DNA from: Sphyrna mokarran
Taxonomy: Eukaryota
Direction of reading: 5' to 3'
Assembly (NCBI GenBank): GCA_024679065.1
Contig: JAGIQG010000016.1
Span: 2,542,001-2,606,000 of the forward strand
Length of the DNA stretch: 64,000 nucleotides
Part shown: one piece after another, positions 1 through 64,000 of the stretch
How the letters are laid out: the number at the start of each line of letters is the position of its first letter
Position numbering within the stretch: position 1 is the stretch's first letter
Translations under genes and position numbers: made by a program
Notes under the pieces: model-generated
Told to the model about the DNA's origin: nothing
The model's input: the letters and a program-made list of their open reading frames with translations, nothing else
The model's database searches: none

Positions 1-402
1 CCCCCTCATTCTGTCTCTCCCCCACACAAGGGGAAACATCTCTACACCGACCCTATCGAAACCCTTTCCGGATTTCAAAGCCCTCGATCGGATCGCCCCC
101 TTTTCTTTCCCAGGGGAAAGAGCTCTGGCCTGTTCAGCCTCTCCTGATCATTCTGACCTCTCAGTCCTGGGATTATTCTTGTTAAATATTTGGTGTAATT
201 ATTCTGTAATCACTGGCCAGTTCAGACTCTTCTTGCTTTTTAATTCCTTGGCCATGTTTTCCCATGTAGTTAGGAAGAGGCCGGACTGGGTGAAAATGGA
301 GGCTGGGCCTGTGGAGCTCAGGGGTTGGATTACAGGATTCCGTGACGATTTTAGTCCAGCAACTCTGAGTCTTGCCTCCCTCTTGTTTTTCCAACATGGC
401 AG

Positions 403-486
403 CTGCCTCCGAGTACAAGAAACTGAAATCGATTTACAAGGAAGCGTTGGATTTTATCAAGAAACGCAGGGCCCTCAAGCCTACAG
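403..486 (+). CDS. SPACA6: SPACA6 internal coding exon (four-helix-bundle region): xASEYKKLKSIYKEALDFIKKRRALKPT
   Basis: Pyrimidine tract plus AG at 401-402 and GT at 487. The 84-nt phase 1-1 exon is amphipathic-helix-like and joins in frame to the next exon. Upstream exons are outside the window. Confidence 0.75.
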
Positions 487-728
487 GTAGAATTCCTCAC
501 CCACTCCATTCGCTGGGCGGGATGTTCCTGCGTGGGTGGAAAATCATTCCGTGAGGGGAAGTGGAGCTGGCAGAGATCTGAGGTGGCACTGGGCAGGGGT
601 GGGATGGGGGGAGCTCGATGGGCTGAATGGCCTCGGGGGGAAATCCAAAGGAGGGAGGGATTTTTGTGTTTATTCATTCGTGGGACGTGGGCATCGCTGG
701 CTGGCCAGCATTTATTGCCCATCCCTTA

Positions 729-1008
729 GGGTGGCACAGTGGTCAGCACTGCTGTTTCACAGCTCCAGGGACCTTCCCAGGTCACTTCCCAGGTTGAGTC
801 CCTGCTTGTGCGGAATCTGCACATTCTCCCCATGTCTGCGTGGGTTTCCTCCGGGTGCACCCATTTCCTTTCACAATCTGAAGGACGGTCTGGTTAGGGT
901 GCATTGAACCAAACAGGTGCTGGAGTGTGGCAACTAGGGGAATTTCACAGTAACTTCATTGCAGTGTTAAGATAAGCCTACTTGTGACTAATAAATAAAC
1001 TTTAACTT
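729..1008 (+). mobile_element. tRNA-derived SINE (HE1/V-SINE-like)
   Basis: ggtggcacagtggtcagcact A-box head, gggtttcctccgggtgc core and aataaataaacttta tail. Confidence 0.88.
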
Positions 1009-1731
1009 TATTTGCCCGAGGGCAGTTCAGAGTCAATCACATTGCTGTGCCTCTGGAGTCACATGTAGGCCAGACCGGGTAAAAATGGCAGATTTCCTTC
1101 CCTAAAGGGAACTGGATGGGTTTTTCTAACAATTGACAATAGTTTCATGGTCATTGTGTAGTCTGTGTTCTTCTTCGAATAGACAGGCTCAACTGGTCTA
1201 AAATAGAACATTCTTTATTGATCATCATTTAAAATTAGCAGAACAGTACACCTTTGAGTGAAACCCCTCTCATCCTTCCCAACTCCAGCAAGTGTCGGCC
1301 TGAAGAATGGCCCCTGATTCTCAAGCCAAAGAATGTAGCCGCTCAGAATAAGGACAGGGTATTGCACAGAAGGAGGCCATTTGTCCCTCTCTGATGTGCT
1401 AGCCCTTCTCTCTGACTGTCCAGTTAGTCCATCGCGTACGTGCTCTCTGACGCCATCGGTTACCCTGTATTTGACAGGGTGATCCTGGTAACTGATCCAT
1501 GCTCTCTCTGTCAATTGCTTAAGCCTGGGTGTGGAGTCAGAGCAAACTGAAGGGACATTGCAGAGACAGCGCTGTAAGCATGGTTTCCGATGTTTTGCGA
1601 TTGGAGATCTATTTAAATTAACCTGCTGTGCATTTAGATACTGGTGTTGTCTTGACAATTCTCAAAAATGCATCAAACCTCCTCAAATCTCCATCACTGA
1701 TAAAATCTCTGATGTGTTCATTTTCCCCTAG

Positions 1732-1800
1732 AATCATACGCAAGTCTCCTCGACAGTGTGGAAAAGGAAGTTCTGTACAAAGTATATCAACTCAAAGAAG
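1732..1800 (+). CDS. SPACA6: SPACA6 exon: ESYASLLDSVEKEVLYKVYQLKE
   Basis: ttttccccTAG acceptor and weak GTTTTT donor; 69 nt, phase 1-1. Ends in QLKE, as recalled for mammalian SPACA6 (…KVITQLKE). Confidence 0.8.
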
Positions 1801-1879
1801 GTTTTTCCTTTTACACCTCCTTTTACACCCGACTAGTCTTCACAGCCCCGTCTCCCCTCCAGCACAATTCCAAGCTCCA

Positions 1880-2515
1880 AGTCCCTCGGTTAGACCCACA
1901 CTGGGAGCACTGTGCACAGTTCCAGTCTCCATATCCCTCGGTTATACCCACACTCGGGGCACTGTGCACAGTTCCGGTCTCCGTATCCCTCGGTTAGACC
2001 CACACTCAGAGCACTGTGCACAGTTCCAGTCTCCATATCCCTCGGTTAGACCCACACTCAGAGCACTGTGCACAGTTCCAGTCTCCATATCCCTCGGTTA
2101 GACCCACACTGGGAGCACTGTGCACAGTTCCGGTCTCCATATCCCTCGGTTAGACCCACACTCGGAGCACTGTGCACAGTTCCGGTCTCCATATCCCTCG
2201 GTTAGACCCACACTCGGAGCACTGTGCACAGTTCCGGTCTCCATATCCCTCGGTTAGACCCACACTCGGAGCACTGTGCACAGTCCCGGTCTCCATATCC
2301 CTCGGTTAGACCCACACTCGGAGCACTGTGCACAGTCCAGTCTCCATATCCCTCGGTTAGACCCACACTCGGAGCACTGTGCACAGTTCCGGTCTCCATA
2401 TCCCTCGGTTAGACCCACACTCGGAGCACTGTGCACAGTTCCAGTCTCCATATCCCTCGGTTAGACCCACACTGGGAGCACTGTGCACAGTTCCAGTCTC
2501 CGTATCCCTCTGTTA
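1880..2515 (+). repeat. 52-bp minisatellite (about 12 copies) derived from CR1 ORF2
   Basis: Unit ccctcggttagacccacactcggagcactgtgcacagttccggtctccatat resembles the CR1 'VRPHLEYCVQFWSPY' coding segment. Confidence 0.9.
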
Positions 2516-2674
2516 AGCCTAATTGAAGTCTTTAAAATTCAGAAAGGGTTTTGATTGTGTCGATGAAGAAAATGTGCTTCCCCTTGTGTGGGAGAGAAAC
2601 CAGAACTAGGGGCCATCAATATGTGACAGTCACGCATAACTCCACTGGGGAAATCAGGTAAAGCTTCTTTACCA

Positions 2675-3445
2675 GAGAGTGGGGAGAATGTGGGACTCGC
2701 TCCCACGGGGAGTAGGGGAGAATGTGGGACTTGCTCCCACGGGGAGTAGGGGAGAATGTGGGACTCGCTCCCACGGGGAGTGGGGGAGAATGTGGGATTC
2801 GCTCCCACGGGGAGTGGGGGAGAATGGGGACTCGCTCCCAGGGAGGGGGAGAATGTGGGACTCGTCCCACGGGGAGAGGGGGAGAATGTGGGACTCGATC
2901 CCACGGGAGTGGGGAGAATGTGGGACTCGCTCCACGGGAGTGGGGGAGAATGTGGGACTCGCACCCACGGGGAGGGGGAGAATGTGGGACTCGCTCCCAC
3001 GGGAGTGGGGAGAATGTGGGACGCCCTCCCACAGGGAGTGGGGGAATGTGGGACGCTCCCAGGGGAGTGGGGAGAATGTGGGACTCGCTCCCACGGGAGT
3101 GGGGGAGAATGTGGGACGCGCTCCTAAGGGAGTGGGGAGAATGTGGGACTCGCTCCCACGGGAGTGGGGGAGAATGTGGGACTCGCTCCCACGGGGAGTG
3201 GGGGAGAATGTGGGACTCGCTCCCACGGGGGAGTGGGGGAGAATGTGGGACTCGCTCCCACAGGGGAGTGGGGGAGAATGTGGGACTCGCTCCCACGGGG
3301 AGAGTGGGGGAGAATGTGGGACTCGCTCCCATGGGGATTGGGGGAGAATGTGGGACTCACTCCCATGGGGAGTGGGGGAGAATGTGGGACTCACTCCCAT
3401 GGGGAGTGGGGGAGAATGTGGGACTCGCTCCTACGGGGAGCAGTT
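2675..3445 (+). repeat. About 33-bp G-rich minisatellite inside a CR1 3' end
   Basis: Unit ggggagaatgtgggactcgctcccacggggagt, flanked by CR1 sequence (2540-2675 and 3445-3590). Confidence 0.92.
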
Positions 3446-3659
3446 GAGATGAATAGTATTAATGTGTTTAGGGGGAATAGAAGGAGATGAGGGAGGGAGG
3501 GAGTGGGAGGAGACTCGTGTGGAGCAGAAACACAGGCACAGAGCAGACGGCCCGAATGGCCTGTCTCTGTGCTGTAATCTGAATCCAATGTACATTACCC
3601 GAAACTGGGTGAGAGATCTTCCTGAATATAATCTCTCTTTCTCTCTCTCTGTGCTGCAG

Positions 3660-3683
3660 CATCACCATGTAATTACACCTGTG
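3660..3683 (+). CDS. SPACA6: SPACA6 24-nt microexon: ASPCNYTC (CxxxC)
   Basis: (CT)n tract plus CAG acceptor and GTAAGT donor; phase 1-1. Corresponds to mammalian AQACIPPC. Confidence 0.85.
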
Positions 3684-3839
3684 GTAAGTCTTTTCATTTG
3701 TACTTACAATAAATAACTTCATTTATCTAGCGCCTGTCATTCCCTCTGGAAATCCCAAAGTGTTTCGCAGACACTGAAGGATATGTGAGGTCACTATTGT
3801 AATGTAGGGTGCGGAGTGGACATTTTGTGCACAGCAAGA

Positions 3840-4632
3840 TCCTATTATTGGGAGCAATAATAGGAAGAGAGATGATTACTGGAATGGGTGTAAATTGAGA
3901 GAGGCGGATACTCAGCGAGACCGTGGAGTCCCCGTGAATCAGTCGTTGAAAGTAAGCGTGCAGGTACAGCAGGCAGTAAAGGAGGCAAATGGTATGTTGG
4001 CCTTCATAGCGAGAGGATTGGAGTACAGGGGTAGGGATGTTTTACTGCAATTGTACAGGGCGTTGGTGAGGCCACACCAGGAGTATTGGGTGCAGTTTTG
4101 GTCTCCTTATCTGAGGAAGGATGTTCCTTGTTATAGAGGGAGCACAGTGAAGGTTTACCAGGCTGATTCCTGGGATGGCAGATCTGTCATATGAGGAGAG
4201 ACTGAGTGGGTTAGGATTATATTCACTGGGGTTTAGAAGAGTGAGGGGGGATCTGATAGAAACTTATAAAATTCACACAGGGTTAGACAGGGTAGATTCA
4301 GAAAGAATGTTCCCAATGGTGGGGGGAGTCCAGAACTAGGGGTCAGAGTTTGAGGATAAGGGATAAACCTTTTAGAACTGAGGTGAGGAGAAATTTCTTC
4401 ACCCAGAGAGTGGGGAATGTGTGGAATTCACTAAGACAGAAAATAGCTCAGGCCAAAACATTGTGTGATTTGAAGAAGAAATTAGATGTAGCTCTCAGGG
4501 CTAAAGGGAAATGGGGGGAAGGGGGTGGGGGGGTCAGGGTATCGAATTTGACGATCAGCCATGATCATAATGAATGGCAGAATGGGTTCGAAGAGCCGAA
4601 TGGCCTCCTCCTGCTTCTAGTTTTTATGTTTC
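3840..4632 (+). mobile_element. CR1 LINE 3' fragment
   Basis: LLQLYRALVRPH.EY.VQFWSPY and RRNFFTQRV.NVWNSL, with frameshifts. Confidence 0.92.
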
Positions 4633-5594
4633 TGAGTGAGAGTGACCCAGATCATCTGTTTTACCAGTGATGCTGGTTGAGGGACAAGTATTGTCTCTGG
4701 CACATTCGCCAGAGAGGAGGTTTTGTGCCGTGCCTCACACAGGCCCCGAGATTCTGTAGATGTTTAATGGTGATATCGCACTCACCAGCAATAGGGCTGT
4801 CACAGTCACCAGTACTTATCCTACAAACATGTCCCACCTCTTCACAGAAGGGAAATTGGACGGAGCTTGACCTTATGCCCCTCAAGGAGATACCAGAGCC
4901 GGAGAGAGACAGAGAGAGAGTGTGAGGTGGAGAGGTTTAAGGAGGGAATTCCAGAGTTTAGGGCTTCCCAGGCAGCTGAAGGCAAGGCCGCCAATGGCGG
5001 AGCGATGGGAATCGGGAGATGCTCAAGAGGCCGGAATTGGAGGAGTAGAGAGATTTCGGAGGGTTGCAGGAGAAAGGAAAGGTTGTAGGGGCTGGAGGAG
5101 GAGACAGAGATAAGAAGATAACAACTAGTAGCTGGAGTTGGCCATCTGGCCCCCCCGAGTCATTCACTTTGATCATGGCTGATCTTTGCATGGACTCAGC
5201 TCCATTTACCCACCCCTCTCATTGGGGTGGGTGGTCTTTGCTATGGGGGGGGGAGGTGGTGGGATTCAGATTCAGAACCCCAGAGGCGCACTGTGCGATT
5301 ACAATCATTGTAATCTCAGGGAGAGTTAGAATCTGTAAAATAATATTGGTGATTGCAGCAATTATAGCAGCCCCTGTTTGTACAGGGTACAGTTCGTGAC
5401 TTGTGTGTGAGCTGTCAGCGAATTGGAACCATGGACATTGCTGCGCCTAAGGCTTTGTGGGATCTTGCTGTCCCCAAAATGGCTACTGCAGGATCTTTTA
5501 CTATGTTCAGTTTGAGGTTCTCTGTGTTTATCTGATAGAGATTCGGGTTATTGTCTATTTTGCTGCCTCCTGTTACTAACCTTCTCTTCCACAG

Positions 5595-5675
5595 GGATTA
5601 ACATGGAATCCTTTTACTTTGACTGCCACTTATGTCAGATGAAAGGTTGTGAAGGCATCTCCTTCGAGTGTCCAA
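5595..5675 (+). CDS. SPACA6: SPACA6 hinge exon: GINMESFYFDCHLCQMKGCEGISFECP
   Basis: cttctcttccaCAG acceptor and GTAGGT donor; 81 nt, phase 1-1. Cys pattern FxCxxCxxxxC…CP is typical of IZUMO1/SPACA6/TMEM95. Confidence 0.9.
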
Positions 5676-5771
5676 GTAGGTCCGCGTTATCCGATTATTG
5701 AACTGTTAATGCACGGATACAGCAGCATCATCACTCAGACTTCCAGGCAACTGTGTACAACAAGGCAGCTT

Positions 5772-6985
5772 ACTAAATACTGACACACTCCCCAAAGAAT
5801 TGTCCCCTGTAAATACTGACACACTCCCCAAAGAATTGTCCCCTGTAAATACTGACACACTCCCCAAAGAATTGTCCCCTGTAAATACTGACACACTCCC
5901 CAAAGAATTGTCCCCTGTAAATACTGATCCACTCCCCAAAGAATTGTCCCCTGTAAATACTGATCCACTCCCCAAAGAATTGTCCCCTGGAAATACTGAT
6001 CCACTCCCCAAAGAATTGTCCCCTGTAAATACTGACACACTGCCCAAAGAATCGCCCCCTGTAAGTACTGATCCACTCCTCAGGGATTCTCCCTGTAAAT
6101 ACTGACACATTCCCCAGGGATCCCCCTGTAAATACCGACACACCCCTGGGGATTCCCCCCTGTAAATACTGACACACCCCTGGGGATTCCCCCCTGTAAA
6201 TACTGACACACTCCCTGGGGATTCCCCCTGTAAATACTGACACACTCTCCGGGGATTCCCCCTGTAAATACCGACACACCCCTGGGGATTCCCCCCTGTA
6301 AATACTGACACACTCTCCGGGATTCCCCCTGTAAATACTGACACACTCCCGGGGATTCCCCCCTGTAAATACTGACACACTCCCCGGGGATTCCCCCCTG
6401 TAAATACTGACACACTCCCCAGGGATTCCCCCTGTAAATACTGACACACTCCCTGGGGATTCCCCCTGTAAATACTGACACACTCTCCGGGGATTCCCCC
6501 TGTAAATACCGACACACCCCTGGGGATTCCTCCCTGTAAATACTGACACACTCCCCGGGGATTCCCCCTGTAAATACTAATGCATTCTCCGGGGATTCCC
6601 CCCTGTAAATACTGACACACTCCCTGGGGATTCCCCCTGTAAATACTGACACACTCCCCGGGGATTCCCCCTGTAAATACCGACACACCACTGGGGATTC
6701 CCCCCTGTAAATACTGACACACTCCCCGGGGATTCCCCCTGTAAATACTAATGCATTCTCCGGGGAATCCTCCTGTAAATACTGACACACTCCCTGGGGA
6801 TTCCCCCTGTAAATACTGACACACTCCCCGGGGATTCCCCCTGTAAATACCGACACACCCCTGGGGATTCCCCCCTGTAAATACTGACACACTCCCCGGG
6901 GATTCCCCCTGTAAATACTAATGCATTCTCCGGGGAATCCTCCTGTAAATACTGACACACTCCCCAGGGATACTCTCTGTAAATA
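5772..6985 (+). repeat. 35-36-bp minisatellite with two subtypes
   Basis: cctgtaaatactgacacactccccaaagaattgtc grading into …ccccggggattccc. Confidence 0.93.
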
Positions 6986-7057
6986 ATGGCACATTTCCCT
7001 ACTTTCTCTCCGTACCTCAGGGGAATCAGAAAAAATATCCCTCTTTCTTAAATGGTG

Positions 7058-7352
7058 GGTGGCACAGTGGCATAGGGGTTAGCACTGCTGCCTCACAGCT
7101 CCAGGGACCTGAGTTTGATTCCTGTCTCCCCATGTCTCAGCAGGTTTCCTCTGGGTGCTCCGGTTTCCTCCCACACTCCAAGCATGTGCGGGTTAGGTGC
7201 ATTGGCCTTACTAAATTGCCCCTTGGTGGCCTGGGATGTGTAGATCAGAGAGATTAGCAGGGTGAATATGTGGGGTTACGGGGATAGGGCTTGGGTGCAG
7301 ACTCGATGGGCCGAATGACCTCCTTCTGCACTATAGGGATTCTATGATTCCA
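7058..7352 (+). mobile_element. tRNA-derived SINE with CR1-type tail
   Basis: A/B boxes, core and gattctatgatt tail. Confidence 0.85.
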
Positions 7353-7394
7353 TGACTTGGCCTCCACAGCTTCCTGGTACGGCAAGCAAGAAAG

Positions 7395-7897
7395 AAGGCA
7401 AATGGTCTTCATAGTTAGAGGATTTAAATGTAGAGATAAGGATGTTTTGCTACAATTGTACAGGGCCTTGGTGAGGCCACACCTGCAGTATTGGGTGCAG
7501 CTTTGGTGTTCTTATCTGAGGAAGGATGTTCCTTGTTATAGAGGGAGCACAGCGAAGGTTTACCAGCTGATTCCTGGGATGGTAGGTCTGTCATATGAGG
7601 AGAGACTGAGTCGGTTAGGATTATATTCACTGAGTTTAGAAGAGTGAGAGGAGATCTGATAGAAACCTATAAAATTCACACAGGGTTAGACAGGGTAGAT
7701 TCAGAGAGAATGTTCCCAATGGTGGGGGGAGGCCAGAACCAGAGGCCATTATTTGAGAATAAGGAGAAATTTCTTTACCCAGAGAGTGGTGAATTTGTGG
7801 AATTCTCTCCCACAGAAAGTAGTTGAGGCCAAAAAGTTGTATGGTTTTAAGAAGAAATTAGATATAGCTCTTGGGGATAAAGGGGTCAGGGGATATG
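7395..7897 (+). mobile_element. CR1 LINE 3' fragment
   Basis: LYRALVRPHLQY, GDLIETYKI and FFTQRVVNLWNSLP. Confidence 0.92.
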
Positions 7898-7954
7898 CTT
7901 CTCATTTCTGTGTTTCTCTGAAAGGGACAAGTTCTGTCCCTTTCAGTCCTCCCC

Positions 7955-8540
7955 AGTTTGGTTTGATTTATGATTGTCACGTGTGGTGTAATACAGCGAA
8001 AAGTATTGTTTCTTGCGCATTATTCTGACAAAGCATACCATTCATAGACTACACAGTGGAGAAGGAAAGGAGGGAGTGCAGAATATAATGTTACAGGCAC
8101 AGATAGGGTGTGGAGAAGAGATCTAAAGCTTAATATAAAGTAAGTCCATTCAAAAGTCTGACGGCAGCAGGGGAGAAGCTGCTCTTGAGCCGCTTGGTAA
8201 GTTTCATCAGACTTTTGTATCTTTTTCCCAATGGAAGAAGTTGGAAGAGAGAATGTCCTGGGTGCGTGGAATCCTTAATTATACCGGCTGCTTTTCCCCG
8301 AGGCAGCGGGAAGTGTAGACAAAGTCAATGGCTGAGAGACTGGTTTGCGTGATGGACTAGGCTATGTTCATGACCCTTTGTAATTCCTTGCTGTCTTGGT
8401 CAGAGCAGGATCCCAGACCAAGCTTTGATACAAACAGAAAGAATGCTTTCTATGGGGCATCTGTATAGGTCAGTGAGAGTTATAGTGCACATGCCCAAAT
8501 TTCCTTAGTCTTCTGAGAAAGTAGAGGGGTTGGTGGGGCT
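7955..8540 (-). mobile_element. Rex1/Babar-type LINE 3' fragment
   Basis: Minus strand encodes PGHSLFQLLP.GKRYKSL….RLKSSF; (ATCAA)n-like tail. Confidence 0.8.
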
Positions 8541-8861
8541 TACACTACATGAGGAAAAGTCTGATGGTTGGTCCGCAAGTTTTTGATTGATCAAGAGGTT
8601 GGTGTGGAAGATGAACCAGGGAACTCTTCATGGCAATCTCTTGACCAATCACAGTGGACATGTCACTTCCTTTGAAATTTGGTATTCTTGTGTGTGTCCT
8701 GATGGATGGCTTCACCTCGTGTCTCAGCAAAACCTTTCTTGAAGCCACATCAGGAGCCAGTGATTAGTATGCCCTGACCCACTCTGATAGTATGTGTTCT
8801 ATTGGTTATCTCACACCAGGGAAATCCAGTCTAATTTGTCTATTCTTGTCCATTCCTGCAG

Positions 8862-8965
8862 TTCAAGATGTAACGGTGAAGGAGACTGGCCATGTGTCTC
8901 TGAAATGTCAGTCCAACTTTACAATCCCCAAGATTGACACAATCACATGGATGTATGCCTCTCAT
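8862..8965 (+). CDS. SPACA6: SPACA6 Ig domain, first half: IQDVTVKETGHVSLKCQSNFTIPKIDTITWMYASH
   Basis: CAG acceptor and GTGAGT donor; 104 nt, phase 1-0. Matches mammalian VQDVTV…C..NF..P…W. Confidence 0.92.
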
Positions 8966-9034
8966 GTGAGTTTTTGACCTTCAACCTTCATTCTTTTGCT
9001 TTCAAAGTTCTCACTTTGCAATTTCCTATTTGTT

Positions 9035-10545
9035 GCAAAATCTAATCTACACCCCTCCCCACTCTCCCCTCCCTGCACCCCCATTGGTCAAAATCTAATC
9101 TACACCCCTCCCCACTCTCCTCTCTCCTGCACCCCATTGGTCAAAATCTAATCTACACCCCTCCCCACTCTCCCCTCCCTGCACCCCCATTGGTCAAAAT
9201 CTAATCTACATGCTCCCCACTCTCGCCTCCCTGCACTGGCATTGGTCAAAATCTAATCTACACCCCTCCCCACTCTCGCCTCCCTGCACTCCCATTGGTC
9301 AAAATCTAATCTACACCCCTCACCAGTCTTGCCTCCCTGCACCCTCATTGGTCAAAATCTAATCTACATCTCCTCACTCTCGCCTCCCTGCACTCCCATT
9401 GGTCAAAATCTAATCTACACCCCTCACCACTCTTGCCTCCCTGTACCCACATTGGTCAAAATCTAATCTACATCCTCCTCACTCTCCCCTCCCTGCACCC
9501 CCATTGGTCAAAATCTAATCTACATGCTCCCCACTCTCGCCTCCCTGCACTGGCATTGGTCAAAATCTAATCTACACCCCTCCCCACTCTCGCCTCCCTG
9601 CACTCCCATTGGTCAAAATCTAATCTACACCCCTCACCAGTCTTGCCTCCCTGCACCCTCATTGGTCAAAATCTAATCTACACCCCTCCCCACTCTCCCC
9701 TCCCTGCACCCCCATTGGTCAAAATCTAATCTACATGCTCCCCACTCTCGCCTCCCTGCACTGGCATTGGTCAAAATCTAATCTACACCCCTCCCCACTC
9801 TGCCTCCCTGCACTCCCATTGGTCAAAATCTAATCTACACCCCTCCCCACTCTCCCCTCCCTGTACCCACATTGGTCAAAATCTAATCTACATCCTCCTC
9901 ACTCTCGCCTCCTGCACTCCCATTGGTCAAAATCTAATCTACACCCCTCCCCACTCTCACCTCCCTGCACTCCATTGGTCAAAATCTAATCTACACCCCT
10001 CCCCACTCTCACCTCCCTGCACTCCCATTGGTCAAAATCTAACCTACACCCCTCCCCACTCTCCCCTCCCTGCACCCCCATTGGTCAAAATCTAATCTAA
10101 ACCCCTCCCCACTCTCCATTCCCTGCACCCGCATTGGTCAAAATCTAATCTACATCCTCCCCACTCTCCCCTCCCTGCACCCGCATTGGTCAAAACCTAA
10201 TCTACATCCCTCCCCACTCTTGTCTCCCTGCCAGCCCATTGGTCAAAATCTAATCTACATCCTCCCCACTCTTTCCTCCCTGCACTCCCATTGGTCAAAA
10301 TTAATCTACACCCCACCCCACTCTCCCCTCCACCCTCCCCTCCCTGCACCACATTGGTCAAAATCTAATCTACACCCCTCCCCACTCTCCCCTCCCTGCA
10401 CCCCCATTGGTCAAAATCTAATCTACACCCCTCCCCACTCTCCCCTCCCTGCACCCTCATTGGTCAAAATCTAATCTACACCCCTCCCCACTCTCCCCTC
10501 CCTGCACCCCCATTGGTCAAAATCTAATCTACATCCTTCCCACCT
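9035..10545 (+). repeat. 53-bp C-rich minisatellite
   Basis: Unit cattggtcaaaatctaatctacacccctccccactctcccctccctgcacccc. Confidence 0.93.
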
Positions 10546-11865
10546 CTATCTAACTCTATATAACACTGTACAACTCTGTATATAATGCTATCTAACTCTA
10601 TATAACACTGTACAGCTCTGTATAGAACTCTATCTAACTCTATATAATACTGTACAGCTCTATATATAATGCTATCTAACTCTATATAATACTGTACAGC
10701 TGTGTATATAATGCTATCTAACTCTATATAACACTGTACAGCTCTGTATATAATGCTATCTAACTCTATATAACACTGTACAGCTCTGTATATAATGCTA
10801 TCTAACTCTATATAACACTTTACAGCTCTGTATATAATGCTATCTAACTCTATATAACACTCTACAGCTCTGCATATAATGCTATCTAACTCTATATAAC
10901 ACTGTACAGCTCTGTATATAATGCTATCTAACTCTATATAACACTGTACAGCTCTGTATATAATGCTATCTAACTCTATATAACACTGTACAGCTCTGTA
11001 TAGAACTCTAACTCTATATAACACTGTACAGCTCTGTGTATAATGCTATCTAACTCTATATAACACTGTACAGCTCTATATATAATGCTATCTAACTCTA
11101 TATAACACTGTACAGCTCTGTATATAATGCTATCTAACTCTATATAACAGTGAACAGCTCTGTATAGAACTCTAACTCTATATAACACTGTACAGCTCTG
11201 TATATAATGCTATCTAACTCTATATAACACTGTACAGCTCTGTATAGAACTCTAACTCTATATAACACTGTACAGCTCTGTTTATAATGCTATCTAACTC
11301 TATATAACACTGTACAGCTCTGTATATAATGCTATCTAACTCTATATAACACTGTACAGCTCTGTATATAATGCTATCTAACTCTATATAACACTGTACA
11401 GCTCTGTATATAATGCTATCTAACTCTATATAACACTTTACAGCTCTGTATATAATGCTATCTAACTCTATATAACACTGTACAGCTCTGTATATAATGC
11501 TAACTCTATATAACACTGTACAGCTCTGTATATAATGCTATCTAACTCTATATAACACTGTACAGCTCTGTTTATAATGCTATCTAACTCTATATAACAC
11601 TGTACAGCTCTGTATATAATGCTATCTAACTCCATATAACACAGTACAGCTATGTATAGAACTCTATCTAACTCTATATAATACTGTACAGCTCTGTATA
11701 TAATGCTAACTCTATATAACACTGTACAGCTCTGTATATAATGCTATCTAACTCTATATAACACTGTACAGCTCTGTATATAATGCTATCTAACTCTATA
11801 TAACACTGTACAGCTCTGTATAGAACTCTATCTAACTCTATATAAATACTGTACACTCTGTATCT
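10546..11865 (+). repeat. 42-bp AT-rich minisatellite
   Basis: Unit ctctatataacactgtacagctctgtatataatgctatctaa; source of the 14-aa periodic ORFs. Confidence 0.93.
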
Positions 11866-11896
11866 AAGTCAAGCTGTATAACTCGTACCATTACAG

Positions 11897-12053
11897 ATCA
11901 GGACAGATGTGATGGCACAGTTTCAGATTCTACACTCCGGTGATGATGATACAATCAGTATCCGCCACGTTAAAATGAGTAATGCTGGTACCTATGCCTG
12001 TGAAGTCATCGAAGCGAATTTAGTCTTACTGAGGCGATTCTTTTATCTCACTG
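11897..12053 (+). CDS. SPACA6: SPACA6 Ig domain, second half: IRTDVMAQF…NAGTYACEVIEANLVLLRRFFYLT
   Basis: CAG acceptor and GTTAGT donor; 157 nt, phase 0-1. Has the GTYxC F-strand and an R-x-F-F/Y-L G-strand like SPACA6 (ARLYFFLNV). Confidence 0.92.
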
Positions 12054-12284
12054 GTTAGTCTCGTTGAAATTCTTCTTCTTCCCTCTGCCTGTCTCTCTCT
12101 CTCTATCTCTCACTCTTGCCCGTCTCTCTCTCTCTTACTCTCTCTCTCTATCCCCCTCTCTTGCCTTACTCTATCTTGTTATCTCTCTCCCTCAGCCACT
12201 CTTTCTCTGTCACGCCTTCTGTCCTTCTTTCCCTTTTCCTCTTGCTGTTTCTCTGTCAATTTCTCTCTGTCAGAGAGATAATGC

Positions 12285-13113
12285 TGCACTGTCAGAGGGT
12301 CAGCGCTGAGGGAGTGCCGCACTGTCAGAGGGTCAGTGCTGAGGGAGTGCCGCACTGTCAGAGGGTCAGTGCTGAGGGAGTGCTGCACTGTCAGAGGGTC
12401 AGTGCTGAGGGAGCGCTGCACTGTCAGAGGGTCAGTGCTGAGGGAGTGCCGCACTGTCAGAGGGTCAGTGCTGAGGGAGTGCCGCACTGTCAGAGGGTCA
12501 GTGCTGAGGGAGCGCCGCACTGTCAGAGGGTCAGTGCTGAGGGAGTGCCGCACTGTCAGAGGGCAGTGCTGAGGGAGTGCCGCACTGTCAGAGGGTCAGT
12601 GCTGAGGGAATGCGCCCGCACTGTCAGAGGGTCAGTGCTGAGGGAGTGCCGCACTGCCAGAGGGTCAGTGCTGAGGGAGTGCCGCACTGTCAGAGGGTCA
12701 GTGCTGAGGGAGTGCCGCACTGCCAGAGGGTCAGTGCTGAGGGAGTGCCGCACTGTCAGAGGGTCAGTGCTGAGGGAGTGCCGCACTGCCAGAGGGTCAG
12801 TGCTGAGGGAGTGCCGCACTGTCAGAGGGTCAGTGCTGAGGGAGTGCCGCACTGTCAGAGGGTCAGTGCTGAGGGAGTGCCGCACTGCCAGAGGGTCAGT
12901 GCTGAGGGAGTGCCACACTGCCAGAGGGTCAGTGCTGAGGGAGTGCCGCACTGTCAGAGGGTCAGTGCTGAGGGAGTGCCGCACTGTCAGAGGGTCAGTG
13001 CTGAGAGGGAGTGCCGCACTGTCAGAGGGTCAGTGCTGAGGGAGTGCTGCACTGTCAGAGGGTCAGTGCTGAGGGAGTGCCACACTGTCAGAGGGTCAGT
13101 GCTGAGGGAGCGC
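12285..13113 (+). repeat. 33-bp SINE-derived minisatellite (cactgtcagagggtcagtgctgagggagtgccg)
   Basis: Direct tandem repeat with homogeneous units. Confidence 0.95.
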
Positions 13114-13537
13114 TGATCTTGGTGCTGACAGATCGGTACGTGTGAATTACCTGGCTCAGAACTAAGCTGTCAGCTTCTTGGATGGGATTAGACCCTGCTT
13201 TCCCCTTTATCAGTGTGAATTCCTGGCGGATTCTGTACAGCACAGAGTGTCAGAGGTTCATCCCATGAAGTACGCCTGGAAGATCAGTGACAAAACCTCC
13301 CAGCACAAGGACACATTGGGCAGGTTAATTTGTTTGGGGAATTTCTTCCCCACTGTCTTTCAAATTAAACAGAGGCACCGGGCTGCCCCTGGGTAACAGA
13401 TCCCACGGTCAGTCATTAGAAGAGGTGAGGGTTTGTGTGGAGGGGGGGGGCGGGATTTCTTCCCAGTGTCCTGGGGTCATATTTATCCATCACCGAATAT
13501 TGCTGAATACAAACTGCTGATCTGGATCATTGTCACA

Positions 13538-13830
13538 TTGCTGTGCGTGGGATCTTGCTATGTGAGGGATCTTGCTGTGCGTGGGATCTTGCTATGCATG
13601 GAGATTCTTGCTGTGCGTAGGATCTTGCTGTGCGTGGGATCTTGCTGTGCATGGGGGAATCTTGCTGTGTGTGGGATCTGTGCATGGGGGGTTCTTGCTG
13701 TGTGTGGGATCTTGCTGTGCACGGGGGGAATCTTGCTGTGCGTGGGATCTTGCTGTGCACGGGGGAATCTTGCTGTGCGTGGGATCTTGCTGTGCGTGGG
13801 ATCTTGCTGTGCGTGGGATCTTGCTGTGCG
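13538..13830 (+). repeat. 17-19-bp minisatellite (gggatcttgctgtgcgt) inside a Deu-domain SINE remnant
   Basis: Preceded by ccagtgtcctgg…atatttatcc…cattgtcacattgctg SINE core. Confidence 0.85.
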
Positions 13831-13935
13831 TATATTGACACTCCAGTGTTGGAACATTAGTGAATGTGAAATAGTTTGAGGCGATGCTGAGGGACACTCA
13901 ACCCTCTTGTTCTGTATCTCCCTCCACCTCGGTAG

Positions 13936-14131
13936 TCACCCGCAGCACTCTGCAAAGCAGTATCGACCTGCAGGGAATGTTTCGGGATGTTTTGCTGGAA
14001 AAGCGGACAACGCTGAAGACTCCCACCGCCAGACCCATCCCGCCTCCGGATCAACAGGTCGACAAACAGACCGAATCCCAGCTCACGGTCGCCATCGCCA
14101 TGACAACGCTCCTCGTAGTTTTGCTTGGAAT
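13936..14131 (+). CDS. SPACA6: SPACA6 stalk and transmembrane exon: VTRSTLQSSIDLQGMFRDVLL…QLTVAIAMTTLLVVLLG
   Basis: TAG acceptor and GTGAGT donor; 196 nt, phase 1-2. LQxxFRxVL motif followed by a hydrophobic helix. Confidence 0.88.
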
Positions 14132-14324
14132 GTGAGTAAATCGATTTTCCCCATTGAGTGCCCAGATTCAGACCATTCGGCCCATCTGGATTCCTGCCCC
14201 ACACACCAGCCTTCTCCCTGCCCCCACCTCTCCATCTTCCCCCATCACCATCCCCTTCTATTCCTTTCTCCCTCCTGTGTTTATCCAGCTTCTCCCTTCA
14301 ACACATTCATATCTTCACCTCATC

Positions 14325-14770
14325 GACTCCCCGTGAGGAGTGAGTCCCACATTCTCCCCCACTCCCCGTGGGAGCGAGTCCCACATTCTCCCCCACTCCC
14401 CGTGGGAGCGAGTCCCACATTCTCCCCCATCCCCGTGGGAGCGAGTCCCACATTCTCCCCCACTCCCCGTGGGAGCGAGTCCCACATTCTCCCCCACTCC
14501 CCGTGGGAGCGAGTCCCACATTCTCCCCACTCCCCGTGGGAGCGAGTCCCACATTCTCCCCACTCCCCGTGGGAGCGAGTCCCACATTCTCCCCACTCCC
14601 CGTGGGAGCGAGTCCCACATTCTCCCCCACTCCCCGTGGGAGCGATTCCCACATTCTCCCCCACTCCCCGTGGGAGCGATTCCCACATTCTCCCCCACTC
14701 CCCGTGGGAGCGAGTCCCACATTCTCCCCACTCCCCGTGGGAGCGAGTCCCACATTCTCCCCACTCTCTG
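14325..14770 (-). repeat. Same 33-bp CR1-derived minisatellite, inverted
   Basis: Minus frame reads EIRRRFFTQRVGRMWDSLPRGV repeated. Confidence 0.92.
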
Positions 14771-15271
14771 GGTAAAGAACCTTCTCCTGATTTCCTGGTT
14801 GGATTTATTAATGACTGTCACAGATCGATGGCCCCCTCATTCTGATCTCTCCCCCACACAGGGAGAAACAGCTGTACGCCGACCCTATCGCAATCCTTTC
14901 CCCATTCCAACCTGATGCGCCAAGTAGATGCGCCAAGTTTGGTGGCGTTTAAGAGGTTAGTTGATAAGTATATGGAAGAGAAGGGAATGGTTTAGTTTGG
15001 AGGGGCATTGCTTTTTATATTGGTCGGCGCAACATCGAAGGCCGAAGGGCCTGTTCTGCGCTGTAATGTTCTATGTTCTATTTTTCCCTCAATCGGGTCA
15101 CCCCCTCTCAGCCTTCTCTTTCCCAGAGAAAAGAGCCCCGGCCTGTTCAGCCTCCTGATTCTGACCTCTCAGTCCTGGGATCATGCTGTGTAATATCAGA
15201 ATCTTTGAGACATCCCAAGAATGAGTGAGGAGTTATGCCAATGCAGGTTTTTTTCCGTTCTGTCCCCTCAG

Positions 15272-15305
15272 TGCTATTTATCGATGGTCAACAAGGGAAA
15301 CTTGA
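15272..15305 (+). CDS. SPACA6: SPACA6 last coding exon: IAIYRWSTRET*
   Basis: tctgtcccctCAG acceptor; phase 2 joins in frame. Short tail with an aromatic-RW motif like mammalian FFRWYCSGN*. Confidence 0.82.
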
Positions 15306-15712
15306 GACATGTGCGGGGAGCGTGATGTAAAGAGAGCCCAGACTGTGATGGCCCCCACGGTTGAACAGCTGCAGCAAATCAAAGGGATGAGGATGGACAA
15401 GAAGCCAGGATCTCAGGAGTGTCCTCAGAGTAACGAGAATCATTTATTTTCAATGAAAATGAATTTAATTTTATCTCTTGTAATTCTCACTCCTGTTGTG
15501 TTTCTCTGGTCTACAACATGCCAGGATTTGTAAACACCGACCAGCGGTGTCCTTGCCCCCACCCCAAATACCACCCCCCATATTCGCCCACCTCCACCAT
15601 ACCTACAGCAGCTGATCCCCCCACAACCCAATCTAAATTCCTCCATACAAAGCACCAAGACACAAAAAGTGTATTAGCAAAAAATCACAGCAAGGTCAGT
15701 GTCATCTCCATC

Positions 15713-16366
15713 ACCGTCAGAGGGTCAGTGCTGAGGGAGTGCCGCACTGTCAGAGGGTCAGTGCTGAGGGAGTGCCGCACTGTCAGAGGGTCAGTGCTGA
15801 GGGAGTGCCGCACTGTCAGAGGGTCAGTGCTGAGGGAGTGCCGCACTGTCAGAGGGTCAGTGCTGAGGGAGTGCCGCACTGTCAGAGGGTCAGTGCTGAG
15901 GGAGTGCCGCACTGTCAGAGGGTCAGTGCTGAGGGAGTGCCGCACTGTCAGAGGGTCAGTGCTGAGGGAGTGCCGCACTGTCAGAGGGTCAGTGCTGAGG
16001 GAGTGCCGCACTGTCAGAGGGTCAGTGCTGAGGGAGTGCTGCACTGTAGAGGGTCAGTACAGCGCCGCACTGTCAGAGGGTCGGTGCTGAGGGAGCGCCG
16101 CACTGTCAGAGGGTCGGTGCTGAGGGAGGCCGCACTGTCAGAGGGTCGGTGCTGAGGGAGCGCCGCACTGTCAGAGGGTCAGTGCTGAGGGAGCGCCGCA
16201 CTGTCAGAGGGTCGGTGCTGAGGGAGCGCCGCACTGTCAGAGGGTCAGTGCTGAGGGAGCGCCGCACTGTCAGAGGGTCAGTGCTGAGGGAATGATGCAC
16301 TGTCAGAGGGTCAGTGCTGAGGGAATGATGCACTGTCAGAGGGTCGGCGCTGAGGGAATGATGCAC
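15713..16366 (+). repeat. 33-bp SINE-derived minisatellite
   Basis: Same unit as 12285; followed by SINE core (gtggatgtaaaag…ttctctccagtgtcctg). Confidence 0.95.
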
Positions 16367-17524
16367 TATCCAATGTATCAATTTTAGATTCACTCTCTGT
16401 TGGCCATTTACAGTGGATGTAAAAGGATGCACGGTTTTTATTTCTGGGAAAAGCAGAGAAAGTTCTCTCCAGTGTCCTGAGGCAAATTTTTATCCACCCA
16501 TTAGTACTATGAAAGAAAAGCCAGGAGCTTCCCTCATTACAACTTTCTGTAACCAGATTAACTCAGAGTCATCAAAATCAGTCAGTGACTCCAAGGACTG
16601 CTCCACCTACTGAGCACTGTCTAAAACTACACCGTGACTGTTTACATAAAAATGTTGAATGGGAACCGTTACAATGCTATTACAGGGCACTAAGTTCGCA
16701 AACATATGATTGCAGGTTGGTGGACCAGGAATGCAGTAGATTTAAATAATATTTAGAGATATATATTCGTAAGTTACAGAGCATTGACTATTGAGAAACT
16801 TCACTCTTCTATTGAGCTCACTGTCAAGATTTTAGCGCTGGTATAGATGTTACATCTTCAAACGCTGTGACAGCGGAGAGGCAAAAAACGTCATTCACTG
16901 AAAATAATGGCTGAGGAAGATTGATGGTGGGTTGTGTCAGTGACGATGCTATCACTGTGGAGTGGCGTTCCTGGCTCCTCACGGCAGCCCACTGTTCCTC
17001 CACATGGTTAGTGCTGTTAGGTTAGTCCTCCTTCTGATCGGGCTCCTACTCCGCACACAGTGTCCCCTGTCAACGAGAGATGGATTGACACTGAGTGCAA
17101 AATGTTATACAGTTTCAATTGAAACACCTTCCACACATTCCAGTTTCATGAGATAAGCATGGACAGTAATTTAATTATTTCTATATTTAGCACTTCTAGT
17201 GTCAACGCAAACGTAAACAGTTGCAACTCATTAACTCTTTACTGAACTTTAACACTTCACTGAACATCAACTGTAACTAATCATCAACTTTAACTATTTA
17301 ACTGAAAATAGATACCACTGAGTTTTGGAAAATCTTGGCCAAAAGATATCCTCGCTGTAGAATCTATCTTCTCCTTCTCTGAAGCATCCTTCAGGGTACA
17401 AGTTTTGTTGCAATGGTTGGTCTCTTCAAGTTATTGCTGCCAAACAAATGGCTGCAAGTCTTTTATCCCATAATTCTTCCCTCGCTTCCGGAAGATTCTT
17501 TGTCATCCAGCCAATTATGTAACC

Positions 17525-17935
17525 AAAGAACAGTACAGCCCAGGAAACAGGCCCTTTCAGCCTTCTGAGCCTGCGCCGTTCATTGGTCCAACTAGACTAT
17601 TCGTTTTTATCCCTCCACTCCCAGTCCCCACCACTCTTTGTGTAAAATACGTCCCTCTGATATTTGAGTTAAACCTTGTCCCCCTCATCTTGAGCCTGTA
17701 ACCCCTCGTGATCGCCACCTCCGACCTGGGAAAAAGCTTCCCACTGTTCACCCTATCTATACCCTTCATAATTTTATACACCTCTGTTAGGTCTCGCCTC
17801 ATTCTCCGTCTTTCCAGGGAGAACAACCCCAGTTTACCCAATCTCTCCTCATAGCTAAGACCCTCCATACCAGGCAACATCCTGGTAAACCTTTTCTGTA
17901 CTCTCTCCAAAGCCTCCACGTCCTTCCGGCAGTGA
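17525..17935 (-). mobile_element. CR1 LINE 3' fragment
   Basis: LERVQKRFTRMLPG…LFSLERRR…YFTQRVV. Confidence 0.92.
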
Positions 17936-18050
17936 GAGAAACTCATCACGTGGTTTGAACATCCAGTGAAACTATATTTTTGAACGATACCATTGCTCTT
18001 TGCTCATTTGATATGTACCAGATATAGCAGACATAAAAATCAGAGACACA

Positions 18051-18754
18051 GGGCCCGATTCTCCCATCACCATGTGCTGGATTTTTTTGGTGCGTTGGGT
18101 TGGGAGATGCATTTCAGCCATTTTGCGGGATTTGCGCATGCAATCCCAATGCATCTGGATCTCTCACTGCCCGGGAATCTGGCACCATCGGGAACAGGCA
18201 GGGAGATCATTTTAATCTATTTTTAATGTTATTTAAATGTCATTATTGGGCCCAGGACAGAATTCTCTGAGTCCAATAACATCTCCCACCCCACCAGGAA
18301 TATTTCACTCCGGTGAAACACTCGAGCTTCCCACTTACAGGGAACCAGCAAGAGACTCTGCCGGAGTGAAGAAGGGGGGGCAATAAGGCAGTGGAGGGTA
18401 CCCCTGCGCTTGGGAGTGCCAGCCTGTTGACTTGGTATTGCCCAAGGGGCAAAATTTCCATGCCCAGGGGCACCTTGGCACTGCCCAGCAGGCAATGCCA
18501 ATGCTGTGGTGCCTAGGGAGCAGGGCTGGGGGAGGAAGGGGAGTCTCTGAGGGTAGAGCCTAGGGGATGGGGGAGGGGGTCCTACTGCCATTGTCGGTCA
18601 GGTCAGGAGGGAGGCCAGCGATCAGGGCAGGCTGACGTGGGTGGGAAGGGGTGGTCTACCAGGAGGTATCTGCCTCCCATGAGGTTAGGGATCTGACTCC
18701 CAGGGAGTGGCTGTGCGATCCACTATGTCTTCAGGAATGGGGAAGTGGGGGCCG

Positions 18755-18794
<40 letters not shown>

Positions 18795-19146
18795 TGGGGG
18801 GGGGGGGGGGGGGGGGATGGTGTTGTGAGCTGTGAGCGCTCCAGGACGGGGCTTGGCCCAGGAATGCTTGTGGGGACCCACGTTTGGGACAGAGTGGGAG
18901 CGACAGGGCAGCGCTGCAGGGGTCTCTAGTAAAACAGGAACCTGACCGTTTGGGGCCCCTGCGCGTGTGCAGAGTTCCAGAGCTGTTATCCCCGCCCCCA
19001 CCCTGAGCTTTTACTGATATTCACAACTGTGGCCTGTCCATTGCACAGAGCATGGGAGATTCCAGTGTGAAGTCCCACTGAAAAAGAACAACTGTGAACT
19101 ACACCAGCTTTCCCGCAAATTCGGATTTTTTTAGAAGAATCGCACC
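18051..19146. mobile_element. Non-autonomous DNA transposon (PIF/Harbinger-like MITE)
   Basis: Begins gggcccgattctccc and ends gaagaatcgcacc; both ends homologous to 50767-51574 and 58270-59410. Confidence 0.65.
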
Positions 19147-19804
19147 TCCCCCACACCTCGCCCACACCTCCCCCACAACGTAAACACTTCCCTATCTAGA
19201 GAGCTTCCGATCACAGCTCCCAGACCACAGCATCTTTACTACCTACATCTGGCTTTAATCTTTACACTAACCAGAAAAAAATCGCAGCATGTTTCACTCT
19301 CAGCCAGAATAGCTATTTTAAAGCCACTATTCCCATTATTGTTGTTTAATTATTGTTATAGACATTCTCTCACCACCCAAAACAGTGAGCAGATTCCCGA
19401 TCCACAGCACACAGTCCTGGATTATCAGCTGTCAGGGTAACAAGGTGACTGTGTCTCAGTTACTTCCAGATCAACTCTTCTAAACAATCTTCATCAACAC
19501 AAACTCTCCACAAACGTGAAGTCATATCCCTTACCTGTTCACCCATCACACCCCCCTCCCCCCGCCCCCCCACAGTGTTTACTGACTGGCTCCCAGCCCA
19601 GGAACATAACAATTTTAAAATATCGTCCTTCTTTAAAATTTATTTATGGAATACCATTTATTGTGACGGAATTCAAATCCAAATACAACACAACTGTGTT
19701 TCAGGATTAATAGTCCAGTAATAATACCAGGAGGCCATTGCTTCCTGTCAATTTTTGCCATGGCCCTTGTCATCCCCTCCCTATCTCTGTAACCTCCTCA
19801 AGCC

Positions 19805-21062
19805 CCTCAGCACTGACCCTCTGACAGTGCGGCGCTCCCTCAGCACTGACCCTCTGACAGTGCGGCACTCCCTCAGCACTGACCCTCTGACAGTGCAGCG
19901 CTCCCTCAGCACTGACCCTCTGACAGTGCGGCACTCCCTCAGCACTGACCCTCTGACAGTGCGGCACTCCCTCAGCACTGACCCTCTGACAGTGCGGCAC
20001 TCCCTCAGCACTGACCCTCTGACAGTGCGGCGCTCCCTCAGCACTGACCCTCTGACAGTGCGGCACTCCCTCAGCACTGACCCTCTGACAGTGCGGCACT
20101 CCCTCAGCACTGACCCTCTGACAGTGCGGCGCTCCCTCAGCACTGACCCTCTGACAGTGCGGCGCTCCCTCAGCACTGACCCTCTGACAGTGCGGCGCTC
20201 CCTCAGCACTGACCCTCTGACAGTGCGGCGCTCCCTCAGCACTGACCCTCTGACAGTGCGGCGCCCCCTCAGCACTGACCCTCTGACAGTGCGGCGCCGC
20301 CTCAGCACTGACCCTCTGACAGTGCGGCGCCCCCTCAGCACTGACCCTCTGACAGTGCGGCGCCCCCTCAGCACTGACCCTCTGACAGTGCGGCGCCGCC
20401 TCAGCACTGACCCTCTGACAGTGCGGCGCCGCCTCAGCACTGACCCTCTGACAGTGCGGCGCCGCCTCAGCACTGACCCTCTGACAGTGCGGCGCCCCCT
20501 CAGCACTGACCCTCTGACAGTGCGGCGCCCCCTCAGCACTGACCCTCTGACAGTGCGGCGCCCCCTCAGCACTGACCCTCTGACAGTGCGGCGCCCCCTC
20601 AGCACTGACCCTCTGACAGTGCGGCGCCGCCTCAGCACTGACCCTCTGACAGTGCGGCCCCGCCTCAGCACTGACCCTCTGACAGTGCGGCGCCCTCAGC
20701 ACTGACCCTCTGACAGTGCGGCGCCCCCTCAGCACTGACCCTCTGACAGTGCGGCGCCCCCTCAGCACTGACCCTCTGACAGTGCGGCGCCCCCTCAGCA
20801 CTGACCCTCTGACAGTGCGGCGCCCCCTCAGCACTGACCCTCTGACAGTGCGGCGCCCCCTCAGCACTGACCCTCTGACAGTGCGGCACTCCCTCAGCAC
20901 TGACCCTCTGACAGTGCGGCGCTCCCTCAGCACTGACCTCTACAGTGCGGCACTCCCTCAGCACTGACCTCTGACAGTGCGGCGCCGCCTCAGCACTGAC
21001 CCTCTGACAGTGCGGCGCTCCCTCAGCACTGACCCTCTGACAGTGCGGCACTCCCTCAGCAG
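19805..21062 (-). repeat. 33-bp SINE-derived minisatellite, inverted
   Basis: Reverse complement of the same unit, about 38 copies. Confidence 0.95.
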
Positions 21063-21599
21063 TGCAAGGTGGGGGAGTGTTGGCTGATTTAATTCTGTGG
21101 AGGCCACAATATGTTGGTGAGTTGTCGGTGAGAATGTTGCAGCTGACAGGAAGTGTACTTTCTAAACCTGCAGTGGGTATGTGGTTTCTGACAGTTATTC
21201 ATGGTCTCACTGCTGAGGATGTTGTTTAATGTGTCAGGTTACAGTTTTACCCAGTTGCCGTGTTTCACTTCTGTTCAAGCTTTCGAGTGTGTCTCACGCC
21301 CGTCTGAACTTGCGCAGTAAACCCACGCTCTTCATGGCCAATTCCAGGTGTCAGTCTGTTAACATCAGCTGCTTTCTCTGACATACTTTTTAGATACATT
21401 CTTCAGTCTCCCTGACCTGGTCCAGCATTTACCTTCCCCCCCCCCCCGTCCCTAAATGCCCCCTTGAGAACGGGGTGGGTGAGCCGCCATCTGCAGCCCA
21501 CTGCAGTCTCTGAGGTGTAGGTACACCCACCGTGCTGTTAGGGAGGGAATCCCAGGATTCAGACCCCTCAGCCACACTGAAGGAACGGCCGATGTATTT

Positions 21600-21900
21600 C
21601 CAAGCCGTAGAATCCCTGCAGTGCAGAAGGAGGCCACTCAGCCCATCGTGTCTGCACCGAGCACAACCCCACCCGGGGCCCTATTCCCGTCACCTCTCAC
21701 CTTTACCCTGCCAATCCTCCCGACACTAATTTAGCCTGGCCGATCTACCCAACCCGCACGCTTTTGGACATCGGGGAGGAAACAGGAGCACCCGCAGGAA
21801 ACCCAGGCAGACACGGGGAGAATGTGCAAACTCCACACCAGACAGTGACCTGAGGCTGGAATTGAACCCGGCTCCCTGGCACTGTAACCACTGTTCCACC
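21600..21900 (-). mobile_element. tRNA-derived SINE
   Basis: Reverse complement of the same head and core. Confidence 0.8.
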
Positions 21901-22409
21901 CACGTCAGGATGGTGACTGACTCCATTTCCATCTTGTTGTAGGGGAAATCCAATTGTAGAATCCCTCAAGCAGGTAACTTGACCCATTTTGTTTACTCAT
22001 TCATAGGCGAGGTGCATCACTGGCTGGGTCATCATTTATTGCCCATCCCTAAGTGCCCAAGGGCAGTTGAGAGTCAATCACATTGCTGTGGCTGTGGAGT
22101 CACATGTAGGCCAGACCGGGTAAGATCGGCAGATTTCCTTCCCTAAAGGGAGCCAGATGGGTTTTCCGGACAATCGACACTGGTTTCACAGTCATCGGTA
22201 GATTCTTAATTCTAAATTTCTATTGAGTTCAAATTTCATCGCTTGCTGTGGCGGGATTTGATCCTGGGTCCCCAGATCTTGTCCGGGCTCTCTGGATTGC
22301 TAATCTAGTGACAATACCACCAGGCCCCACTGACTCCCTGACAGACCATCCCACCCACGCCTGATTCCTGTGAACCCACAGTTTTACCCCACTATTCCCC
22401 ATAATATAC

Positions 22410-22715
22410 TATGGGACACTAAGGGGCAATTTAGCACGGCCAATCCACCCTAACTACACATCTTTGGACAGTAAGGGGCAATTTAGCATGGCCAATCCAC
22501 CTAACCTGCACATCTTTGGACAGTAAGGGGCAATTTAGCATGGCCAATCCACCTAACCTGCACATCTTTGGACAGTAAGGGGCAATTTAGCACGGCCAAT
22601 CCACCTAACCTGCACATCTTTGGACAGTAAGGGGCAATTTAGCACAGCCAATCCACCTAACCTGCACACCATGAAGTGCGGGAGGAAACTGGAGCACCCG
22701 GAGGGAACCCATGGC
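22410..22715 (-). mobile_element. SINE fragment with an internal 52-bp tandem repeat (about 5 copies)
   Basis: aaggggcaatttagcatggccaatccacctaacctgcacatctttggacagt repeated. Confidence 0.85.
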
Positions 22716-23499
22716 CACATTTGACTCCAGAACCACAGCAATATGGTTGACCCACAGTTGCAGCTAGGGAGAGCAATAAATGCTGGCCCAGCCAGCGATG
22801 CCTCTCTATGAATGAGTAAACAAGAATTGATGGGCCAAATGGCCTGCTTTGGGGGAATTCTACAATGAGATTTCCCCCACACAAGGTGGGAGAACATCCA
22901 CCCAGTGTGCACACTGTTCAGCCCCTTCCCCCCCCAAGCCTTATATATTCAATAAGATCCCCTTTCATTCCTCTAAACTCCAGTGGATCCCGGCCCCAAC
23001 CTATTTGAACCGTTTCTCATCTGATGCTATCCCTTCATTTCCAGGAATGGGTCGCAAGAACCTTCTCCAATCTGTCTCCAATGTGAGACCAACCCTCCTT
23101 CAGTCACAGGACTAAAACTGTCCACAGATATTCCCAGTGTGGTGTCACCAATGTCCCATCCGGTTATCGTGGAACTTCCTGATTCCGAAACCTTTCCCCC
23201 CCTCCCTTCCTAAATAAATTATTGCAATCCCTTACCCGATTCCCTAATCTCTGATGTGTAGCAATCTCCTGACCAGGTTCCAGAGGCGCTCCCTGGCGCT
23301 GGGCAAGTCGGATAAGCCGGAATCGTCCACTGGGGAGACACAGCATTCCATTGTCATTTCCACAGAAACGCCACACAGATTCCGCATTCCTCTAGCGCCC
23401 GACGCCACCCCGGGGCCACCCACCATCGCCAAGGAGGGGCCCCGTCTTTCCTTTTCTTACCATTGCAATGCAATTAATGCACAGAACAGTTTGGAGATG

Positions 23500-25605
23500 A
23501 AGGTGGGGGGGGGTGGATGTTGTGAGGGTGGGGGGGGATGTTTGAGAGTGCAGGGGGAATGGTGGGGGGGGATGTTGTGAGGGTGGGGGGGGGGGATGTT
23601 TGTGAGGGTGCGGGGGGGATGTTTGTGAGGGTGGGGGGGGATGTTGTGAGGGGGGGGGGGATGTTGTGAGGGTGGGGGGGGTGTTTGTGAGGGGGGGGGG
23701 ATGTTTGTGAGGGTGTTTGTGAGGGTGGGGGGGGATGTTGTGAGGGTGCGGGGGGGGTGTTGTGAGGGTGCGGGGGGGGAGGGTGCGGGTGTGTGTTGTG
23801 AGGGTGCGGGGGGGGGTGTTTGTGAGGGTGGGGGGGGATGTTGTGAGGGTGCGGGGGGGATGTTGTGAGGGTGGGGGTGTTCTGAGGTGGGAGGTGTTTG
23901 GGGTGGAGGGGAAGTGCGTGGCGGTTATTTATGGGGGGGTAATGTGAGGGTGGGGGATGTTGTGGGGGGTGGGGGGTGTTGGGGGGGACGGTTATTGCAT
24001 GGAGAGTATTGTGGGAGGATGGGGGCGATGGGAGGTTTTGTTCGGGTAGACGTTGTTGTGGGGCAGGGGGTGCTGCGTGGGAAGGGGGTGCTGTATGGGG
24101 GTGTGTGTGGGGGAGGGGGTGCTGTATGGGGGTGGTTTGGCAGGGTGTGTATGGAATGGGGGTGTTTTGGGAAGGGGGTGCTGTATGGGGGTGTTTGTGC
24201 TGTATGGGGGTGTTTGGGGCAGGGGGTGCTGTATGGGGGTTTGTGGGGAAGGGGGTGCTGTATGGGGGTGTTGTTGGGGAGGGGGTGCTGTATGGGGGTG
24301 TTTGGGGCGGGGGTGCTGTATGGGGGTGTCGTGGGGAGGGGGTGCTGTATGGGGGTGTCGTGGGGAAGGGGGTGCTGTATGGGGGTGTTTGGGCGGGGGT
24401 GCTGTATGGGGGTGTTGTGGGCAGGGGTGCATGGGGGGTGTTGCTGTATGGGGGTGTCGTGGGGCAGGGGGTGCTGTATGGGGGTGTCGTGGGGCAGGGG
24501 GGGAGGGGGTGCTGTATGGGGTGTGGGGCAGGGGTGCTGTATGGGGGTTGTGGGGCAGGGGGTGCTGTATGGGGGTGTTGGGGCAGGGGTGCTGTATGGG
24601 GGTGTTGTGGGCAGGGGGTGCTGTATGGGGGTGGTGGGGCAGGGGGTGCTGTATGGGTGGGGGAGGGGGTGCTGTATGGGGGTGTTGGGGCAGGGGGTGC
24701 TGTATGGGGGTGTCGTGGGGAAGGGGGTGCTGTATGGGGGTGTCGTGGGGCAGGGGTGCTGTATGGGGGTGTTTGGGGCAGGGGGTGCTGTATGGGGGTG
24801 TTTGGGGCAGGGGGTGCTGTATGGGGGGTTTGGGGCAGGGGGTGCGCAGGGGGTGCTGTATGGGTGTTTGGGGCGGGAGTGCTGTATGGGGGTGTTTGGG
24901 GCAGGGTGGTGGGGCGTGGGGCAGGGGTGCTGTATGGGGGTGTCGTGGGGAAGGGGGTGCTGTATGGGGGTGTGTGCTGTATGGGGGTGTCGTGGGGCAG
25001 GGGGTGCTGTATGGGGTGCAGGGGGTGCTGTATGGGGGGTTGGGCAGGGGTGCTGTATGGGGGTGTTTGGGGCAGGGGGTGCTGTATGGGGGTGTTTGGG
25101 CGGGGGTGCTGTATGGGGTGTTTGGGGCAGGGGGATGGGGGCAGGGGTGGTAGGGGTGTCGTGGGGCAGGGGGTGTGCTGTGTGTATGGGGGTGTCGTGG
25201 GGCGGGGTGCTGTATGGCAGGGGGGTGTGTAGGGGGTGCGTGGGGAAGGGGTGCTTGTATGGGGGTGGGGGGCAGGGGGTGTATGGGCAGGGGGTGTTTG
25301 GGGAATGGGGGTGCGTATGGGGGGTGATATGGGGCAGGGGGTGCTGTAGGGGGGTGTTTGGGGCAGGGGGTGCTGTATGGGGGTGTCGTGGGGAAGATGG
25401 GGTGTGGGGCCTGTATGGGGGTAGGGGTGGGGAAGGGGGTATGGGGGTGTTGGGGCAGGGGGTGCTGTATGGGGGTGTTTGGGGCAGGGGGTGCTGTATG
25501 GGGGTGTTTGTGGGTATTGGGGAAGGGGGTGCTGTATGGGGGTGTTGTGGGGAAGGGGGTGCTGTATGGGGGTGTTGTGGGGAAGGGGGTGCTGTATGGG
25601 GGTGG
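23500..25605 (+). repeat. G-rich low-complexity minisatellites (ggggatgttgtgagggt; ggggtgctgtatgggggtgt)
   Basis: Direct inspection; source of the spurious Pro/His and Gly/Val ORFs. Confidence 0.92.
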
Positions 25606-25864
25606 GACAATGTCTCCGATATTTATCTCTCACCCACCATTACCGGTCCGAATGATCACCAATCTCGGTTACTGGGATCTTGCTGTGCATGAATTGCCCG
25701 CTGTGTTTCCTACGTTGCAGCGGGGAGCTCACTTCCACATAAATACTCCTTCAGTGACTGTGAAAAGTTTTGGGATAGCCTGAGGTCAGGATAGGTGCTA
25801 GAGAAATGCAGAGTTCCTGTCCATTCTCAATTTCACAAACACTTTCTTTTTACGTTCTATTGTT

Positions 25865-26355
25865 CTCTTCCTTTCTTTCATTCCATCTTTCTCTCTTTCT
25901 TTCTCTCATTCCTTTCCTCTCCCTCTCTTCTTCTCTTCCTCTTTTCCTTTTCTATCTCTCTTCTTCTCTTTCTCTCTCTATCTCTCTTTTTCTATCCCTC
26001 TCCCTCTTTTTCAATCCCTCTCCCTCTATCTCTCTCCCTCTATCTCTCTCCCTCTATCTCTCTCCCTCTATCTCTCTCCCTCTATCTCTATCTCTTTCTC
26101 TCTATCTCTATCTCTCTCTGAGTAAGTTTCTGCCTCTGTTTCTCTCAGTCCCTCTCTGTGTCTCTCTGTCTGTCTCTCCCTCTCTCTCTCTCTGACTCTG
26201 TATGTATGTGTCTCTCTCTCTCAATCTCTTTCTCTGTCTCTCTTTCTGTATCTGTCTCTGTATCTTTCTCTCTCTCTCTAAATCTCTCTCTCTCTGTCAC
26301 TCTCATTCTCTCTCTCTCCCTCTCAGTCTCTCTCTCTCTCTCACTATCACTCTCT
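25865..26355 (+). repeat. (CT)n-like polypyrimidine tract
   Basis: Direct inspection; runs into the N gap. Confidence 0.9.
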
Positions 26356-26500
26356 NNNNNNNNNNNNNNNNNNNNNNNNNNNNNNNNNNNNNNNNNNNNN
26401 NNNNNNNNNNNNNNNNNNNNNNNNNNNNNNNNNNNNNNNNNNNNNNNNNNNNNNNNNNNNNNNNNNNNNNNNNNNNNNNNNNNNNNNNNNNNNNNNNNNN
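26356..26500. other. Assembly gap (145 N)
   Basis: Run of N. Confidence 1.
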
Positions 26501-27060
26501 CTCTGCTGGGTTTTATGGTTCCAGGTCTTACAGACATAGATGATGTGATTCTCGTCCTCTTCCAGCACCCTGACCAGACCGTCTCTCAGAGCCCAGGAAG
26601 CAGCCCGGGTTTTCCCTGGCTTCTTATCCGAATACAGCCGCATCCACTGCCAGTAACACAGGGCACCGTAGGCCACGATGCCCAGCACCAGCTTGACTGG
26701 ACTCACTGACCACCTCCACATGGCTGTGGGTCAACGGATACGGGGAGACACGAGAAGCTTCAGGGGACCGGGAGCTGGACAGTGGTTCCAAGACAAGAGG
26801 TGTGTCAGTCACGCAGGGTCTGATTCAGTGAGGAACCCTCCCCAGTCATGAGGAAGACCTGCCATCAGAACGTAGGACTGAGGGTCCAGGAAGCAGAGCC
26901 CTGAGGAGCAGTGAGCTGGAGAACATGGAATGGAGTCACTGACTGGCCTGATAAGTATCCAGGGAGATACATCAAACTCTCCAAATACACAACTCCATTG
27001 TGAGGTCAGGGGAGAATGGGCTGATCACCATTGTTACCCATACAGGGACATCCATTTCCA

Positions 27061-27355
27061 NNNNNNNNNNNNNNNNNNNNNNNNNNNNNNNNNNNNNNNN
27101 NNNNNNNNNNNNNNNNNNNNNNNNNNNNNNNNNNNNNNNNNNNNNNNNNNNNNNNNNNNNNNNNNNNNNNNNNNNNNNNNNNNNNNNNNNNNNNNNNNNN
27201 NNNNNNNNNNNNNNNNNNNNNNNNNNNNNNNNNNNNNNNNNNNNNNNNNNNNNNNNNNNNNNNNNNNNNNNNNNNNNNNNNNNNNNNNNNNNNNNNNNNN
27301 NNNNNNNNNNNNNNNNNNNNNNNNNNNNNNNNNNNNNNNNNNNNNNNNNNNNNNN
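27061..27355. other. Assembly gap (295 N)
   Basis: Run of N. Confidence 1.
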
Positions 27356-27656
27356 TCCCTCTTCTCTCTCTCTGTATCTCTCTCCCTCTTCTCTCTCTCT
27401 TTCTCTGCCTTTCTCTCTCTCTCTGGGTGGAATTTTACAACCTCGCTCGACCTGGGACCGGAAAACCCATCCCAGGTCAGTGGACGTTTCCATTGTCCCC
27501 TCGCCTGCTCCAATTCCGTGTCAGATGGGGCTCTAAAATTCCAGCGTGTGTGTCTCCTCTCACTTTCTCTTTCTCTCCGTATCTCCCTCTCAATCTCTTT
27601 CCATGTCTGCCTCACATACTCTGTGCTGTACCAGTCCTGGGAAAGTTTGATGGGTA

Positions 27657-27893
27657 TGATGTAGAGATGCTGGCGTTGGACTGGGGTAAACACGGTGAGA
27701 AGTCTGACAACACCAGGTTTAAATCCAACCGATTTATTTGATAGTAAACTCACAAGCTTTCGGGGCTCTACTCTTCGTCAGGTGGATGGAGAGTTCCATT
27801 CACCTGACGAAGGGAGAAACCTTGAAAGCTCTTGAGTTTACTATCAAATAAATCGGTTGGATTTAAATCTGGTGTTGTCAGACTTTTTACAAT
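27657..27893. mobile_element. Penelope-derived inverted pLTR (palindromic) element
   Basis: agtctgacaacaccaggttt…gcttt…tcaggtg arm followed by its reverse complement. Confidence 0.85.
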
Positions 27894-28319
27894 GTTTGAT
27901 GGGGGGACAGTGTAGAGGGAGCTTTACTCTGTATCTAACCCCGTGCTGTACCTGTCCTGGGAGTGTTTGATGGGGGACAGTGTAGATGGGGAATTACTCT
28001 CTGTCTAACCTGGTGCTGTGTTAGTCTTTGGACTGGAAGGGTTAATCGATAATGAAAGGAAGGTTTGCAGACACAGTGTTAATCCCTGAGGCATTCAAAC
28101 TGTCTCGATTGTCACATGGGACTTTCACCCTTGTGATTTTCCCTTCCTTCCTCTTTTGTTCCTCGCTCAGTGGAATGTTCCGGAATTTCCACACCCTGTT
28201 GTACTGACAGAGCGTAGATAAACTGTGGCAATTAGATAGCTCAACTGATCCCCAGGATGAGGGGGGGGATGGGGTTTTCTAAAACCCTAAGGGAAGGTAG
28301 TGCAGGCTGGGCTGGTATC

Positions 28320-28760
28320 TTTGATTTGATTTATTATTGTCATGTGTATTAACACACAGTGAAAAGTATTGTTTCTTGTGCGCTATACAGACAAAACATA
28401 CCGTTCATAGAGAAGGAAAGGAGAGAGCGCAGAACGTCGTGTTACAGTCACAGCGAGGGGTGTAGAGAAAGACCAACTTAATGCGAGGTAGGTCCATTCA
28501 AGAGTCTGACAGCAGCAGGGAGGAAGCTGTTCTTGACTCAGTCGGTACATGACCTCAGACTTTTGTATCTTTTTCCCAACGGAAGAAGGTGGAAGAGAGA
28601 ATGTCCGGGGTGCGTGGGGGTCCTTAATTATGCCGGTTGCTTTTCCCCGAGGTAGCAGGAAGTGTAGACAGAGTCAATGGATGGGAGGCTGGTTTGTGTG
28701 ATGGATTGGGCTACATTCATAACTATTTGTAATTCCTTGTGGGTCTTGGGCAGAGCAGCA
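28320..28760 (-). mobile_element. Rex1/Babar-type LINE 3' fragment
   Basis: Same family as 7955. Confidence 0.8.
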
Positions 28761-29194
28761 GCAATTGCTGTCAATATTTTCTGGTTGAACCTGTAACAAT
28801 CAGTGAGAGTTTGGGGGACTGTGAGGTGATCTTATCGAATCAGATCAGTTCCTGAGAGGTTTTGACAGGCTGGATTTGGAGAGGATATTTCCTCCTCGTG
28901 GGAGGATTAAAACAAGGAGTCTCCCGATTAAGATAGAGATGTTTGCAGAGTCAAGGTTATAATCAGATCAGCCAGAATCTTATCGAACTGAGTAGCAGGC
29001 TCGAGGGGCTGAGTGCTCTTCTCCTGCTCCGAATTTAAATTTCTGTATGCAATTAGCATCTTTAACTTGTTAATCACCCCGAGTTTTCTCAGAGCAGCGA
29101 TTTTGAGGCAGAATATATCACTGAGCTCCTCGAGGAGTTAATCAGGTACAGAGCAACCTCAAACTCACTCAAAGAGGCTCAAAAGGTGGATGCG

Positions 29195-29575
29195 ACAGGG
29201 AGAGAGAGAAAAAACAGAGACAGAGAGAAGGAAAAAGACAGAGAGTGAGCGTGTGCAAGAAGGGAGAGAGAAACAGAGAAGCAGAGAAAGAAAGGGGAAG
29301 AGAGAGAGGAGAGACAGAAAGAGAGACGGGGGAGAGATAGAGACAGAGAAACAGAGAAAGAGAGGGCAAGGGGGCGGGGGAGAGGAGAAAGAGAGGAGAC
29401 AGAGAGAGAGCAAAGCAGAGAGAGACCGACAGAGACAGAGAGGTAGACAGAGGGAAGGAAAAATAGAGAGAGACACAGAAAAAGAGAAGCAGAGACGGAG
29501 AGAAAGGAGACGCAGGGAGAGAGACAGATGGCAACAGAGTGAGAGAGACACAGAGAGAGAGACACAGAAAGGGAG
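29195..29575 (+). repeat. (GA)n-like polypurine tract
   Basis: Direct inspection. Confidence 0.9.
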
Positions 29576-30009
29576 GTGGAGAAGTTTAGGGAGGGAATTC
29601 CAGACTTAGGGCCATCAATGATGGAGTGATATGGAGAGTGTTGTCCTGCAGCAGTGTCACAGGAGGAGTTCAGAGAGGTTTCATGCTTAACATTACAGAC
29701 TAATCAACAGCCCAGCCCCTCCCTGACCACTCCACTGTGTCACCTTGGTCCAGCAGAGGAAGGGTTAACCCTCTTCCCCTCCCAGGGATTTCTCAGCTTC
29801 CTCTCCTGAAGCTATTAACCAGCTTCAGGTTAATGAGACTTTGGATCTTCCAGTAATGAGGGCAGGGCTACAATGACAGTGTTATCATTACAGAGTCTGA
29901 AGCAGGCAGGGGAAATTCCCTAAGTATGTGTGATAATGTTCAACTAGCACAGTCTACCAGAGGAATGGCTTCTACTGCGTACTCTCTTCAGTTAGTTCCT
30001 GCTTTATAT

Positions 30010-30810
30010 CAATTTATTCATTCCCGGGACATGGGGGTCACTGGCCGGGTCCAGCATTTACCCCCCCCATCCCTAATTGCCCCTTAAGAAGGTGATGGGT
30101 GAACCCGCTGCAGTCCCCGTGTGGTGTAGGTACACCCACAGTGCTGTTAGGGAGGGAGTTCCAGGATTTTGACCCCAGTGACAGTGAAGGAACAGCCGAT
30201 ATATTTCCAAATCGGGATGGTGAGTGACTCGGAGGGGAACCTCCAGGTGGGGGTGTTCCCAGGTATCTGCTGCCCTTGTCCTTCTAGATGGTAGAGGTGG
30301 TGGGTTTGGAAGGTGCTGCCTAAGGAGCCTTGGTGAGTTGCTGCAGTGCATCTTGTAGATGGTACACACGGCTGTCACTGTGTGTCAGGGTTGGAGGGAG
30401 TGAGTGTTTGTGGTTAGTGTGTCGATCAAGTGGGGCCTCATTTGTCCTGGATGGTGTCGAGTTCTTGAGTGTTGTTGGATCTGCACCCATCCAGCCGAGT
30501 GGGGAGTATTCCATCACACTCCTGACTTGTGTCCTTGTAGATGGTGGACAGGCTTTGGGAGTCAGGAGGTGAGTTACTCACCGCAGGATTCCCAGCCTCT
30601 GACCTGCTCTTGTAGCCACAGTATTTATATGGCTGAGTCCAGTTCAGTTTCTGGTCATTGATAATCCCCAGGATGTTGACAGTGAGCTATTCCGCAATGT
30701 TGATGCCATTGAGTGCCAGGTTAGAGTGTTGGTGAGGGTCGTGGCCTGGCATTGGCACGGAGTGGGTATTTTTTGCCACTTTGTCAGCCCGACCCTGGAT
30801 ACTGTTGAAT
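30010..30810 (-). mobile_element. CR1-clade LINE 3' end (second family)
   Basis: MEYSPLGWMGA.PTTLK…AVCTIYKMHCSNSPRLLRQHLPNP. Confidence 0.8.
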
Positions 30811-31259
30811 AGATTTGAGTTGCAAGTCGAGAGAGAGATGGAAAATTTGGAGAATTCTGAGGCTTTGGTGAGTGTGGACAATTTGGGTTCATTCTCAGTC
30901 ACTTACCTCAGCCGAGAGCCACTTCCCGATTTCACTTCCTGCTCTCACCTTCCAGCAAGTTCCCAGTCCTGGAAGGGGAAAATCCTTCTCTCTCAATGGT
31001 TCAATCTCTCATTCATGCAACCTGCACACTCGGAAAATCACCACCAGAACTGCTGATGAAGTGTGGCACCATCAGAATGATGTATCTGGGATCTTGCTGT
31101 GTTTGCTGGCCTCTTCCACATTGCAACAATGACCTCACCACCCCCACCCCCCACCCCAGCCCCAAAGAGTTCAGGTGGTTCACATGCTGGGACACAATGA
31201 GACAGGGGGCAGAGGCGCACGTTCCATTGGATGGCTGGTGGTTGGACAGTGGTGAGGTT

Positions 31260-31950
31260 TCATAGAATCATGGCGATATTCAGCTTGGAAACAGGCCCTT
31301 CGGCCCAACCTGTCCATGATGGCCAGGCTTCCGATACTGAACTAGTCCCATTTGTCTGCATTTGGCACCCCCGTATCCCCCTAAACCTTTCCCATCAATG
31401 CACCTGCCCAAATATCTTTTAAATGTTGCCACCTACCGCCTCCTCTGGCAGCTCATTCCCCATACACACCATCCTCTGTGTGAAAAAGTTGGCTCTCTAG
31501 TTCCGTTTCTCTCTCATCTTAACCCTTTAGTTTTGGACTCCCCCTACCCCAGGGAAAAGACCCCAGCTCTTCACCTTATCTTTGCCCCTCATGATTTTAT
31601 AAATCTCTATAAGGTCACCCTCCTCATTCTCCTACATCCAGGGAAAGAATTCCCAGCCTCTCCATGTAATTCAAGCTTTCCAATCCTGGAAATATCCTGT
31701 CAATCTTCCACCCTCTCCAGTTTAGTAACATTCTTCCTGTAGCACTATGACCAGAATCGTACACAATACTCCAAATGTGGCCTTGCTGATGTCTTGTACA
31801 GTTGTAACATAACATGCCTGTACTCAATACTCTGGAGGCACATGTGCCAAATGCCTTCTCCACCACCCTGTCTATCTGTGATGATGCCACTTTCCCAGAA
31901 CTGTATTCTTGCATCCATTAGTCCTCTCTATTCAACAACACTCCCCAGGG
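31260..31950 (-). mobile_element. CR1 LINE 3' fragment, degenerate
   Basis: QIDRVVEKAFG…; CR1 3' UTR at 31260-31330. Confidence 0.8.
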
Positions 31951-32064
31951 TCCGACTGTGCAAGCTTTGAGAAAGGGTCAATCTGGACTCGAAACGTCAG
32001 CTCTTTTCTCTCCCTACCGATGTTGCCAGGTCTGCTGAGATTTTCCAGCATTTTCTCTTTTGGG

Positions 32065-32480
32065 GGTGAAAAGGCAGCTTGATCATTCACCCATCATCAT
32101 CGATGAGGACCTTGACACCATTAGTCATTTCGAGGCTGGTTGCAGTGTGTCCAAAGATCAGGCCAATTCGGGCATGGAATATCCCAGCACATATTGGGCA
32201 GACTTGTGTAGACACTGTTGTTATTGCGCTGAACTTGCGTAGCTCGCGCTAAAGTTGTGCTTTAGCAATACACCTCGCTTCGTGAGCCTGACAGCCTTTG
32301 AGTATGAGGCAGCGTCAGGTAGGGCAGTTTTGTACCAGCATTTCCCAGGTTTTTTATGTCAAGCGACTCCAGGGAGGCTTTGAGTGTGTCTTTGTAATAT
32401 TTCTTCTGCTCTCCATGCGAGTGTCTTCCAGTTCCTCAAAAAAGGAGCTGCTTGGGTATGAAACAGGGCAATGGTGATGG
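32065..32480 (-). mobile_element. RTE-clade LINE 3' end
   Basis: Minus strand encodes the C-terminal zinc finger VCPICAGIFHARIGLI; (GAT)n near the end. Confidence 0.65.
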
Positions 32481-32970
32481 TGTGGAAACTAGAACTTGAT
32501 TTGAATTAAAGTGAGGGAGAGTTGCTCAGCGTCAACCTCACTCTCTCTTCCCAATTCCCATCTAGATCCAGTGGCAAGACAAGAGTCAAGGCGGCTGGAG
32601 GTGGGACTAGGGGCAGTGGATGACCAGGATATCTTCTGTGTCTTGTCCTGCTCTTTGCGTTCCACGACGCTTACAGAGACCGCCTTCTTGACCATTGGAC
32701 CTTCCACTGATGCACTCAAGCCGCCAGATTGTCTTCACACGCTGGGATGGATATCTCCCCGAGGGTTGAGACCCCTCGGCTACCCTCGCTTGGTTTAGCC
32801 GGCTTGTCAAGGCCGTTGCCCCGGGGTGTGGCTGCTCTCGCAGCTACGGGGGGCCACGGGTCAGAGCTGAGTGCCAAGTGGGACACAGGATGGACAAAAC
32901 ATCCTGAAAGGACGCAACATGTTCCCCCACCAGAGGTACTACCCCATCCCTGTCAGCCCTGTATAGGCAA

Positions 32971-33272
32971 GGTGGCACAGTGATTAGCACTGCTGCCTCA
33001 CAGCGCCAGGGACCCGTGTTTGACTCCCAGCTTGGGTCACTGTCTGTGTGGAGTCTGCATGTTCTCCCCGTGTCTGCGTGGGTTTCCTCTGGGTGCTCCG
33101 GTTTCCTCCCACAATGCGAAAGATGTTCTGATTAGTCACATTGGCCATGCTAAATTCTACCTCAGTGTACCCGAACGGGTGCCAGAGTGTGGCGACTAGA
33201 GATTTTTCACAGTAACTTCATTGTAGTATTAATGTAAGCCTCCTAATGACACTAATAAATAAATAAACTTGA
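32971..33272 (+). mobile_element. tRNA-derived SINE
   Basis: Full head, core and tail. Confidence 0.88.
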
Positions 33273-33405
33273 AACACTTTTAGTTTCAGATTCCATATAT
33301 ACAGAAATTTGTTTTTATCCTGTGCAAATCCTGCCCTGGATTCTCTTGCCAAAATGCAAGTCTTCCAACATTTTCGTTTTTCTCGATATTTTCAGTCTTA
33401 TTTTT

Positions 33406-33582
33406 TGATGTGGAGATGCCGGCGTTGGACTGGGGTAAACACAGTAAGAAGTCTCACAACACCAGGTTAAAGTCCAACAGGTTTATTTGGTAGCACAAGC
33501 TTTCAGAGTCACTCGCCTGATGAAGGAGAGACACTCTAAAAGCCTGTGCTGCCAAATAAACCTGTTGGTCTTTAACCTGGAG
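33406..33582. mobile_element. Penelope-derived inverted pLTR element
   Basis: ccaggttaaagtccaacaggtttatttgg … ccaaataaacctgttggtctttaacctgg. Confidence 0.85.
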
Positions 33583-33627
33583 TTTGTCCACAAAATCACC
33601 ATGCTGTAGTGTAGTTATTGCCCAATA

Positions 33628-34200
33628 GGTTTGAAGGATGTTATGGTGAGGTTGTGTAAGACATTGGTGAGGTCGCATTTACAGTATTGTGTGCAGTCTC
33701 GGTCACCCAATTACAGGAAGGATATTAATAAGATTGAAAGAGTGCAGAGAAGGTTCACAAGGATGTCGACAGACTTGAAAAACTGAATTACAGAGAGAGA
33801 TTGAATAGGTTAGGACTTTATTCCCTGGAGCATAGAGGAATAAGGGGAGATTTTGATGGGTATAGATAGAATGAATACTAGCAGATTTTTTCCACTGAGG
33901 CTAGGGGAAAAAAAACTAGAGAGCATGGGTTAAGGGTGAAAGGAGAAAAGTTTAAAGGGAAAATTGCAGGGGAGAGGGGGGTTCTTCACACAGAGAGTGG
34001 TGGGAATGTGGAAATGAGTTGCCAGATGAAGTGGCAAATGCGGGCTGACTTTTAACATTTAAGGAAAACTTGGATAAGTACATGGATGAGAGGGGTGTGG
34101 AGGGATATGGTTCAGATGCAGGGAGTAGGCAAAAAATGGTTTGGCACAGACAAGAAGGGTCAAAGGGCCTGTTTCTGTGCTGTAATGTTCTATGGTTCTA
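33628..34200 (+). mobile_element. CR1 LINE 3' fragment with (TTCTATG)-type tail
   Basis: Same subfamily as 40160-41290. Confidence 0.88.
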
Positions 34201-34280
34201 AATCTATATGGCCATCTATAGGTTAATTATAAGTCTGAGAATTATTTACAAATATACAGTAGAGAAATGGGAGGGTGAAG

Positions 34281-34497
34281 GGGGCGTGGCAGGCGGAAGC
34301 CCGTGCCTAATATGGTCATTGACGTTGCGAAGGTGGGGATTCCCGCCCTGGATGATGCTTTGGGGTGAATCATTTTCCTGATGCAAGTTTCTCGTAATGA
34401 GACAGAGTGACAAAAACTCCTTCCTCACTCTGAGCACGTTTTATATTCACATTGGCGAGATCGGCTCTTGGATCCAGCAGAGAGCAACTCTGTAAGT
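34281..34497 (+). promoter_or_regulatory. Probable promoter and short non-coding exon 1 of the BTG gene
   Basis: GC box 34281-90, ETS core CGGAAG, CArG CCTAATATGG 34306-15, TGACGT 34320-25, kB GGGGATTCCC 34335-44, TGAATCA 34366-72, TGATGCAA 34379-86, TATA-like TTTTATAT 34439-46 and GTAAGT donor 34492-97. The ATG exon has its own acceptor at 37817-18. Confidence 0.65.
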
Positions 34498-35264
34498 AGC
34501 AGTTTACAACAAAAATAAAGTGAAATTTAAATTGAAACTAACCTGGGCAATAAGTTTATAAAACTTTCAGAAAAGTTTCTTCAAAAGTTTGCGCTGAACA
34601 TTTTCTTAGTAATGAGAATTAAACTGCCAACTATCTTTCAACAATCTCAGAGGAAATATATTTTTCAGGGATAGAAATATATTTTTCGAAGTTATTTAGA
34701 AGTTTGTTTTGTGAATGTTTGTGTTAGTTTAGAGAGTGTGATACAATAACTCGCTCCTTCGCTGTATTTCAGCGATACATCTCCCCAGCGATGCTCCCCA
34801 CACTTCTTTAGTCTCAACATTTTCTGTTTCTTTATCGTTTTAATTAATAAGTAATCTGTACCTAATCCTTGTGTTCAACTGTTTCACAAGAGCCCCGTTT
34901 CCAGCGGAACCGATGATCCTGTTACAGGAATCATCATCATTTCTGAGACAGGGTCAGGGAGTCACTCTGAAGGGAACAATTAATTTTCTCACCCCTTTTC
35001 GTTTGGGCCATGTGGATGTTGATGGGATGGTGCCTCATGTAAACCCGGGGAGCGCGGGGCGGAGGACGGTATAGCCGAGTACGGGGGGGGGGTACAGCAC
35101 GGGGCGGAGGAGGGTATAGCCGAGTGCGGGGGGGTACAGCACGGGGAGGGCCGGTGGGGTTTACCGGTATGCTTTTTAATATAAGACTGATTAATTCCTC
35201 AATGGGGGGTGTGTGAAAAGAGTTTTTGAAGATTAATAATTGAGTTGAACATTGGACGGGGCCA

Positions 35265-37130
35265 CGGGGGGGGGGGGGGGGGTAGTGTGTATGTGTGTGG
35301 GGGGGGATTGGGGGTTGGGTGTGTGTCGGGGGGTTGGTGTGTGTGTGTGTGTAGGGGGGGTTGTGTGTGGTGTGGTGTGTGGTGTGTGTGTGTGTGGGGG
35401 GTTAGGGTGTGTGTGTGTGGTGTGTGTAGTAGGGGGGGTTGGTTGTGTGTGTGTGTGTAGGGGGGGGTGTGTGTGTGTGTGTGTGGTGTGTGTACTACCC
35501 TAGAGGGGGGTGTGTGTGTGTGTGAGGGGGTTGGTGTGTGTTTGTGTGTGGGGGGTTGGTGTGTGTGTGTGTGTGTGTTGTAGGGTGGGTTTGTGTGTGG
35601 TGTGTGTGGTGTGTGTGGTGGTGGTGGTGTGTGTGTAGGGGGGGTTGGTGTGGTGTGGTGTGTGTGTAGGGGGGTGGTTGTGTGTTGTGCTGTGTGTGTG
35701 TAGGGGCGGGGTGTGTGTGTGGGGGGGGTTGTGGTGTAGGGGGGGTTGGTGGTGTGTGTGTGTAGGGGGTTGTGTGTGTGTGTGTCGTAGGGGGGTTGGT
35801 GTGTGTGTGTGTGTAGGGGGGTTGGCTATGTGTGTGTGCGGTGTGGTGGTGTGTGGGGGCTGGGTAGGGGGTGGTGTGTGTGTGTGTGTAGGGGGGGATT
35901 GTGTGTGTGTGTGTGTTTGTGGGGGGGGGATTGGGGGTGTGTGTGTGTGGGGGTGGTGTTTGTGTGGTGTGTGTGATGTAGGGGGGTTGGTGTTGGAGTG
36001 GGTGGTGGGAGGGGGGGTTGGTTTGGTGTGGGTGGGGAGTGGTGTGTGTGGGGAGGAGTGGGTGGGGTGTGGGGGGGGGGATGGTGTGGGGGGGGGGTGT
36101 GTTGTGGGGGGGGTGGTGTGTGTGGGGGGGATGGTGTGTGTGTGGGGGGGATTGTGTGTGTGTGGGGGGGGGGGGGGGGATTGTGTGTGTGTGGGGGGGG
36201 GGATTGTGTGTTGTGGGGGGGTGGTGTGGTGTGGTGTGTGTGTGGGGGGGGATTGGTGTGTGTGTGTGTGGGGGGGGATGGTGTGGTGTGGGTGGGATTG
36301 TTTGGTGTGTGGGGGGGGGATTGGTGTGTGTGTGGGGGGTGGGGGGGTGGGTGTGGGTGTGGGGGGGGATGTGTTGTGTGGGGGGGATTGGTGTGTGTGG
36401 GGGGGGGGGGATTGTGTGTGTGTGTGGGGGGGGGATTGGTGTGTGTGTGTGGGGGGGGATTGGTGTGGGGTGTGGGGGGGGAGGATTTTTGGGTTTTTTT
36501 TTGTGTGTGTGGGGGGGGATTGGGTGTGTGGTGTGGGGGGATTGGATTGTGTGTGTGTGTGTGGTGTGGGGGGGGGGATTGGTGGTGTGTATGGGGGGGA
36601 TTGGTGTTGTGTGTGTGGGGGCGTGATTGGTGTGTGTTTGGGGGGGGATGGTGTGTGGTTGTGTGGGGGGGATTGGTGTGTGTGGGGGGGGGATTGGTTT
36701 TTGATGTGTGTGGGGGGGGGATTGGTGTGGTGTGTGGGGGGGGATTGGTGTGTGGGTATGGGGTGTGTGTGTGGGGGGGGTGTGTGTGTATGGGGGGGAT
36801 TGGTTGTGTGTGTGGGGGGGGATTGGTGTGGTGTGTGTGTGGGGGGGGGTTCTTGGTGTTGTGCGGGGGGATTGTGTGTGTGTGTGGGGGGGGGAGTGGG
36901 GGGTGTGTGTGTGGGGGGGGGATGGTTTGGGTGTGATGGGGCGGATTGGTGTGTGTGTGTGGGGGGGGGATTTATTGGTGTGATTGTGTGGGCGGTGGTT
37001 GGTGTGGTGTGGGGGGGGATTGTGTGTGTGTGTGTGTGTAGGGGGGGGATTGGTGTGTGTGGGGGGGTTGTTGGTGTGTGCGTGTGTGGTGGGGGGGTGG
37101 GGGATTTTGACAATGTTGGGGATGTGGGGG
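35265..37130 (+). repeat. GT/G-run low-complexity array (ggggggattggtgtgtgt) in BTG intron 1
   Basis: Direct inspection. Confidence 0.92.
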
Positions 37131-37834
37131 GTCAGGATAACTGTCGCTCCCTGGCTCACAAATAAAGATCCGGTTGATGTGGCATGGCTTTCTGTGGAAT
37201 CTTGCTGTGTACCGCAATGTTTACCAGCACGTTTCTGGGATCTTCCTTTGTAAATCTTCTCCGCCCTCTCCCCGGTGTGTTTGGATAACCCTTCAATGAC
37301 ACAGCGACTAGAATTGTGTAAAGTTCTCCCCAGACTGGTCTGAACAAGATTTAATACGGGTTAGGTACGAGCAGGAGTTTTACAGCAAGAAAGAGGCCTT
37401 TCTGCCCATCGAGTCTGTGCTGGCCCATCAAATACCGATCTATTCTCATCCCAGTTTCCAGCACTTGATCTGTAGCCTTGTCTGTTGTGGACTTTCAAAT
37501 GCTTCTTACCTGTTGAGGGTTCCTGCCTCTCTCATCCCTTCAGGCAGTGAGTTCGAGTCCCATCACCCTGAAATCCCCAAATCTTCTCCAAATCTCCGGC
37601 CCCTTTCCTTAAACCTGTGATTCCTCCACCCAGGGGAATGATTCCTTCCTATCTACGTGACTTCTTTCTTTTTAAACAACTCAAGCCACCCCCCCTACCC
37701 TCCACCGAGGTGCTCACCTTGAATCGGGCTTGTCAGCGATGCCACTGCAGTCGAATAGCTCACCGGTTCTGCAATACTGGGCGGAATACGTTCTAACCCC
37801 AGTTGATTTCTCACTCAGACACATCGGAAGGAGG

Positions 37835-38007
37835 ATGAGGGAGGAGATTGGAGCCGGAGTGGTCTTCCTGGTGCGCTTGGTGAGCAGACGGAGTGAACTG
37901 CAGCGGGATAAGATTGAGGAGTTTGGTGAGAAACTGCGAGAGGTGCTACACCAGAAATACCAGGGTCACTGGTACCCAGGCAATCCCAGCAAAGGACAGG
38001 CGTACAG
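37835..38007 (+). CDS. BTG3/BTG4-like protein, first coding exon (MREEIGAGVVFLVRLV…HWYPGNPSKGQAYR)
   Basis: BTG/Tob N-terminus with HWYPxxPSKGQAYR. Acceptor before 37819 and GTAACC donor; phase 2. Confidence 0.95.
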
Positions 38008-38159
38008 GTAACCGAGAGCCACTCACTGTGTTGACCTCTCTCTCTCTCTGTTGTGATATTCTGGCCATTCGGCCCCTCTGCTCCAGGCTGGCATTCTTGA
38101 TCCACACCAGCTTCTTCCCACCCCATCTCCATATCTATCATGGGAACAGTGTGGATATT

Positions 38160-39375
38160 GGGTCAGTGCTGAGGGAGTGCCGCACTGTCAGAGGGTCAGT
38201 GCTGAGGGAGCGCCGCACTGTCAGAGGGTCAGTGCTGAGGGAGTGCCGCACTGTCAGAGGGTCAGTGCTGAGGGAGTGCCGCACTGTCAGAGGGTCAGTG
38301 CCGAGCGAAGTGCCGCACTTCGAGGGTCAGTGCTGTGAGAGAGTTGCCTGCAAGTCTGAGGGTCAGTGCCGAGCGAGTGCGCACGTCAGAGGGTCAGTGC
38401 TGAGGGAGTGCCGCACTGTCAGAGGGTCAGTGCTGAGAGGAGTGCTGCAACTGTCAGAGGGTCAGTGAATGAGGGAGTCGAAGAGCTGCCGCACTGTCAG
38501 AGGGTCAGTACTGAGGGAGTGCCGCACTGTCAGAGGGTCAGTGCTGAGGGAGTGCCACACTGTCAGAGGGTCAGTGCTGAGGGAGTGCCGCACTGTCAGA
38601 GGTCAGTACTGAGGAGCGCCGCACTGTCAGAGGGTCAGTGCCCTGAGGGGAGTGCCGCACTGTCAGAGGGTCGAGGTGAGATAGTGCCGCACTGTAAGAG
38701 GGTCCAGGTGCCGGCGAGGCCGCACTGTCAGAGGGTCAGTGCTGAAGGGAGTGCCGCATCTGTCCAGAGGGCAGTGCTGAGGAGTGCCGCACTGTCACAG
38801 AGGGTCAGTATGAGGGAGTCCGTACTGTCAGAGGGCAGTGCTGAGGGAATAGGCCGCACTGTCAGAGGGTCAGTGCTGAGGGAGTGCCGCAATGCTCTGA
38901 GGGTCAGTGTGAGGGATGCCGCACTGTCAGAGGGCAGTCGCTGAGGGAGTGCCTCACTGTCTGAGGGTCAGTGCCGAGCGAGTGCCGCACTGTCTGAGGG
39001 TCAGTGCTGAGGGAGTGCCGCACTGTCAGAGATACTGTCTTTTAGGATGATCCAATAAACCAAGGCTTCATCTCCTCTCATGGGATGGATGTGAAAAAAT
39101 TATTTGTAAGAACAAGGGTGGGGGGATGGGATTGGGATTGGGGTGGAGTTCTCTTCAGTGTCCAGGGGCCAATGTTTATCCTGCAGTAAAAAAACTATCA
39201 TTGTGCTTTATCATCACATTGCTGCCTGTGGAATCTTGCTGTGCACAAGTTGTATGTTGTTTTTTTCCACAAAGCTGACCATACTATCCCTTCCACCCAT
39301 TAAAAAAAACCTCTTTAAATGCCTGAAACACTTTGTGTGGTCCTGTGTGGGGACAGGCGCTATCGAAATGCGCTC
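38160..39375 (+). mobile_element. Deu-domain SINE (SacSINE1/AmnSINE-like) with internal 33-bp expansion
   Basis: Array 38160-39030 runs directly into cactgtcagagatactgtcttttaggatga…taaaccaaggc…ggatgtgaaaa…cacattgctgcctgtggaatcttgctgtgc…ggcgctatcgaaatgc. Confidence 0.75.
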
Positions 39376-39871
39376 GTTCCTTTGTCACTTGTCCCTGCAG
39401 TACCGCCATGGCCCACGCAGTGGTGCTAGTGTTCCCAATGTGGCTGCGCTACACCATTTACTAGCGGCGCCTGTTTTTATAGGAAAAGTAACAACAACTT
39501 GCATTTATATAGCACTGAACCAAGAGAAAAATATTGGTCTTGTTTGGGAACCTGAAATTTAAACAGAAAATGCTGCTTAGAATTTTTGCAGCATTTTCCC
39601 TCTGTTTTTATACCTTGCTTTTTATATTGTAAAGATGTTTCTGTGTTTGATGTTGAGTCAGAATGTAAGTCAAATTAGTCAGAATTGGAGGAGTGCAGAG
39701 ATCTGGCAGGAGTAATTTGACAGATCTTGAACGGAAGTTGGATTAGGAGCTGCTGTCAGTTGGTGAGTGACTGTGGGGGATGGTGAAAGGTTAGTTTAGG
39801 GTGAGTCTGGAAATGCGACAGTTTAATGTTGTTGAAGATTCCATCAGTTAATTTTCCCCTCTTCCTGATAG

Positions 39872-40009
39872 GTGCATTCGGATAAACAGGAACCAGAAAA
39901 TAGACCCCGCACTGCTACTGGCCTGTCAGGACTGTGAGCTGGACTATAATCAGCTGAAACTTCCCAAGGAGATTACACTGTGGATCGATCCCAGAGAGGT
40001 GTGGTGTCG
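39872..40009 (+). CDS. BTG3/4-like exon with Box A/Box B: CIRINRNQKIDPALLLACQDCELDYNQLKLPKEITLWIDPREVWCR
   Basis: TAG acceptor and GTAAGT donor; 138 nt, phase 2-2. Canonical LPxExTLWxDPxEV motif. Not present in the ORF track. Confidence 0.96.
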
Positions 40010-40159
40010 GTAAGTCTACACACACACATCAGTTTGCAAAGACCAACACAGAGGCTTGTGTACAATCATTCCCAGTCTGAGTATTGTGTCCAGTCCTGAC
40101 CACAGTTCCCTTTGGGAAGAATGTCAGGACCTTGGAGAGTGTGCAAAGGGTTACCAGAA

Positions 40160-41290
40160 TTTTGCCTTTGACAAGGTCCTACATGGGAGCTTAGTTAGGA
40201 AGAGTCTGGGTATGCATGGAGAGGTAGTAAATTGGATTAGACATTGGCTCAATGGAAGAAGCCAGTGAGTAATAGTGAAGGATTGCTTCTCTGAGTGGAG
40301 GCCTGTGACTAGTGGGGTGCTACAGGGATCAGTGCTGGGTCCATTTTTATCAATGGTCTGGATGATAATGTGGTAAATTGGATCAGTAAACTTGCTGATG
40401 ATACAAAGATTGGAGGTGTAATGGAACAGTGAGGAAGGTTTTCAAAGCTTGCATGGGGATTTGGTGCAGCTGGAAAAATGGGCTGAAAAATGGCAGATGA
40501 ATGCAGACAAGTGTGAGGTATTTGCACTTTGGACGGACAACCCAAGGTAGAACATACAAGGTAAATGGTAGGACACTGAAGAGTGCAGTAGAACAGAGGG
40601 ATCTGGGAATACAGGTACAGAATTCCCTAAAAGTGGCGTCACAGGTAGATAGGGTCGTAAAGAGTGTTTTTGATACTTTGGCCTTTATGAATCAAAATAT
40701 TGAGTATGAGAGTTGGAATGTTATGGTGAGGTTGTGTAAGACATTAGTGAGGTCGAATTTAGAGTATTGTGTGCAGTTTTGGTCAGCTAATTACAGGAAG
40801 AATATTAATAAGATTGAAAGAGTGCAGAGAAGGTTCACAAGGATGTTGCCGGGACTTGAGAAGCTGCGTTACAGAGAGAGATTGAATAGATTGGGACTTT
40901 ATTCCCTGGAGCGTAGAAGAATGAGGGAAGATTTAATAGAGATGTATAAAATTATGATGGGTATAGATAGTGAATGCAAACAGGCTTTTTCCACTGAGAC
41001 TAAGAAAGAAAAAAAAACCAGAGGACATGGGTTAAGGGAGAAGAGTTTAAATGGAATATTAGGGGGGGATTCTTCACGCAGAGAGTGGTAGGAGTGTGGA
41101 ATGAGTTGCCAGATGAAGTGGTAAATGCGGGTTCACTTTAATCATTTAAGAAAAACGCGTTCATGGATGAGAGGGGTGTGGAGGGATACGGTCCAGGTGC
41201 AGGTCAGTGGGACTAGGCAGAAAAATGGTTCGGCACAGACAAGAAGGGCCAAAAGGCCTGTTTCTGTGCTGTAATTTTTTTATGATTCTA
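40160..41290 (+). mobile_element. CR1 LINE reverse-transcriptase 3' fragment in a BTG intron
   Basis: AFDKV.H, SGV.QGSVLGP, KLADDTK, LEYCVQFW and IERVQRRFTRM. Confidence 0.95.
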
Positions 41291-41783
41291 ATATTCCCAG
41301 GGATGAGGGGGCTTCAGTTCGTGCGGAGACAGGGAGAAGCTGGGATCCTTCCCCTCGGAACACAGAGGTTAAGGGGGAGATTGAATTGAGGAGTTCAGAA
41401 TCATGAGGGGTGGGGTGTTTGGACGGAGTGAATGAGGAGAAAGTGTTTACAGTGACAGGAGGCTCAGTAACCAGAAGGGACACAGATTGAAGAGAATCAG
41501 GAAAAGAACCAGAGAGCAGGGGAGATGGGGAGAATTTTATTTTGGACACACAGTGAGTTGTGATCTGGAAGGTGCTGATTCATTAGGAACTTTCAAAAAG
41601 GGGGAATGGGGTCTGGGTGTCTCTCATCCTGGCGCCCGTGTACATGCTGTGCCATGGTTTGGGGGCCGGGCACACACACACACTCTCGTTCTTAGTGCTG
41701 TGTGTGGTGTTTGTGCAGGAGGCTGTTTTGTCACCACTGTGTCTGAGGTTCACACTAACCTCTGGTTTTCTGAATCGCTGTAG

Positions 41784-41994
41784 GTCTGGAGAGAGCAGTC
41801 AGCCCTTCACCGTGGCTGAGTTTGAACAGGACTCCAGGAAGCTGAGATCACAGGATTCTGAGCCCAGCAGTGAAGTATCATCAGAGTGCAGCACATCTGA
41901 TTACCACTCAGACACCTCGTCAGACGATGACGAACATATCAAAGGACAAGCGACCAAGGAGCCAACGGCAAAAATTGCTGCTGTTCCTCACAAG
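41784..41994 (+). CDS. BTG3/4-like exon: SGESSQPFTVAEFEQ…TSDYHSDTSSDDDE…VPHK
   Basis: TAG acceptor and GTGATT donor; 211 nt, phase 2-0. GE..PFxVAxF and TSDYHSxxSS motifs of BTG3. Confidence 0.9.
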
Positions 41995-42164
41995 GTGATT
42001 GACAGGAATATCGAGTATCTGGACTGGGGGTTAGGGGGGAGGTCAGAGTGAACAAACTCTCAGGATTTAACCTCCAACTGCCCCCATTACTCAGCCCGAA
42101 CTGAGACCCATTCAACCATCTCCACTTGTCACTCACTGACCCCATGCTGACCTCCTGACTCCAG

Positions 42165-43000
42165 CAATCTTATCTCTGTAACCCCCTCCAGCCCCAACAC
42201 TCCTCCCTATCTCTGTAACCCCCTCCAGCCCCAACACTCCTCCCTATCTCTGTAACCCCCTCCAGCCCCAACACTCCTCCCATCTCTGTAACCCCCTCCA
42301 GCCCCAACACCCCTCCCTATCTCTGTAACCCCCTCCACCCCAACACCTCTCCCTATAACAGAACCCCCTCCAGCCCCAATACCCCTCCCTATCCAGTAAC
42401 CCCCTCCGCCCCCAACACCTCTCCTATATCAGTAACCCCCCTCCAGCCCAATACCCCTCCCTATCTCAGTAACCCCCTCCAGCCCCTACACCCCCTCCCT
42501 ATCTCAGTAACCTCCCCCAGTTCCAACACCTCTCCCTATCTCAGTAACCTCCTCCAGCCCCTTCACCCCTTCCTATCTCTGTAACCTTCTCCAAACCCTA
42601 CAACCCTCCTTATCTCAGTACTGTCCTCCAGCCCCAACACCCCTCCCTATCTCAGTAACCCCCTCTGCCCCAACACCTCCCTATCTCTGTAACCTCCTCC
42701 AGCCCCAACACCTCTCCCTATCTCTGAACCTCCTCCAGCCCCTTCACCCCTTCCTATCTCTGTAATCTTCTCCAAACCCTACAACCCTCCTTATCTTGGT
42801 ACTGTCCTCCAGCCCCAACACCACTTCCTATCTCTCTCATCTCCTCCAGCCTCTATACTTTGAAATCTCTGTGAATCCTCCAATTCCGCCTCTTGAACAT
42901 CCCACGATTCCCATTGCTCTGCCGTTGGTGGCCATGCCTTCAGCTGCCTGGGGGGCTCTATGCACTGGAATTCCCTCCCTAAACCTCTCCAACTTTCTCT
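42165..43000 (+). mobile_element. L2-type LINE 3' fragment with internal 37-bp minisatellite
   Basis: Unit ccctatctctgtaacctcctccagccccaacac (PYLCNLLQP) runs into ggtggccatgccttcagctgcc…tggaattccctccc (GG.AFS…WNSLP). Confidence 0.75.
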
Positions 43001-43427
43001 ATCACTTTCATTCTCACTCATTGCTCTGTCTCTCTCTTCCTGGCATTTTAATGCAACATTAATCCAAGACTCTGCCTGCCTTCTTAGGGTGGATGTAAAA
43101 TATCCCACACTCACTATCTGGAAGAAAGGGAGGTGAGGTCTCCCTGGTATCCTGGAACCGATATTTATCCCTCAAACAATATCGCTTAAAAAATGCTCTG
43201 GGCCATTGCTGTTTGTGGGATTTTGCTGTTGCAGAGGTGACTGCTGCATTTTCTACTATTCAGCAGTGATCACATTTCAGATAAATGATTTCATTCATTG
43301 GGAAATCTTTGAGGTAGTGACAGGCACTAGAGGAATGCAGGTCGGAACACAGGGGACTGGGCTGGGAATGAAGGGGAGTTTGTGTGCTTGGAAATGTTGT
43401 TTAGTTGCTTAAATTGATTTTTCTCAG

Positions 43428-43634
43428 GTTTCCGGAAGTTTCTCCTTCCCCGCAGCCACCTGGCCTCCATACCCTCACAAGTTGGTGCCGTACACCACTG
43501 CCTTCTACCAACCTGTGCCCCTGGTCAGTTATTACCTGATACCCAGACCGGACAGTGCATTGCGACCTCCGCCAGGCTTTCTCCTCACTCAGACACAGCC
43601 ACACCGTTCAAAGATGGGCAAAAGGCACAAATGA
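43428..43634 (+). CDS. BTG3/4-like terminal exon, Pro-rich: VSGSFSFPAATWPPYPHK…KMGKRHK*
   Basis: tttttctCAG acceptor; phase 0; open for 68 codons to TGA 43632-34. FP…W.P.P.K resembles the BTG3 tail. Total CDS 729 nt. Confidence 0.8.
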   Translation, partial: VSGSFSFPAATWPPYPHKLVPYTTAFYQPVPLVSYYLIPRPDSALRPPPGFLLTQTQPHRSKMGKRHK

Positions 43635-43739
43635 CCAGTGTCCTGGCTGACCAGATGGATCGGATACCTCACCATCACTGAGCTGTGACCAACCCTGTGC
43701 TTGACCACTCTGTACTAATACCTATGGGCAAGTCTGCAA

Positions 43740-44140
43740 TTGTGTGTGTGCATATGGGAGAAATGTTGCTGTATACAGCACCGTGGGGGATATTGTTGTA
43801 TACGACATTGTGCGTGGGGACTATTGTTGTATAGACACTGCATATCCGTTTGTGTGTGTGTGTGAATGAGTCAGAGAAATATTGCTGTATGCATTCTGTG
43901 AGAGAATGATTGAGAATATTGCTGTATATAACATTTTGTGTGAATGTGAACGAGTCGGAAATAATTACTGTGTAATTATTGAGAAGTATAATGCTGTGTA
44001 CAATGCTGTGTGAATGATTGAGAGAGGAATATTGCTGTATACAACATTCACTGAGTGAATATTGCTCCGTACAAGTGTGTGTGTGTGTGAATGAGTCGGG
44101 AATATTGTTATATATAACACTCAGTCTGTGTGTGTATATC
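43740..44140 (+). repeat. Degenerate tandem repeat (aatattgctgtatacaacatt…gtgtgtgaatgagtc) in the BTG 3'UTR
   Basis: About 8 diverged units. Confidence 0.7.
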
Positions 44141-44280
44141 ATTGACTTTATGGTTCATACTATTGCCTGTCTGTGTATATCTTATACAGAAATTGAGGCA
44201 GTTTCTGTATTAGAAATCTAAACACTCAGGGATATCAGAAAATATCATCTTGTGTGTCCACCTTGTCTGACAGCTGTTTG

Positions 44281-44325
44281 TTATTTATAATATTTCTATT
44301 GGAGAATGTGTGATATTAAATTAAA
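44281..44325 (+). promoter_or_regulatory. Candidate BTG 3' end: AU-rich nonamer TTATTTATA and overlapping ATTAAA poly(A) signals
   Basis: TTATTTATA at 44281-89 and ATTAAATTAAA at 44315-25, about 650 nt after the stop codon. Confidence 0.45.
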
Positions 44326-45009
44326 ATAACCCAGAGTCATTGTTCATATGTACCTGTCAAATCATCATGTCTAACTTATGGAATATATATCATGTTTTTG
44401 TACATTTCTTATATCTCCTGAACACTATCTACACCTTCCTGTTGAAATCTGAGCCTTTCTCAGGTATGAAGCTTAACTGTGATGCCTGTCATAGTCAAAT
44501 AGCTCATCCACATCCACCGAATGAGGCTCCAGCGGGAGCCTGGTGTCAGTGGAATGAACTGGAGTTCAAAAACATTAGGACAAAATCTCGGATTGAAATG
44601 GTTTTTAAAAATGAATATTGGGTAGTCTAACTTATATTTGCCAGGGTGGTACAATGGTTAGCACTGCTTGCCTCACAGTGCCAGGGACCCGGGTTCATTT
44701 GGGTAATTTAAATTTGCCAAAAAATGATCTGAAAGATTGGATTTGGGGAACTGTTTCCTGAGGATAAGAGGCTGAGGAACAAGTTTGGATCTCTAGGAAT
44801 TTATTTTATATCTGTTGTTCTCCCTTGATGTGTGACTGGTTACTCCTGGGTCCCTGTATCTTCCTCCCAGGCTGGGGAAGGGTCTCCCAAATCAGCTTGC
44901 TGTGTCCATTCATTCCAGAGGCTGTGTTAACACACTGATCCCATGGTCTGCTCTGCCATTCACCACTGCCAGCCTCAAATAGGGAGTACTGTTCCCAGCT
45001 CAGTAATCA

Positions 45010-45158
45010 TGATGTAGAGATGCCAGCGTTGGACTGGGGTAAACACAGTAAGAAGTCTCACAACACCAGGTTAAACTCCAACATGTTTATTTGACAGTAA
45101 ATTTTTGGTTTACTATCAAATAAACTTGTTGGTCTTTAACCTGGTGTTGAGACTTCTT
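45010..45158. mobile_element. Penelope-derived inverted pLTR element, centre deleted
   Basis: Same arms with a short loop. Confidence 0.82.
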
Positions 45159-45694
45159 TCCCAGCTCAGTAACCCAGAGACACCAGCTCCCCAGTAGGAG
45201 CTTATCTTACCCACACCCTCACCCTCACCGTCTTTATGTCTCTCCAGCTCGTCACAGATGTTAGAGAAAAAGCAGTGTTACTGCTCCCAATTTGTGAATG
45301 GGGGAGGCTTTTATAAAACTCAGCATTTATTCACTGTCAGTTAACATGTTGAAGTGTTTAGTTGAATGGGGATTGTTAGCAGTTTATTCTCAATGTCTTA
45401 CCCTTGTGTGTGTAAAGGAAATTGAACCACTATGCTCAAGATCAAATTTACCAGCTGCTGTTTGCATTTCTGTAAAGGTTCTCACCGTGTTTGTTGTCTG
45501 CGAGATTCTTTAGGATTACCGGCTGAGGAAATATTGGTCAATCACTGGTAAGAGAGATGAGGCGCTGAACTCTGATCGCAGAGTGCTCTCCCACAGCGCC
45601 CAACCCCACTGCCAATCTGTGTTAATACGGACAAAGTTTAACATTTATTAATACGCCAAATCTAACCTCAAATAAAAACATTTAACCAAAAATT

Positions 45695-45990
45695 AAAGTT
45701 TATTTATTAGTCACCAGTAAGGCTTACATTAACACTGCAATGAAGTTACTGTGCAATTCTCCTAGTTGCCACACTCTGGCACCTTTCGGGTACACTGAAG
45801 GAGAATTTACCACAGCCAATGCACCCTAACCAGCATATCTTTTGGACTGTAGGAGGGAACCGGAGCACCCGGAGGAAACCCACACAGATATGGAGAGAAT
45901 GTGCAAACTCCACACAGACAATAACCCAAGCCGAGAATCAAACCCGAGTCCCTGGCGCTGTGAGGCAGCAATGCAAACTACTGTGCCACC
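45695..45990 (-). mobile_element. tRNA-derived SINE
   Basis: Full length, reverse orientation. Confidence 0.88.
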
Positions 45991-46271
45991 CACAGACTAT
46001 TACAAGGACAAACAATATTTATTAATGCAAAGTTTAACTTCGTATTAAACATTTTACTTTGTATTAATCAAACTTAAAATTTAAAGGACAAACAATATTA
46101 ACACACAAGTTTAACTTCAATAAAGGAGGACTAATATTTCTAAGAGAGAATTAAATTGGGTCTGTGTTGTTCAGTGTAGTTCTGATATGTTTTAAGGTTG
46201 AGATGTTGTATTGTCTGAAGCGAAAGGTTTGAAGTTGTAAGAATGTCCCCATCTGTTAAGGCTCTGCATCA

Positions 46272-46490
46272 AGTAAGAAGTCTCACAACACTAGGATAAA
46301 GTCCAACACGTTTATTTGATAGTAAATGCCACAAGCTTTTGGAGCACTGTCCCTTTGTCAGGTGAGACGAAGGAACAACATTCTGAAAGCTTGTGGTGTT
46401 TACTATCAAATAAACATGTTGGAGTTTAACCTGGTGTTGTGAGACTTATTACTGTGTTTATCCCAGTCCAATGCTGGCATCTCCATATCA
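46272..46490. mobile_element. Penelope-derived inverted pLTR element
   Basis: Same arms, opposite orientation. Confidence 0.82.
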
Positions 46491-47223
46491 TGACTGCAGT
46501 CAAGATGCCAGACATTGGTTCAATAGGTAGGCTCAGGTTTACAGGGAGAGGGGGGGGCGGGGGGGTGGCGAAGGCTCCTTGTTCAGCTGTAATCACTCCT
46601 ATCTGATCACAGGATCTAAACACTGGGTGTTGTGGATTTACTGATCTTTCCTGAGATTCTGCGAGTGATGAGGGCTTGTGGTCAGCGGGAAGTGATTCTG
46701 ATCTCAATGCCACCTTCAATTACCACAAGGAACTACTGGTGGAGCGATGGGGACTGAGGTGTACACAAAGTGAACTCTCTGTTGTGAATTAATTTAACTC
46801 TAGCCTCAGTGCAGTGAAGACTCAGTGCTGGACAGCCCCATTCCCCAGAAGGTTTTTTTCTCCAGCCATTCCATCCTGATGCTCAGGTGCTGTTGCCCAA
46901 GGCCCCGTGATTCACATTAATAGGTCTCCCCTGTCAAAAGGTCATCATTAGATGGTTCATATCGATCGATCGTGAATCTATTTTGATTCCTAGAAGAGAA
47001 CAAACAGCAGAGTTCAGGTTCTGTGAAAAGAATCCAACACTTTGGATAAGTGAGTAAAGGAGCACAGACTCCATTCAACATTCTGGGTACAAACGGCAGC
47101 TGGAAAATGGCTCACAGGAGCTGTATGGTGATGGAGCACAGAATGTAGAGGAGATGAGGCAATGGGTAAGAGCTGGACACTCCACAGGAGCTGTGCTGAC
47201 CCACAGAGAGTCAGAGGATAGAG

Positions 47224-47248
47224 TTAGAGAACCCTGCAATAGTTCCTG
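47224..47248 (-). CDS. Candidate terminal cytoplasmic exon copy 2 (CRNYCRVL*)
   Basis: acccctCAG acceptor; duplicate of copy 1 with the same frame and stop. Confidence 0.45.
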
Positions 47249-47964
47249 CTGAGGGGTATGTGTGGGAAGGATATTAATGAAACAAGGAAGTCCCAATGAC
47301 TAAATCCTCCAAATTCACACTCCCATCTGCCAAATTCTTGTCCACTCACACAACCTATCTACAGCCATCTGCAAACTCCATGTCTTCTCCCCAACAAACT
47401 TTCTTATCTTTGTGACATCTGCAAATTTAGCTACCATGCTTTTGCTCCCCTCATCTAAATCGTTGATATAAATTGTAAAGATTCGAGACTGCGGCACAGA
47501 CATTGGCAGGATGTGGGAAGTGAAATCCCGCAATCAGAAAAAGACCCATTTTACACATATTCTGTTTTCTGTCAGCTGGCTAATATCCAGGCAAATCCTC
47601 GTACCTTTTAAAGATTGTGAGGTTTCTTGCCTGTACTACCCTCCTAGGCAGCACATGCCAGACCCCCACCACCTCTGGGTGAAAGGCATTTTCCTCAAAT
47701 CTCCTCTAAATCTCCTGCTCCTCATCTTAAAGTTATGCCACATGAAAAAAATCCAATACTTTGGATAACTGAGTAAAGGAGCGTTCAGGAACACAGACTC
47801 ATTAAATTCCACTCAACATCCTGGATGCCAATGGCAGCTGGAAAAGGGGTCACAAGAGCTGCATGGTGATGGAGTACAGAGTGTAGAGAAGATGAGGCAA
47901 TGGGCAAGAGCTGGACACTCCATAGGAGCTGTGCTGACCCACAGAAGGAGGTCAGAGAATAGAG

Positions 47965-47995
47965 TTAGAGAACCCTGCAATAGTTCCTGCTGCCA
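47965..47995 (-). CDS. Candidate terminal cytoplasmic exon copy 1 (CGSRNYCRVL*)
   Basis: attcctcgCAG acceptor; phase 2 gives a short tail ending in TAA. Confidence 0.55.
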
Positions 47996-48419
47996 CTGCG
48001 AGGAATGTGTGTGGAGATGGGTGGTGAGCACGGAGATGTGGTTACTGAATGAAAGAAAGAAATCCAACATGGCTTTCCCAATGACTGAATTTTCTGATGT
48101 CTGGATTAAGGGGGAGGTCTGAAAAGTGCAGGAGGAAATGGAATACAACGTACTGCATTTACATAGCACCTTTATAGAAAAACTCAGAAATGCTTCAGGG
48201 AGAGATATCAAAGAATAATCAGAATTTGGACAGGGAGGTTTAGGGAAGGAATTCCAGAATTATTATTTTCTGTTCAGTGTTGCTGGCTAGGCCTGCATTT
48301 ATTGTTCATCCCTAATGGTAATTAAGAGTCAACCATTGCTGTGGGTCTGGAGTCACATGTAGGCTAGACCAAGTAAGGTCAACAGATTTCCTTCCCTAAA
48401 GGAAATATACTATGCTGTG

Positions 48420-48768
48420 AGGCCTGGATAAAGTAGATATGGAGAGACTTATACACTAAAAGGAAAAACTAGAACCAGAGGGCACAACCTCAGGCTAAAT
48501 GGATAATCCTTTAAAACAGAAATGAGAAGGAATTTCTTCAGCCAGAGAGTGGTGAATCTGTGGAACTCTTTGCTACAGAAGGCTGTGGAGATCATTGAGT
48601 GTCTTTAAGACAGAGATAGATAGGTTCTTGATTAATAAGGGGATCAGAGGCTATGGGGAAAAGGTAGAAGAAAGGGGATGAAAAAAATATGAGCCATGAT
48701 TGAATGGCAGAGCAGACTCGATGGGCTGAGTGGCCTAATTCTGTTCCTATGTCATATGGTCTTATGGA
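48420..48768 (+). mobile_element. CR1 LINE 3' fragment
   Basis: ttcttcagccagagagtggtgaatctgtggaactc plus 3' UTR hairpin. Confidence 0.85.
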
Positions 48769-49104
48769 CATTATCCCAAGGCAGCTGAAAGCATAGTGCC
48801 AATGGTGGAGTGATGGGGACTGAGGTGTACACAAAGTGGACAGAATTGGAGTGGAGAGATTTGCAGTTTGGGGATTGGCTCAGTTACAGAGATAAGGAAG
48901 GGGTGAGATTAGAGAGGAATGTGGAAAGTAGAATGGGAAGGTTAGAATTGAATCAGTCAATGAGGTCAGGGGTGATATCAGAATAGTTCAGACTAGAATA
49001 AATAATGTCATTAATGATGGTTTCAGTAGCCCTTGAGCTGAGGCAAAGAGACAAATAGGTGATGTAACAGGGCTGGAAGTACACAGTCTGGGTGATAGAT
49101 ATTG

Positions 49105-50085
49105 ATGATGTGGAGATGCCGGCGTTGGACTGGGGTAAGCATAGTAAGAAGTCTTAACACCAGGTTAAAGTCCAACAGGTTTATTTGGTAGCACAAGCTT
49201 TCAGAGTGTTGCCCCTTCTTCAGGTGAGTAAGGAGTTGTGTTCACAAACAGAGCACATAAATACAAACTCAGTTTACAAGATAACGGTTGGAATGCAAGC
49301 CTTTACAAGTAATCAATTCTTAAATAGATAATGTGAGTGGAGAGAGGGTTGAACACAGGTTAAAGAGTTAGTGGGATTTTGTAAGCCCAGGCTTACAAAA
49401 CTCTATGTACAGTCATAGAGGTCACAGATAGTGTGACACGAACCTAAGATCCTGGTGAGGCCATCCTCATCTGTGTGGAACATGGTTATCAGTCTTTGTT
49501 CAACAACTCTGCGTTGTCGTGTGTCATGAAGCTGGCCTTGGAGAATGCTTACCTGAAGATCAGAGGCCGAAAGCCCATGACCGCTGAAGTGTTCCCTGAC
49601 AGGAAGAGAACACTTCTGTCTGCTGCTTGTCAGTGATAAGCCTTTTTCCTAGGATGGAGAATGCTAGCACGAGGGGACACAGCTTTAAATTAAGGGGTAT
49701 GAGTTATAGGACGGATATCAGAGGTAGGTTCTTTACTCAAAGAGTGATTAGGGAGTGGAATGCCCTGCCTGCAGCTGTTGTAGATGCGCCAAGTTTGGTG
49801 GCGTTTAAGAGGTTAATTGATAAGTATATGGAAGAGAAGGGAATGGTTTAGTTTGGAGGGGCATTGCTTTTTATTTTGGTCGGCACAACATCGAAGGCCG
49901 AAGGGCCTGTTCTGTGCTGTATTGTTCTATGTTCTATGTTCTATGCTGCTTGTCAAATGGTGTCCTTTCATCTGCTGTCATAGTGACTGCATCGTTCGTC
50001 CAACATACCATACTTCAGGACATCCTTTCCTGCAGCGTTTGAGGTAGACAACATTGGCCAAGTTGCAAGAGTATGTACAGTGTAC
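49105..50085 (-). mobile_element. Penelope-like element 3' fragment (GIY-YIG endonuclease plus pLTR)
   Basis: Minus frame YSCNLANVVYLKRCRKGCPEVWYVGRTMQSL matches the PLE GIY-YIG signature; pLTR at about 49105-49230. Confidence 0.85.
49633..49943 (+). mobile_element. 5'-truncated CR1 inserted in a Penelope element, with target-site duplication
   Basis: RGRFFTQRVIREWNALP, (TTCTATG)n tail, and tgctgcttgtca at both 49621-32 and 49944-55. Confidence 0.9.
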
Positions 50086-50588
50086 GTGTACAGTGTAGTG
50101 TACACTGAACATATTGCACTCTCCCCTGATCAAAGTCACAGATATGGATTGTGAATATCTGAGGCTCCAACACTGATCCTTGCAGCACCAGTTACATCCC
50201 ACCAACCAAAAATCACCCATTTGTTCCTCCTCCGTTTCTGTCCATTAACCAATCCTCAATCCATGCTATATTACCTCCCAAACCCCTCACCCTGTATCTT
50301 GTGGAACAACCTGTTGTGTGGCACCTTATCAAATATCTTCTGAAATTCCAGATACATTCCTCATCCACTGGTTTTCCCAGTGGGATAATATTTGCTTCTT
50401 TCCAATCCACGGGGACTGTTCAGCAGTGAGAAGATGACAAGCTGGAAGTGACTGGCTAACACTGCTCAATGAAAGGGTGGATTGAAGCATCCTCACAGCT
50501 CAGTAAATGGACAATTCTAGAGTTCAGCAACATTGAACAAACATTATAAACCAAAAACAGGAAACATTGGAAACATTCCGGAACTCAC

Positions 50589-50691
50589 CATCGCTTTCGG
50601 AATATGTGAACCCCAATTCCAGCAACAACAAAAACAGCAACAAGAATTCCAATTCCCAATCCAACTCTTGTTCCGATAGAGTGTTCACGAC
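50589..50691 (-). CDS. Transmembrane exon (GREHSIGTRVGLGIGILVAVFVVAGIGVHIFRKR)
   Basis: ttctgtctcTAG acceptor and GTGAGT donor; 103 nt, phase 1-2. Hydrophobic helix followed by RKR stop-transfer. Confidence 0.88.
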
Positions 50692-50766
50692 CTAGAGACA
50701 GAATGAAGCCATTAACAGACTGGAACACACTCACAAAACTAACAGCAGAGACTTTCAGCATCGAGT

Positions 50767-51574
50767 GGGCCAGATTCTCCCGTCACAAAGAGCATGTTTT
50801 TTGATGTGTCCAGTTGGGAGATGCATGTTGGCCGTTTCTCCCACAGCCGGAGAGCAGGCGCCATCAGGATAGTACTGGAAACCAGCGGGAAGATAGGTGA
50901 GTGACTTATATCTGTTTTTAATCTTATTTAAATGCTTTTATTGGGCCCAGGCCAGAATTCTCCGAGGGCAATAGCATCTCCCACCGCGCTAGGAGTATTT
51001 CACACCTTTGGGGTTTAGAGTAGCTCCCCACTTGCACAGAAGAGGGGAGAGGAGCAGTAGGGCAATGGGGGAGGGTTGGATACCCTGGCACTACCATTCA
51101 GCAGTGGCAAGAGGACGGATGCTGCGGGGCCATTGGTGGGTATGAGGGGTCCTGCTAGCACTCTGCAGATAGAATCAGTCAGGGCTGGAGGCAGGCTAAC
51201 AATTGGAGTGGAGGGGGAAATTGTTAGTGCTGAGGTGGGAAGGCTGGTGGCTGAAGATTGCAGTGCTCCTGGGTGGGGGAGTCGGCGCTGGCCTGGGAAT
51301 GCTTGTGTGGACCATGGGAGTGATGTCAGGGGCAGCACTGCAAAAATCCTGGGGCTGGTCAGCCTTGACGCATGCACAGAGTTTTGGAACTGTCAGGTCA
51401 GGTGTGAATAGGCCCGCCCCCACCCCGAGCTTTTAATGATAGTCACAACTGTGACCTCTGCATTGCACAGAGCGTGGGGGATTTGAGTCTGGACTCCCAG
51501 TGAAAAAACAATCATGAATCACATCACCTTTCCTGCAAATTCAGCACCTAGAATTTTTTGGGAGAATCAGGCCC
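50767..51574. mobile_element. Non-autonomous DNA transposon (PIF/Harbinger-like MITE)
   Basis: Terminal inverted repeats gggccagattctccc / gggagaatcaggccc (14/15 match). Confidence 0.75.
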
Positions 51575-52302
51575 ACTCTTTCAGAACCATCCCTAATATA
51601 AACAGATTCCTGATTAATTCTAATCCTGGAGGGTCGTGGGAGGTTAGACACCAATAATCATACACATTCACCAGGCCACCCCACAGCTTCTTGCACACAG
51701 ACACTGCTCCATAATGTGATCGATACATGCCTTCCAATAAAGATAACTGGACATTGAACAGCAGCAGCCCCCCTTCAATTCAACCTTACTGCACGCTGAA
51801 ATAGAGGAGGGAGATGGTGAGATAGCCATTTGATTGCTTGGTGAGCTCAATCAATATTACTGATCTTTGATGCAAAATAGTGATAGAGGAGTCTGAGATG
51901 TTGGGTTGATTCTGTGAGTATTACTATGTCACACAACTCTCCCAACTGCGACACCAGTCCCCAGATGTTAGTGAGGGGACTTTGCAATGTTAACCAGGCT
52001 GGGTGTGTCTGTGTTCCCTGATTCGATACCTGGCTCACAGCCAGTGATCCCTTCAGTTTTATTCTGGTTTCTCTGTCTAGTGGTTTAATACAAACTGATT
52101 GAAGTATCTGAGCAAGTCAGAGGGCAGTTAGAAGTCACCCAGGTTAATGTGGTAATGGAGTCACATATAGACCAGATTGGGTAAGGACAACAGGTTTTCT
52201 TTGCTAAAGGGACATTAGTGAACCTGTTTTACAACAATTTTGTGGTAATCTATACATTTCCAGGCCTAATTATTAATTTTGAACTAAATTGAAACCTCTT
52301 AC

Positions 52303-52647
52303 CTGTTACAGAGAGAAGGACAAAATCAGTTTGCTCCTGTTGATATCCTGCACCCGCCTCCTCATAAAACTGACACTGATACTCATTCTGGTCTGACTCC
52401 CTGAGGCTAGAGAGCAGAACTGACCAGTTTCCTTGTTCCAGTTGATCTTTGAACAGTTTTGTTCTGTCTCTGAACCGTGGATCTTGTTCTCTCAAATCAT
52501 CGTTTCCATTTATGTACTTGTGTAAAAATTCACGTTTGGGAGTTCCCCAAGTCACCAGTAAATCTGAGACTGGGACATTCCCTCTGTAGGTACAGGGCAG
52601 CACAACCTGCTCCCCAGGGAACCCAGAAACTGGGTCAGGTAAGAAAT
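52303..52647 (-). CDS. B7/butyrophilin-like IgV exon V3
   Basis: 345 nt, phase 1-1, CAG…GTAAGA. Intact V-set motifs. Confidence 0.92.
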
Positions 52648-53129
52648 CTGGAAAAGATTGTAAGTATTTATCCACAGATATAACCTTCTCTGATACACTG
52701 CAACCCAAGCTTCACATGGTTACACTGCGATGCTTGATTTACAAGAAGCACTGATTAGTACCTCACTGCTTTCATTTCATTAAGTTCAGGAATATTCCAT
52801 TTAGAATGTTCTGCGCACAATTCAGCATTTTTAAGATGGAAACATCTCACCATCAAACTATGAAACAATTAAAACTCAAAATGTTCTTACAAGTCTCTTT
52901 CTCTACAGGATTGTGTGGAATGCTGGATTACACATAGGTAAATATTTCTCTCTACTGATTTCACCCAGTATTACAGCTAATCCCAACAGTTTTTCAACAA
53001 GTTGGTTTGGGTAAAATTTTCCACACACAATTCCAGAAATACTAATGCTAGGGCGAATCAGGAAACCTCAGAGTTCTGCATCTGAGGGACAGGAAGATAA
53101 GAAATAACAATTCCCAGTAGTTTAAGGGC

Positions 53130-53305
53130 CAATTACAGGTATGAGTGACCCACACCACTCACTCTCACACAATCAGTTACAGGTAAGAGTGACCCACACT
53201 ACTCACTCGCACACAATCAGTTACAGGGAACAGTGACCCACACCACTCACTCTCACACAATCAGTTACAGATAACAGTGACCCACACCACTCACTCTCAC
53301 ACAAT
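53130..53305 (+). repeat. About 45-bp tandem repeat, 4 copies
   Basis: gtgacccacaccactcactctcacacaatcagttacagg. Confidence 0.85.
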
Positions 53306-53314
53306 TGTTCTTGG

Positions 53315-53592
53315 GTGGCATAATAGCATAATTGTTAGCACTGCTGCCTCTCAGCGCCAGGGACCTGGGTTCGATTCCCGACTTGGGTCACTGACTGTGT
53401 GAAATATGAACGTTCTCCCCATGACTGCATGGGTTCCCTCCGGGTGCTCCAGTTTCCTCCCACAGTCTGAAAGATGTGCTGGTTAGGTGCATTGACCCGA
53501 ACAGGCACCAGAGTGTGGCAACTAGGGAATTTCACAGTAACTTCATTGAATTGTTAATGTAAGCTTTACTTGTGACAAATAAATAAACTTTA
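53315..53592 (+). mobile_element. tRNA-derived SINE
   Basis: ggttcgattcc B box, core and tail. Confidence 0.88.
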
Positions 53593-53689
53593 CAGCATTT
53601 CAAACCTTCCAATGTTACTTGCTGTCTATCTGGCATGTAATGAGTTTTAAGAGCTGAAAACACATGCAGCAGTTTAGAAACTGATTTAC

Positions 53690-53728
53690 CTGGTTCAGTT
53701 GTGTTCGGTCCAGGTGTAGAAGGTCGCT
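53690..53728 (-). CDS. Pro/Thr-rich linker exon (ERPSTPGPNTTEP)
   Basis: tgttttcttTAG acceptor and GTAAAT donor; 39 nt, phase 1-1. Confidence 0.72.
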
Positions 53729-55117
53729 CTAAAGAAAACATCATGTTTTAGTATTGTGTGCGACACAAACTGTAGAAATGATCAAAGACGCTATCGGGCT
53801 TTAGGGAAAGACATCCAGGGAGGAATGAGACTGGGCTCAAACTGACCAGGAAGGATCAGGAACAGGGTCAGCAGCGTGAAAAGTCTAACGGGATTGCATT
53901 AACTGTGATGGGTAGAATGGAAGTTTTCCAGAGCTCCCCTGAGCAGGATCATTCCCAGCAGTCCACACTCCCATTTTGGAGAGAATCCCCATAGGATCCT
54001 GGGCCCTCTGGGATACACTTTCAAGGTAAGCACAGTGGGTCCGAGAAGTGTTGTGGACTCCACTCCGACATCTGGAGACAGATGGAGCATGTTTCTGGAG
54101 AGTGAGTGCAGCTTGATGGCACCATTAACTCCATTCCTATCCTGAGGGCTCAGCTAGCTCTGTCACTGGGTTATTACCAAGGCAGCCTTAGTGATGACCA
54201 GTGAATTCTCCCTCAGCTGAGCGAGGGCAGTCAGTGATAATCAGCAGGAGATTTTCAGGCTCACATTTGTCCTAAAACTGTGAAACTTCATGGAGTTCAG
54301 AGTCAATGTTGAGGATTCCTGGAGCCACTCCCTCCTGACTGCGTCCCCACCTCTGGTGGGTCTGAGCTGTTAGTGGGACAGGACACACCTAGGGATGATT
54401 TAAAGGAATTTGAGACGTAGGGTTGATTCTGTGAGTATTACTATGTCACACAGCTCTTCCAACCTCGACACCAGTCCCCAGATGTTAGTGAGGGGACTTT
54501 GCAATGTCAACCAGGCTGGATGTGTCTGTGTTTCCTGATTCGATACCTGGCTCACAGCCAGTGATCCCTTCAGTTTTATTCTGGTTTCTCTGTCTAGTGG
54601 TTTAATACAAACTGATTGAAGTGTCTGAGCAAGTCAGAGGGCAGTTAGAAGTCACCCGGGTTAATGTGGGAATGGAGTCACATATAGACCAGACTGGGTA
54701 AGGATGGCGGGTTTCTTTCCCTAACAAGATATTAATGAACCCTGTTGGGGTTTTACAACAATCCAACAGCTTCATGAGCACTTTTATTGGGACCAACTTT
54801 ATCAACAGGATTTTACAGCCTCACTCCAGCAAGACTGAAATTCCTATTCAATGTCAATGGAGATTTCCGTTGTTGAAGCCTCAGCCGCTCCAGTTCTTGG
54901 GCGGGCAAGGTGGTAGAGTTCTGACCTGTATTTCCAGATTTTTATTCAATGAACTGAATTTGAATTCTGAAAATGCGACGGTGGGATTTGAATTCACATT
55001 CTCTGGGATTATTAGTCCAGGTCTCTGGATTACGAGTCTAGTAACGTAACCACTGCATGACTCAACTCATAAAAATCAGAGGTTAAGTACAGAAAACCTG
55101 AAACAGAAATCTCTTAC

Positions 55118-55462
55118 CTGTAACAAAGAGATAGATGAGATGAGTTTGCTCCAGTTGATATCCTGCCTGCGTTCTCTTGTAAATCTTACATTGATAATGC
55201 TTCTGGTCTGACTCCCTGAGGTTAGAAAGCAGAACAGACCAGTTTCCTTGTTCCAGTTGATCTTTGAATAACTTTGTTCTGTTTCTGAACCATGGCTCTT
55301 GCTCTGTCAAATCATCTTTCCCATTGGTGAATTTGTGTAATATCTCAAACTTTGCTGTCCACCAAATCACCATTAAATCTGAGACTGGGACATTTCCTTT
55401 GTAGGTACAGGGCAACACAACCTGTTCCCCAAGGAACCCAAACACTGGGACAGACGAGTCAC
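55118..55462 (-). CDS. B7/butyrophilin-like IgV exon V2
   Basis: 345 nt, phase 1-1, CAG…GTAAGA. Intact V-set Cys/Trp/Cys. Confidence 0.92.
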
Positions 55463-56239
55463 CTGGGAAAAGATTGAAAGTATTTATCCATAGCTATAAC
55501 CTCCCTGCTGGTACATTACATCCCAAGCTTCACATGGTTACACTGCAATGTTTGATTTACAAGAATCACTGATCAGTACCTCACTGCTTTCATTTGTGTG
55601 GGAAAGTTAAAGCTCAAGCATTGAGGGCCTTTAACTAAAACCAGCTTGTGCTGGATATTTGTAAGCACAGAACAGCTGGACAGCACTTTGAATCACATCG
55701 TTTCCATTTGTACACATGCTGAGAGAACACATCAGGATATTGGTCACCTCCCCTTGGGAGAAAAATCACAGACTTGGGGTGGTGGGGGTGGACAATGTGA
55801 GATGGAATGGAGGGCTGAAAATTGACCCTGAAATGTAAAGACAGGAATGGGTGGGGGAGGGGATACCCAAGGATGTGGAATGAGGTTTGGACAGGTTGCG
55901 GGGGACAGCGATGGACGGGTATACTGTACAGGGGATGAGGCAGCACCTGATGGTCTGAAAGGGGTTGAGGCAATGTGGATCCTCATCTCTCTTCACCACT
56001 AACCTGTCAGACCATGCTTCTCCTCCCAATACAGCCAGACTCTGCCCTCTCCCAGGAACCAAAGCTCACGCCCCCCCCAGTCCTGATGATCCCCTAATCC
56101 ATCTGATCCCAGGAGTGTCCCAGACTCACGAGTATACAAGAAATAGAAGCAAGACTCAGCCCTCAGGTACTTCAAGCCTGCTTTGCCATTCAATACTTTC
56201 ACAGTTGATCTATGCCAGCCTCACTTATGTACAAAGTGA

Positions 56240-56690
56240 CCATATTTTAAATCAGTGACTCCTGGTTTTAGATTCTCCTACAAGAGGAAATATCCTCTCC
56301 ACATCTACCCTGTCGATACCTCTCAGCAGCTGAAGAGTTTTGATCAAGTTGCCTCTTATTCTTCTAAATTCCTGTAGATACAAAGCTAACGTCTCCACCC
56401 TTTCCTCATAAGACATCCAGCCCCTTCCTTTATTAGTTTAAACCTTCTCAATACAGTTTCTAACACATTTACATCTTTCCTTAAAAAAGGAGACACTTAC
56501 TATACACCATCCTTTGGATGTGGTCTCACCAATGCCCTACTTAACTGAAGCATAACCTCCCTACTTTATATCAATTCCTCTTACAACAAACAATAACAGT
56601 CTATTAACTTTCCAAATTACTTGTTGTACTTGCATATCTGTCTTTTGTGATTCATGCACTAGGACACCCAGATCCCTCTGCAGGACAACA
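56240..56690 (-). mobile_element. CR1 LINE fragment
   Basis: Reverse complement of the LVRPH…/LEFRR.RG.L segments. Confidence 0.75.
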
Positions 56691-57749
56691 GCTTTTCTTC
56701 CCTCATAGGTCATAGCATCCTTACAGTGCAGAAGTGGAGGCTATTTGGCCCTTGGAGTCTGTACCAACTCTTCAATAGAACACCTTACCCAGGCCCTATC
56801 CTCATAACCTTATACATTTACCCACTAATCCACCCAACCTTCACGTCTGGAGAAACTAAAGGGGCAAGCCCAATCCAATTGTTTTTGCTGGAGTGGGTGG
56901 CAGATCTCATAGAGACTTATAAAATTCTAACTGGACTAGACAGGGTGGATGCAAGGAGGATGTTCCCAATGATGGGGAAGTCAAAAAACAAAGAAAATGA
57001 CAGCATAAGAACAGGTCCTTCGGCCCTCCAAGCTTGCACTGGCAGTCCAAAAGCAGGGGTCACAGGCTGAGGATTCAGAGTAGACCATTTAGGACAAAGA
57101 TGAGGAAACATTTCTTTACCCAGAGAGTAGTGAGCCTGTGGAATTCATTACCACAGCTATTAGTTGATGCCAAAACATTGAATGTATTCAAGAGGTGGCT
57201 TCCCCATCATCGGGAACATCCTCCCTGCTTCTACCCTGTCTAGTCCAGTTAGAATTTTATAAGTCTCTATGAAATCCCCCACCCACTCTAGCAAAAACAA
57301 TTCTAACCTAGTCAATCTCTCCTCATACACCAGTCCCAGAATCAGCCCGGTATCCCCTATGGGTGTCTGTTGCACAATGTTGAAAGTATTAGTGAGCAGT
57401 GGTATGAGGTAGATGGTCCTGGAGGTATTTGTATTTGTAAGTAGCACAGCTCATCTGATGAATTTAGCTCTCTCAGTGTCGTGAACATTTCACTGACCAC
57501 TTGGAAAACAGCAAATGGAGTGCCAGTTCCCCCTGCTGACTGCTGAACTTGTTTGATTTTCTTCTGCTCCTACAGAGACCATAACTGAAACGCAGCAAGC
57601 ATAGTCTCTTCAAATGATGAGCAAAACCAATGCAAATTCCAAGTGTAATTCTGAATAACAATACTGATAGAATGTGCACTTCAAGTGAACCAGTTTGGTA
57701 TGCAGAAAAATGTCTTCCCCATCAGTTTTTTCCATGAGATATTATAATT

Positions 57750-58004
57750 TTAAAGTTTGTTTATTAGTCACAAGTGAGGCTTCCATTAACACTGCAATGA
57801 AATCACTGTGAAATTCCCCTAGCTGCCATACTCTGGCGCCTGTTCAGGTCAATGCACCCTAAACAGCACGTCTTGCAGTCTGTGAAAGGAAACACATGCA
57901 GACATGTGGAGAATGTGCAAACTCCAAATAGACAGTGACCCAAGTCGGGAATTGAACCTGTTCCCTGGTGCTATGAGGCAACAGTGCTAACCATTGTGCC
58001 ACCG
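57750..58004 (-). mobile_element. tRNA-derived SINE
   Basis: Full length, reverse orientation. Confidence 0.85.
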
Positions 58005-58269
58005 TTTATATTCCAAAGTTATTCCTCCACCCCTACAGTTACCAATTGCGAGAAGCCTCCATCTTGCTCTTGCTAAATCGACGTTGACCTTGTTTTTGAC
58101 AATCCATGTAATGTCAGCACCATCTGGGAGCCAGATAATGCAAAACTATCTGAGTGAGAGTCAGTAGTTGAATATTTCCACTGGCAGCCACTGTTCCTTT
58201 ATTCCAGCATTCCTTTAAGCTATTCTGAGTGAGCCATCTCATCATAATAAATTCAAATAATGGAGTCAA

Positions 58270-59410
58270 TGCTCCCAAAAATTGCTGAATTGGTAGGAAA
58301 ACTGGTCCAGATCACAACTGTTTTTTCAGTGCAGCTTGAGAATGAATCTCCCCATTCTGTCCACTGCAGAGGTCACAATCATGAGTCCCATTAAAAACCT
58401 GACCAGGGGCCTATTCACAGCAGAGTCCATTAACTCTGGAATTCTACGTGTGCGCAGCGGCCCTGATCTGTTAGATTCCCCAACTGCTGGTCAGCCCGGG
58501 ACCCCCCCCCCCCCCAGTGCTGCCCTCCCCGCACCCCTGCAGCTCAATCACAGCCCCCACAACAAGTCCCAGGGCAGCCCTGAGCCCCTCCCTCTCCCCA
58601 TCTCAGACCACCCAGATGTCAAGCCCCCCATGGTGGCGATACCTCCACCTCCCCTCAGAGGCAGACCCCCCCCAACAGGAGGCAGACCACCCCCACTCAT
58701 TGCCCCACCTCACCAGGAGGCAGACCCACCCACTCCCTCCCCCTCCCCTCATGGAGTCAGGCCCTCCACTTACCTCATTTCCCCCCCCAAAATTGCTGGC
58801 CTCCCTCCAGTCCAGGCCGATCCCCATGCAGAGTAGCAGCGGGATGCCCCCCCCACTCCCACCAATCATCCCCTAGGACCCACCCAAAATAGGCCCTGCT
58901 CCCTTGGCACTGCCCAATGCCCCATTGTGTCCCCTTGGCATGGACACTTTGCCCCTTGGGCAGTGCCAGGTAGCACAGACTGGTTCTGCCATGGTGCTCA
59001 TGCCCAGGGGACACCACACCCCACCACCCAATCCCTTGGGGATCTCCAATCATCAGCCTGCACTCCAACGGGGTTTCCCATTAGCTCTCCAAATGTGGGG
59101 AGCTAGTCTAATCCCTGTCAGAGTGAAATATTCCTGGCAGAGTGAGGAGGGAATTGTATCAGACTTAGCACAGAACTTGCCGATAATCATATGTAAAACA
59201 GATTTAAAACACATTAAAAACAGATTGAAATCTCTTGTCTCTCTTTCCACCGGTTTTCAGCATGGTCCCGACTACGACTGTTCTCTGGCTCTCAGAGACG
59301 TGCATAGGTCGGGAACTCGTGCGTGAATCCTATGAAATGGCTGGAACATGCATTTCCCGACCTGACACGCCCTGCCAGAAAATTTGCAGGTTGCAATGGA
59401 GAATCGCTCT
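58270..59410. mobile_element. Same MITE family, opposite orientation
   Basis: ctcccaaaa…gctgaattg at the left end and ggagaatcgc at the right end; internal homology to the other copies. Confidence 0.6.
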
Positions 59411-59782
59411 CTGTTTCTCCTTGGCACATCGGATATGGTAGTTGATCTGTCCAATTTAAAACTGGACCCAAATTCTGATCAAAAATATCCATGTCTCACC
59501 TGTCTCTAATCTCCCTGCTTCGTATCTCTCACGAACTAATGGCGAGTACGCAATGAGAAAGGGGCATAGATACATGGCAAGCTCCCCACACCAGCCCATC
59601 GGTTTGGCTTGGCCCAAGGTGGACTCAGGGCTACCAAAGTTAGATCCCTAGTGGCCATATGCCTGTCTCAGGGGCTGGGCATGCAGTCTCCCAACAGGCT
59701 GAGGGAGCACACACACACACACACACACTGGAGACCTTGTGTCCCAGTCTGATTCTTAGTAAACCAGTTGGGGTTTTACAGA

Positions 59783-60082
59783 TGGGCAGCATGATGGCAT
59801 AGTGATTAACACTGCTGCCTCACAGTGCCATGAGTTCAGGTTCAATTCCCAGTTTGGGTTACTGTCTGTGCAGAGTCAGCATATTCTTCCCGTGTCTGTG
59901 TGTTTGCTCCGGTTTCCTCCCAAGTCCAAAGGCGTGCAGGTTAGGTGCATTGGCCAGGCTAAATTCTCCCTCTGTGTACCCGAACAGGCACCAAAGTGTG
60001 GTGACTAGAGAATTTTCACAGTAACTTCATTGCAGTGTTAATGTCAGCCTAATTGTGACACTAATAAATAAACTTTAAACTA
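59783..60082 (+). mobile_element. tRNA-derived SINE
   Basis: Full head, core and tail. Confidence 0.85.
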
Positions 60083-60479
60083 AACAATCCAACAGCTTCA
60101 TAGCTACTTTTATTGGGACCAACTTTATATTTCCAGATTTTTATTTAATAAATTGAATTTAAATTCTGAAAGTGCTGTATGGGATTTAAAACAGAAATGA
60201 GGAGGAATTACTTCACTCAGAGGGCCCCACAGTACAGTGGACACCACAACACGAAACAGATTTCAGGAGATCAATAGGTTTTTGATTAGTAACGGGATGA
60301 AAGGTAATGGAGAATGGACATGAAGGTGCAGGTTAAGTGCCATGGTGGGATTTGAACTCACATTCTCAGGATTATTAGTCCAGATCTCTGGATTTCTAGT
60401 CTAGTAACATAACCACTGCATGACTGAACCCATAAAATGATTGATTAAATGCATAAAACCTGAAACAGAAACTTCTCAC

Positions 60480-60821
60480 CTGTTACAGAGAGATAGATGT
60501 GACAACTCTTCTCCCAATGATATCCTGCACTCGTCCTCTTGTAGATCCGACACCGATACTCACCCTGGTCTGACTTTCTGATGTCAGAGAGCAGAACTGA
60601 CCAGTTTCCTTGTTCCAGTTGAGCTTCGAACAGCTTTGTTCTGTTTCTGAACCGTGGTTCTTGTCCTGTCAACTTGCCTCCATGGATAAACTCATGCATA
60701 ATTTCAAAGATCGATGTGCTCCAGATTACTAGTAAATCTGAGACTGGGACATTCCCTTTGTAGGTACAGGGCAGCACAACCTGCTCCCCAAGGAACCCAG
60801 AAACTGGCACAAGCAAATCAC
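60480..60821 (-). CDS. B7/butyrophilin-like IgV exon V1
   Basis: 342 nt, phase 1-1, CAG…GTGAGA. VVLPC, W, FRNRTKLF..QLEQGNWSVLL..DQGEYRC. Confidence 0.92.
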
Positions 60822-61015
60822 CTGGAAACATTTGAAAGTATTTATCCACAGATATATATGCTATGTTACATCCCAAGCCTGCTCTTCCCTCCAATACAAC
60901 CAGACTCTGCTCCCTCCTAGGATCCAAAGTCCACTCTCCAGTTCTGATGGCCTTACTCCCCATGCTCCTAAAACATTCCCAACTCAATTTGATACCAAGA
61001 CTATCTGAGAATTCT

Positions 61016-61236
61016 AAGTAAGAAGTCTCACAATACCAAGTTAAAGTCCAATGGGTTTATTTAGCAGCACAAGCTTTCGGAGTCTTGCTCCTTTATGAGG
61101 TGAGTGAGCTGCTCACCTGATGAAAGAGCAAGCTCCGAAAGCTAGTGCTGCCAAATAAACCCACTGGACTTTAACCTGGTGTTGTAAAACTTCTTACTGT
61201 GCTTACCCCAGTCCAATGCCGACAACTCCACAGCAT
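61016..61236. mobile_element. Penelope-derived inverted pLTR element
   Basis: Same arms; arm length about 85 bp. Confidence 0.85.
61114..61147 (+). ncRNA. Minimal type I hammerhead ribozyme motif (PLE-type)
   Basis: CAC-CUGAUGA-AA-GAGC-AA-GCUC-C-GAAA-GC-UA-GUG: intact core, stem II, palindromic AGCU in place of stem III, and CAC/GUG helix I. Confidence 0.6.
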
Positions 61237-61569
61237 GAGAATCCTGATCCCAGAGCTCAGGACCCCATCACAGACCCATTGAATCCCATCCTAATTCTAC
61301 TTCGATCCTGGTGTCACCCAGGCACCCATCCCAGTGTCACCGAGTGTTGTTCAGTGTCCAGATCCCACTGTTCACATCACAGGGATTAATGTGAAGACAT
61401 AACTGTCTTCATTTCAGTTCTCATTATCATTGTGTGTGATGTGCTGCTACTGTGTTCACTCCTTCAATGGTTCCACTTGCAATTCATACAGCACCTTAAA
61501 GCAAGATATATTCCTGATCCCCCCACCGTTTAATCAGTGCTGAAATGTTCCAGCAATCACAGCTCTTAC

Positions 61570-61633
61570 CTGAAACACCAGCAACAACACTCAGCAGCAG
61601 CAGCAGCAGAACTAGTTTGTGGAAGTTGTGTTC
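61570..61633 (-). CDS. B7-like gene, signal peptide exon (EHNFHKLVLLLLLLSVVAGVS)
   Basis: ttttcttgttgCAG acceptor and GTAAGA donor; 64 nt, phase 0-1. Poly-Leu h-region and small-residue cleavage site. Confidence 0.88.
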
Positions 61634-61800
61634 CTGCAACAAGAAAACTTAGTGACTCCATTTACAACAGATTCACTGCAGGGATGGGGGCTGTGGATGG
61701 GACTTCACAGCAGCTAATAGTCAGGGAATCAAATCCTGGTGAAGATGAAGTTTTCCCAAGATACCCCCTTTCTCCCCCAGCACTGAGACACTAACAGTAC

Positions 61801-61821
61801 CTGCAACTCCTTTCCATCCAT
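61801..61821 (-). CDS. B7-like gene, candidate start exon copy B (MDGKELQ)
   Basis: ctttatcCAG|gggcATGGATGGAAAGGAGTTGCAG|GTACTG: a 25-nt exon (61801-61825) with both splice sites; phase 0. Confidence 0.55.
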
Positions 61822-61844
61822 GCCCCTGGATAAAGAGTTAAATC

Positions 61845-62220
61845 ATGGAATCGCTACACTGCAGATGGAAGCCATTCAGCCCATCAAGTCTGCACCAATT
61901 CTCTGACAGGGCTCCAAGCTTCATTTCTTTAACCCCATGTATTTATCTTACTAGTCCCCTAAACCTACACATCTTGGGACACCAAGGGGCAATTTAGCAT
62001 GGCCAATCCACCTAACCCGCACATCTTTGGACACCAAGGGACAATTTATAATGGCCAATTAACCTAACCTGCACGTCTTTGGGATGTGGGAGGAAACCGG
62101 AGCACTCGGAGGAATACCATGCAGATGTGGGAAGAAAATGCAAATTCCATACAGTGACCTGAGCCCTGAATTTAACCTGGTTCCGCGGCGCTGTCAGCCA
62201 GTGTTTAACACCAAGCCACC
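61845..62220 (-). mobile_element. tRNA-derived SINE between the two MDGKELQ exons
   Basis: Reverse core with a duplicated aaggggcaattta unit. Confidence 0.8.
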
Positions 62221-62305
62221 ATTCTGCACTGATTGGGGATGAGGATGAAGGAGAGTTTCCCCCAGATACCGCCCCTTCCCCCCAGCTCTGAGACACTGAC
62301 AGTAC

Positions 62306-62326
62306 CTGCAGCTCCTTTCCATCCAT
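62306..62326 (-). CDS. B7-like gene, candidate start exon copy A (MDGKELQ)
   Basis: ATGGATGGAAAGGAGCTGCAG|GTACTG; phase 0, in frame with the leader exon. Confidence 0.45.
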
Positions 62327-62904
62327 TCCACTCACAGGGATCAGCTCGGAAACTCCACATTGAGACACACTGAACTTACAGCTCAGAAATAAATCTTGAA
62401 ATCAGGGATTGGAACTTCAGAAAAACACAAAATTCTTGCAGATTAAATACCTGGGGAGGTGGGGGCTGGGGGCAGCTCCATTCAGACAGAGAAATCATCC
62501 CTGGTCTCTCCTCCCTGTCCCTAGGTGTGACACTCGGATTGTTATTTCACTCCAATCTCTTCAGGGGAAAAGCAGCTTTTAACCTGGCTTTTCCCGACAG
62601 AGGCTGGCACATGATTACTCACTCCCCCTGTCTCAGTTCGGGACAACTTGTACACATTGACACTTGTAGACACATGGGAAAGGCTCCAAGTGAGGGCGGA
62701 TTCCGTAACTGGCCAATGGGTTGATTGTGTGTGAGAAACTGTGTCAGTGACCAGTTATTGTGTCTGTAGACTTTGCAAATACAAAATGATGAAATGTCCC
62801 TGTCGGCTGTAAGCTCAGAAACACAAAAATGCTCAAATCAAGATTAGCACAATGGCTAGCACAACTGCCTCACAGCGCCAGGGAGCCAGGTTCAAGATTG
62901 TTCA

Positions 62905-63685
62905 CACAGATAAACTCAGAATCTGGTTCCTGTATTAAAGGGGTTTGGACAGATAAATCCAGAGTCTGGTTCCTGTATTAAAGGAATTCAGACAGATAAA
63001 CTCAGAATCTGGTTCCTGTATTAAAGGGGTTTGGACAGATAAAGCCAGAGTCTGGCACCTGTATTAAAGGAGTTCAGGCAGATAAACCCAGAGTCTGCTT
63101 CCTGTATTAAAGGGGTTCAGACAGATAAACCGAGAGTCTGGCTCCTATGTTAAAGGGGTTCAGACAGATAAACCCAGAGTCTGGCTCCTGTATTAAAGGG
63201 GTTCAGACAGATAAACCCAGAGTCTGGCTCCTATGTTAAAGGGGTTCAGACAGATAAACCCAGAGTCTGGTTCCTGTATTAAAGGGGTTCAGACAGATAA
63301 ACCCAGAGTCTGGCTCCTGTATTAAAGGAGTTCAGACAGATAAAGCCAGAGTCTGGCTCCTGTACTAAATGGGTTGAGACAGATAAACCCAGAGTCTGGT
63401 TCCTGTGTTAAAGGGGTTCAGACAGATAAACCCAGAGTCTGGCTCCTGTATTAAAGGGGTTCAGACAGATAAACCCAGAGTCTGACTCCTGTATTAAAGG
63501 GGTTCAGACAGATAAACCCAGAGTCTGGCTCCTGTATTAAATGGGTTCAGACAGATAAACCCAGAGTCTGGCTCCTGTATTAAATGGGTTCAGACAGATA
63601 AACCCAGAGTCTGGCTCCTGTATTAAATGGGTTCAAACAGATAAACCCAGAGTCTGGCTCCTGTATTAAAGGGGTTCAGGCAGAT
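62905..63685 (+). repeat. 43-bp minisatellite (about 18 copies)
   Basis: gacagataaacccagagtctggctcctgtattaaaggggttca. Confidence 0.93.
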
Positions 63686-64000
63686 TTTGATCTGACTTGA
63701 TTTGATTTATTATTGTCACATATACTAACGTACAGTGAAAAGTATTGTTTCTGGTGCACTATACACATGAAGCATACTGTTCATAGCAAAGGAAAGGAGA
63801 GGGTGCAGAATATAGTGTTACAGTTATAGCTAGGGTGTAGTGAAAGATCAACTTAATGCAAGATAGATCCACTCAAAGGTCTGATGGAAGCAGGTAAGAT
63901 GCTGTTTTTGAGTCAGTTGGTACATGACCTCAGACTTTTGTATCTTTTTTCCAATGGAAGAAGGTGGAAGAGAGAATGTCAGGAGTGTGTTGGGTCTTTA
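63686..64000 (-). mobile_element. Rex1/Babar-type LINE 3' fragment, runs off the window
   Basis: Same family as 7955. Confidence 0.8.

Follow-up and report, generated by a model that had tools for sequence, protein, structure and literature searches.

SPACA6 has been described as conserved across vertebrates (PMC8762341; PMC13192892), and the IZUMO1/SPACA6/TMEM95 superfamily as present in sharks (PMC12615630). The function of SPACA6 is treated in PMC8762341, 10.1101/2023.07.27.550750 and PMC11052572: zebrafish spaca6 knockouts fail at binding (PMC8762341), and the hinge of the protein is predicted to wrap IZUMO1 (PMC11052572). Human SPACA6 carries two hinge disulfides (Cys124-Cys147 and Cys128-Cys153), an additional helix 1-2 disulfide that IZUMO1 lacks (Cys41-Cys55), and a set of surface positions conserved among mammals, namely Pro126/127, Glu132, Arg135, Ser144 and Arg233 (PMC9482655). 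Nine elasmobranch species, sharks as well as rays, already have a protein named SPACA6 in RefSeq. A literature text search, which does not reach into range-mapping figures, found no paper devoted to shark SPACA6, and shark names occur 0 times in the searchable text of the supplements of PMC8762341 and PMC9482655 (one picture-only file of the latter excluded).

The locus described here lies in a 64-kb window of the genome of Sphyrna mokarran, the whole stretch of DNA analyzed, and is best explained, with high probability, as a shark SPACA6 orthologue whose product is likely to act in a sperm complex with IZUMO1 and TMEM81. The gene is genuine but unremarkable, and its presence in elasmobranchs was already known. 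The sequence-only reading had proposed that an orthologue in this fish would place SPACA6 at the base of jawed vertebrates; the gene is indeed present on both sides of the split between sharks and bony fish, but because RefSeq annotates it in nine elasmobranchs, its being older than that split is database knowledge and not new. The locus carries little weight as a discovery, and its residual value lies in a clean set of exons, one of them a micro-exon absent from the nearest RefSeq model, and in two hinge changes shared across elasmobranchs.

Exon model of the gene

Eight exons on the + strand span positions 403-15305 (Table 1). Their boundaries, read from the sequence and checked by script together with the frame, are all AG/GT (acceptors AG in 8/8, donors GT in 7/7, that is, 15 canonical splice sites), with the phases 1-1-1-1-0-1-2 first proposed for them; once spliced, they give 249 codons with 0 internal stops, followed by a TGA at 15303-15305. 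A tblastn search with the catshark (Scyliorhinus canicula) protein recovered 6 of the 8 exons at E <= 3e-7, on one strand and in order, while the 24-nt exon 3 reached only E 0.29 and exon 8 gave no separate match. Exon 7 alone, used as query, led to 3 proteins among 15 candidates, all three named shark SPACA6 (best E 1e-25). The eight spliced exons align with catshark SPACA6 with zero gaps or insertions, at identities per exon from 6/11 to 25/28.

Table 1. Coding exons of the SPACA6 gene in the window, with encoded features and supporting similarity
Exon	Positions	Strand	Boundaries	Phase	Encoded features	Similarity
1 (first in window, internal)	403..486	+	AG/GT	1/1	One of the four bundle helices	tblastn E 3e-7 against residues 73-99 of catshark SPACA6; catshark identity 21/28
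2	1732..1800	+	AG/GT	1/1	Last bundle helix	tblastn E 3e-7; catshark identity 20/24
3 (24-nt micro-exon)	3660..3683	+	AG/GT	1/1	Hinge CxxxC (human Cys124/Cys128); N-x-T sequon at human Pro126-Pro127	Catshark identity 8/9
4	5595..5675	+	AG/GT	1/1	Hinge beta-hairpin, second CXXC, then C-x6-CP	tblastn E 2e-12
5	8862..8965	+		1/0	Ig-like domain, first half; first Ig cysteine; NFT sequon	tblastn E 2e-16; weak Pfam Ig_3 match
6	11897..12053	+		0/1	Ig-like domain, second half; second Ig cysteine; G strand without sequon	tblastn E 2e-18; sub-threshold Pfam V-set, I-set and Izumo-Ig
7	13936..14131	+	AG/GT	1/2	LQxxF juxtamembrane helix, proline-rich stalk, most of the transmembrane helix	Lone-exon query: shark SPACA6, best E 1e-25
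8 (last coding)	15272..15305	+			End of the transmembrane helix, short cytoplasmic tail, TGA	Catshark C-terminus identity 6/11, no gap

Coding sequence makes up 5% of the span and the introns are rich in repeats, so that the earlier description of the gene as hidden holds for its short exons and means nothing beyond that. Residues 1-72 of catshark SPACA6 had no tblastn match of meaningful score anywhere in the 64-kb window, and for this reason the signal peptide and first CXXC are placed upstream of it. Judging from this alignment, the window holds about the last three quarters of the gene; the claim that the gene is intact is therefore limited to the in-window part, since some 72 N-terminal residues lie upstream.

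The spliced model contains eight cysteines, arranged as CxxxC, CxxC, C, CP and an Ig pair, the two sequons NYT and NFT, and a single hydrophobic 19-mer (mean Kyte-Doolittle 2.6) followed by a short tail. An Ig-like domain with its two cysteines, a single C-terminal transmembrane helix and a short tail, features of SPACA6 given in PMC8762341, are all present. The four hinge cysteines align with those of human and bony-vertebrate proteins and would form the same disulfides. In the IST superfamily (IZUMO1/SPACA6/TMEM95), two CXXC motifs connect helix 1' with the hairpin of the hinge. The hinge CXXC is present in the window model; the N-terminal one, which would lie upstream here, occurs in 6 of 9 elasmobranch proteins, and the models of the remaining three are truncated at the N-terminus. 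Cysteines matching the helix 1-2 pair (38 and 54) occur in the catshark and Mustelus orthologues, the equivalent region of the present gene lying upstream of the window. Pfam scans returned no SPACA6-specific family, and single exons gave sub-threshold Ig matches only.

The mammalian SPACA6 locus hosts a miR-99b/let-7e/miR-125a cluster. No Rfam family reaches its gathering score anywhere in the 64-kb window, miR-99, let-7 and miR-125 included, and positions 1-20000 gave weak, repeat-borne Rfam matches only. Such a cluster would be expected further upstream, outside the window. Text searches of the literature yielded nothing on topic about SPACA6 synteny.

Orthology by sequence, tree and fold

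The gene is almost certainly a SPACA6 orthologue. The spliced model is 83.5% identical by BLASTP to the Mustelus asterias RefSeq SPACA6 over 237 aligned residues, and 77% identical, gap-free over 245 residues, to that of Scyliorhinus canicula. A hidden Markov model built only from bony-vertebrate SPACA6 (n=19) scored the window model at 194 bits (E 2e-61, single-sequence scale), compared with 5.4 bits for the best of 500 shuffles and at most 6.0 for three V-set exons of the window. In the opposite direction, the catshark protein found human SPACA6 (7TA2) in the PDB at E 1e-14, IZUMO1 being absent at E <= 0.01; a shark-only profile found SPACA6 at E 5e-14, with IZUMO1 absent among 12 hits at E <= 0.1; and a 38-sequence profile ranked SPACA6 at E 4e-58 against 3e-8 for IZUMO1. 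The reciprocal check thus favours SPACA6 both ways, from shark proteins to the PDB and from the bony-only model to the window, which is narrower than a whole-proteome reciprocal BLAST. Among the profile hits outside sharks that were looked up (n=20), 18 carry the name SPACA6 or SPACA6-like and 2 fall in 90% clusters with such proteins; these 20 named hits include no holocephalan or lamprey protein, which does not amount to absence, as 108 of 133 hits were left unnamed.

Fold comparisons were made with a predicted structure of the catshark orthologue (AlphaFold, built with 38 named sequences, pLDDT 78.6) and not of the window protein, which includes only the last two bundle helices. The catshark model matched 7TA2 with a TM of 0.82 and an rmsd of 2.8, against 0.47 and 7.6 for IZUMO1, and a second comparison gave a Z of 16.8 (rmsd 2.6, 214 aligned) against 11.2 (rmsd 8.2). 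The distorted four-helix bundle with a triangular face, a trait of the IST superfamily, is seen in this model, aligned to 7TA2 over residues 26-248. A SPACA6 fold is accordingly predicted for the window protein, through its catshark orthologue, and the comparison with the human ectodomain suggested at the outset came out well ahead for SPACA6.

These rankings bear on whether the locus could instead be IZUMO1 or TMEM81, or a SPACA6-like but unrelated member of the Ig superfamily. The lone Ig half-exon does match generic Ig-superfamily chains first in the PDB (CEACAM1, CAR), with no SPACA6 in the best 60 of 149 matches, and weakly matches Pfam Izumo-Ig; as a query it is too short to be informative. 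Whole-protein sequence and fold tests all rank SPACA6 far above IZUMO1, the Pfam IZUMO bundle family is matched by 0 of 4 full-length elasmobranch proteins (E <= 0.1), and Izumo-Ig reaches 16-18 bits in four elasmobranch proteins against a cut-off of 26.7. Moreover, the bundle helices are present, whereas TMEM81 has no bundle. Such an identity is contradicted by these data, its probability being negligible, and the initial assignment to a cartilaginous-fish SPACA6, neither IZUMO1 nor a generic Ig-superfamily protein, stands.

An unrooted SPACA6 tree of 20 rows, built without IZUMO1 or TMEM81 as outgroup, places the window as the sister of Mustelus (100/99), inside carcharhiniform sharks (99/96), and groups the elasmobranchs in one clade (100/100). 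Elasmobranch and teleost clades are recovered with starred support, consistent with vertical descent, and the tetrapod forks are unresolved. The tree also helps to weigh the idea of a recently inactivated copy, open in the window and broken in its upstream exons or promoter, for which the placement of the 5' part outside the window leaves room: the short terminal branch (0.088), the canonical splice sites, the 249 open codons and the retention of all cysteines make it very improbable.

Hinge changes and the probable role of shark SPACA6

The extra hinge residue relative to human SPACA6, noted from the sequence at first, is present in the window model as C-x6-CP, compared with C-x5-CP in the human protein and in those of the bony vertebrates that the pattern matched. 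This insertion occurs in 9/9 elasmobranch rows covering the site (window included) and in 0/17 bony proteins (17 of 19 matched by the pattern). An N-x-T replaces the conserved Pro-Pro in 6/7 elasmobranch rows with residues there, against 0/9 bony rows. Judged on these alignments, the insertion and the N-x-T site of the hinge are both features of elasmobranchs at large. Two further differences were rejected as shark-specific. The G-strand sequon is absent from the window, as first observed; among the 20 rows aligned, it occurs only in 4/5 tetrapods, and since the 5/5 ray-finned fish rows also lack it, its absence is not read as a shark loss. Likewise, Pro126/127, Glu132, Arg135, Ser144 and Arg233 are all changed in the window, which counts against a fully conserved SPACA6, although variation at most of these positions is found in bony vertebrates too, so that the loss of the hinge salt-bridge network is not taken as shark-specific.

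By analogy with mouse and zebrafish, shark SPACA6 would very probably keep a conserved sperm role, likely in egg binding and fusion. The product would cross the membrane once and combine a four-helix bundle, a hinge locked by disulfides and an Ig-like domain; it is likely carried on sperm in complex with IZUMO1 and TMEM81 and engaging the egg surface. From the same two species, expression would be expected in testis, SPACA6 and IZUMO1/TMEM81 would stabilise each other, and the cleft between the IZUMO1 and SPACA6 bundles would bind an egg ligand. To call the protein a fusion factor, as was done initially, is too restrictive, since zebrafish lacking it fail at the binding step.

A true orthologue that has acquired other partners or another role in elasmobranchs, for instance through a hinge glycan altering IZUMO1 packing or the egg ligand met, would draw on the two elasmobranch-wide changes and on the predicted wrapping of IZUMO1 by the hinge. 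It is nonetheless unlikely: the eight cysteines of the window are all kept, the catshark model fits human SPACA6 with an rmsd of 2.6-2.8 A, and the shark-to-bony identity of 23-30% is ordinary for such a fast-evolving family. More speculative still is that the elasmobranch hinge, rebuilt with a glycan site for the proline patch and a one-residue insertion, might reshape the IZUMO1-SPACA6 docking surface and point, in these fishes, to an egg partner of a third kind, distinct from both JUNO and egg Bouncer. Both hinge changes are worth noting when modelling the sperm complex at the jawed-vertebrate root.

Comparison with described SPACA6 and IZUMO1 proteins

The closest described protein, the partial Mustelus asterias SPACA6 (XP_078063094.1), is the sister of the window gene in the tree; its RefSeq model lacks two exons that are present in the window, the 24-nt hinge micro-exon, with an 8-residue gap exactly there, and the last one. 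Scyliorhinus canicula SPACA6 X1 (XP_038670831.1, 321 aa) shares the hinge insertion and the NYT and NFT sites, and includes the N-terminal 73 residues (signal peptide, first CXXC and second cysteine pair) whose equivalents here lie upstream. The human ectodomain (7TA2; PMC9482655) has the same domain order and cysteine pattern. In its alignment with catshark SPACA6, the catshark hinge is longer by one residue, the Ig domain has two gaps of one residue each, and the Asn243 sequon is missing from the catshark protein; in the window, the human Glu132/Arg135/Ser144/Arg233 network is replaced by Met/Phe/Met/Leu and Pro126-Pro127 by N-x-T. IZUMO1 (5F4E, 5JK9, 5B5K) has the IST-superfamily architecture in common and ranks second in profile and fold searches, as a far weaker match than SPACA6 by both E value and TM.

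The coding region and its shark relatives

The eight spliceable SPACA6 exons proposed by the sequence-only reading are present, with AG acceptors in all eight, GT donors in seven of seven and phases 1-1-1-1-0-1-2. Joined, they form an open, cysteine-keeping, single-pass SPACA6 coding region of 249 codons up to its TGA, with eight cysteines, the expected NYT and NFT sequons, one hydrophobic stretch long enough to span the membrane, and a short tail. Every exon aligns without insertion with the SPACA6 X1 protein of the catshark Scyliorhinus canicula (XP_038670831.1, 321 aa), so that homology sets the junctions to the residue. The first exon lacks a start codon and starts in phase 1, and nothing in the window meaningfully matches catshark residues 1-72, which indicates that the window begins within an intron; about three quarters of the gene is visible. 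A copy broken upstream, in the part beyond these open codons, is very improbable.

The window sequence is vertebrate DNA rich in repeats. By eye, the SPACA6 introns are packed with varied minisatellite arrays and LINE-like fragments, which give rise to most of the long false ORFs that were listed. Because the donor past exon 7 holds an in-frame TGA, a transcript that kept intron 7 would encode a protein stopping just past most of the transmembrane helix, with loss of the tail.

Features of the window
Feature	Position	Strand	Remarks
SPACA6 exon 1	403-486	+	AG acceptor, GT donor
SPACA6 exon 2	1732-1800	+	AG acceptor, GT donor
SPACA6 exon 3	3660-3683	+	24 nt; AG acceptor, GT donor
SPACA6 exon 4	5595-5675	+	AG acceptor, GT donor
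SPACA6 exon 5	8862-8965	+	AG acceptor, GT donor
SPACA6 exon 6	11897-12053	+	AG acceptor, GT donor
SPACA6 exon 7	13936-14131	+	AG acceptor, GT donor
Donor with in-frame TGA	14132-14137	+	past exon 7
SPACA6 exon 8, last coding	15272-15305	+	AG acceptor, TGA at 15303-15305
Minisatellite arrays, LINE-like fragments	1890-2510, 2680-3430, 5770-6980, 9040-10540, 10550-11860, 12290-13110		SPACA6 introns, by eye
N gap	26356-26500		
Open stretch	26503-26718	-	interrupted by the N gap
BTG/Tob-family gene, four exons	37835-38007, 39872-40009, 41784-41994, 43428-43634 (span 37835-43634)	+	Pfam BTG E 2e-18, 6e-13
Three V-set Ig exons	52250-52708, 55083-55490, 60445-61053	-	Pfam V-set E 2e-9 to 5e-9
Hydrophobic leader-like stretch	near 61570-61640	-	beside V-set exons

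With the in-frame part of exon 7 as lone query, three proteins out of 15 candidates were retrieved, all RefSeq shark SPACA6, and further searches found SPACA6 named in nine elasmobranch species (Scyliorhinus canicula, S. torazame, Mustelus asterias, Stegostoma tigrinum, Chiloscyllium plagiosum, Heterodontus francisci, Narcine bancroftii, Mobula birostris and, named '-like', Hypanus sabinus). SPACA6 is therefore already known in cartilaginous fish, and the novelty first claimed is not supported. Published work states that Spaca6 homologues are present across vertebrates (PMC8762341; PMC13192892) and that the IZUMO1/SPACA6/TMEM95 superfamily occurs in sharks, the member being unspecified in the text (PMC12615630); Tmem81 has been reported from lampreys, hagfishes and cartilaginous fishes. 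The literature on SPACA6 with cartilaginous fish or sharks, and on Izumo1 with chondrichthyes, yielded no paper dealing specifically with SPACA6 in sharks, and published range figures or supplements may show sharks explicitly.

The spliced model shares 83.5% identity with Mustelus asterias SPACA6 and 77% with the catshark protein (245 residues, zero gaps). Unlike the window, the Mustelus model (XP_078063094.1), the nearest in RefSeq, lacks the last exon and shows a gap of 8 residues that coincides exactly with the 24-nt hinge micro-exon, which holds two conserved cysteines; both absences are probably annotation or assembly gaps. No row in the searches for SPACA6 relatives was marked as the window's own protein, so the Sphyrna mokarran copy may be unannotated.

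Orthology to SPACA6

It is almost certain that the gene is a SPACA6 orthologue, and the support goes beyond database names, since searches in both directions bore out the assignment. Among solved structures, the catshark protein matched human SPACA6 (the ectodomain, 7TA2) at E 1e-14, with IZUMO1 absent from its three structure-library matches at E <= 0.01, and a shark-only profile gave the same outcome. A 38-sequence profile matched SPACA6 at E 4e-58 and IZUMO1 at E 3e-8, which means that IZUMO1 is present in the library and ranks far lower. In the other direction, a profile from 19 bony-vertebrate SPACA6 proteins found the window model at 194 bits, as compared to a maximum of 5.4 bits among 500 shuffles and of 6.0 among the three unrelated V-set exons in the window.

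The shark profile, in an unindexed search, yielded 133 matches, very long multi-Ig proteins being interleaved; 20 of the best-scoring non-shark matches of SPACA6-like length were named, these long proteins and lower matches lying outside them. Eighteen of the 20 are SPACA6 or SPACA6-like (ray-finned fish, coelacanth, amphibians, lizards and one bird), and two share a 90% cluster with such proteins. A 20-row gene tree without outgroup placed the window as sister to Mustelus (100/99) inside carcharhiniform sharks (99/96), with all elasmobranchs grouped (100/100). The bundle-hinge-Ig fold is predicted on the catshark orthologue, whose AlphaFold model, made in place of the window protein's (38 sequences, pLDDT 78.6), lies nearer 7TA2 (TM 0.82, rmsd 2.8, Z 16.8) than IZUMO1 (TM 0.47, rmsd 7.6, Z 11.2). 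That the exons belong to a different gene is extremely improbable.

Neighbouring genes

An Rfam scan of the window gave no family at threshold; the mammalian SPACA6 locus is reported to host a miR-99b/let-7e/miR-125a cluster. The BTG/Tob-family gene, 22 kb downstream of SPACA6, has 242 open codons (frame and splice sites checked) and an atlas BTG cluster score of 0.94. Its layout is presumably like that of BTG3/BTG4, and human BTG3 and BTG4 lie on the chromosomes with the other two miR-99/100-let-7-miR-125 clusters; the gene could thus be a paralogue from genome duplication that was lost from the neighbourhood of SPACA6 in mammals. Further downstream, the three V-set exons (mutual identity 61-71%) appear from their sequences to be a tandem multi-V-domain gene or a small gene cluster, which may be B7/butyrophilin-like. 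The open stretch beside the N gap, with a transmembrane-like segment and charged tail, had zero Pfam matches and no meaningful atlas match, and may have arisen by chance or belong, as an exon, to another gene.

Hinge, sequons and putative role

The extra hinge residue noted relative to human SPACA6 is real and common to all nine elasmobranch rows (aligned sequences) covering the hinge; 17 of 19 bony-vertebrate proteins have the shorter spacing, the other two not being matched by the pattern. The NYT sequon sits at the position of human Pro126-Pro127, which belong to conserved patch 3 according to the SPACA6 structural literature (PMC9482655); N-x-T occurs there in 6/7 elasmobranch rows with residues at that position and 0/9 bony rows. 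The NFT sequon is patchy (5/10 elasmobranch rows). On the G strand, the sequon at human Asn243 is indeed missing in the window, and in 10/10 elasmobranch rows; it is found in 4/5 tetrapod rows and missing in 5/5 ray-finned fish rows, so a shark loss was rejected.

In zebrafish sperm, Izumo1, Spaca6 and Tmem81 are reported to co-deplete and co-precipitate, and the predicted egg-ligand cleft lies between the IZUMO1 and SPACA6 bundles (10.1101/2023.07.27.550750; PMC11052572); SPACA6 mutants are described as defective at binding in zebrafish and at fusion in mouse (PMC8762341). By analogy with such species, a conserved sperm role of shark SPACA6 with IZUMO1 and TMEM81 is very probable: it would be expressed in spermatids and assemble with both partners, the cleft between the two bundles being the putative egg-ligand site. 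A SPACA6 with an altered role or partner is unlikely. In the window, hydrophobic residues replace the human hinge network Glu132/Arg135/Ser144/Arg233, at positions that are also variable among bony vertebrates.

Follow-up and report, generated by a model that had tools for sequence, protein, structure and literature searches.

The stretch of Sphyrna mokarran DNA analysed here (the window, 64,000 nucleotides) carries a gene of the BTG growth-control family downstream of SPACA6, and the question it raises is whether this is a displaced BTG3, a BTG4, or a further member of the family. The reading that seems probable is that it is shark BTG5, a third BTG3/BTG4 paralogue encoding a predicted CAF1 adaptor, with a probable origin in an early genome duplication and a probable loss in mammals.

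That shark BTG5 is a real, spliced gene is confirmed. Four coding exons on the forward strand (37835-38007, 39872-40009, 41784-41994 and 43428-43634) join in the window sequence to 729 nt, that is 242 amino acids and a stop, and all three coding introns have GT-AG borders. A 2231-nt contig from the transcript run X1 spans all four coding exons with no differing letter and no gap, and the joint between exons 3 and 4 is present in each of four transcript runs compared; the labelling of X1 and the other runs as RNA is a guess, but their contigs do skip the introns. The complete 242-residue BTG protein of the first-pass annotation therefore agrees with exons, splice sites and transcript contig alike. 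A putative proximal promoter (34281-34406, forward strand, as are all exons) is a reading of the sequence whose GC-box-like start was picked in that annotation. It is followed by a likely non-coding exon 1 (34407-34491), suggested by 85 nt of the X1 contig lying 5' of 37819 and by a GTAAGT donor from 34492. Exon 2 (37819-38007) has the ATG at 37835 and encodes residues 1-58 with Box A (H45, Y57); exon 3 (39872-40009, 138 nt) encodes residues 59-104, including D69 and W95-I-D97-P; exon 4 (41784-41994) holds the end of Box B (SGE), the last APRO strand and an acidic, serine-rich linker with TSDYHS; and exon 5 (43428-44500) holds a proline/aromatic tail with YQPx(5)YY, the basic end, the stop (43632-43634) and the 3' UTR. 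The end previously set at 44325 is too short, as the X1 contig reaches 44500 and then has 535 nt more; contigs from three other organisms end at 44275-44305, close to an ATTAAA at 44315. No TTTTAT is found in the 3' UTR before 44804, and so there is no case for CPE-driven maternal translation.

Nesting of the protein within BTG3 or BTG4, the outcome that would have told against an extra BTG lineage, did not occur in the tree analysis. A tree of 71 proteins over 220 columns has a BTG5 clade of 31 sequences with support of 100/100, beside BTG3 (100/99) and BTG4 (98/94), and the BTG5 clade keeps 100/98 when the APRO domain is used alone. Forcing the shark sequences into BTG3 or into BTG4 is rejected over the 220 columns (AU p 0.0023 and 0.0013). 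A long teleost BTG4 sequence (P0255) fell among the cyclostomes in the APRO-only tree and was excluded from the 220-column analyses, and the two mammalian 'BTG3-like' matches, from Chrysochloris (P0046) and Balaenoptera (P0120), nest in mammalian BTG3. The BTG5 clade takes in sharks, rays, coelacanth, lungfish, bichir, sturgeons, teleosts, amphibians, a turtle and squamates. It includes P0283/P0370, Xenopus laevis 'B-cell translocation gene 5, gene 2' (btg5.2), so BTG5 is already a database name, and its teleost and coelacanth members are listed as si:dkey-79d12.5. The extra lineage proposed for this locus is thus borne out, although it is neither new in name nor specific to sharks, being widespread outside mammals. 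Taken together the sequence comparisons support the window gene as neither BTG3 nor BTG4 but a third jawed-vertebrate paralogue.

That the gene is instead a shark BTG3 (or BTG4) which diverged and moved to another locus seems very improbable, even though the database names 'BTG3', 'BTG3-like' and 'maternal B9.10-like' would suit it. The APRO domain alone (118 columns) allows the BTG3 placement (AU p 0.089), and the APRO identity of the window protein to BTG3 (48-56%) is close to that to bony-vertebrate BTG5 (47-60%). Also in its favour, no separate shark BTG3 is among the matches listed; a BTG3/BTG4 profile search had no cartilaginous fish of any kind among 120 matches listed of 912, which gives the absence of shark BTG3 from that list little weight. 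Against it stand the 220-column tests, separate shark BTG4 genes in Mustelus (P0232) and Pristiophorus (P0226), a neighbour in common with turtle BTG5, and the WIDP and YQP..YY tail that the window protein has in common with the BTG5 clade. WIDP is present in 31/31 BTG5 sequences, isoleucine being found at that site in 1/11 BTG3 and 0/14 BTG4, and the tail motif is in 15/31 BTG5 sequences and in none of the 41 others.

As to when BTG5 arose, the tree places the duplication after the invertebrate outgroup (sequences taken as invertebrate by position) and before the split of sharks from bony vertebrates. All three pairings of BTG3, BTG4 and BTG5 are allowed (p 0.50, 0.355 and 0.36) and four cyclostome sequences group together (85/90), so the duplication is not assignable to 1R or 2R. 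The intron positions common to BTG5 and BTG3 exclude retroposition; in coelacanth, one isoform of BTG3 leaves out precisely the 46-codon block equivalent to BTG5 exon 3.

The neighbourhood adds to this. SPACA6 (399-15325, forward strand) lies upstream with its 5' exons before the window, and the part present covers the end of the 4HB, the hinge, an Ig domain and a TM segment. Its identity is established by way of a turtle protein: the window exons, once joined, match turtle P0367/P0368 over its SPACA6 portion (E 6e-21), which itself matches human SPACA6 (7ta2, E 4.8e-38). Searches with single exons missed human SPACA6 in PDB and the ESM Atlas, and against Pfam gave only generic Ig and sub-threshold Izumo-Ig matches. 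The cysteine spacing is 3,10,2,4,6,16,53 in the window and 3,10,2,4,5,16,55 in human SPACA6, by the Cys numbers in PMC9482655. Between the end of SPACA6 and BTG5 is a gap of about 19 kb that holds N runs at 26356-26500 and 27061-27355. The other neighbour of BTG5 in the window is a B7-like V-set gene, and neither CXADR nor C21orf91, which flank BTG3, is among its neighbours there. The adjacency to SPACA6 previously noted recurs in turtle, where the LOC117869664 model fuses SPACA6 and BTG5 in the same order and on the same strand; seen thus in this window and in one turtle gene model, it points to an ancient neighbourhood.

Human BTG3 is on chr21 and BTG4 on chr11. SPACA6 hosts miR-99b/let-7e/miR-125a (PMC7369991, Table 1); there are three miR-100/let-7/miR-125 clusters, ascribed to 2R (PMC3384580), and the two sister clusters are on human chr21 and chr11 (PMC7369991, PMC3384580). 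Within the window itself no miR-99, let-7 or miR-125 was found, Rfam giving no miRNA at gathering score and, over 1-35000, only two chance-level mir-2804 matches. Since SPACA6 hosts one of three 2R-derived clusters an ohnologue origin is likely, and the suggestion that the gene is the BTG ohnologue of the SPACA6 paralogon gains support from the tree, the turtle adjacency and three coelacanth paralogues, for BTG3, BTG4 and BTG5 are there on contigs of 264.1, 32.2 and 25.9 Mb. On this evidence BTG5 probably dates from the genome doublings early in vertebrate history. It is unlikely that BTG5 is instead a small-scale copy of BTG3 or BTG4, made in the ancestor of jawed vertebrates and then moved beside SPACA6. 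The tests do allow a sister relation of BTG5 with either gene, SPACA6 is the only linked marker examined, and in three frogs (Spea, Bombina and Gastrophryne) BTG5 and BTG4 are on contigs of equal size, a co-location presumably compatible with chromosome fusion. Opposed to a small-scale event are the separate contigs, judged by length, on which the paralogues lie in coelacanth, skink, two caecilians and Ascaphus, the common introns, and a neighbour hosting a 2R-derived miRNA cluster with sisters on human chr21 and chr11. Genome doubling would then have left the BTG5 copy on the SPACA6 paralogon, to be lost later in mammals.

Turning to the protein, Pfam BTG (PF07742) matches both APRO exons above its cut-off (E 2e-18 and 6e-13), as it does the Mustelus orthologue P0001, which has 210/242 residues identical to the window protein. 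CAF1 binding needs Y65, D75 and W103 of BTG2 and H45 and D95 of TOB1 (PMC3517456), and with these BTG2/TOB1 residues H45, Y57, D69, W95 and D97 of the window protein align; across the clade H45, Y/F57, W95 and D97 are kept in 31/31 sequences and D69 in 30/31. The retention of CAF1-contact residues described by the first-pass annotation is thereby upheld. As modelled, the Mustelus orthologue has the APRO fold, with matches to BTG2 and Tob1 (rmsd 2.2-2.3) that include Tob1 in the Tob-CAF1 complex 2d5r (E 1e-9, rmsd 2.3). BTG5 is thus a likely CCR4-NOT adaptor judged from its sequence, and CAF1 binding with deadenylation can be predicted with considerable confidence: the APRO domain would bring the CAF1 (CNOT7/8) deadenylase to mRNAs and so shorten their tails.

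An ohnologue outside the CAF1 pathway, acting mainly in Wnt/beta-catenin signalling, is also improbable, slightly more so than a small-scale origin. The title of Wessely et al. speaks for it, as do the loss of the DRxHW tail and a Box B position 105 that is never Y across the clade. However, BTG2 and TOB1, both of which bind CAF1, have I at position 105, and all residues shown to be essential for that binding are kept. Further, Xenopus btg5.2 is an amphibian duplicate that does not have the common tail motif, so its role may not transfer, and a Wnt effect could itself work via mRNA decay.

The CAF1-adaptor reading leaves the tail to be considered. The window protein reads GQAYR, DP, WIDP, EVWCRSGE and TSDYHS and ends in KMGKRHK, and has no boxC or PAM2 match. 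A DRxHW-type motif is in 0/31 BTG5 sequences, that of the window included, and in 14/14 BTG4. EVWCRSGE, the basic end and the missing DRxHW are all as first described. TSDYHS is likewise present, but the label BTG3-like does not hold for it, SDY[HYF]S being in 8/14 BTG4 sequences, and the W of EVWCR is no diagnostic mark, being found in 2/14 BTG4, the two from sharks. None of EVWCR, TSDYHS and the basic end serves as a clade marker, the last because BTG4 sequences also have 2-5 K/R in their final 15 residues. In BTG5 a clade-specific tail motif takes the place of the ancestral DRxHW. The disordered tail, with its own conserved aromatic motif and no boxC, PAM2 or DRxHW, may dock a partner protein by which target mRNAs are chosen, a proposal for which the chances look about even.

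Loss in mammals is highly probable. No mammal, bird or crocodilian is in the BTG5 clade among the matches listed, and reviews count six vertebrate BTG/Tob members (PMC8632095; PMC2584112); no paper was found that treats BTG5 as a vertebrate-wide seventh. A seventh lineage in sharks, bony fish, amphibians, turtles and squamates alters that count, brings the orphan btg5 of frogs and the si:dkey-79d12.5 genes of fish into one family, and shows numerous genes annotated 'BTG3' or 'B9.15' to be something else. It bears on the interpretation of btg3/btg4 expression data and knockout results from fish and frogs. Losing an ohnologue in mammals is nothing unusual, and the biochemistry predicted for BTG5 is conventional. 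Rather more speculative, and on balance doubtful, is the fuller picture in which this seventh gene of non-mammalian jawed vertebrates, a SPACA6/miR-99b genome-duplication survivor, uses a 450-million-year-old tail motif to aim CCR4-NOT at distinct egg and early-embryo mRNAs, and would be an mRNA-clearance factor gone from mammals and concealed elsewhere, in fish, amphibian and reptile genomes, by the labels 'BTG3' and 'B9.15'.

Among known relatives, BTG1/BTG2 and TOB1/TOB2 have the APRO fold and CAF1-contact residues in common with the window protein, which unlike them has no boxC or PAM2 match. BTG3 (ANA) is 48-56% identical in the APRO domain and has SDYHS and the two intron positions around exon 3 in common, but forms a separate clade, has WVDP and RYGE in 10/11 sequences in place of WIDP and RSGE, and is on a different contig from BTG5 in coelacanth and bichir. 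BTG4 (PC3B, B9.10/B9.15) is 47-56% identical there, its shark members having EVWCR too, yet it is again a separate clade, set apart by the DRxHW-type tail. Xenopus laevis btg5.2 (NP_001089000.1, UniProt Q5UC97), which we take to be xBtg-x, resembles shark BTG5 in clade, WIDP and lack of DRxHW, and is 55% identical to the Mustelus orthologue over 132 residues; unlike shark BTG5 it has no TSDYHS, YQP..YY motif or basic end. Amphibians have at least three BTG5 lineages, of which it represents one, so that the shark gene is a co-orthologue. The si:dkey-79d12.5 type of ray-finned fish and coelacanth, in the same clade, has TSDYHS, the YFYHP and YY tail motifs and Box B SGE, and its ray-finned members end in QPWGAVKG-type tails where shark BTG5 has the basic end. 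Genes of this type are also annotated 'maternal B9.15' or 'BTG3'.

The gene read here as BTG5 lies on the plus strand of the window, where four coding exons (37835-38007, 39872-40009, 41784-41994 and 43428-43634) join across GT-AG introns into an open reading frame of 242 amino acids, and all are covered with zero differences by a 2231-nt transcript contig from sequencing run X1, which has 85 nt extra at its 5' end and extends beyond 44500. The joint between exons 3 and 4 was present in four of four runs, three of these from other organisms. The BTG-type gene seen in the first-pass annotation is thus confirmed by frame, introns and transcript, and the motifs listed there all occur in the 242-residue product. 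Alternative 3' ends are possible within 44275-45120; contigs of three other organisms end near the ATTAAA at 44315, and the X1 contig continues past this towards the AATAAA at 45119. The nearest protein (from a word search giving five matches) is the Mustelus asterias orthologue P0001, identical at 210 of 242 positions, which indicates that the window comes from a shark close to Mustelus.

Relatives were gathered by three word searches (five matches, the best 120 of 316 and the best 120 of 912) and one full profile search (best 150 of 2103), and names were looked up for 30 proteins. The window protein stands separate from BTG3 and BTG4 in a quick tree of 121 rows and in a FastTree of 355/363 rows, the latter with support of 89 for the BTG5 clade. 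A careful tree was built from a hand-picked set of 71 rows and 220 columns, with the long teleost BTG4 row P0255 left out and 12 rows, taken as invertebrate from tree position, as outgroup. Here BTG3 (11 rows, 100/99), BTG4 (13 rows, 98/94) and BTG5 (31 rows including the window protein, 100/100) form three clades, the last holding at 100/98 on the APRO domain alone, and so the window protein nests in neither BTG3 nor BTG4 but in a third jawed-vertebrate clade. Constraining the eight rows from sharks and rays to group with BTG3 or with BTG4 was rejected on 220 columns (p 0.0023 and 0.0013); on 118 columns the BTG3 constraint was not rejected (p 0.089). All three pairings among the clades are permitted (p 0.50, 0.355 and 0.36). 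Four cyclostome rows form their own group (85/90); lampreys and hagfish have two BTG3/4/5-type genes each (P0260, P0268, P0265 and P0272), which pair between them at 96/96 and 96/86.

Named fish members of the BTG5 clade are sharks and rays, coelacanth, lungfish, bichir, paddlefish, sturgeons and teleosts, and named tetrapod members are caecilians, newts, frogs, one turtle and squamates. Several teleost entries are called si:dkey-79d12.5, for which only a tilapia RNA-seq study was found in the accessible portion of the open-access literature. Since the clade includes Xenopus laevis 'B-cell translocation gene 5, gene 2', which we take to be xBtg-x as described by Wessely et al. (2005; listed among the references of PMC3921104), BTG5 is the natural lineage name. 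The proposal of a BTG ohnologue belonging to the SPACA6 paralogon is supported, but the lineage already carries a name in Xenopus and occurs widely among non-mammals. No publication on its phylogeny or synteny was found among the papers listed in a search of mostly open-access main texts; supplementary expression tables may name btg5, and the genes may already be grouped together in orthology databases. Amphibians have at least three BTG5 lineages in the 71-row tree, the split rows being P0019, P0065, P0239, P0245, P0247, P0370 and relatives; two caecilian copies are on contigs of one and the same size, and some frog copies end in long acidic repeat tails. The amniote branch in the 355-row FastTree has eight rows, all named (one turtle and seven squamates), with no mammal, bird or crocodilian among the matches listed, and judged from these sequences the gene was likely lost in those three groups. 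Birds are described as being without the linked miRNA cluster A (PMC3384580). Separate BTG4 is present in Mustelus and Pristiophorus; among the matches listed from word and profile searches there is neither a shark BTG3 nor a named sequence from chimaera or gar.

Upstream of BTG5, on the same strand, an apparently intact SPACA6 (399-15325) is recognised by cysteine spacing and by its match to a turtle model. Its hinge and Ig cysteines are spaced 3,10,2,4,6,16,53, and those of human SPACA6 3,10,2,4,5,16,55 from numbers in PMC9482655, a structure paper whose main text nowhere contains the word 'shark'. The turtle model LOC117869664, retrieved by the profile search (best 150 of 2103), matches in its front half human SPACA6 (7ta2, E 4.8e-38) and the window gene (E 6e-21, 28% over 160 residues), and its back half is a BTG5; its three RefSeq isoforms (P0223, P0367 and P0368) carry the SPACA6 ectodomain without TM plus a full BTG5. 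Whether this fusion is an annotation merge or a read-through transcript, SPACA6 immediately precedes BTG5 on a shared strand in turtle as in shark, which offsets the doubt raised by the two N runs separating the genes in the window. Between two N runs lies a unique 560-bp island (26501-27060), either a small gene or a contig set in the wrong place, with a minus-strand ORF from an ATG at 26721 that runs for at least 73 amino acids into the gap, has a hydrophobic stretch, and gave no Pfam match and Atlas scores all below 0.9.

Human BTG3 is on chromosome 21 and BTG4 on chromosome 11, and we know of no BTG gene adjoining human SPACA6. The latter hosts miR-99b/let-7e/miR-125a (PMC7369991, Table 1), a cluster that with its sister clusters on chromosomes 21 and 11 is ascribed to 2R (PMC3384580); it was not found within the window, which starts inside SPACA6. 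Coelacanth BTG3, BTG4 and BTG5 are on contigs of 264.1, 32.2 and 25.9 Mb. Taking size as a mere proxy for chromosome, BTG5 and BTG4 are on contigs of unlike size in coelacanth, Tiliqua, Microcaecilia, Rhinatrema and Ascaphus but of equal size in Spea, Bombina and Gastrophryne, and co-location in these frogs counts against a clean picture of separate paralogue locations. A coelacanth BTG3 isoform lacks 46 codons that are exactly exon 3 of the window BTG5, so both flanking introns are common to BTG3 and BTG5 and retroposition is excluded.

In the predicted structure of the Mustelus orthologue, the APRO domain (about residues 1-118) is modelled with confidence, whereas confidence is low for the tail. 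This structure matches both BTG2 and Tob1 as it occurs in the Tob-CAF1 complex. H45, Y/F57, W95 and D97 are retained in 31/31 clade rows and D69 in 30/31, and BTG2 and TOB1 are described as requiring the corresponding residues to bind CAF1 and to arrest growth (PMC3517456). The Box B serine, earlier called divergent, need not weaken binding as judged by alignment, since its position is I in BTG2 and TOB1 and F in 11/12 outgroup rows. Several features mark the BTG5 clade: WIDP occurs in all 31 rows (I in 1/11 BTG3 and 0/14 BTG4) and Y at position 105 in none. A DRxHW-type motif is present in 14/14 BTG4, 5/11 BTG3 and 9/12 outgroup rows, and its absence from the BTG5 clade (0/31) is therefore a derived loss. 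A motif scan gave no match to boxC or PAM2, and YQPx(0-6)YY occurs in 15/31 clade rows against 0/41 others. It has been proposed that every BTG/Tob protein links CAF1 with poly(A)-binding proteins via a second surface that varies between members (PMC8632095); BTG5 would be a predicted adaptor of the same kind, its second surface probably being the clade-specific tail.

Downstream, exon reading and PDB matches point to a minus-strand B7-family-like gene (50590-61630), made up of an exon for the signal peptide near 61570-61630, three V-set exons in tandem at 60475-60837, 55116-55487 and 52298-52663, and what is probably a TM exon near 50590-50680. No C-type Ig exon was seen within 50590-61630, and the best PDB matches are CD276 and VTCN1/B7-H4.

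Follow-up and report, generated by a model that had tools for sequence, protein, structure and literature searches.

A predicted Sphyrna mokarran gene with three tandem B7-type V domains and no C domain, and its relatives in a clustered shark family

Background

The IgC domain is a defining feature of the B7 family, whose ligands contact their partners via the GFCC' face; B7-H4 (VTCN1) and CD276 are conserved single-copy genes with an IgC, and MOG is distinguished by a second hydrophobic segment. Among other immunoglobulin-superfamily proteins, CEACAM-like decoys offer a precedent for family members that soak up pathogens. PD-L1/L2 are described with a V-C layout (PMC12151841) and CD276 as having added domains by tandem exon duplication (PMC3172298). 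Chicken BG genes encode C-less V-TM proteins and form a tandem array that includes hybrid genes and expands and contracts quickly, and a chicken butyrophilin-like protein has been described as a retrovirus receptor (PMC4046983). Fishes further possess clustered modular Ig families, such as MDIR (skate), CD300, NITR and DICP (PMC3031540, bioRxiv 2021.06.11.448072); ITIM and charged-TM motifs are given as defining such paired-receptor families in the latter source.

Here we analyze a window (the whole 64,000-nucleotide stretch under study) from Sphyrna mokarran, in which a B7/butyrophilin-like gene of three tandem IgV exons had been predicted, and compare this gene, hereafter the V gene, with these systems.

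Results and Discussion

Exon organization of the V gene

The exons upstream of the cytoplasmic tail are:

62306..62326, minus strand: first coding exon L1 (leader part 1, with the ATG), GT donor, phase 0
61801..61821, minus strand: duplicate of the first coding exon, a possible alternative start, in a block ~90% identical to 62254-62332
61570..61633, minus strand: leader exon 2 (L2), hydrophobic signal peptide, phase 0-1, single copy in the window
60480..60821, minus strand: IgV exon V1, phase 1-1, one additional Cys in the G strand
55118..55462, minus strand: IgV exon V2, phase 1-1, Pfam V-set, structure model available
53690..53728, minus strand: linker exon, 39 nt, Pro/Thr-rich, phase 1-1, homologous to the family stalk exon
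52303..52647, minus strand: IgV exon V3, phase 1-1, Pfam V-set
50589..50691, minus strand: TM exon, phase 1-2, single copy in the window, basic stop-transfer

From leader to TM, each exon (L1, L2, V1, V2, linker, V3, TM) is intact and GT-AG bounded: all have GT donors and, apart from L1, where the coding sequence starts, AG acceptors. Phase 1-1 applies to the V and linker exons, as originally claimed, and their junctions are free of stops. The V1-V3 ORFs score 36.7-38.4 bits with Pfam V-set (cut-off 26), and a V profile run on the whole window, translated in six frames as 1,580 pieces, recovered V1-V3 only (E<1e-68), the next piece having E=0.63. Neither a C-set, a B30.2 nor an additional Ig exon was found at the V gene: when the open exons of phase 1-1 and 60-450 nt lying between TM and L2 were listed, none besides V1-V3 was both Ig-sized and flanked by good acceptor and donor sites, and the second Ig-like module of the family was not in the window (best E=0.23, 1,580 pieces). 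Pfam, profile and exon listing agree with the prediction of three tandem IgV exons with neither IgC nor B30.2. Two additional ORFs, 57163-57450 and 47816-48259, lacked a Pfam match and were set aside, and an Rfam scan of the window came up empty (0 matches). A search of the window for another leader-2, linker or TM exon was negative, which speaks against three separate genes.

A clustered family of C-less V proteins in sharks

The relatives of the V gene constitute a clustered family under many annotation names in 12 shark species. In a candidate search 53 of 84 sequences matched, all of them from sharks, and the 76 matches of a profile search comprised 73 named shark proteins, one unnamed protein and two weak teleost matches; no ray or chimaera protein was among the 53 + 76 matches of these searches, which require shared 5-residue words, and the exhaustive search covered the best 150 matches. 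Family members of a species lie mostly on a single sequence record, and a quick tree unites the V domains of sharks in a single branch (SH-aLRT 97), with copies gained rapidly within lineages. The RefSeq proteins show that the basic unit of the cluster is leader-V-(stalk)-TM-tail. The V gene resembles its Mustelus relatives, with 83% identity to the Mustelus leader in leader exon 2, 87% to the Mustelus TM in the TM exon, and a 76% match to the Mustelus N-terminus in the in-frame stretch 62392-62306 upstream of L1.

The other gene of the window relevant to the cluster is:

37835..43634, plus strand: BTG3-like neighbour gene at the cluster edge, in tail-to-tail orientation to the V gene, four coding exons

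The two genes are 3.3 kb apart in the window. As an indirect linkage test, in Mustelus, Heterodontus and S. canicula BTG3-like genes were found on records equal in length to those bearing members of the cluster, suggesting that this neighbour is common to the shark clusters; the V gene is the member on the BTG3-like side of its shark tandem cluster. The search with the BTG3-like protein did return a BTG3-like ray protein.

Among 100 family proteins (isoforms included), 64 have one V, 34 two and two have three, and none of the 100 has a C domain. The gene beside BTG in Mustelus has two V domains. Three-V models are found in Heterodontus francisci (XP_067874619.1, XP_067874620.1), and a clade uniting their V domains with those of the window was rejected (AU p=0.0035; 35/89 V domains), so that three-V forms arose at least twice. 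The original prediction of a lineage-specific all-V protein seems accordingly to hold for the three V domains of this gene, and fails for the absence of IgC, which is the rule of the family across the 12 species and is also seen in all-V tandems of bony fishes.

These counts also bear on whether only one or two of the V exons are used, the three-V form being rare or absent or one V being a recent passenger. With 98 of the 100 family proteins having one or two V domains, and the Mustelus gene next to BTG having two, such usage would be unexceptional; moreover, the identity of the leader and first V of the Heterodontus three-V model with protein P0041 raises the suspicion that this model reads through from a one-V gene into a two-V gene. 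We nevertheless regard this possibility as rather unlikely, given that V1, V2 and V3 all retain strong splice sites, both Cys, the Trp and the DxxxYxC motif, that their sites off the predicted front face are conserved (9-14% differences), and that the window has a single leader-2 and a single TM exon.

Combinatorial splicing of the V exons, also originally proposed, is permitted by exon phase and mirrored by V-skipping RefSeq isoform pairs of relatives (XP_043539184/185, XP_067874636/637, XP_060708631/632, XP_060708490-492/493), albeit RefSeq isoforms from near-identical tandem genes are possible mapping chimeras, P0041 sitting under two genes. By analogy with these isoforms, skipping of phase 1-1 exons would produce products with a different outermost V and a different reach.

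The cytoplasmic tail and the signalling potential of the product

The 3' end of the gene involves the following features:

47224..47248, minus strand: tail exon of the original prediction, with an acceptor-like site; the block 47024-47251 is duplicated at 47743-47992
46917..46989, minus strand: last coding exon, short cytoplasmic tail, with the stop at the same site as in five Mustelus proteins
46822..46893, minus strand: remnant of the PEHQ-containing C-terminal motif of the family, out of frame in the 3' UTR, 91% identity over 23 aa

Nothing equivalent to the 8-residue tail that stops at 47224 occurs in 129 family proteins, and the duplicate of this tail exon at 47965-48044 was likewise rejected for want of family support. 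A profile of the family tail instead selects just one of 2,372 pieces, namely 46917-46989 (E=1.1e-4), which is probably the final exon and would place the end of the gene at 46917, beyond the limit first proposed. With this exon the predicted product is a single-pass membrane protein of 443 aa whose ectodomain has three IgV domains of B7 type and lacks IgC, and whose polar tail is short (27 residues) and devoid of heptads. The remnant of the C-terminal motif sits directly behind the exon, with the motif itself at 46825-46893, after the stop and a frame change, and loss of the in-frame motif is common to the five Mustelus proteins. Lacking the conserved end motif of the family, the product probably displays rather than signals.

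A paired-type signalling receptor, activating or inhibitory (NITR, DICP, MDIR/CD300-like), would be in keeping with a clustered multigene family of modular Ig domains, some members of which carry a second, divergent Ig-fold module. We consider it very improbable because of the lack of ITIM/ITAM motifs and of a charged TM residue, and the receptor half of the original "receptor or ligand" proposal is correspondingly disfavored. None of the 129 family proteins has a cytoplasmic ITIM, ITIM-like hexamers occurring only in TM or V sequence; the conserved tail of most members is tyrosine-free; and the TM segment of the V gene is uncharged, Gly-rich and of the GxxxG type.

Affinities of the V domains

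The top single-domain PDB sequence match of the V domains is VTCN1/B7-H4 (64.8 bits), followed, per domain, by MOG, PD-L1, CD276 and BTNs. Profiles of the family match CD276, VTCN1 and PD-L1 and, more weakly, SCN4B, MXRA8, JAML and MOG. The structure model of V2 (pLDDT 94.7) retrieves the B7-H4 IgV at the first rank in Foldseek (E 1e-11, TM 0.84, identity only ~31%), and the ESM Atlas offers generic V-set clusters only. From sequence and model together, the B7-H4 IgV is the nearest solved domain; a tree built without named B7 proteins, its outgroups being mostly unnamed fish sequences, sets the shark V domains apart on a long branch. Like B7 family members, the product is a type I TM protein with a short tail devoid of tyrosine signalling motifs. 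The membrane-proximal IgC of that family is absent at the V gene, and those family proteins that have a TM leave no room for a C domain between V and TM. The Pfam V-set, PDB, profile and Foldseek matches, together with the absent C exon, thus bear out the designation B7-like and all-V.

We tentatively favor, with the chances a little short of even, a non-signalling cell-surface B7-like ligand for a lymphocyte receptor as the product of the V gene; each of its three V domains would then recognize a different variant of a partner. The V-stalk-TM layout, the GxxxG-type TM and the weaker profile matches to SCN4B, MXRA8, JAML and MOG could alternatively point to a non-immune homophilic or heterophilic adhesion molecule (MPZ/SCN-beta/MOG-like) acting in tissue self-recognition. 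This appears quite improbable, since B7-H4, CD276 and PD-L1 outscore those matches, and large, fast-diversifying tandem clusters such as this one are more typical of immune genes.

Duplication and divergence of the V exons

The V exons were accompanied in duplication by their intron flanks:

51884..52238, no strand assigned: duplicated intron flank 3' of V3, copy at 54401-54762 3' of V2, unique part 96% identical
52648..52777, no strand assigned: duplicated intron flank 5' of V3, copy at 55463-55595, 90% identical
60083..60479, no strand assigned: intron flank on the 3' side of V1, collinear in patches with 54757-55117 (three blocks, 84-96% identical)

Over the intervals originally reported, identity is 92.5% (51900-52240 with 54420-54760), 89.8% (52650-52780 with 55465-55595) and 74.6% (60085-60475 with 54760-55115). 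Within the first flank, 51884-52118 is unique to the V3/V2 pair and 52119-52238 is an interspersed repeat with three further copies in the window. The collinear flanks support tandem exon duplication, and suggest that unequal crossover would have duplicated a V exon with its flanks twice; monophyly of V1-V3 receives p-AU 0.49 in the quick tree (35/89 unique shark V domains). The claim that the duplication was recent suits the introns (4-10% diverged) and does not suit the V exons, which are 78-80% identical in nucleotides and 63-72% in amino acids.

Across 52 non-redundant V domains, variability is greatest at CC' (2.2 bits) and FG (2.4 bits), compared with 0.4-0.9 bits in the A, B, BC, C, C'-D, D-E and EF segments. 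At front-face sites, a set chosen after the family entropy had been seen, amino-acid-changing differences between V exons amount to 19/79, 30/80 and 22/81, as against 22/223, 1/23 and 39/457 in the intron flanks (p=0.0035, 0.0016 and 1e-5), i.e. the predicted binding face has a divergence ~three times or more that of the flanking introns. This excess suggests diversifying selection on the front face, the GFCC' face of each V copy having outpaced neutral DNA in divergence after the duplication. Over whole exons, dN/dS ranges from 0.36 to 0.93, staying below 1. Four-fold sites of V2/V3 differ at 7/33 vs 9/219 in the unique flank (p=0.002), and gene conversion from other paralogues could alternatively have left the exons more diverged than their flanks.

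Front-face diversification, together with the fast gain of copies per lineage and the loss of the conserved tail motif here and in the five Mustelus proteins, is also what would be expected of a pathogen-binding decoy or escape variant, a tail-truncated multi-V member that, without signalling or trafficking, soaks up a microbe exploiting V domains of this family for entry or adhesion, for which the chicken butyrophilin-like protein described as a retrovirus receptor is a precedent (PMC4046983). We view this main rival to the lymphocyte ligand as somewhat unlikely: the full conserved C-terminal tail is kept in 76 of 129 family proteins, pointing to a host function, and a diversified host receptor explains the diversification equally well.

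Implications

By itself the three-V layout is a modest curiosity, because RefSeq relatives have one to three V domains and the all-V arrays of bony fishes are longer. The larger point is the family, i.e. shark-wide clustered C-less B7-like proteins with conflicting names and a predicted binding face that changes fast; the literature searched, which did not extend to key subscription papers, contained no report on this family. If its members are lymphocyte ligands, they would be a shark counterpart of the chicken BG or mammalian BTNL/Skint arrays and a concrete ligand set for comparative immunologists. A bolder proposal, which we hold to be unlikely though worth stating, is that sharks, the oldest animals with adaptive immunity, have an undescribed BG/BTNL-like set of multigene C-less B7 ligands that select or regulate a diversified lymphocyte receptor, with diversifying selection acting on the GFCC' faces and skipping of the phase 1-1 V and stalk exons setting valence and reach. 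Candidate receptors under this proposal include a gamma-delta or NAR-type TCR or an NK-type V receptor, and, if true, it would supply a testable ligand family for unconventional T/NK cells.

Comparison with known systems

B7-H4/VTCN1 and CD276 are the best sequence and fold matches of the V domains and share with the V gene product a type I membrane topology and a short tail; CD276 further resembles it in domain gain via tandem exon duplication (PMC3172298). Unlike them, the family of the V gene has no IgC, one to three V domains per gene and a large diversifying cluster. Chicken BG proteins are likewise C-less V-TM proteins in a tandem array, but have one V, disulfide-linked dimers, long heptad tails and MHC linkage, whereas the V gene has three V domains, a 27-residue tail without heptads and a BTG3-like neighbour. 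The V-only ectodomain is shared with BG and MOG, in contrast to which the V gene has three V domains, one TM and a short polar tail. It also differs from butyrophilin/BTNL proteins in having neither cytoplasmic heptads nor B30.2, a domain found in no family protein or Pfam listing.

The fish MDIR, CD300, NITR and DICP clusters include activating and inhibitory forms, MDIRs resembling CD300/TREM/pIgR (PMC3031540, bioRxiv 2021.06.11.448072), while the V gene has B7-type V domains and no signalling motif. All-V tandem B7/BTN-like proteins of bony fishes (Sparus XP_030266406.1, with 8 V + TM; Astyanax KAG9274456.1; Atractosteus MBN3317043.1; and, among the matches listed, an unnamed representative with up to 11 V) resemble it in directly repeated V-set domains without C, some of them being possibly fused gene models. 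They are distant (<=69 bits per domain vs >115 within sharks), their V domains fall outside the shark branch, and their tails are unrelated. Closest of all is the shark RefSeq cluster annotated as "CD276 antigen homolog", "MOG-like", "SCN4B-like" and "BTNL2-like", automatic names that contradict one another; it has homologous leader, V, stalk, TM and tail exons with 59-76% identity and the same BTG3-like neighbour. The nearest Mustelus proteins are V-V-TM with the tail truncated as in the V gene, and the arrangement V-V-linker-V with a truncated tail was seen in 0 of the 100 family proteins examined.

Structure of the gene and its 3' end

The gene of the original prediction is real, with its 3' end corrected. 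The leader, V1, V2, linker, V3 and TM exons are intact as claimed, with canonical splice sites and an open frame across the joined exons, and the V exons pass Pfam V-set.

Coding exons of the gene and the neighbouring BTG gene
62306-62326, minus: first leader coding exon (L1), canonical splice site
61570-61633, minus: second leader exon (L2), canonical splice sites
60480-60821, minus: IgV exon V1, canonical splice sites, phase 1-1, passes Pfam V-set
55118-55462, minus: IgV exon V2, canonical splice sites, phase 1-1, passes Pfam V-set
53690-53728, minus: linker exon, canonical splice sites, phase 1-1
52303-52647, minus: IgV exon V3, canonical splice sites, phase 1-1, passes Pfam V-set
50589-50691, minus: TM exon, canonical splice sites
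37835-43634, plus: BTG gene, matches shark 'BTG3-like' proteins

V2 is modelled with confidence (pLDDT 94.7) as a V-type sandwich, and a V profile run against 1,580 six-frame pieces of the window matched these three V exons only. The listed open phase 1-1 exons of 60-450 nt from TM to leader include no further credible Ig-sized exon, in agreement with the claimed absence of a C-set exon. A second leader-2, linker or TM exon was sought in the window and not found, which favours one gene over three.

The 8-residue tail exon first proposed is unlikely to be correct, as no protein among 129 of the family ends in a comparable way. When 2,372 pieces were scored with a profile built from family tails, the single one picked out was the exon 46917-46989 (E=1.1e-4). 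With this last exon the predicted product is 443 aa long; its ectodomain carries six N-glycosylation sequons, its tail has 27 residues, and its stop position is common to five Mustelus proteins. The family's conserved C-terminal motif lies at 46825-46893, downstream of a stop and a frame change; this tail end, kept by 76 of the 129 proteins, is lost here. In most members the alignment shows a strongly conserved Tyr-free C-terminal segment with PEHQ and an acidic dileucine-like ending, which may serve in sorting or in binding a scaffold.

A clustered family of C-less proteins in sharks

The gene is a three-V variant within a shark family of C-less B7-like proteins. In a V2 search 53 of 84 candidates match, all from sharks at 59-75% identity, and the family profile retrieves 76 proteins, of which 73 are named and from sharks, one is unnamed and two are weak matches in teleosts. 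The family occurs in 12 shark species of five orders and is clustered, as within a species most members are on one record. The names assigned automatically to its members disagree (CD276 homolog, MOG-like, SCN4B-like, BTNL2-like, ICOSL-like and others). Among 100 family proteins, isoforms included, a single V is seen in 64, two in 34 and three in two, and a C domain separates V from TM in none of them. The two with three V, from Heterodontus francisci (XP_067874619.1 and XP_067874620.1), have a leader and first V identical to those of a one-V gene and may therefore be read-through models.

The family is modular rather than purely V, since in some members (P0113-P0117 and P0035, from Hemiscyllium, Cetorhinus, S. 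canicula and Rhincodon) a Cys-containing module of ~90 residues replaces or precedes the V, with leader, TM and tail shared. This module has no Pfam match and is absent from the window; the S. canicula version is predicted to be a nine-strand sandwich, with a model that resembles Ig folds in general (best Z 10.0, for TREM2 and CD48, with many near-ties).

V-skipping RefSeq isoform pairs occur in C. plagiosum (XP_043539184/185), Heterodontus (XP_067874636/637) and Hemiscyllium (XP_060708631/632, XP_060708490-492/493), and a linker-skipping pair in Carcharodon (XP_041032656/657); being predictions in near-identical gene arrays, these are leads only. That just one or two of the three intact V exons are in use appears improbable.

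The family is database-annotated and apparently undescribed. No account of this cluster was found in the open-access literature searched, although an earlier description may exist; the accessible portions of PMC4046983, PMC3172298, PMC12151841, PMC12227049, PMC3964593, PMC10751288, PMC3031540 and bioRxiv 2021.06.11.448072 do not describe it.

Fold and front-face divergence of the V domains

The predicted B7-like affinity is upheld by the closest solved domains in sequence (B7-H4, CD276, PD-L1 and MOG); the closest by fold is the B7-H4 IgV (E 1e-11, TM 0.84, 31% identity). A non-immune adhesion molecule with such domains would be a distinctly improbable reading.

The most variable parts of 52 non-redundant shark V domains are the CC' loop and FG hairpin; B7 ligands bind receptors through the CC'/FG-bearing face. 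Between the V exons of the gene, 24-38% (19/79, 30/80, 22/81) of the amino-acid-changing sites differ in this front face, whose boundaries were set after the entropy pattern was known, against 9-14% outside it and 4-10% in the collinear introns. Front face and collinear introns differ at p=0.0035, 0.0016 and 1e-5 for the three V pairs, the V1/V3 collinear flank comprising 23 bases only. The pattern would fit diversifying selection on this face, against which the whole-exon dN/dS of 0.36-0.93 counts. Silent sites of V2/V3, too, have diverged further than the unique flank (7/33 versus 9/219), so gene conversion from other paralogues may contribute. A pathogen decoy displaying such variable faces is conceivable, if unlikely.

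Duplications in and around the gene

The three flank duplications reported originally are genuine (92.5%, 89.8% and 74.6% identity), the first pair being partly interspersed repeat. The unique intron block 51900-52118/54417-54635, at 96% identity between the V2 and V3 units, is the most similar portion of the whole duplicated unit. Conversion may explain this similarity, or a conserved element, e.g. a short terminal exon for a secreted form; acceptor-like sites with early stops behind them occur there. Local copies of ~90% identity in the last intron (47024-47251/47743-47992) and around the first coding exon (61749-61827/62254-62332) show repeated small duplications at both gene ends. A tandem array of a 43-base unit (62850-63700) lies immediately upstream of the first coding exon. 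In the V3-linker intron, a short exon-like piece (52910-52938, plus) with a pyrimidine-rich acceptor and GT donor may be due to chance.

Neighbouring genes and phylogeny

BTG3-like genes are on records equal in length to those of cluster members in Mustelus (149,741), Heterodontus (44,089,062) and S. canicula (165,189,515). Mustelus XP_078061843.1, on the BTG3-like record, has a V-V-TM layout and a tail truncated in the same way, and is likely the positional counterpart of our gene. An exon-like ORF adjoining an assembly gap (26530-26721, minus; no Pfam match) has 78% identity to the N-terminus of the Cetorhinus family model P0004, which suggests that its gene neighbours the cluster there too. 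Fused RefSeq models (P0128 and P0054) combine a family gene with a PRDM7-like gene in Cetorhinus and with a retroviral-envelope-like fragment in Mustelus, hinting at other neighbours. Human BTG3 is on the same chromosome as runx1 and DONSON, making an ancestral region shared by the shark cluster and the bowfin NITR/CD276-like region a lead. In bowfin, NITR genes and a CD276-like gene are reported to be intermingled in the vicinity of runx1 and DONSON (bioRxiv 2021.06.11.448072).

A quick tree of 101 rows unites the shark V domains on a single long branch relative to 12 non-shark outgroup domains (SH-aLRT 97). A 35-row tree places V1-V3 near Mustelus, with branching order unsettled. The AU test does not reject V1-V3 as monophyletic (p-AU 0.49) but does reject placing them in one clade with the three-V domains of Heterodontus (p-AU 0.0035), and therefore three-V forms arose at least twice. 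The all-V design is real, but less unusual than first supposed: outside sharks, the matches listed in an exhaustive search include many proteins whose V-set domains are directly repeated (Sparus, eight V and a TM; Astyanax, three; up to 11 in an unnamed representative), so this tandem architecture is not peculiar to our gene. The diversifying family, more than the three-V layout, is the part worth pursuing.

Possible function and relation to known systems

None of the 129 family proteins has a cytoplasmic ITIM-like motif, and the TM of our gene lacks charged residues. Taken with the lost tail end, these features lead us to favour, tentatively and at somewhat short of even chances, a displayed, non-signalling B7-like ligand; a paired signalling receptor is very improbable. 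What the sequences show directly is the exon layout, the family membership, the BTG neighbour and the pattern of variation, whereas expression, splicing, selection, binding partner and function are inferred. V1, V2 and V3 would each offer such a ligand another binding variant, and exon skipping would alter the reach of its ectodomain. The proposed mode of action resembles that of B7/BG-type ligands, but strict membership fails for each known group: our gene lacks the IgC of B7, the heptads and B30.2 of butyrophilins and the signalling motifs of MDIR/NITR/DICP, and differs from BG/MOG in having three V and a short tail.
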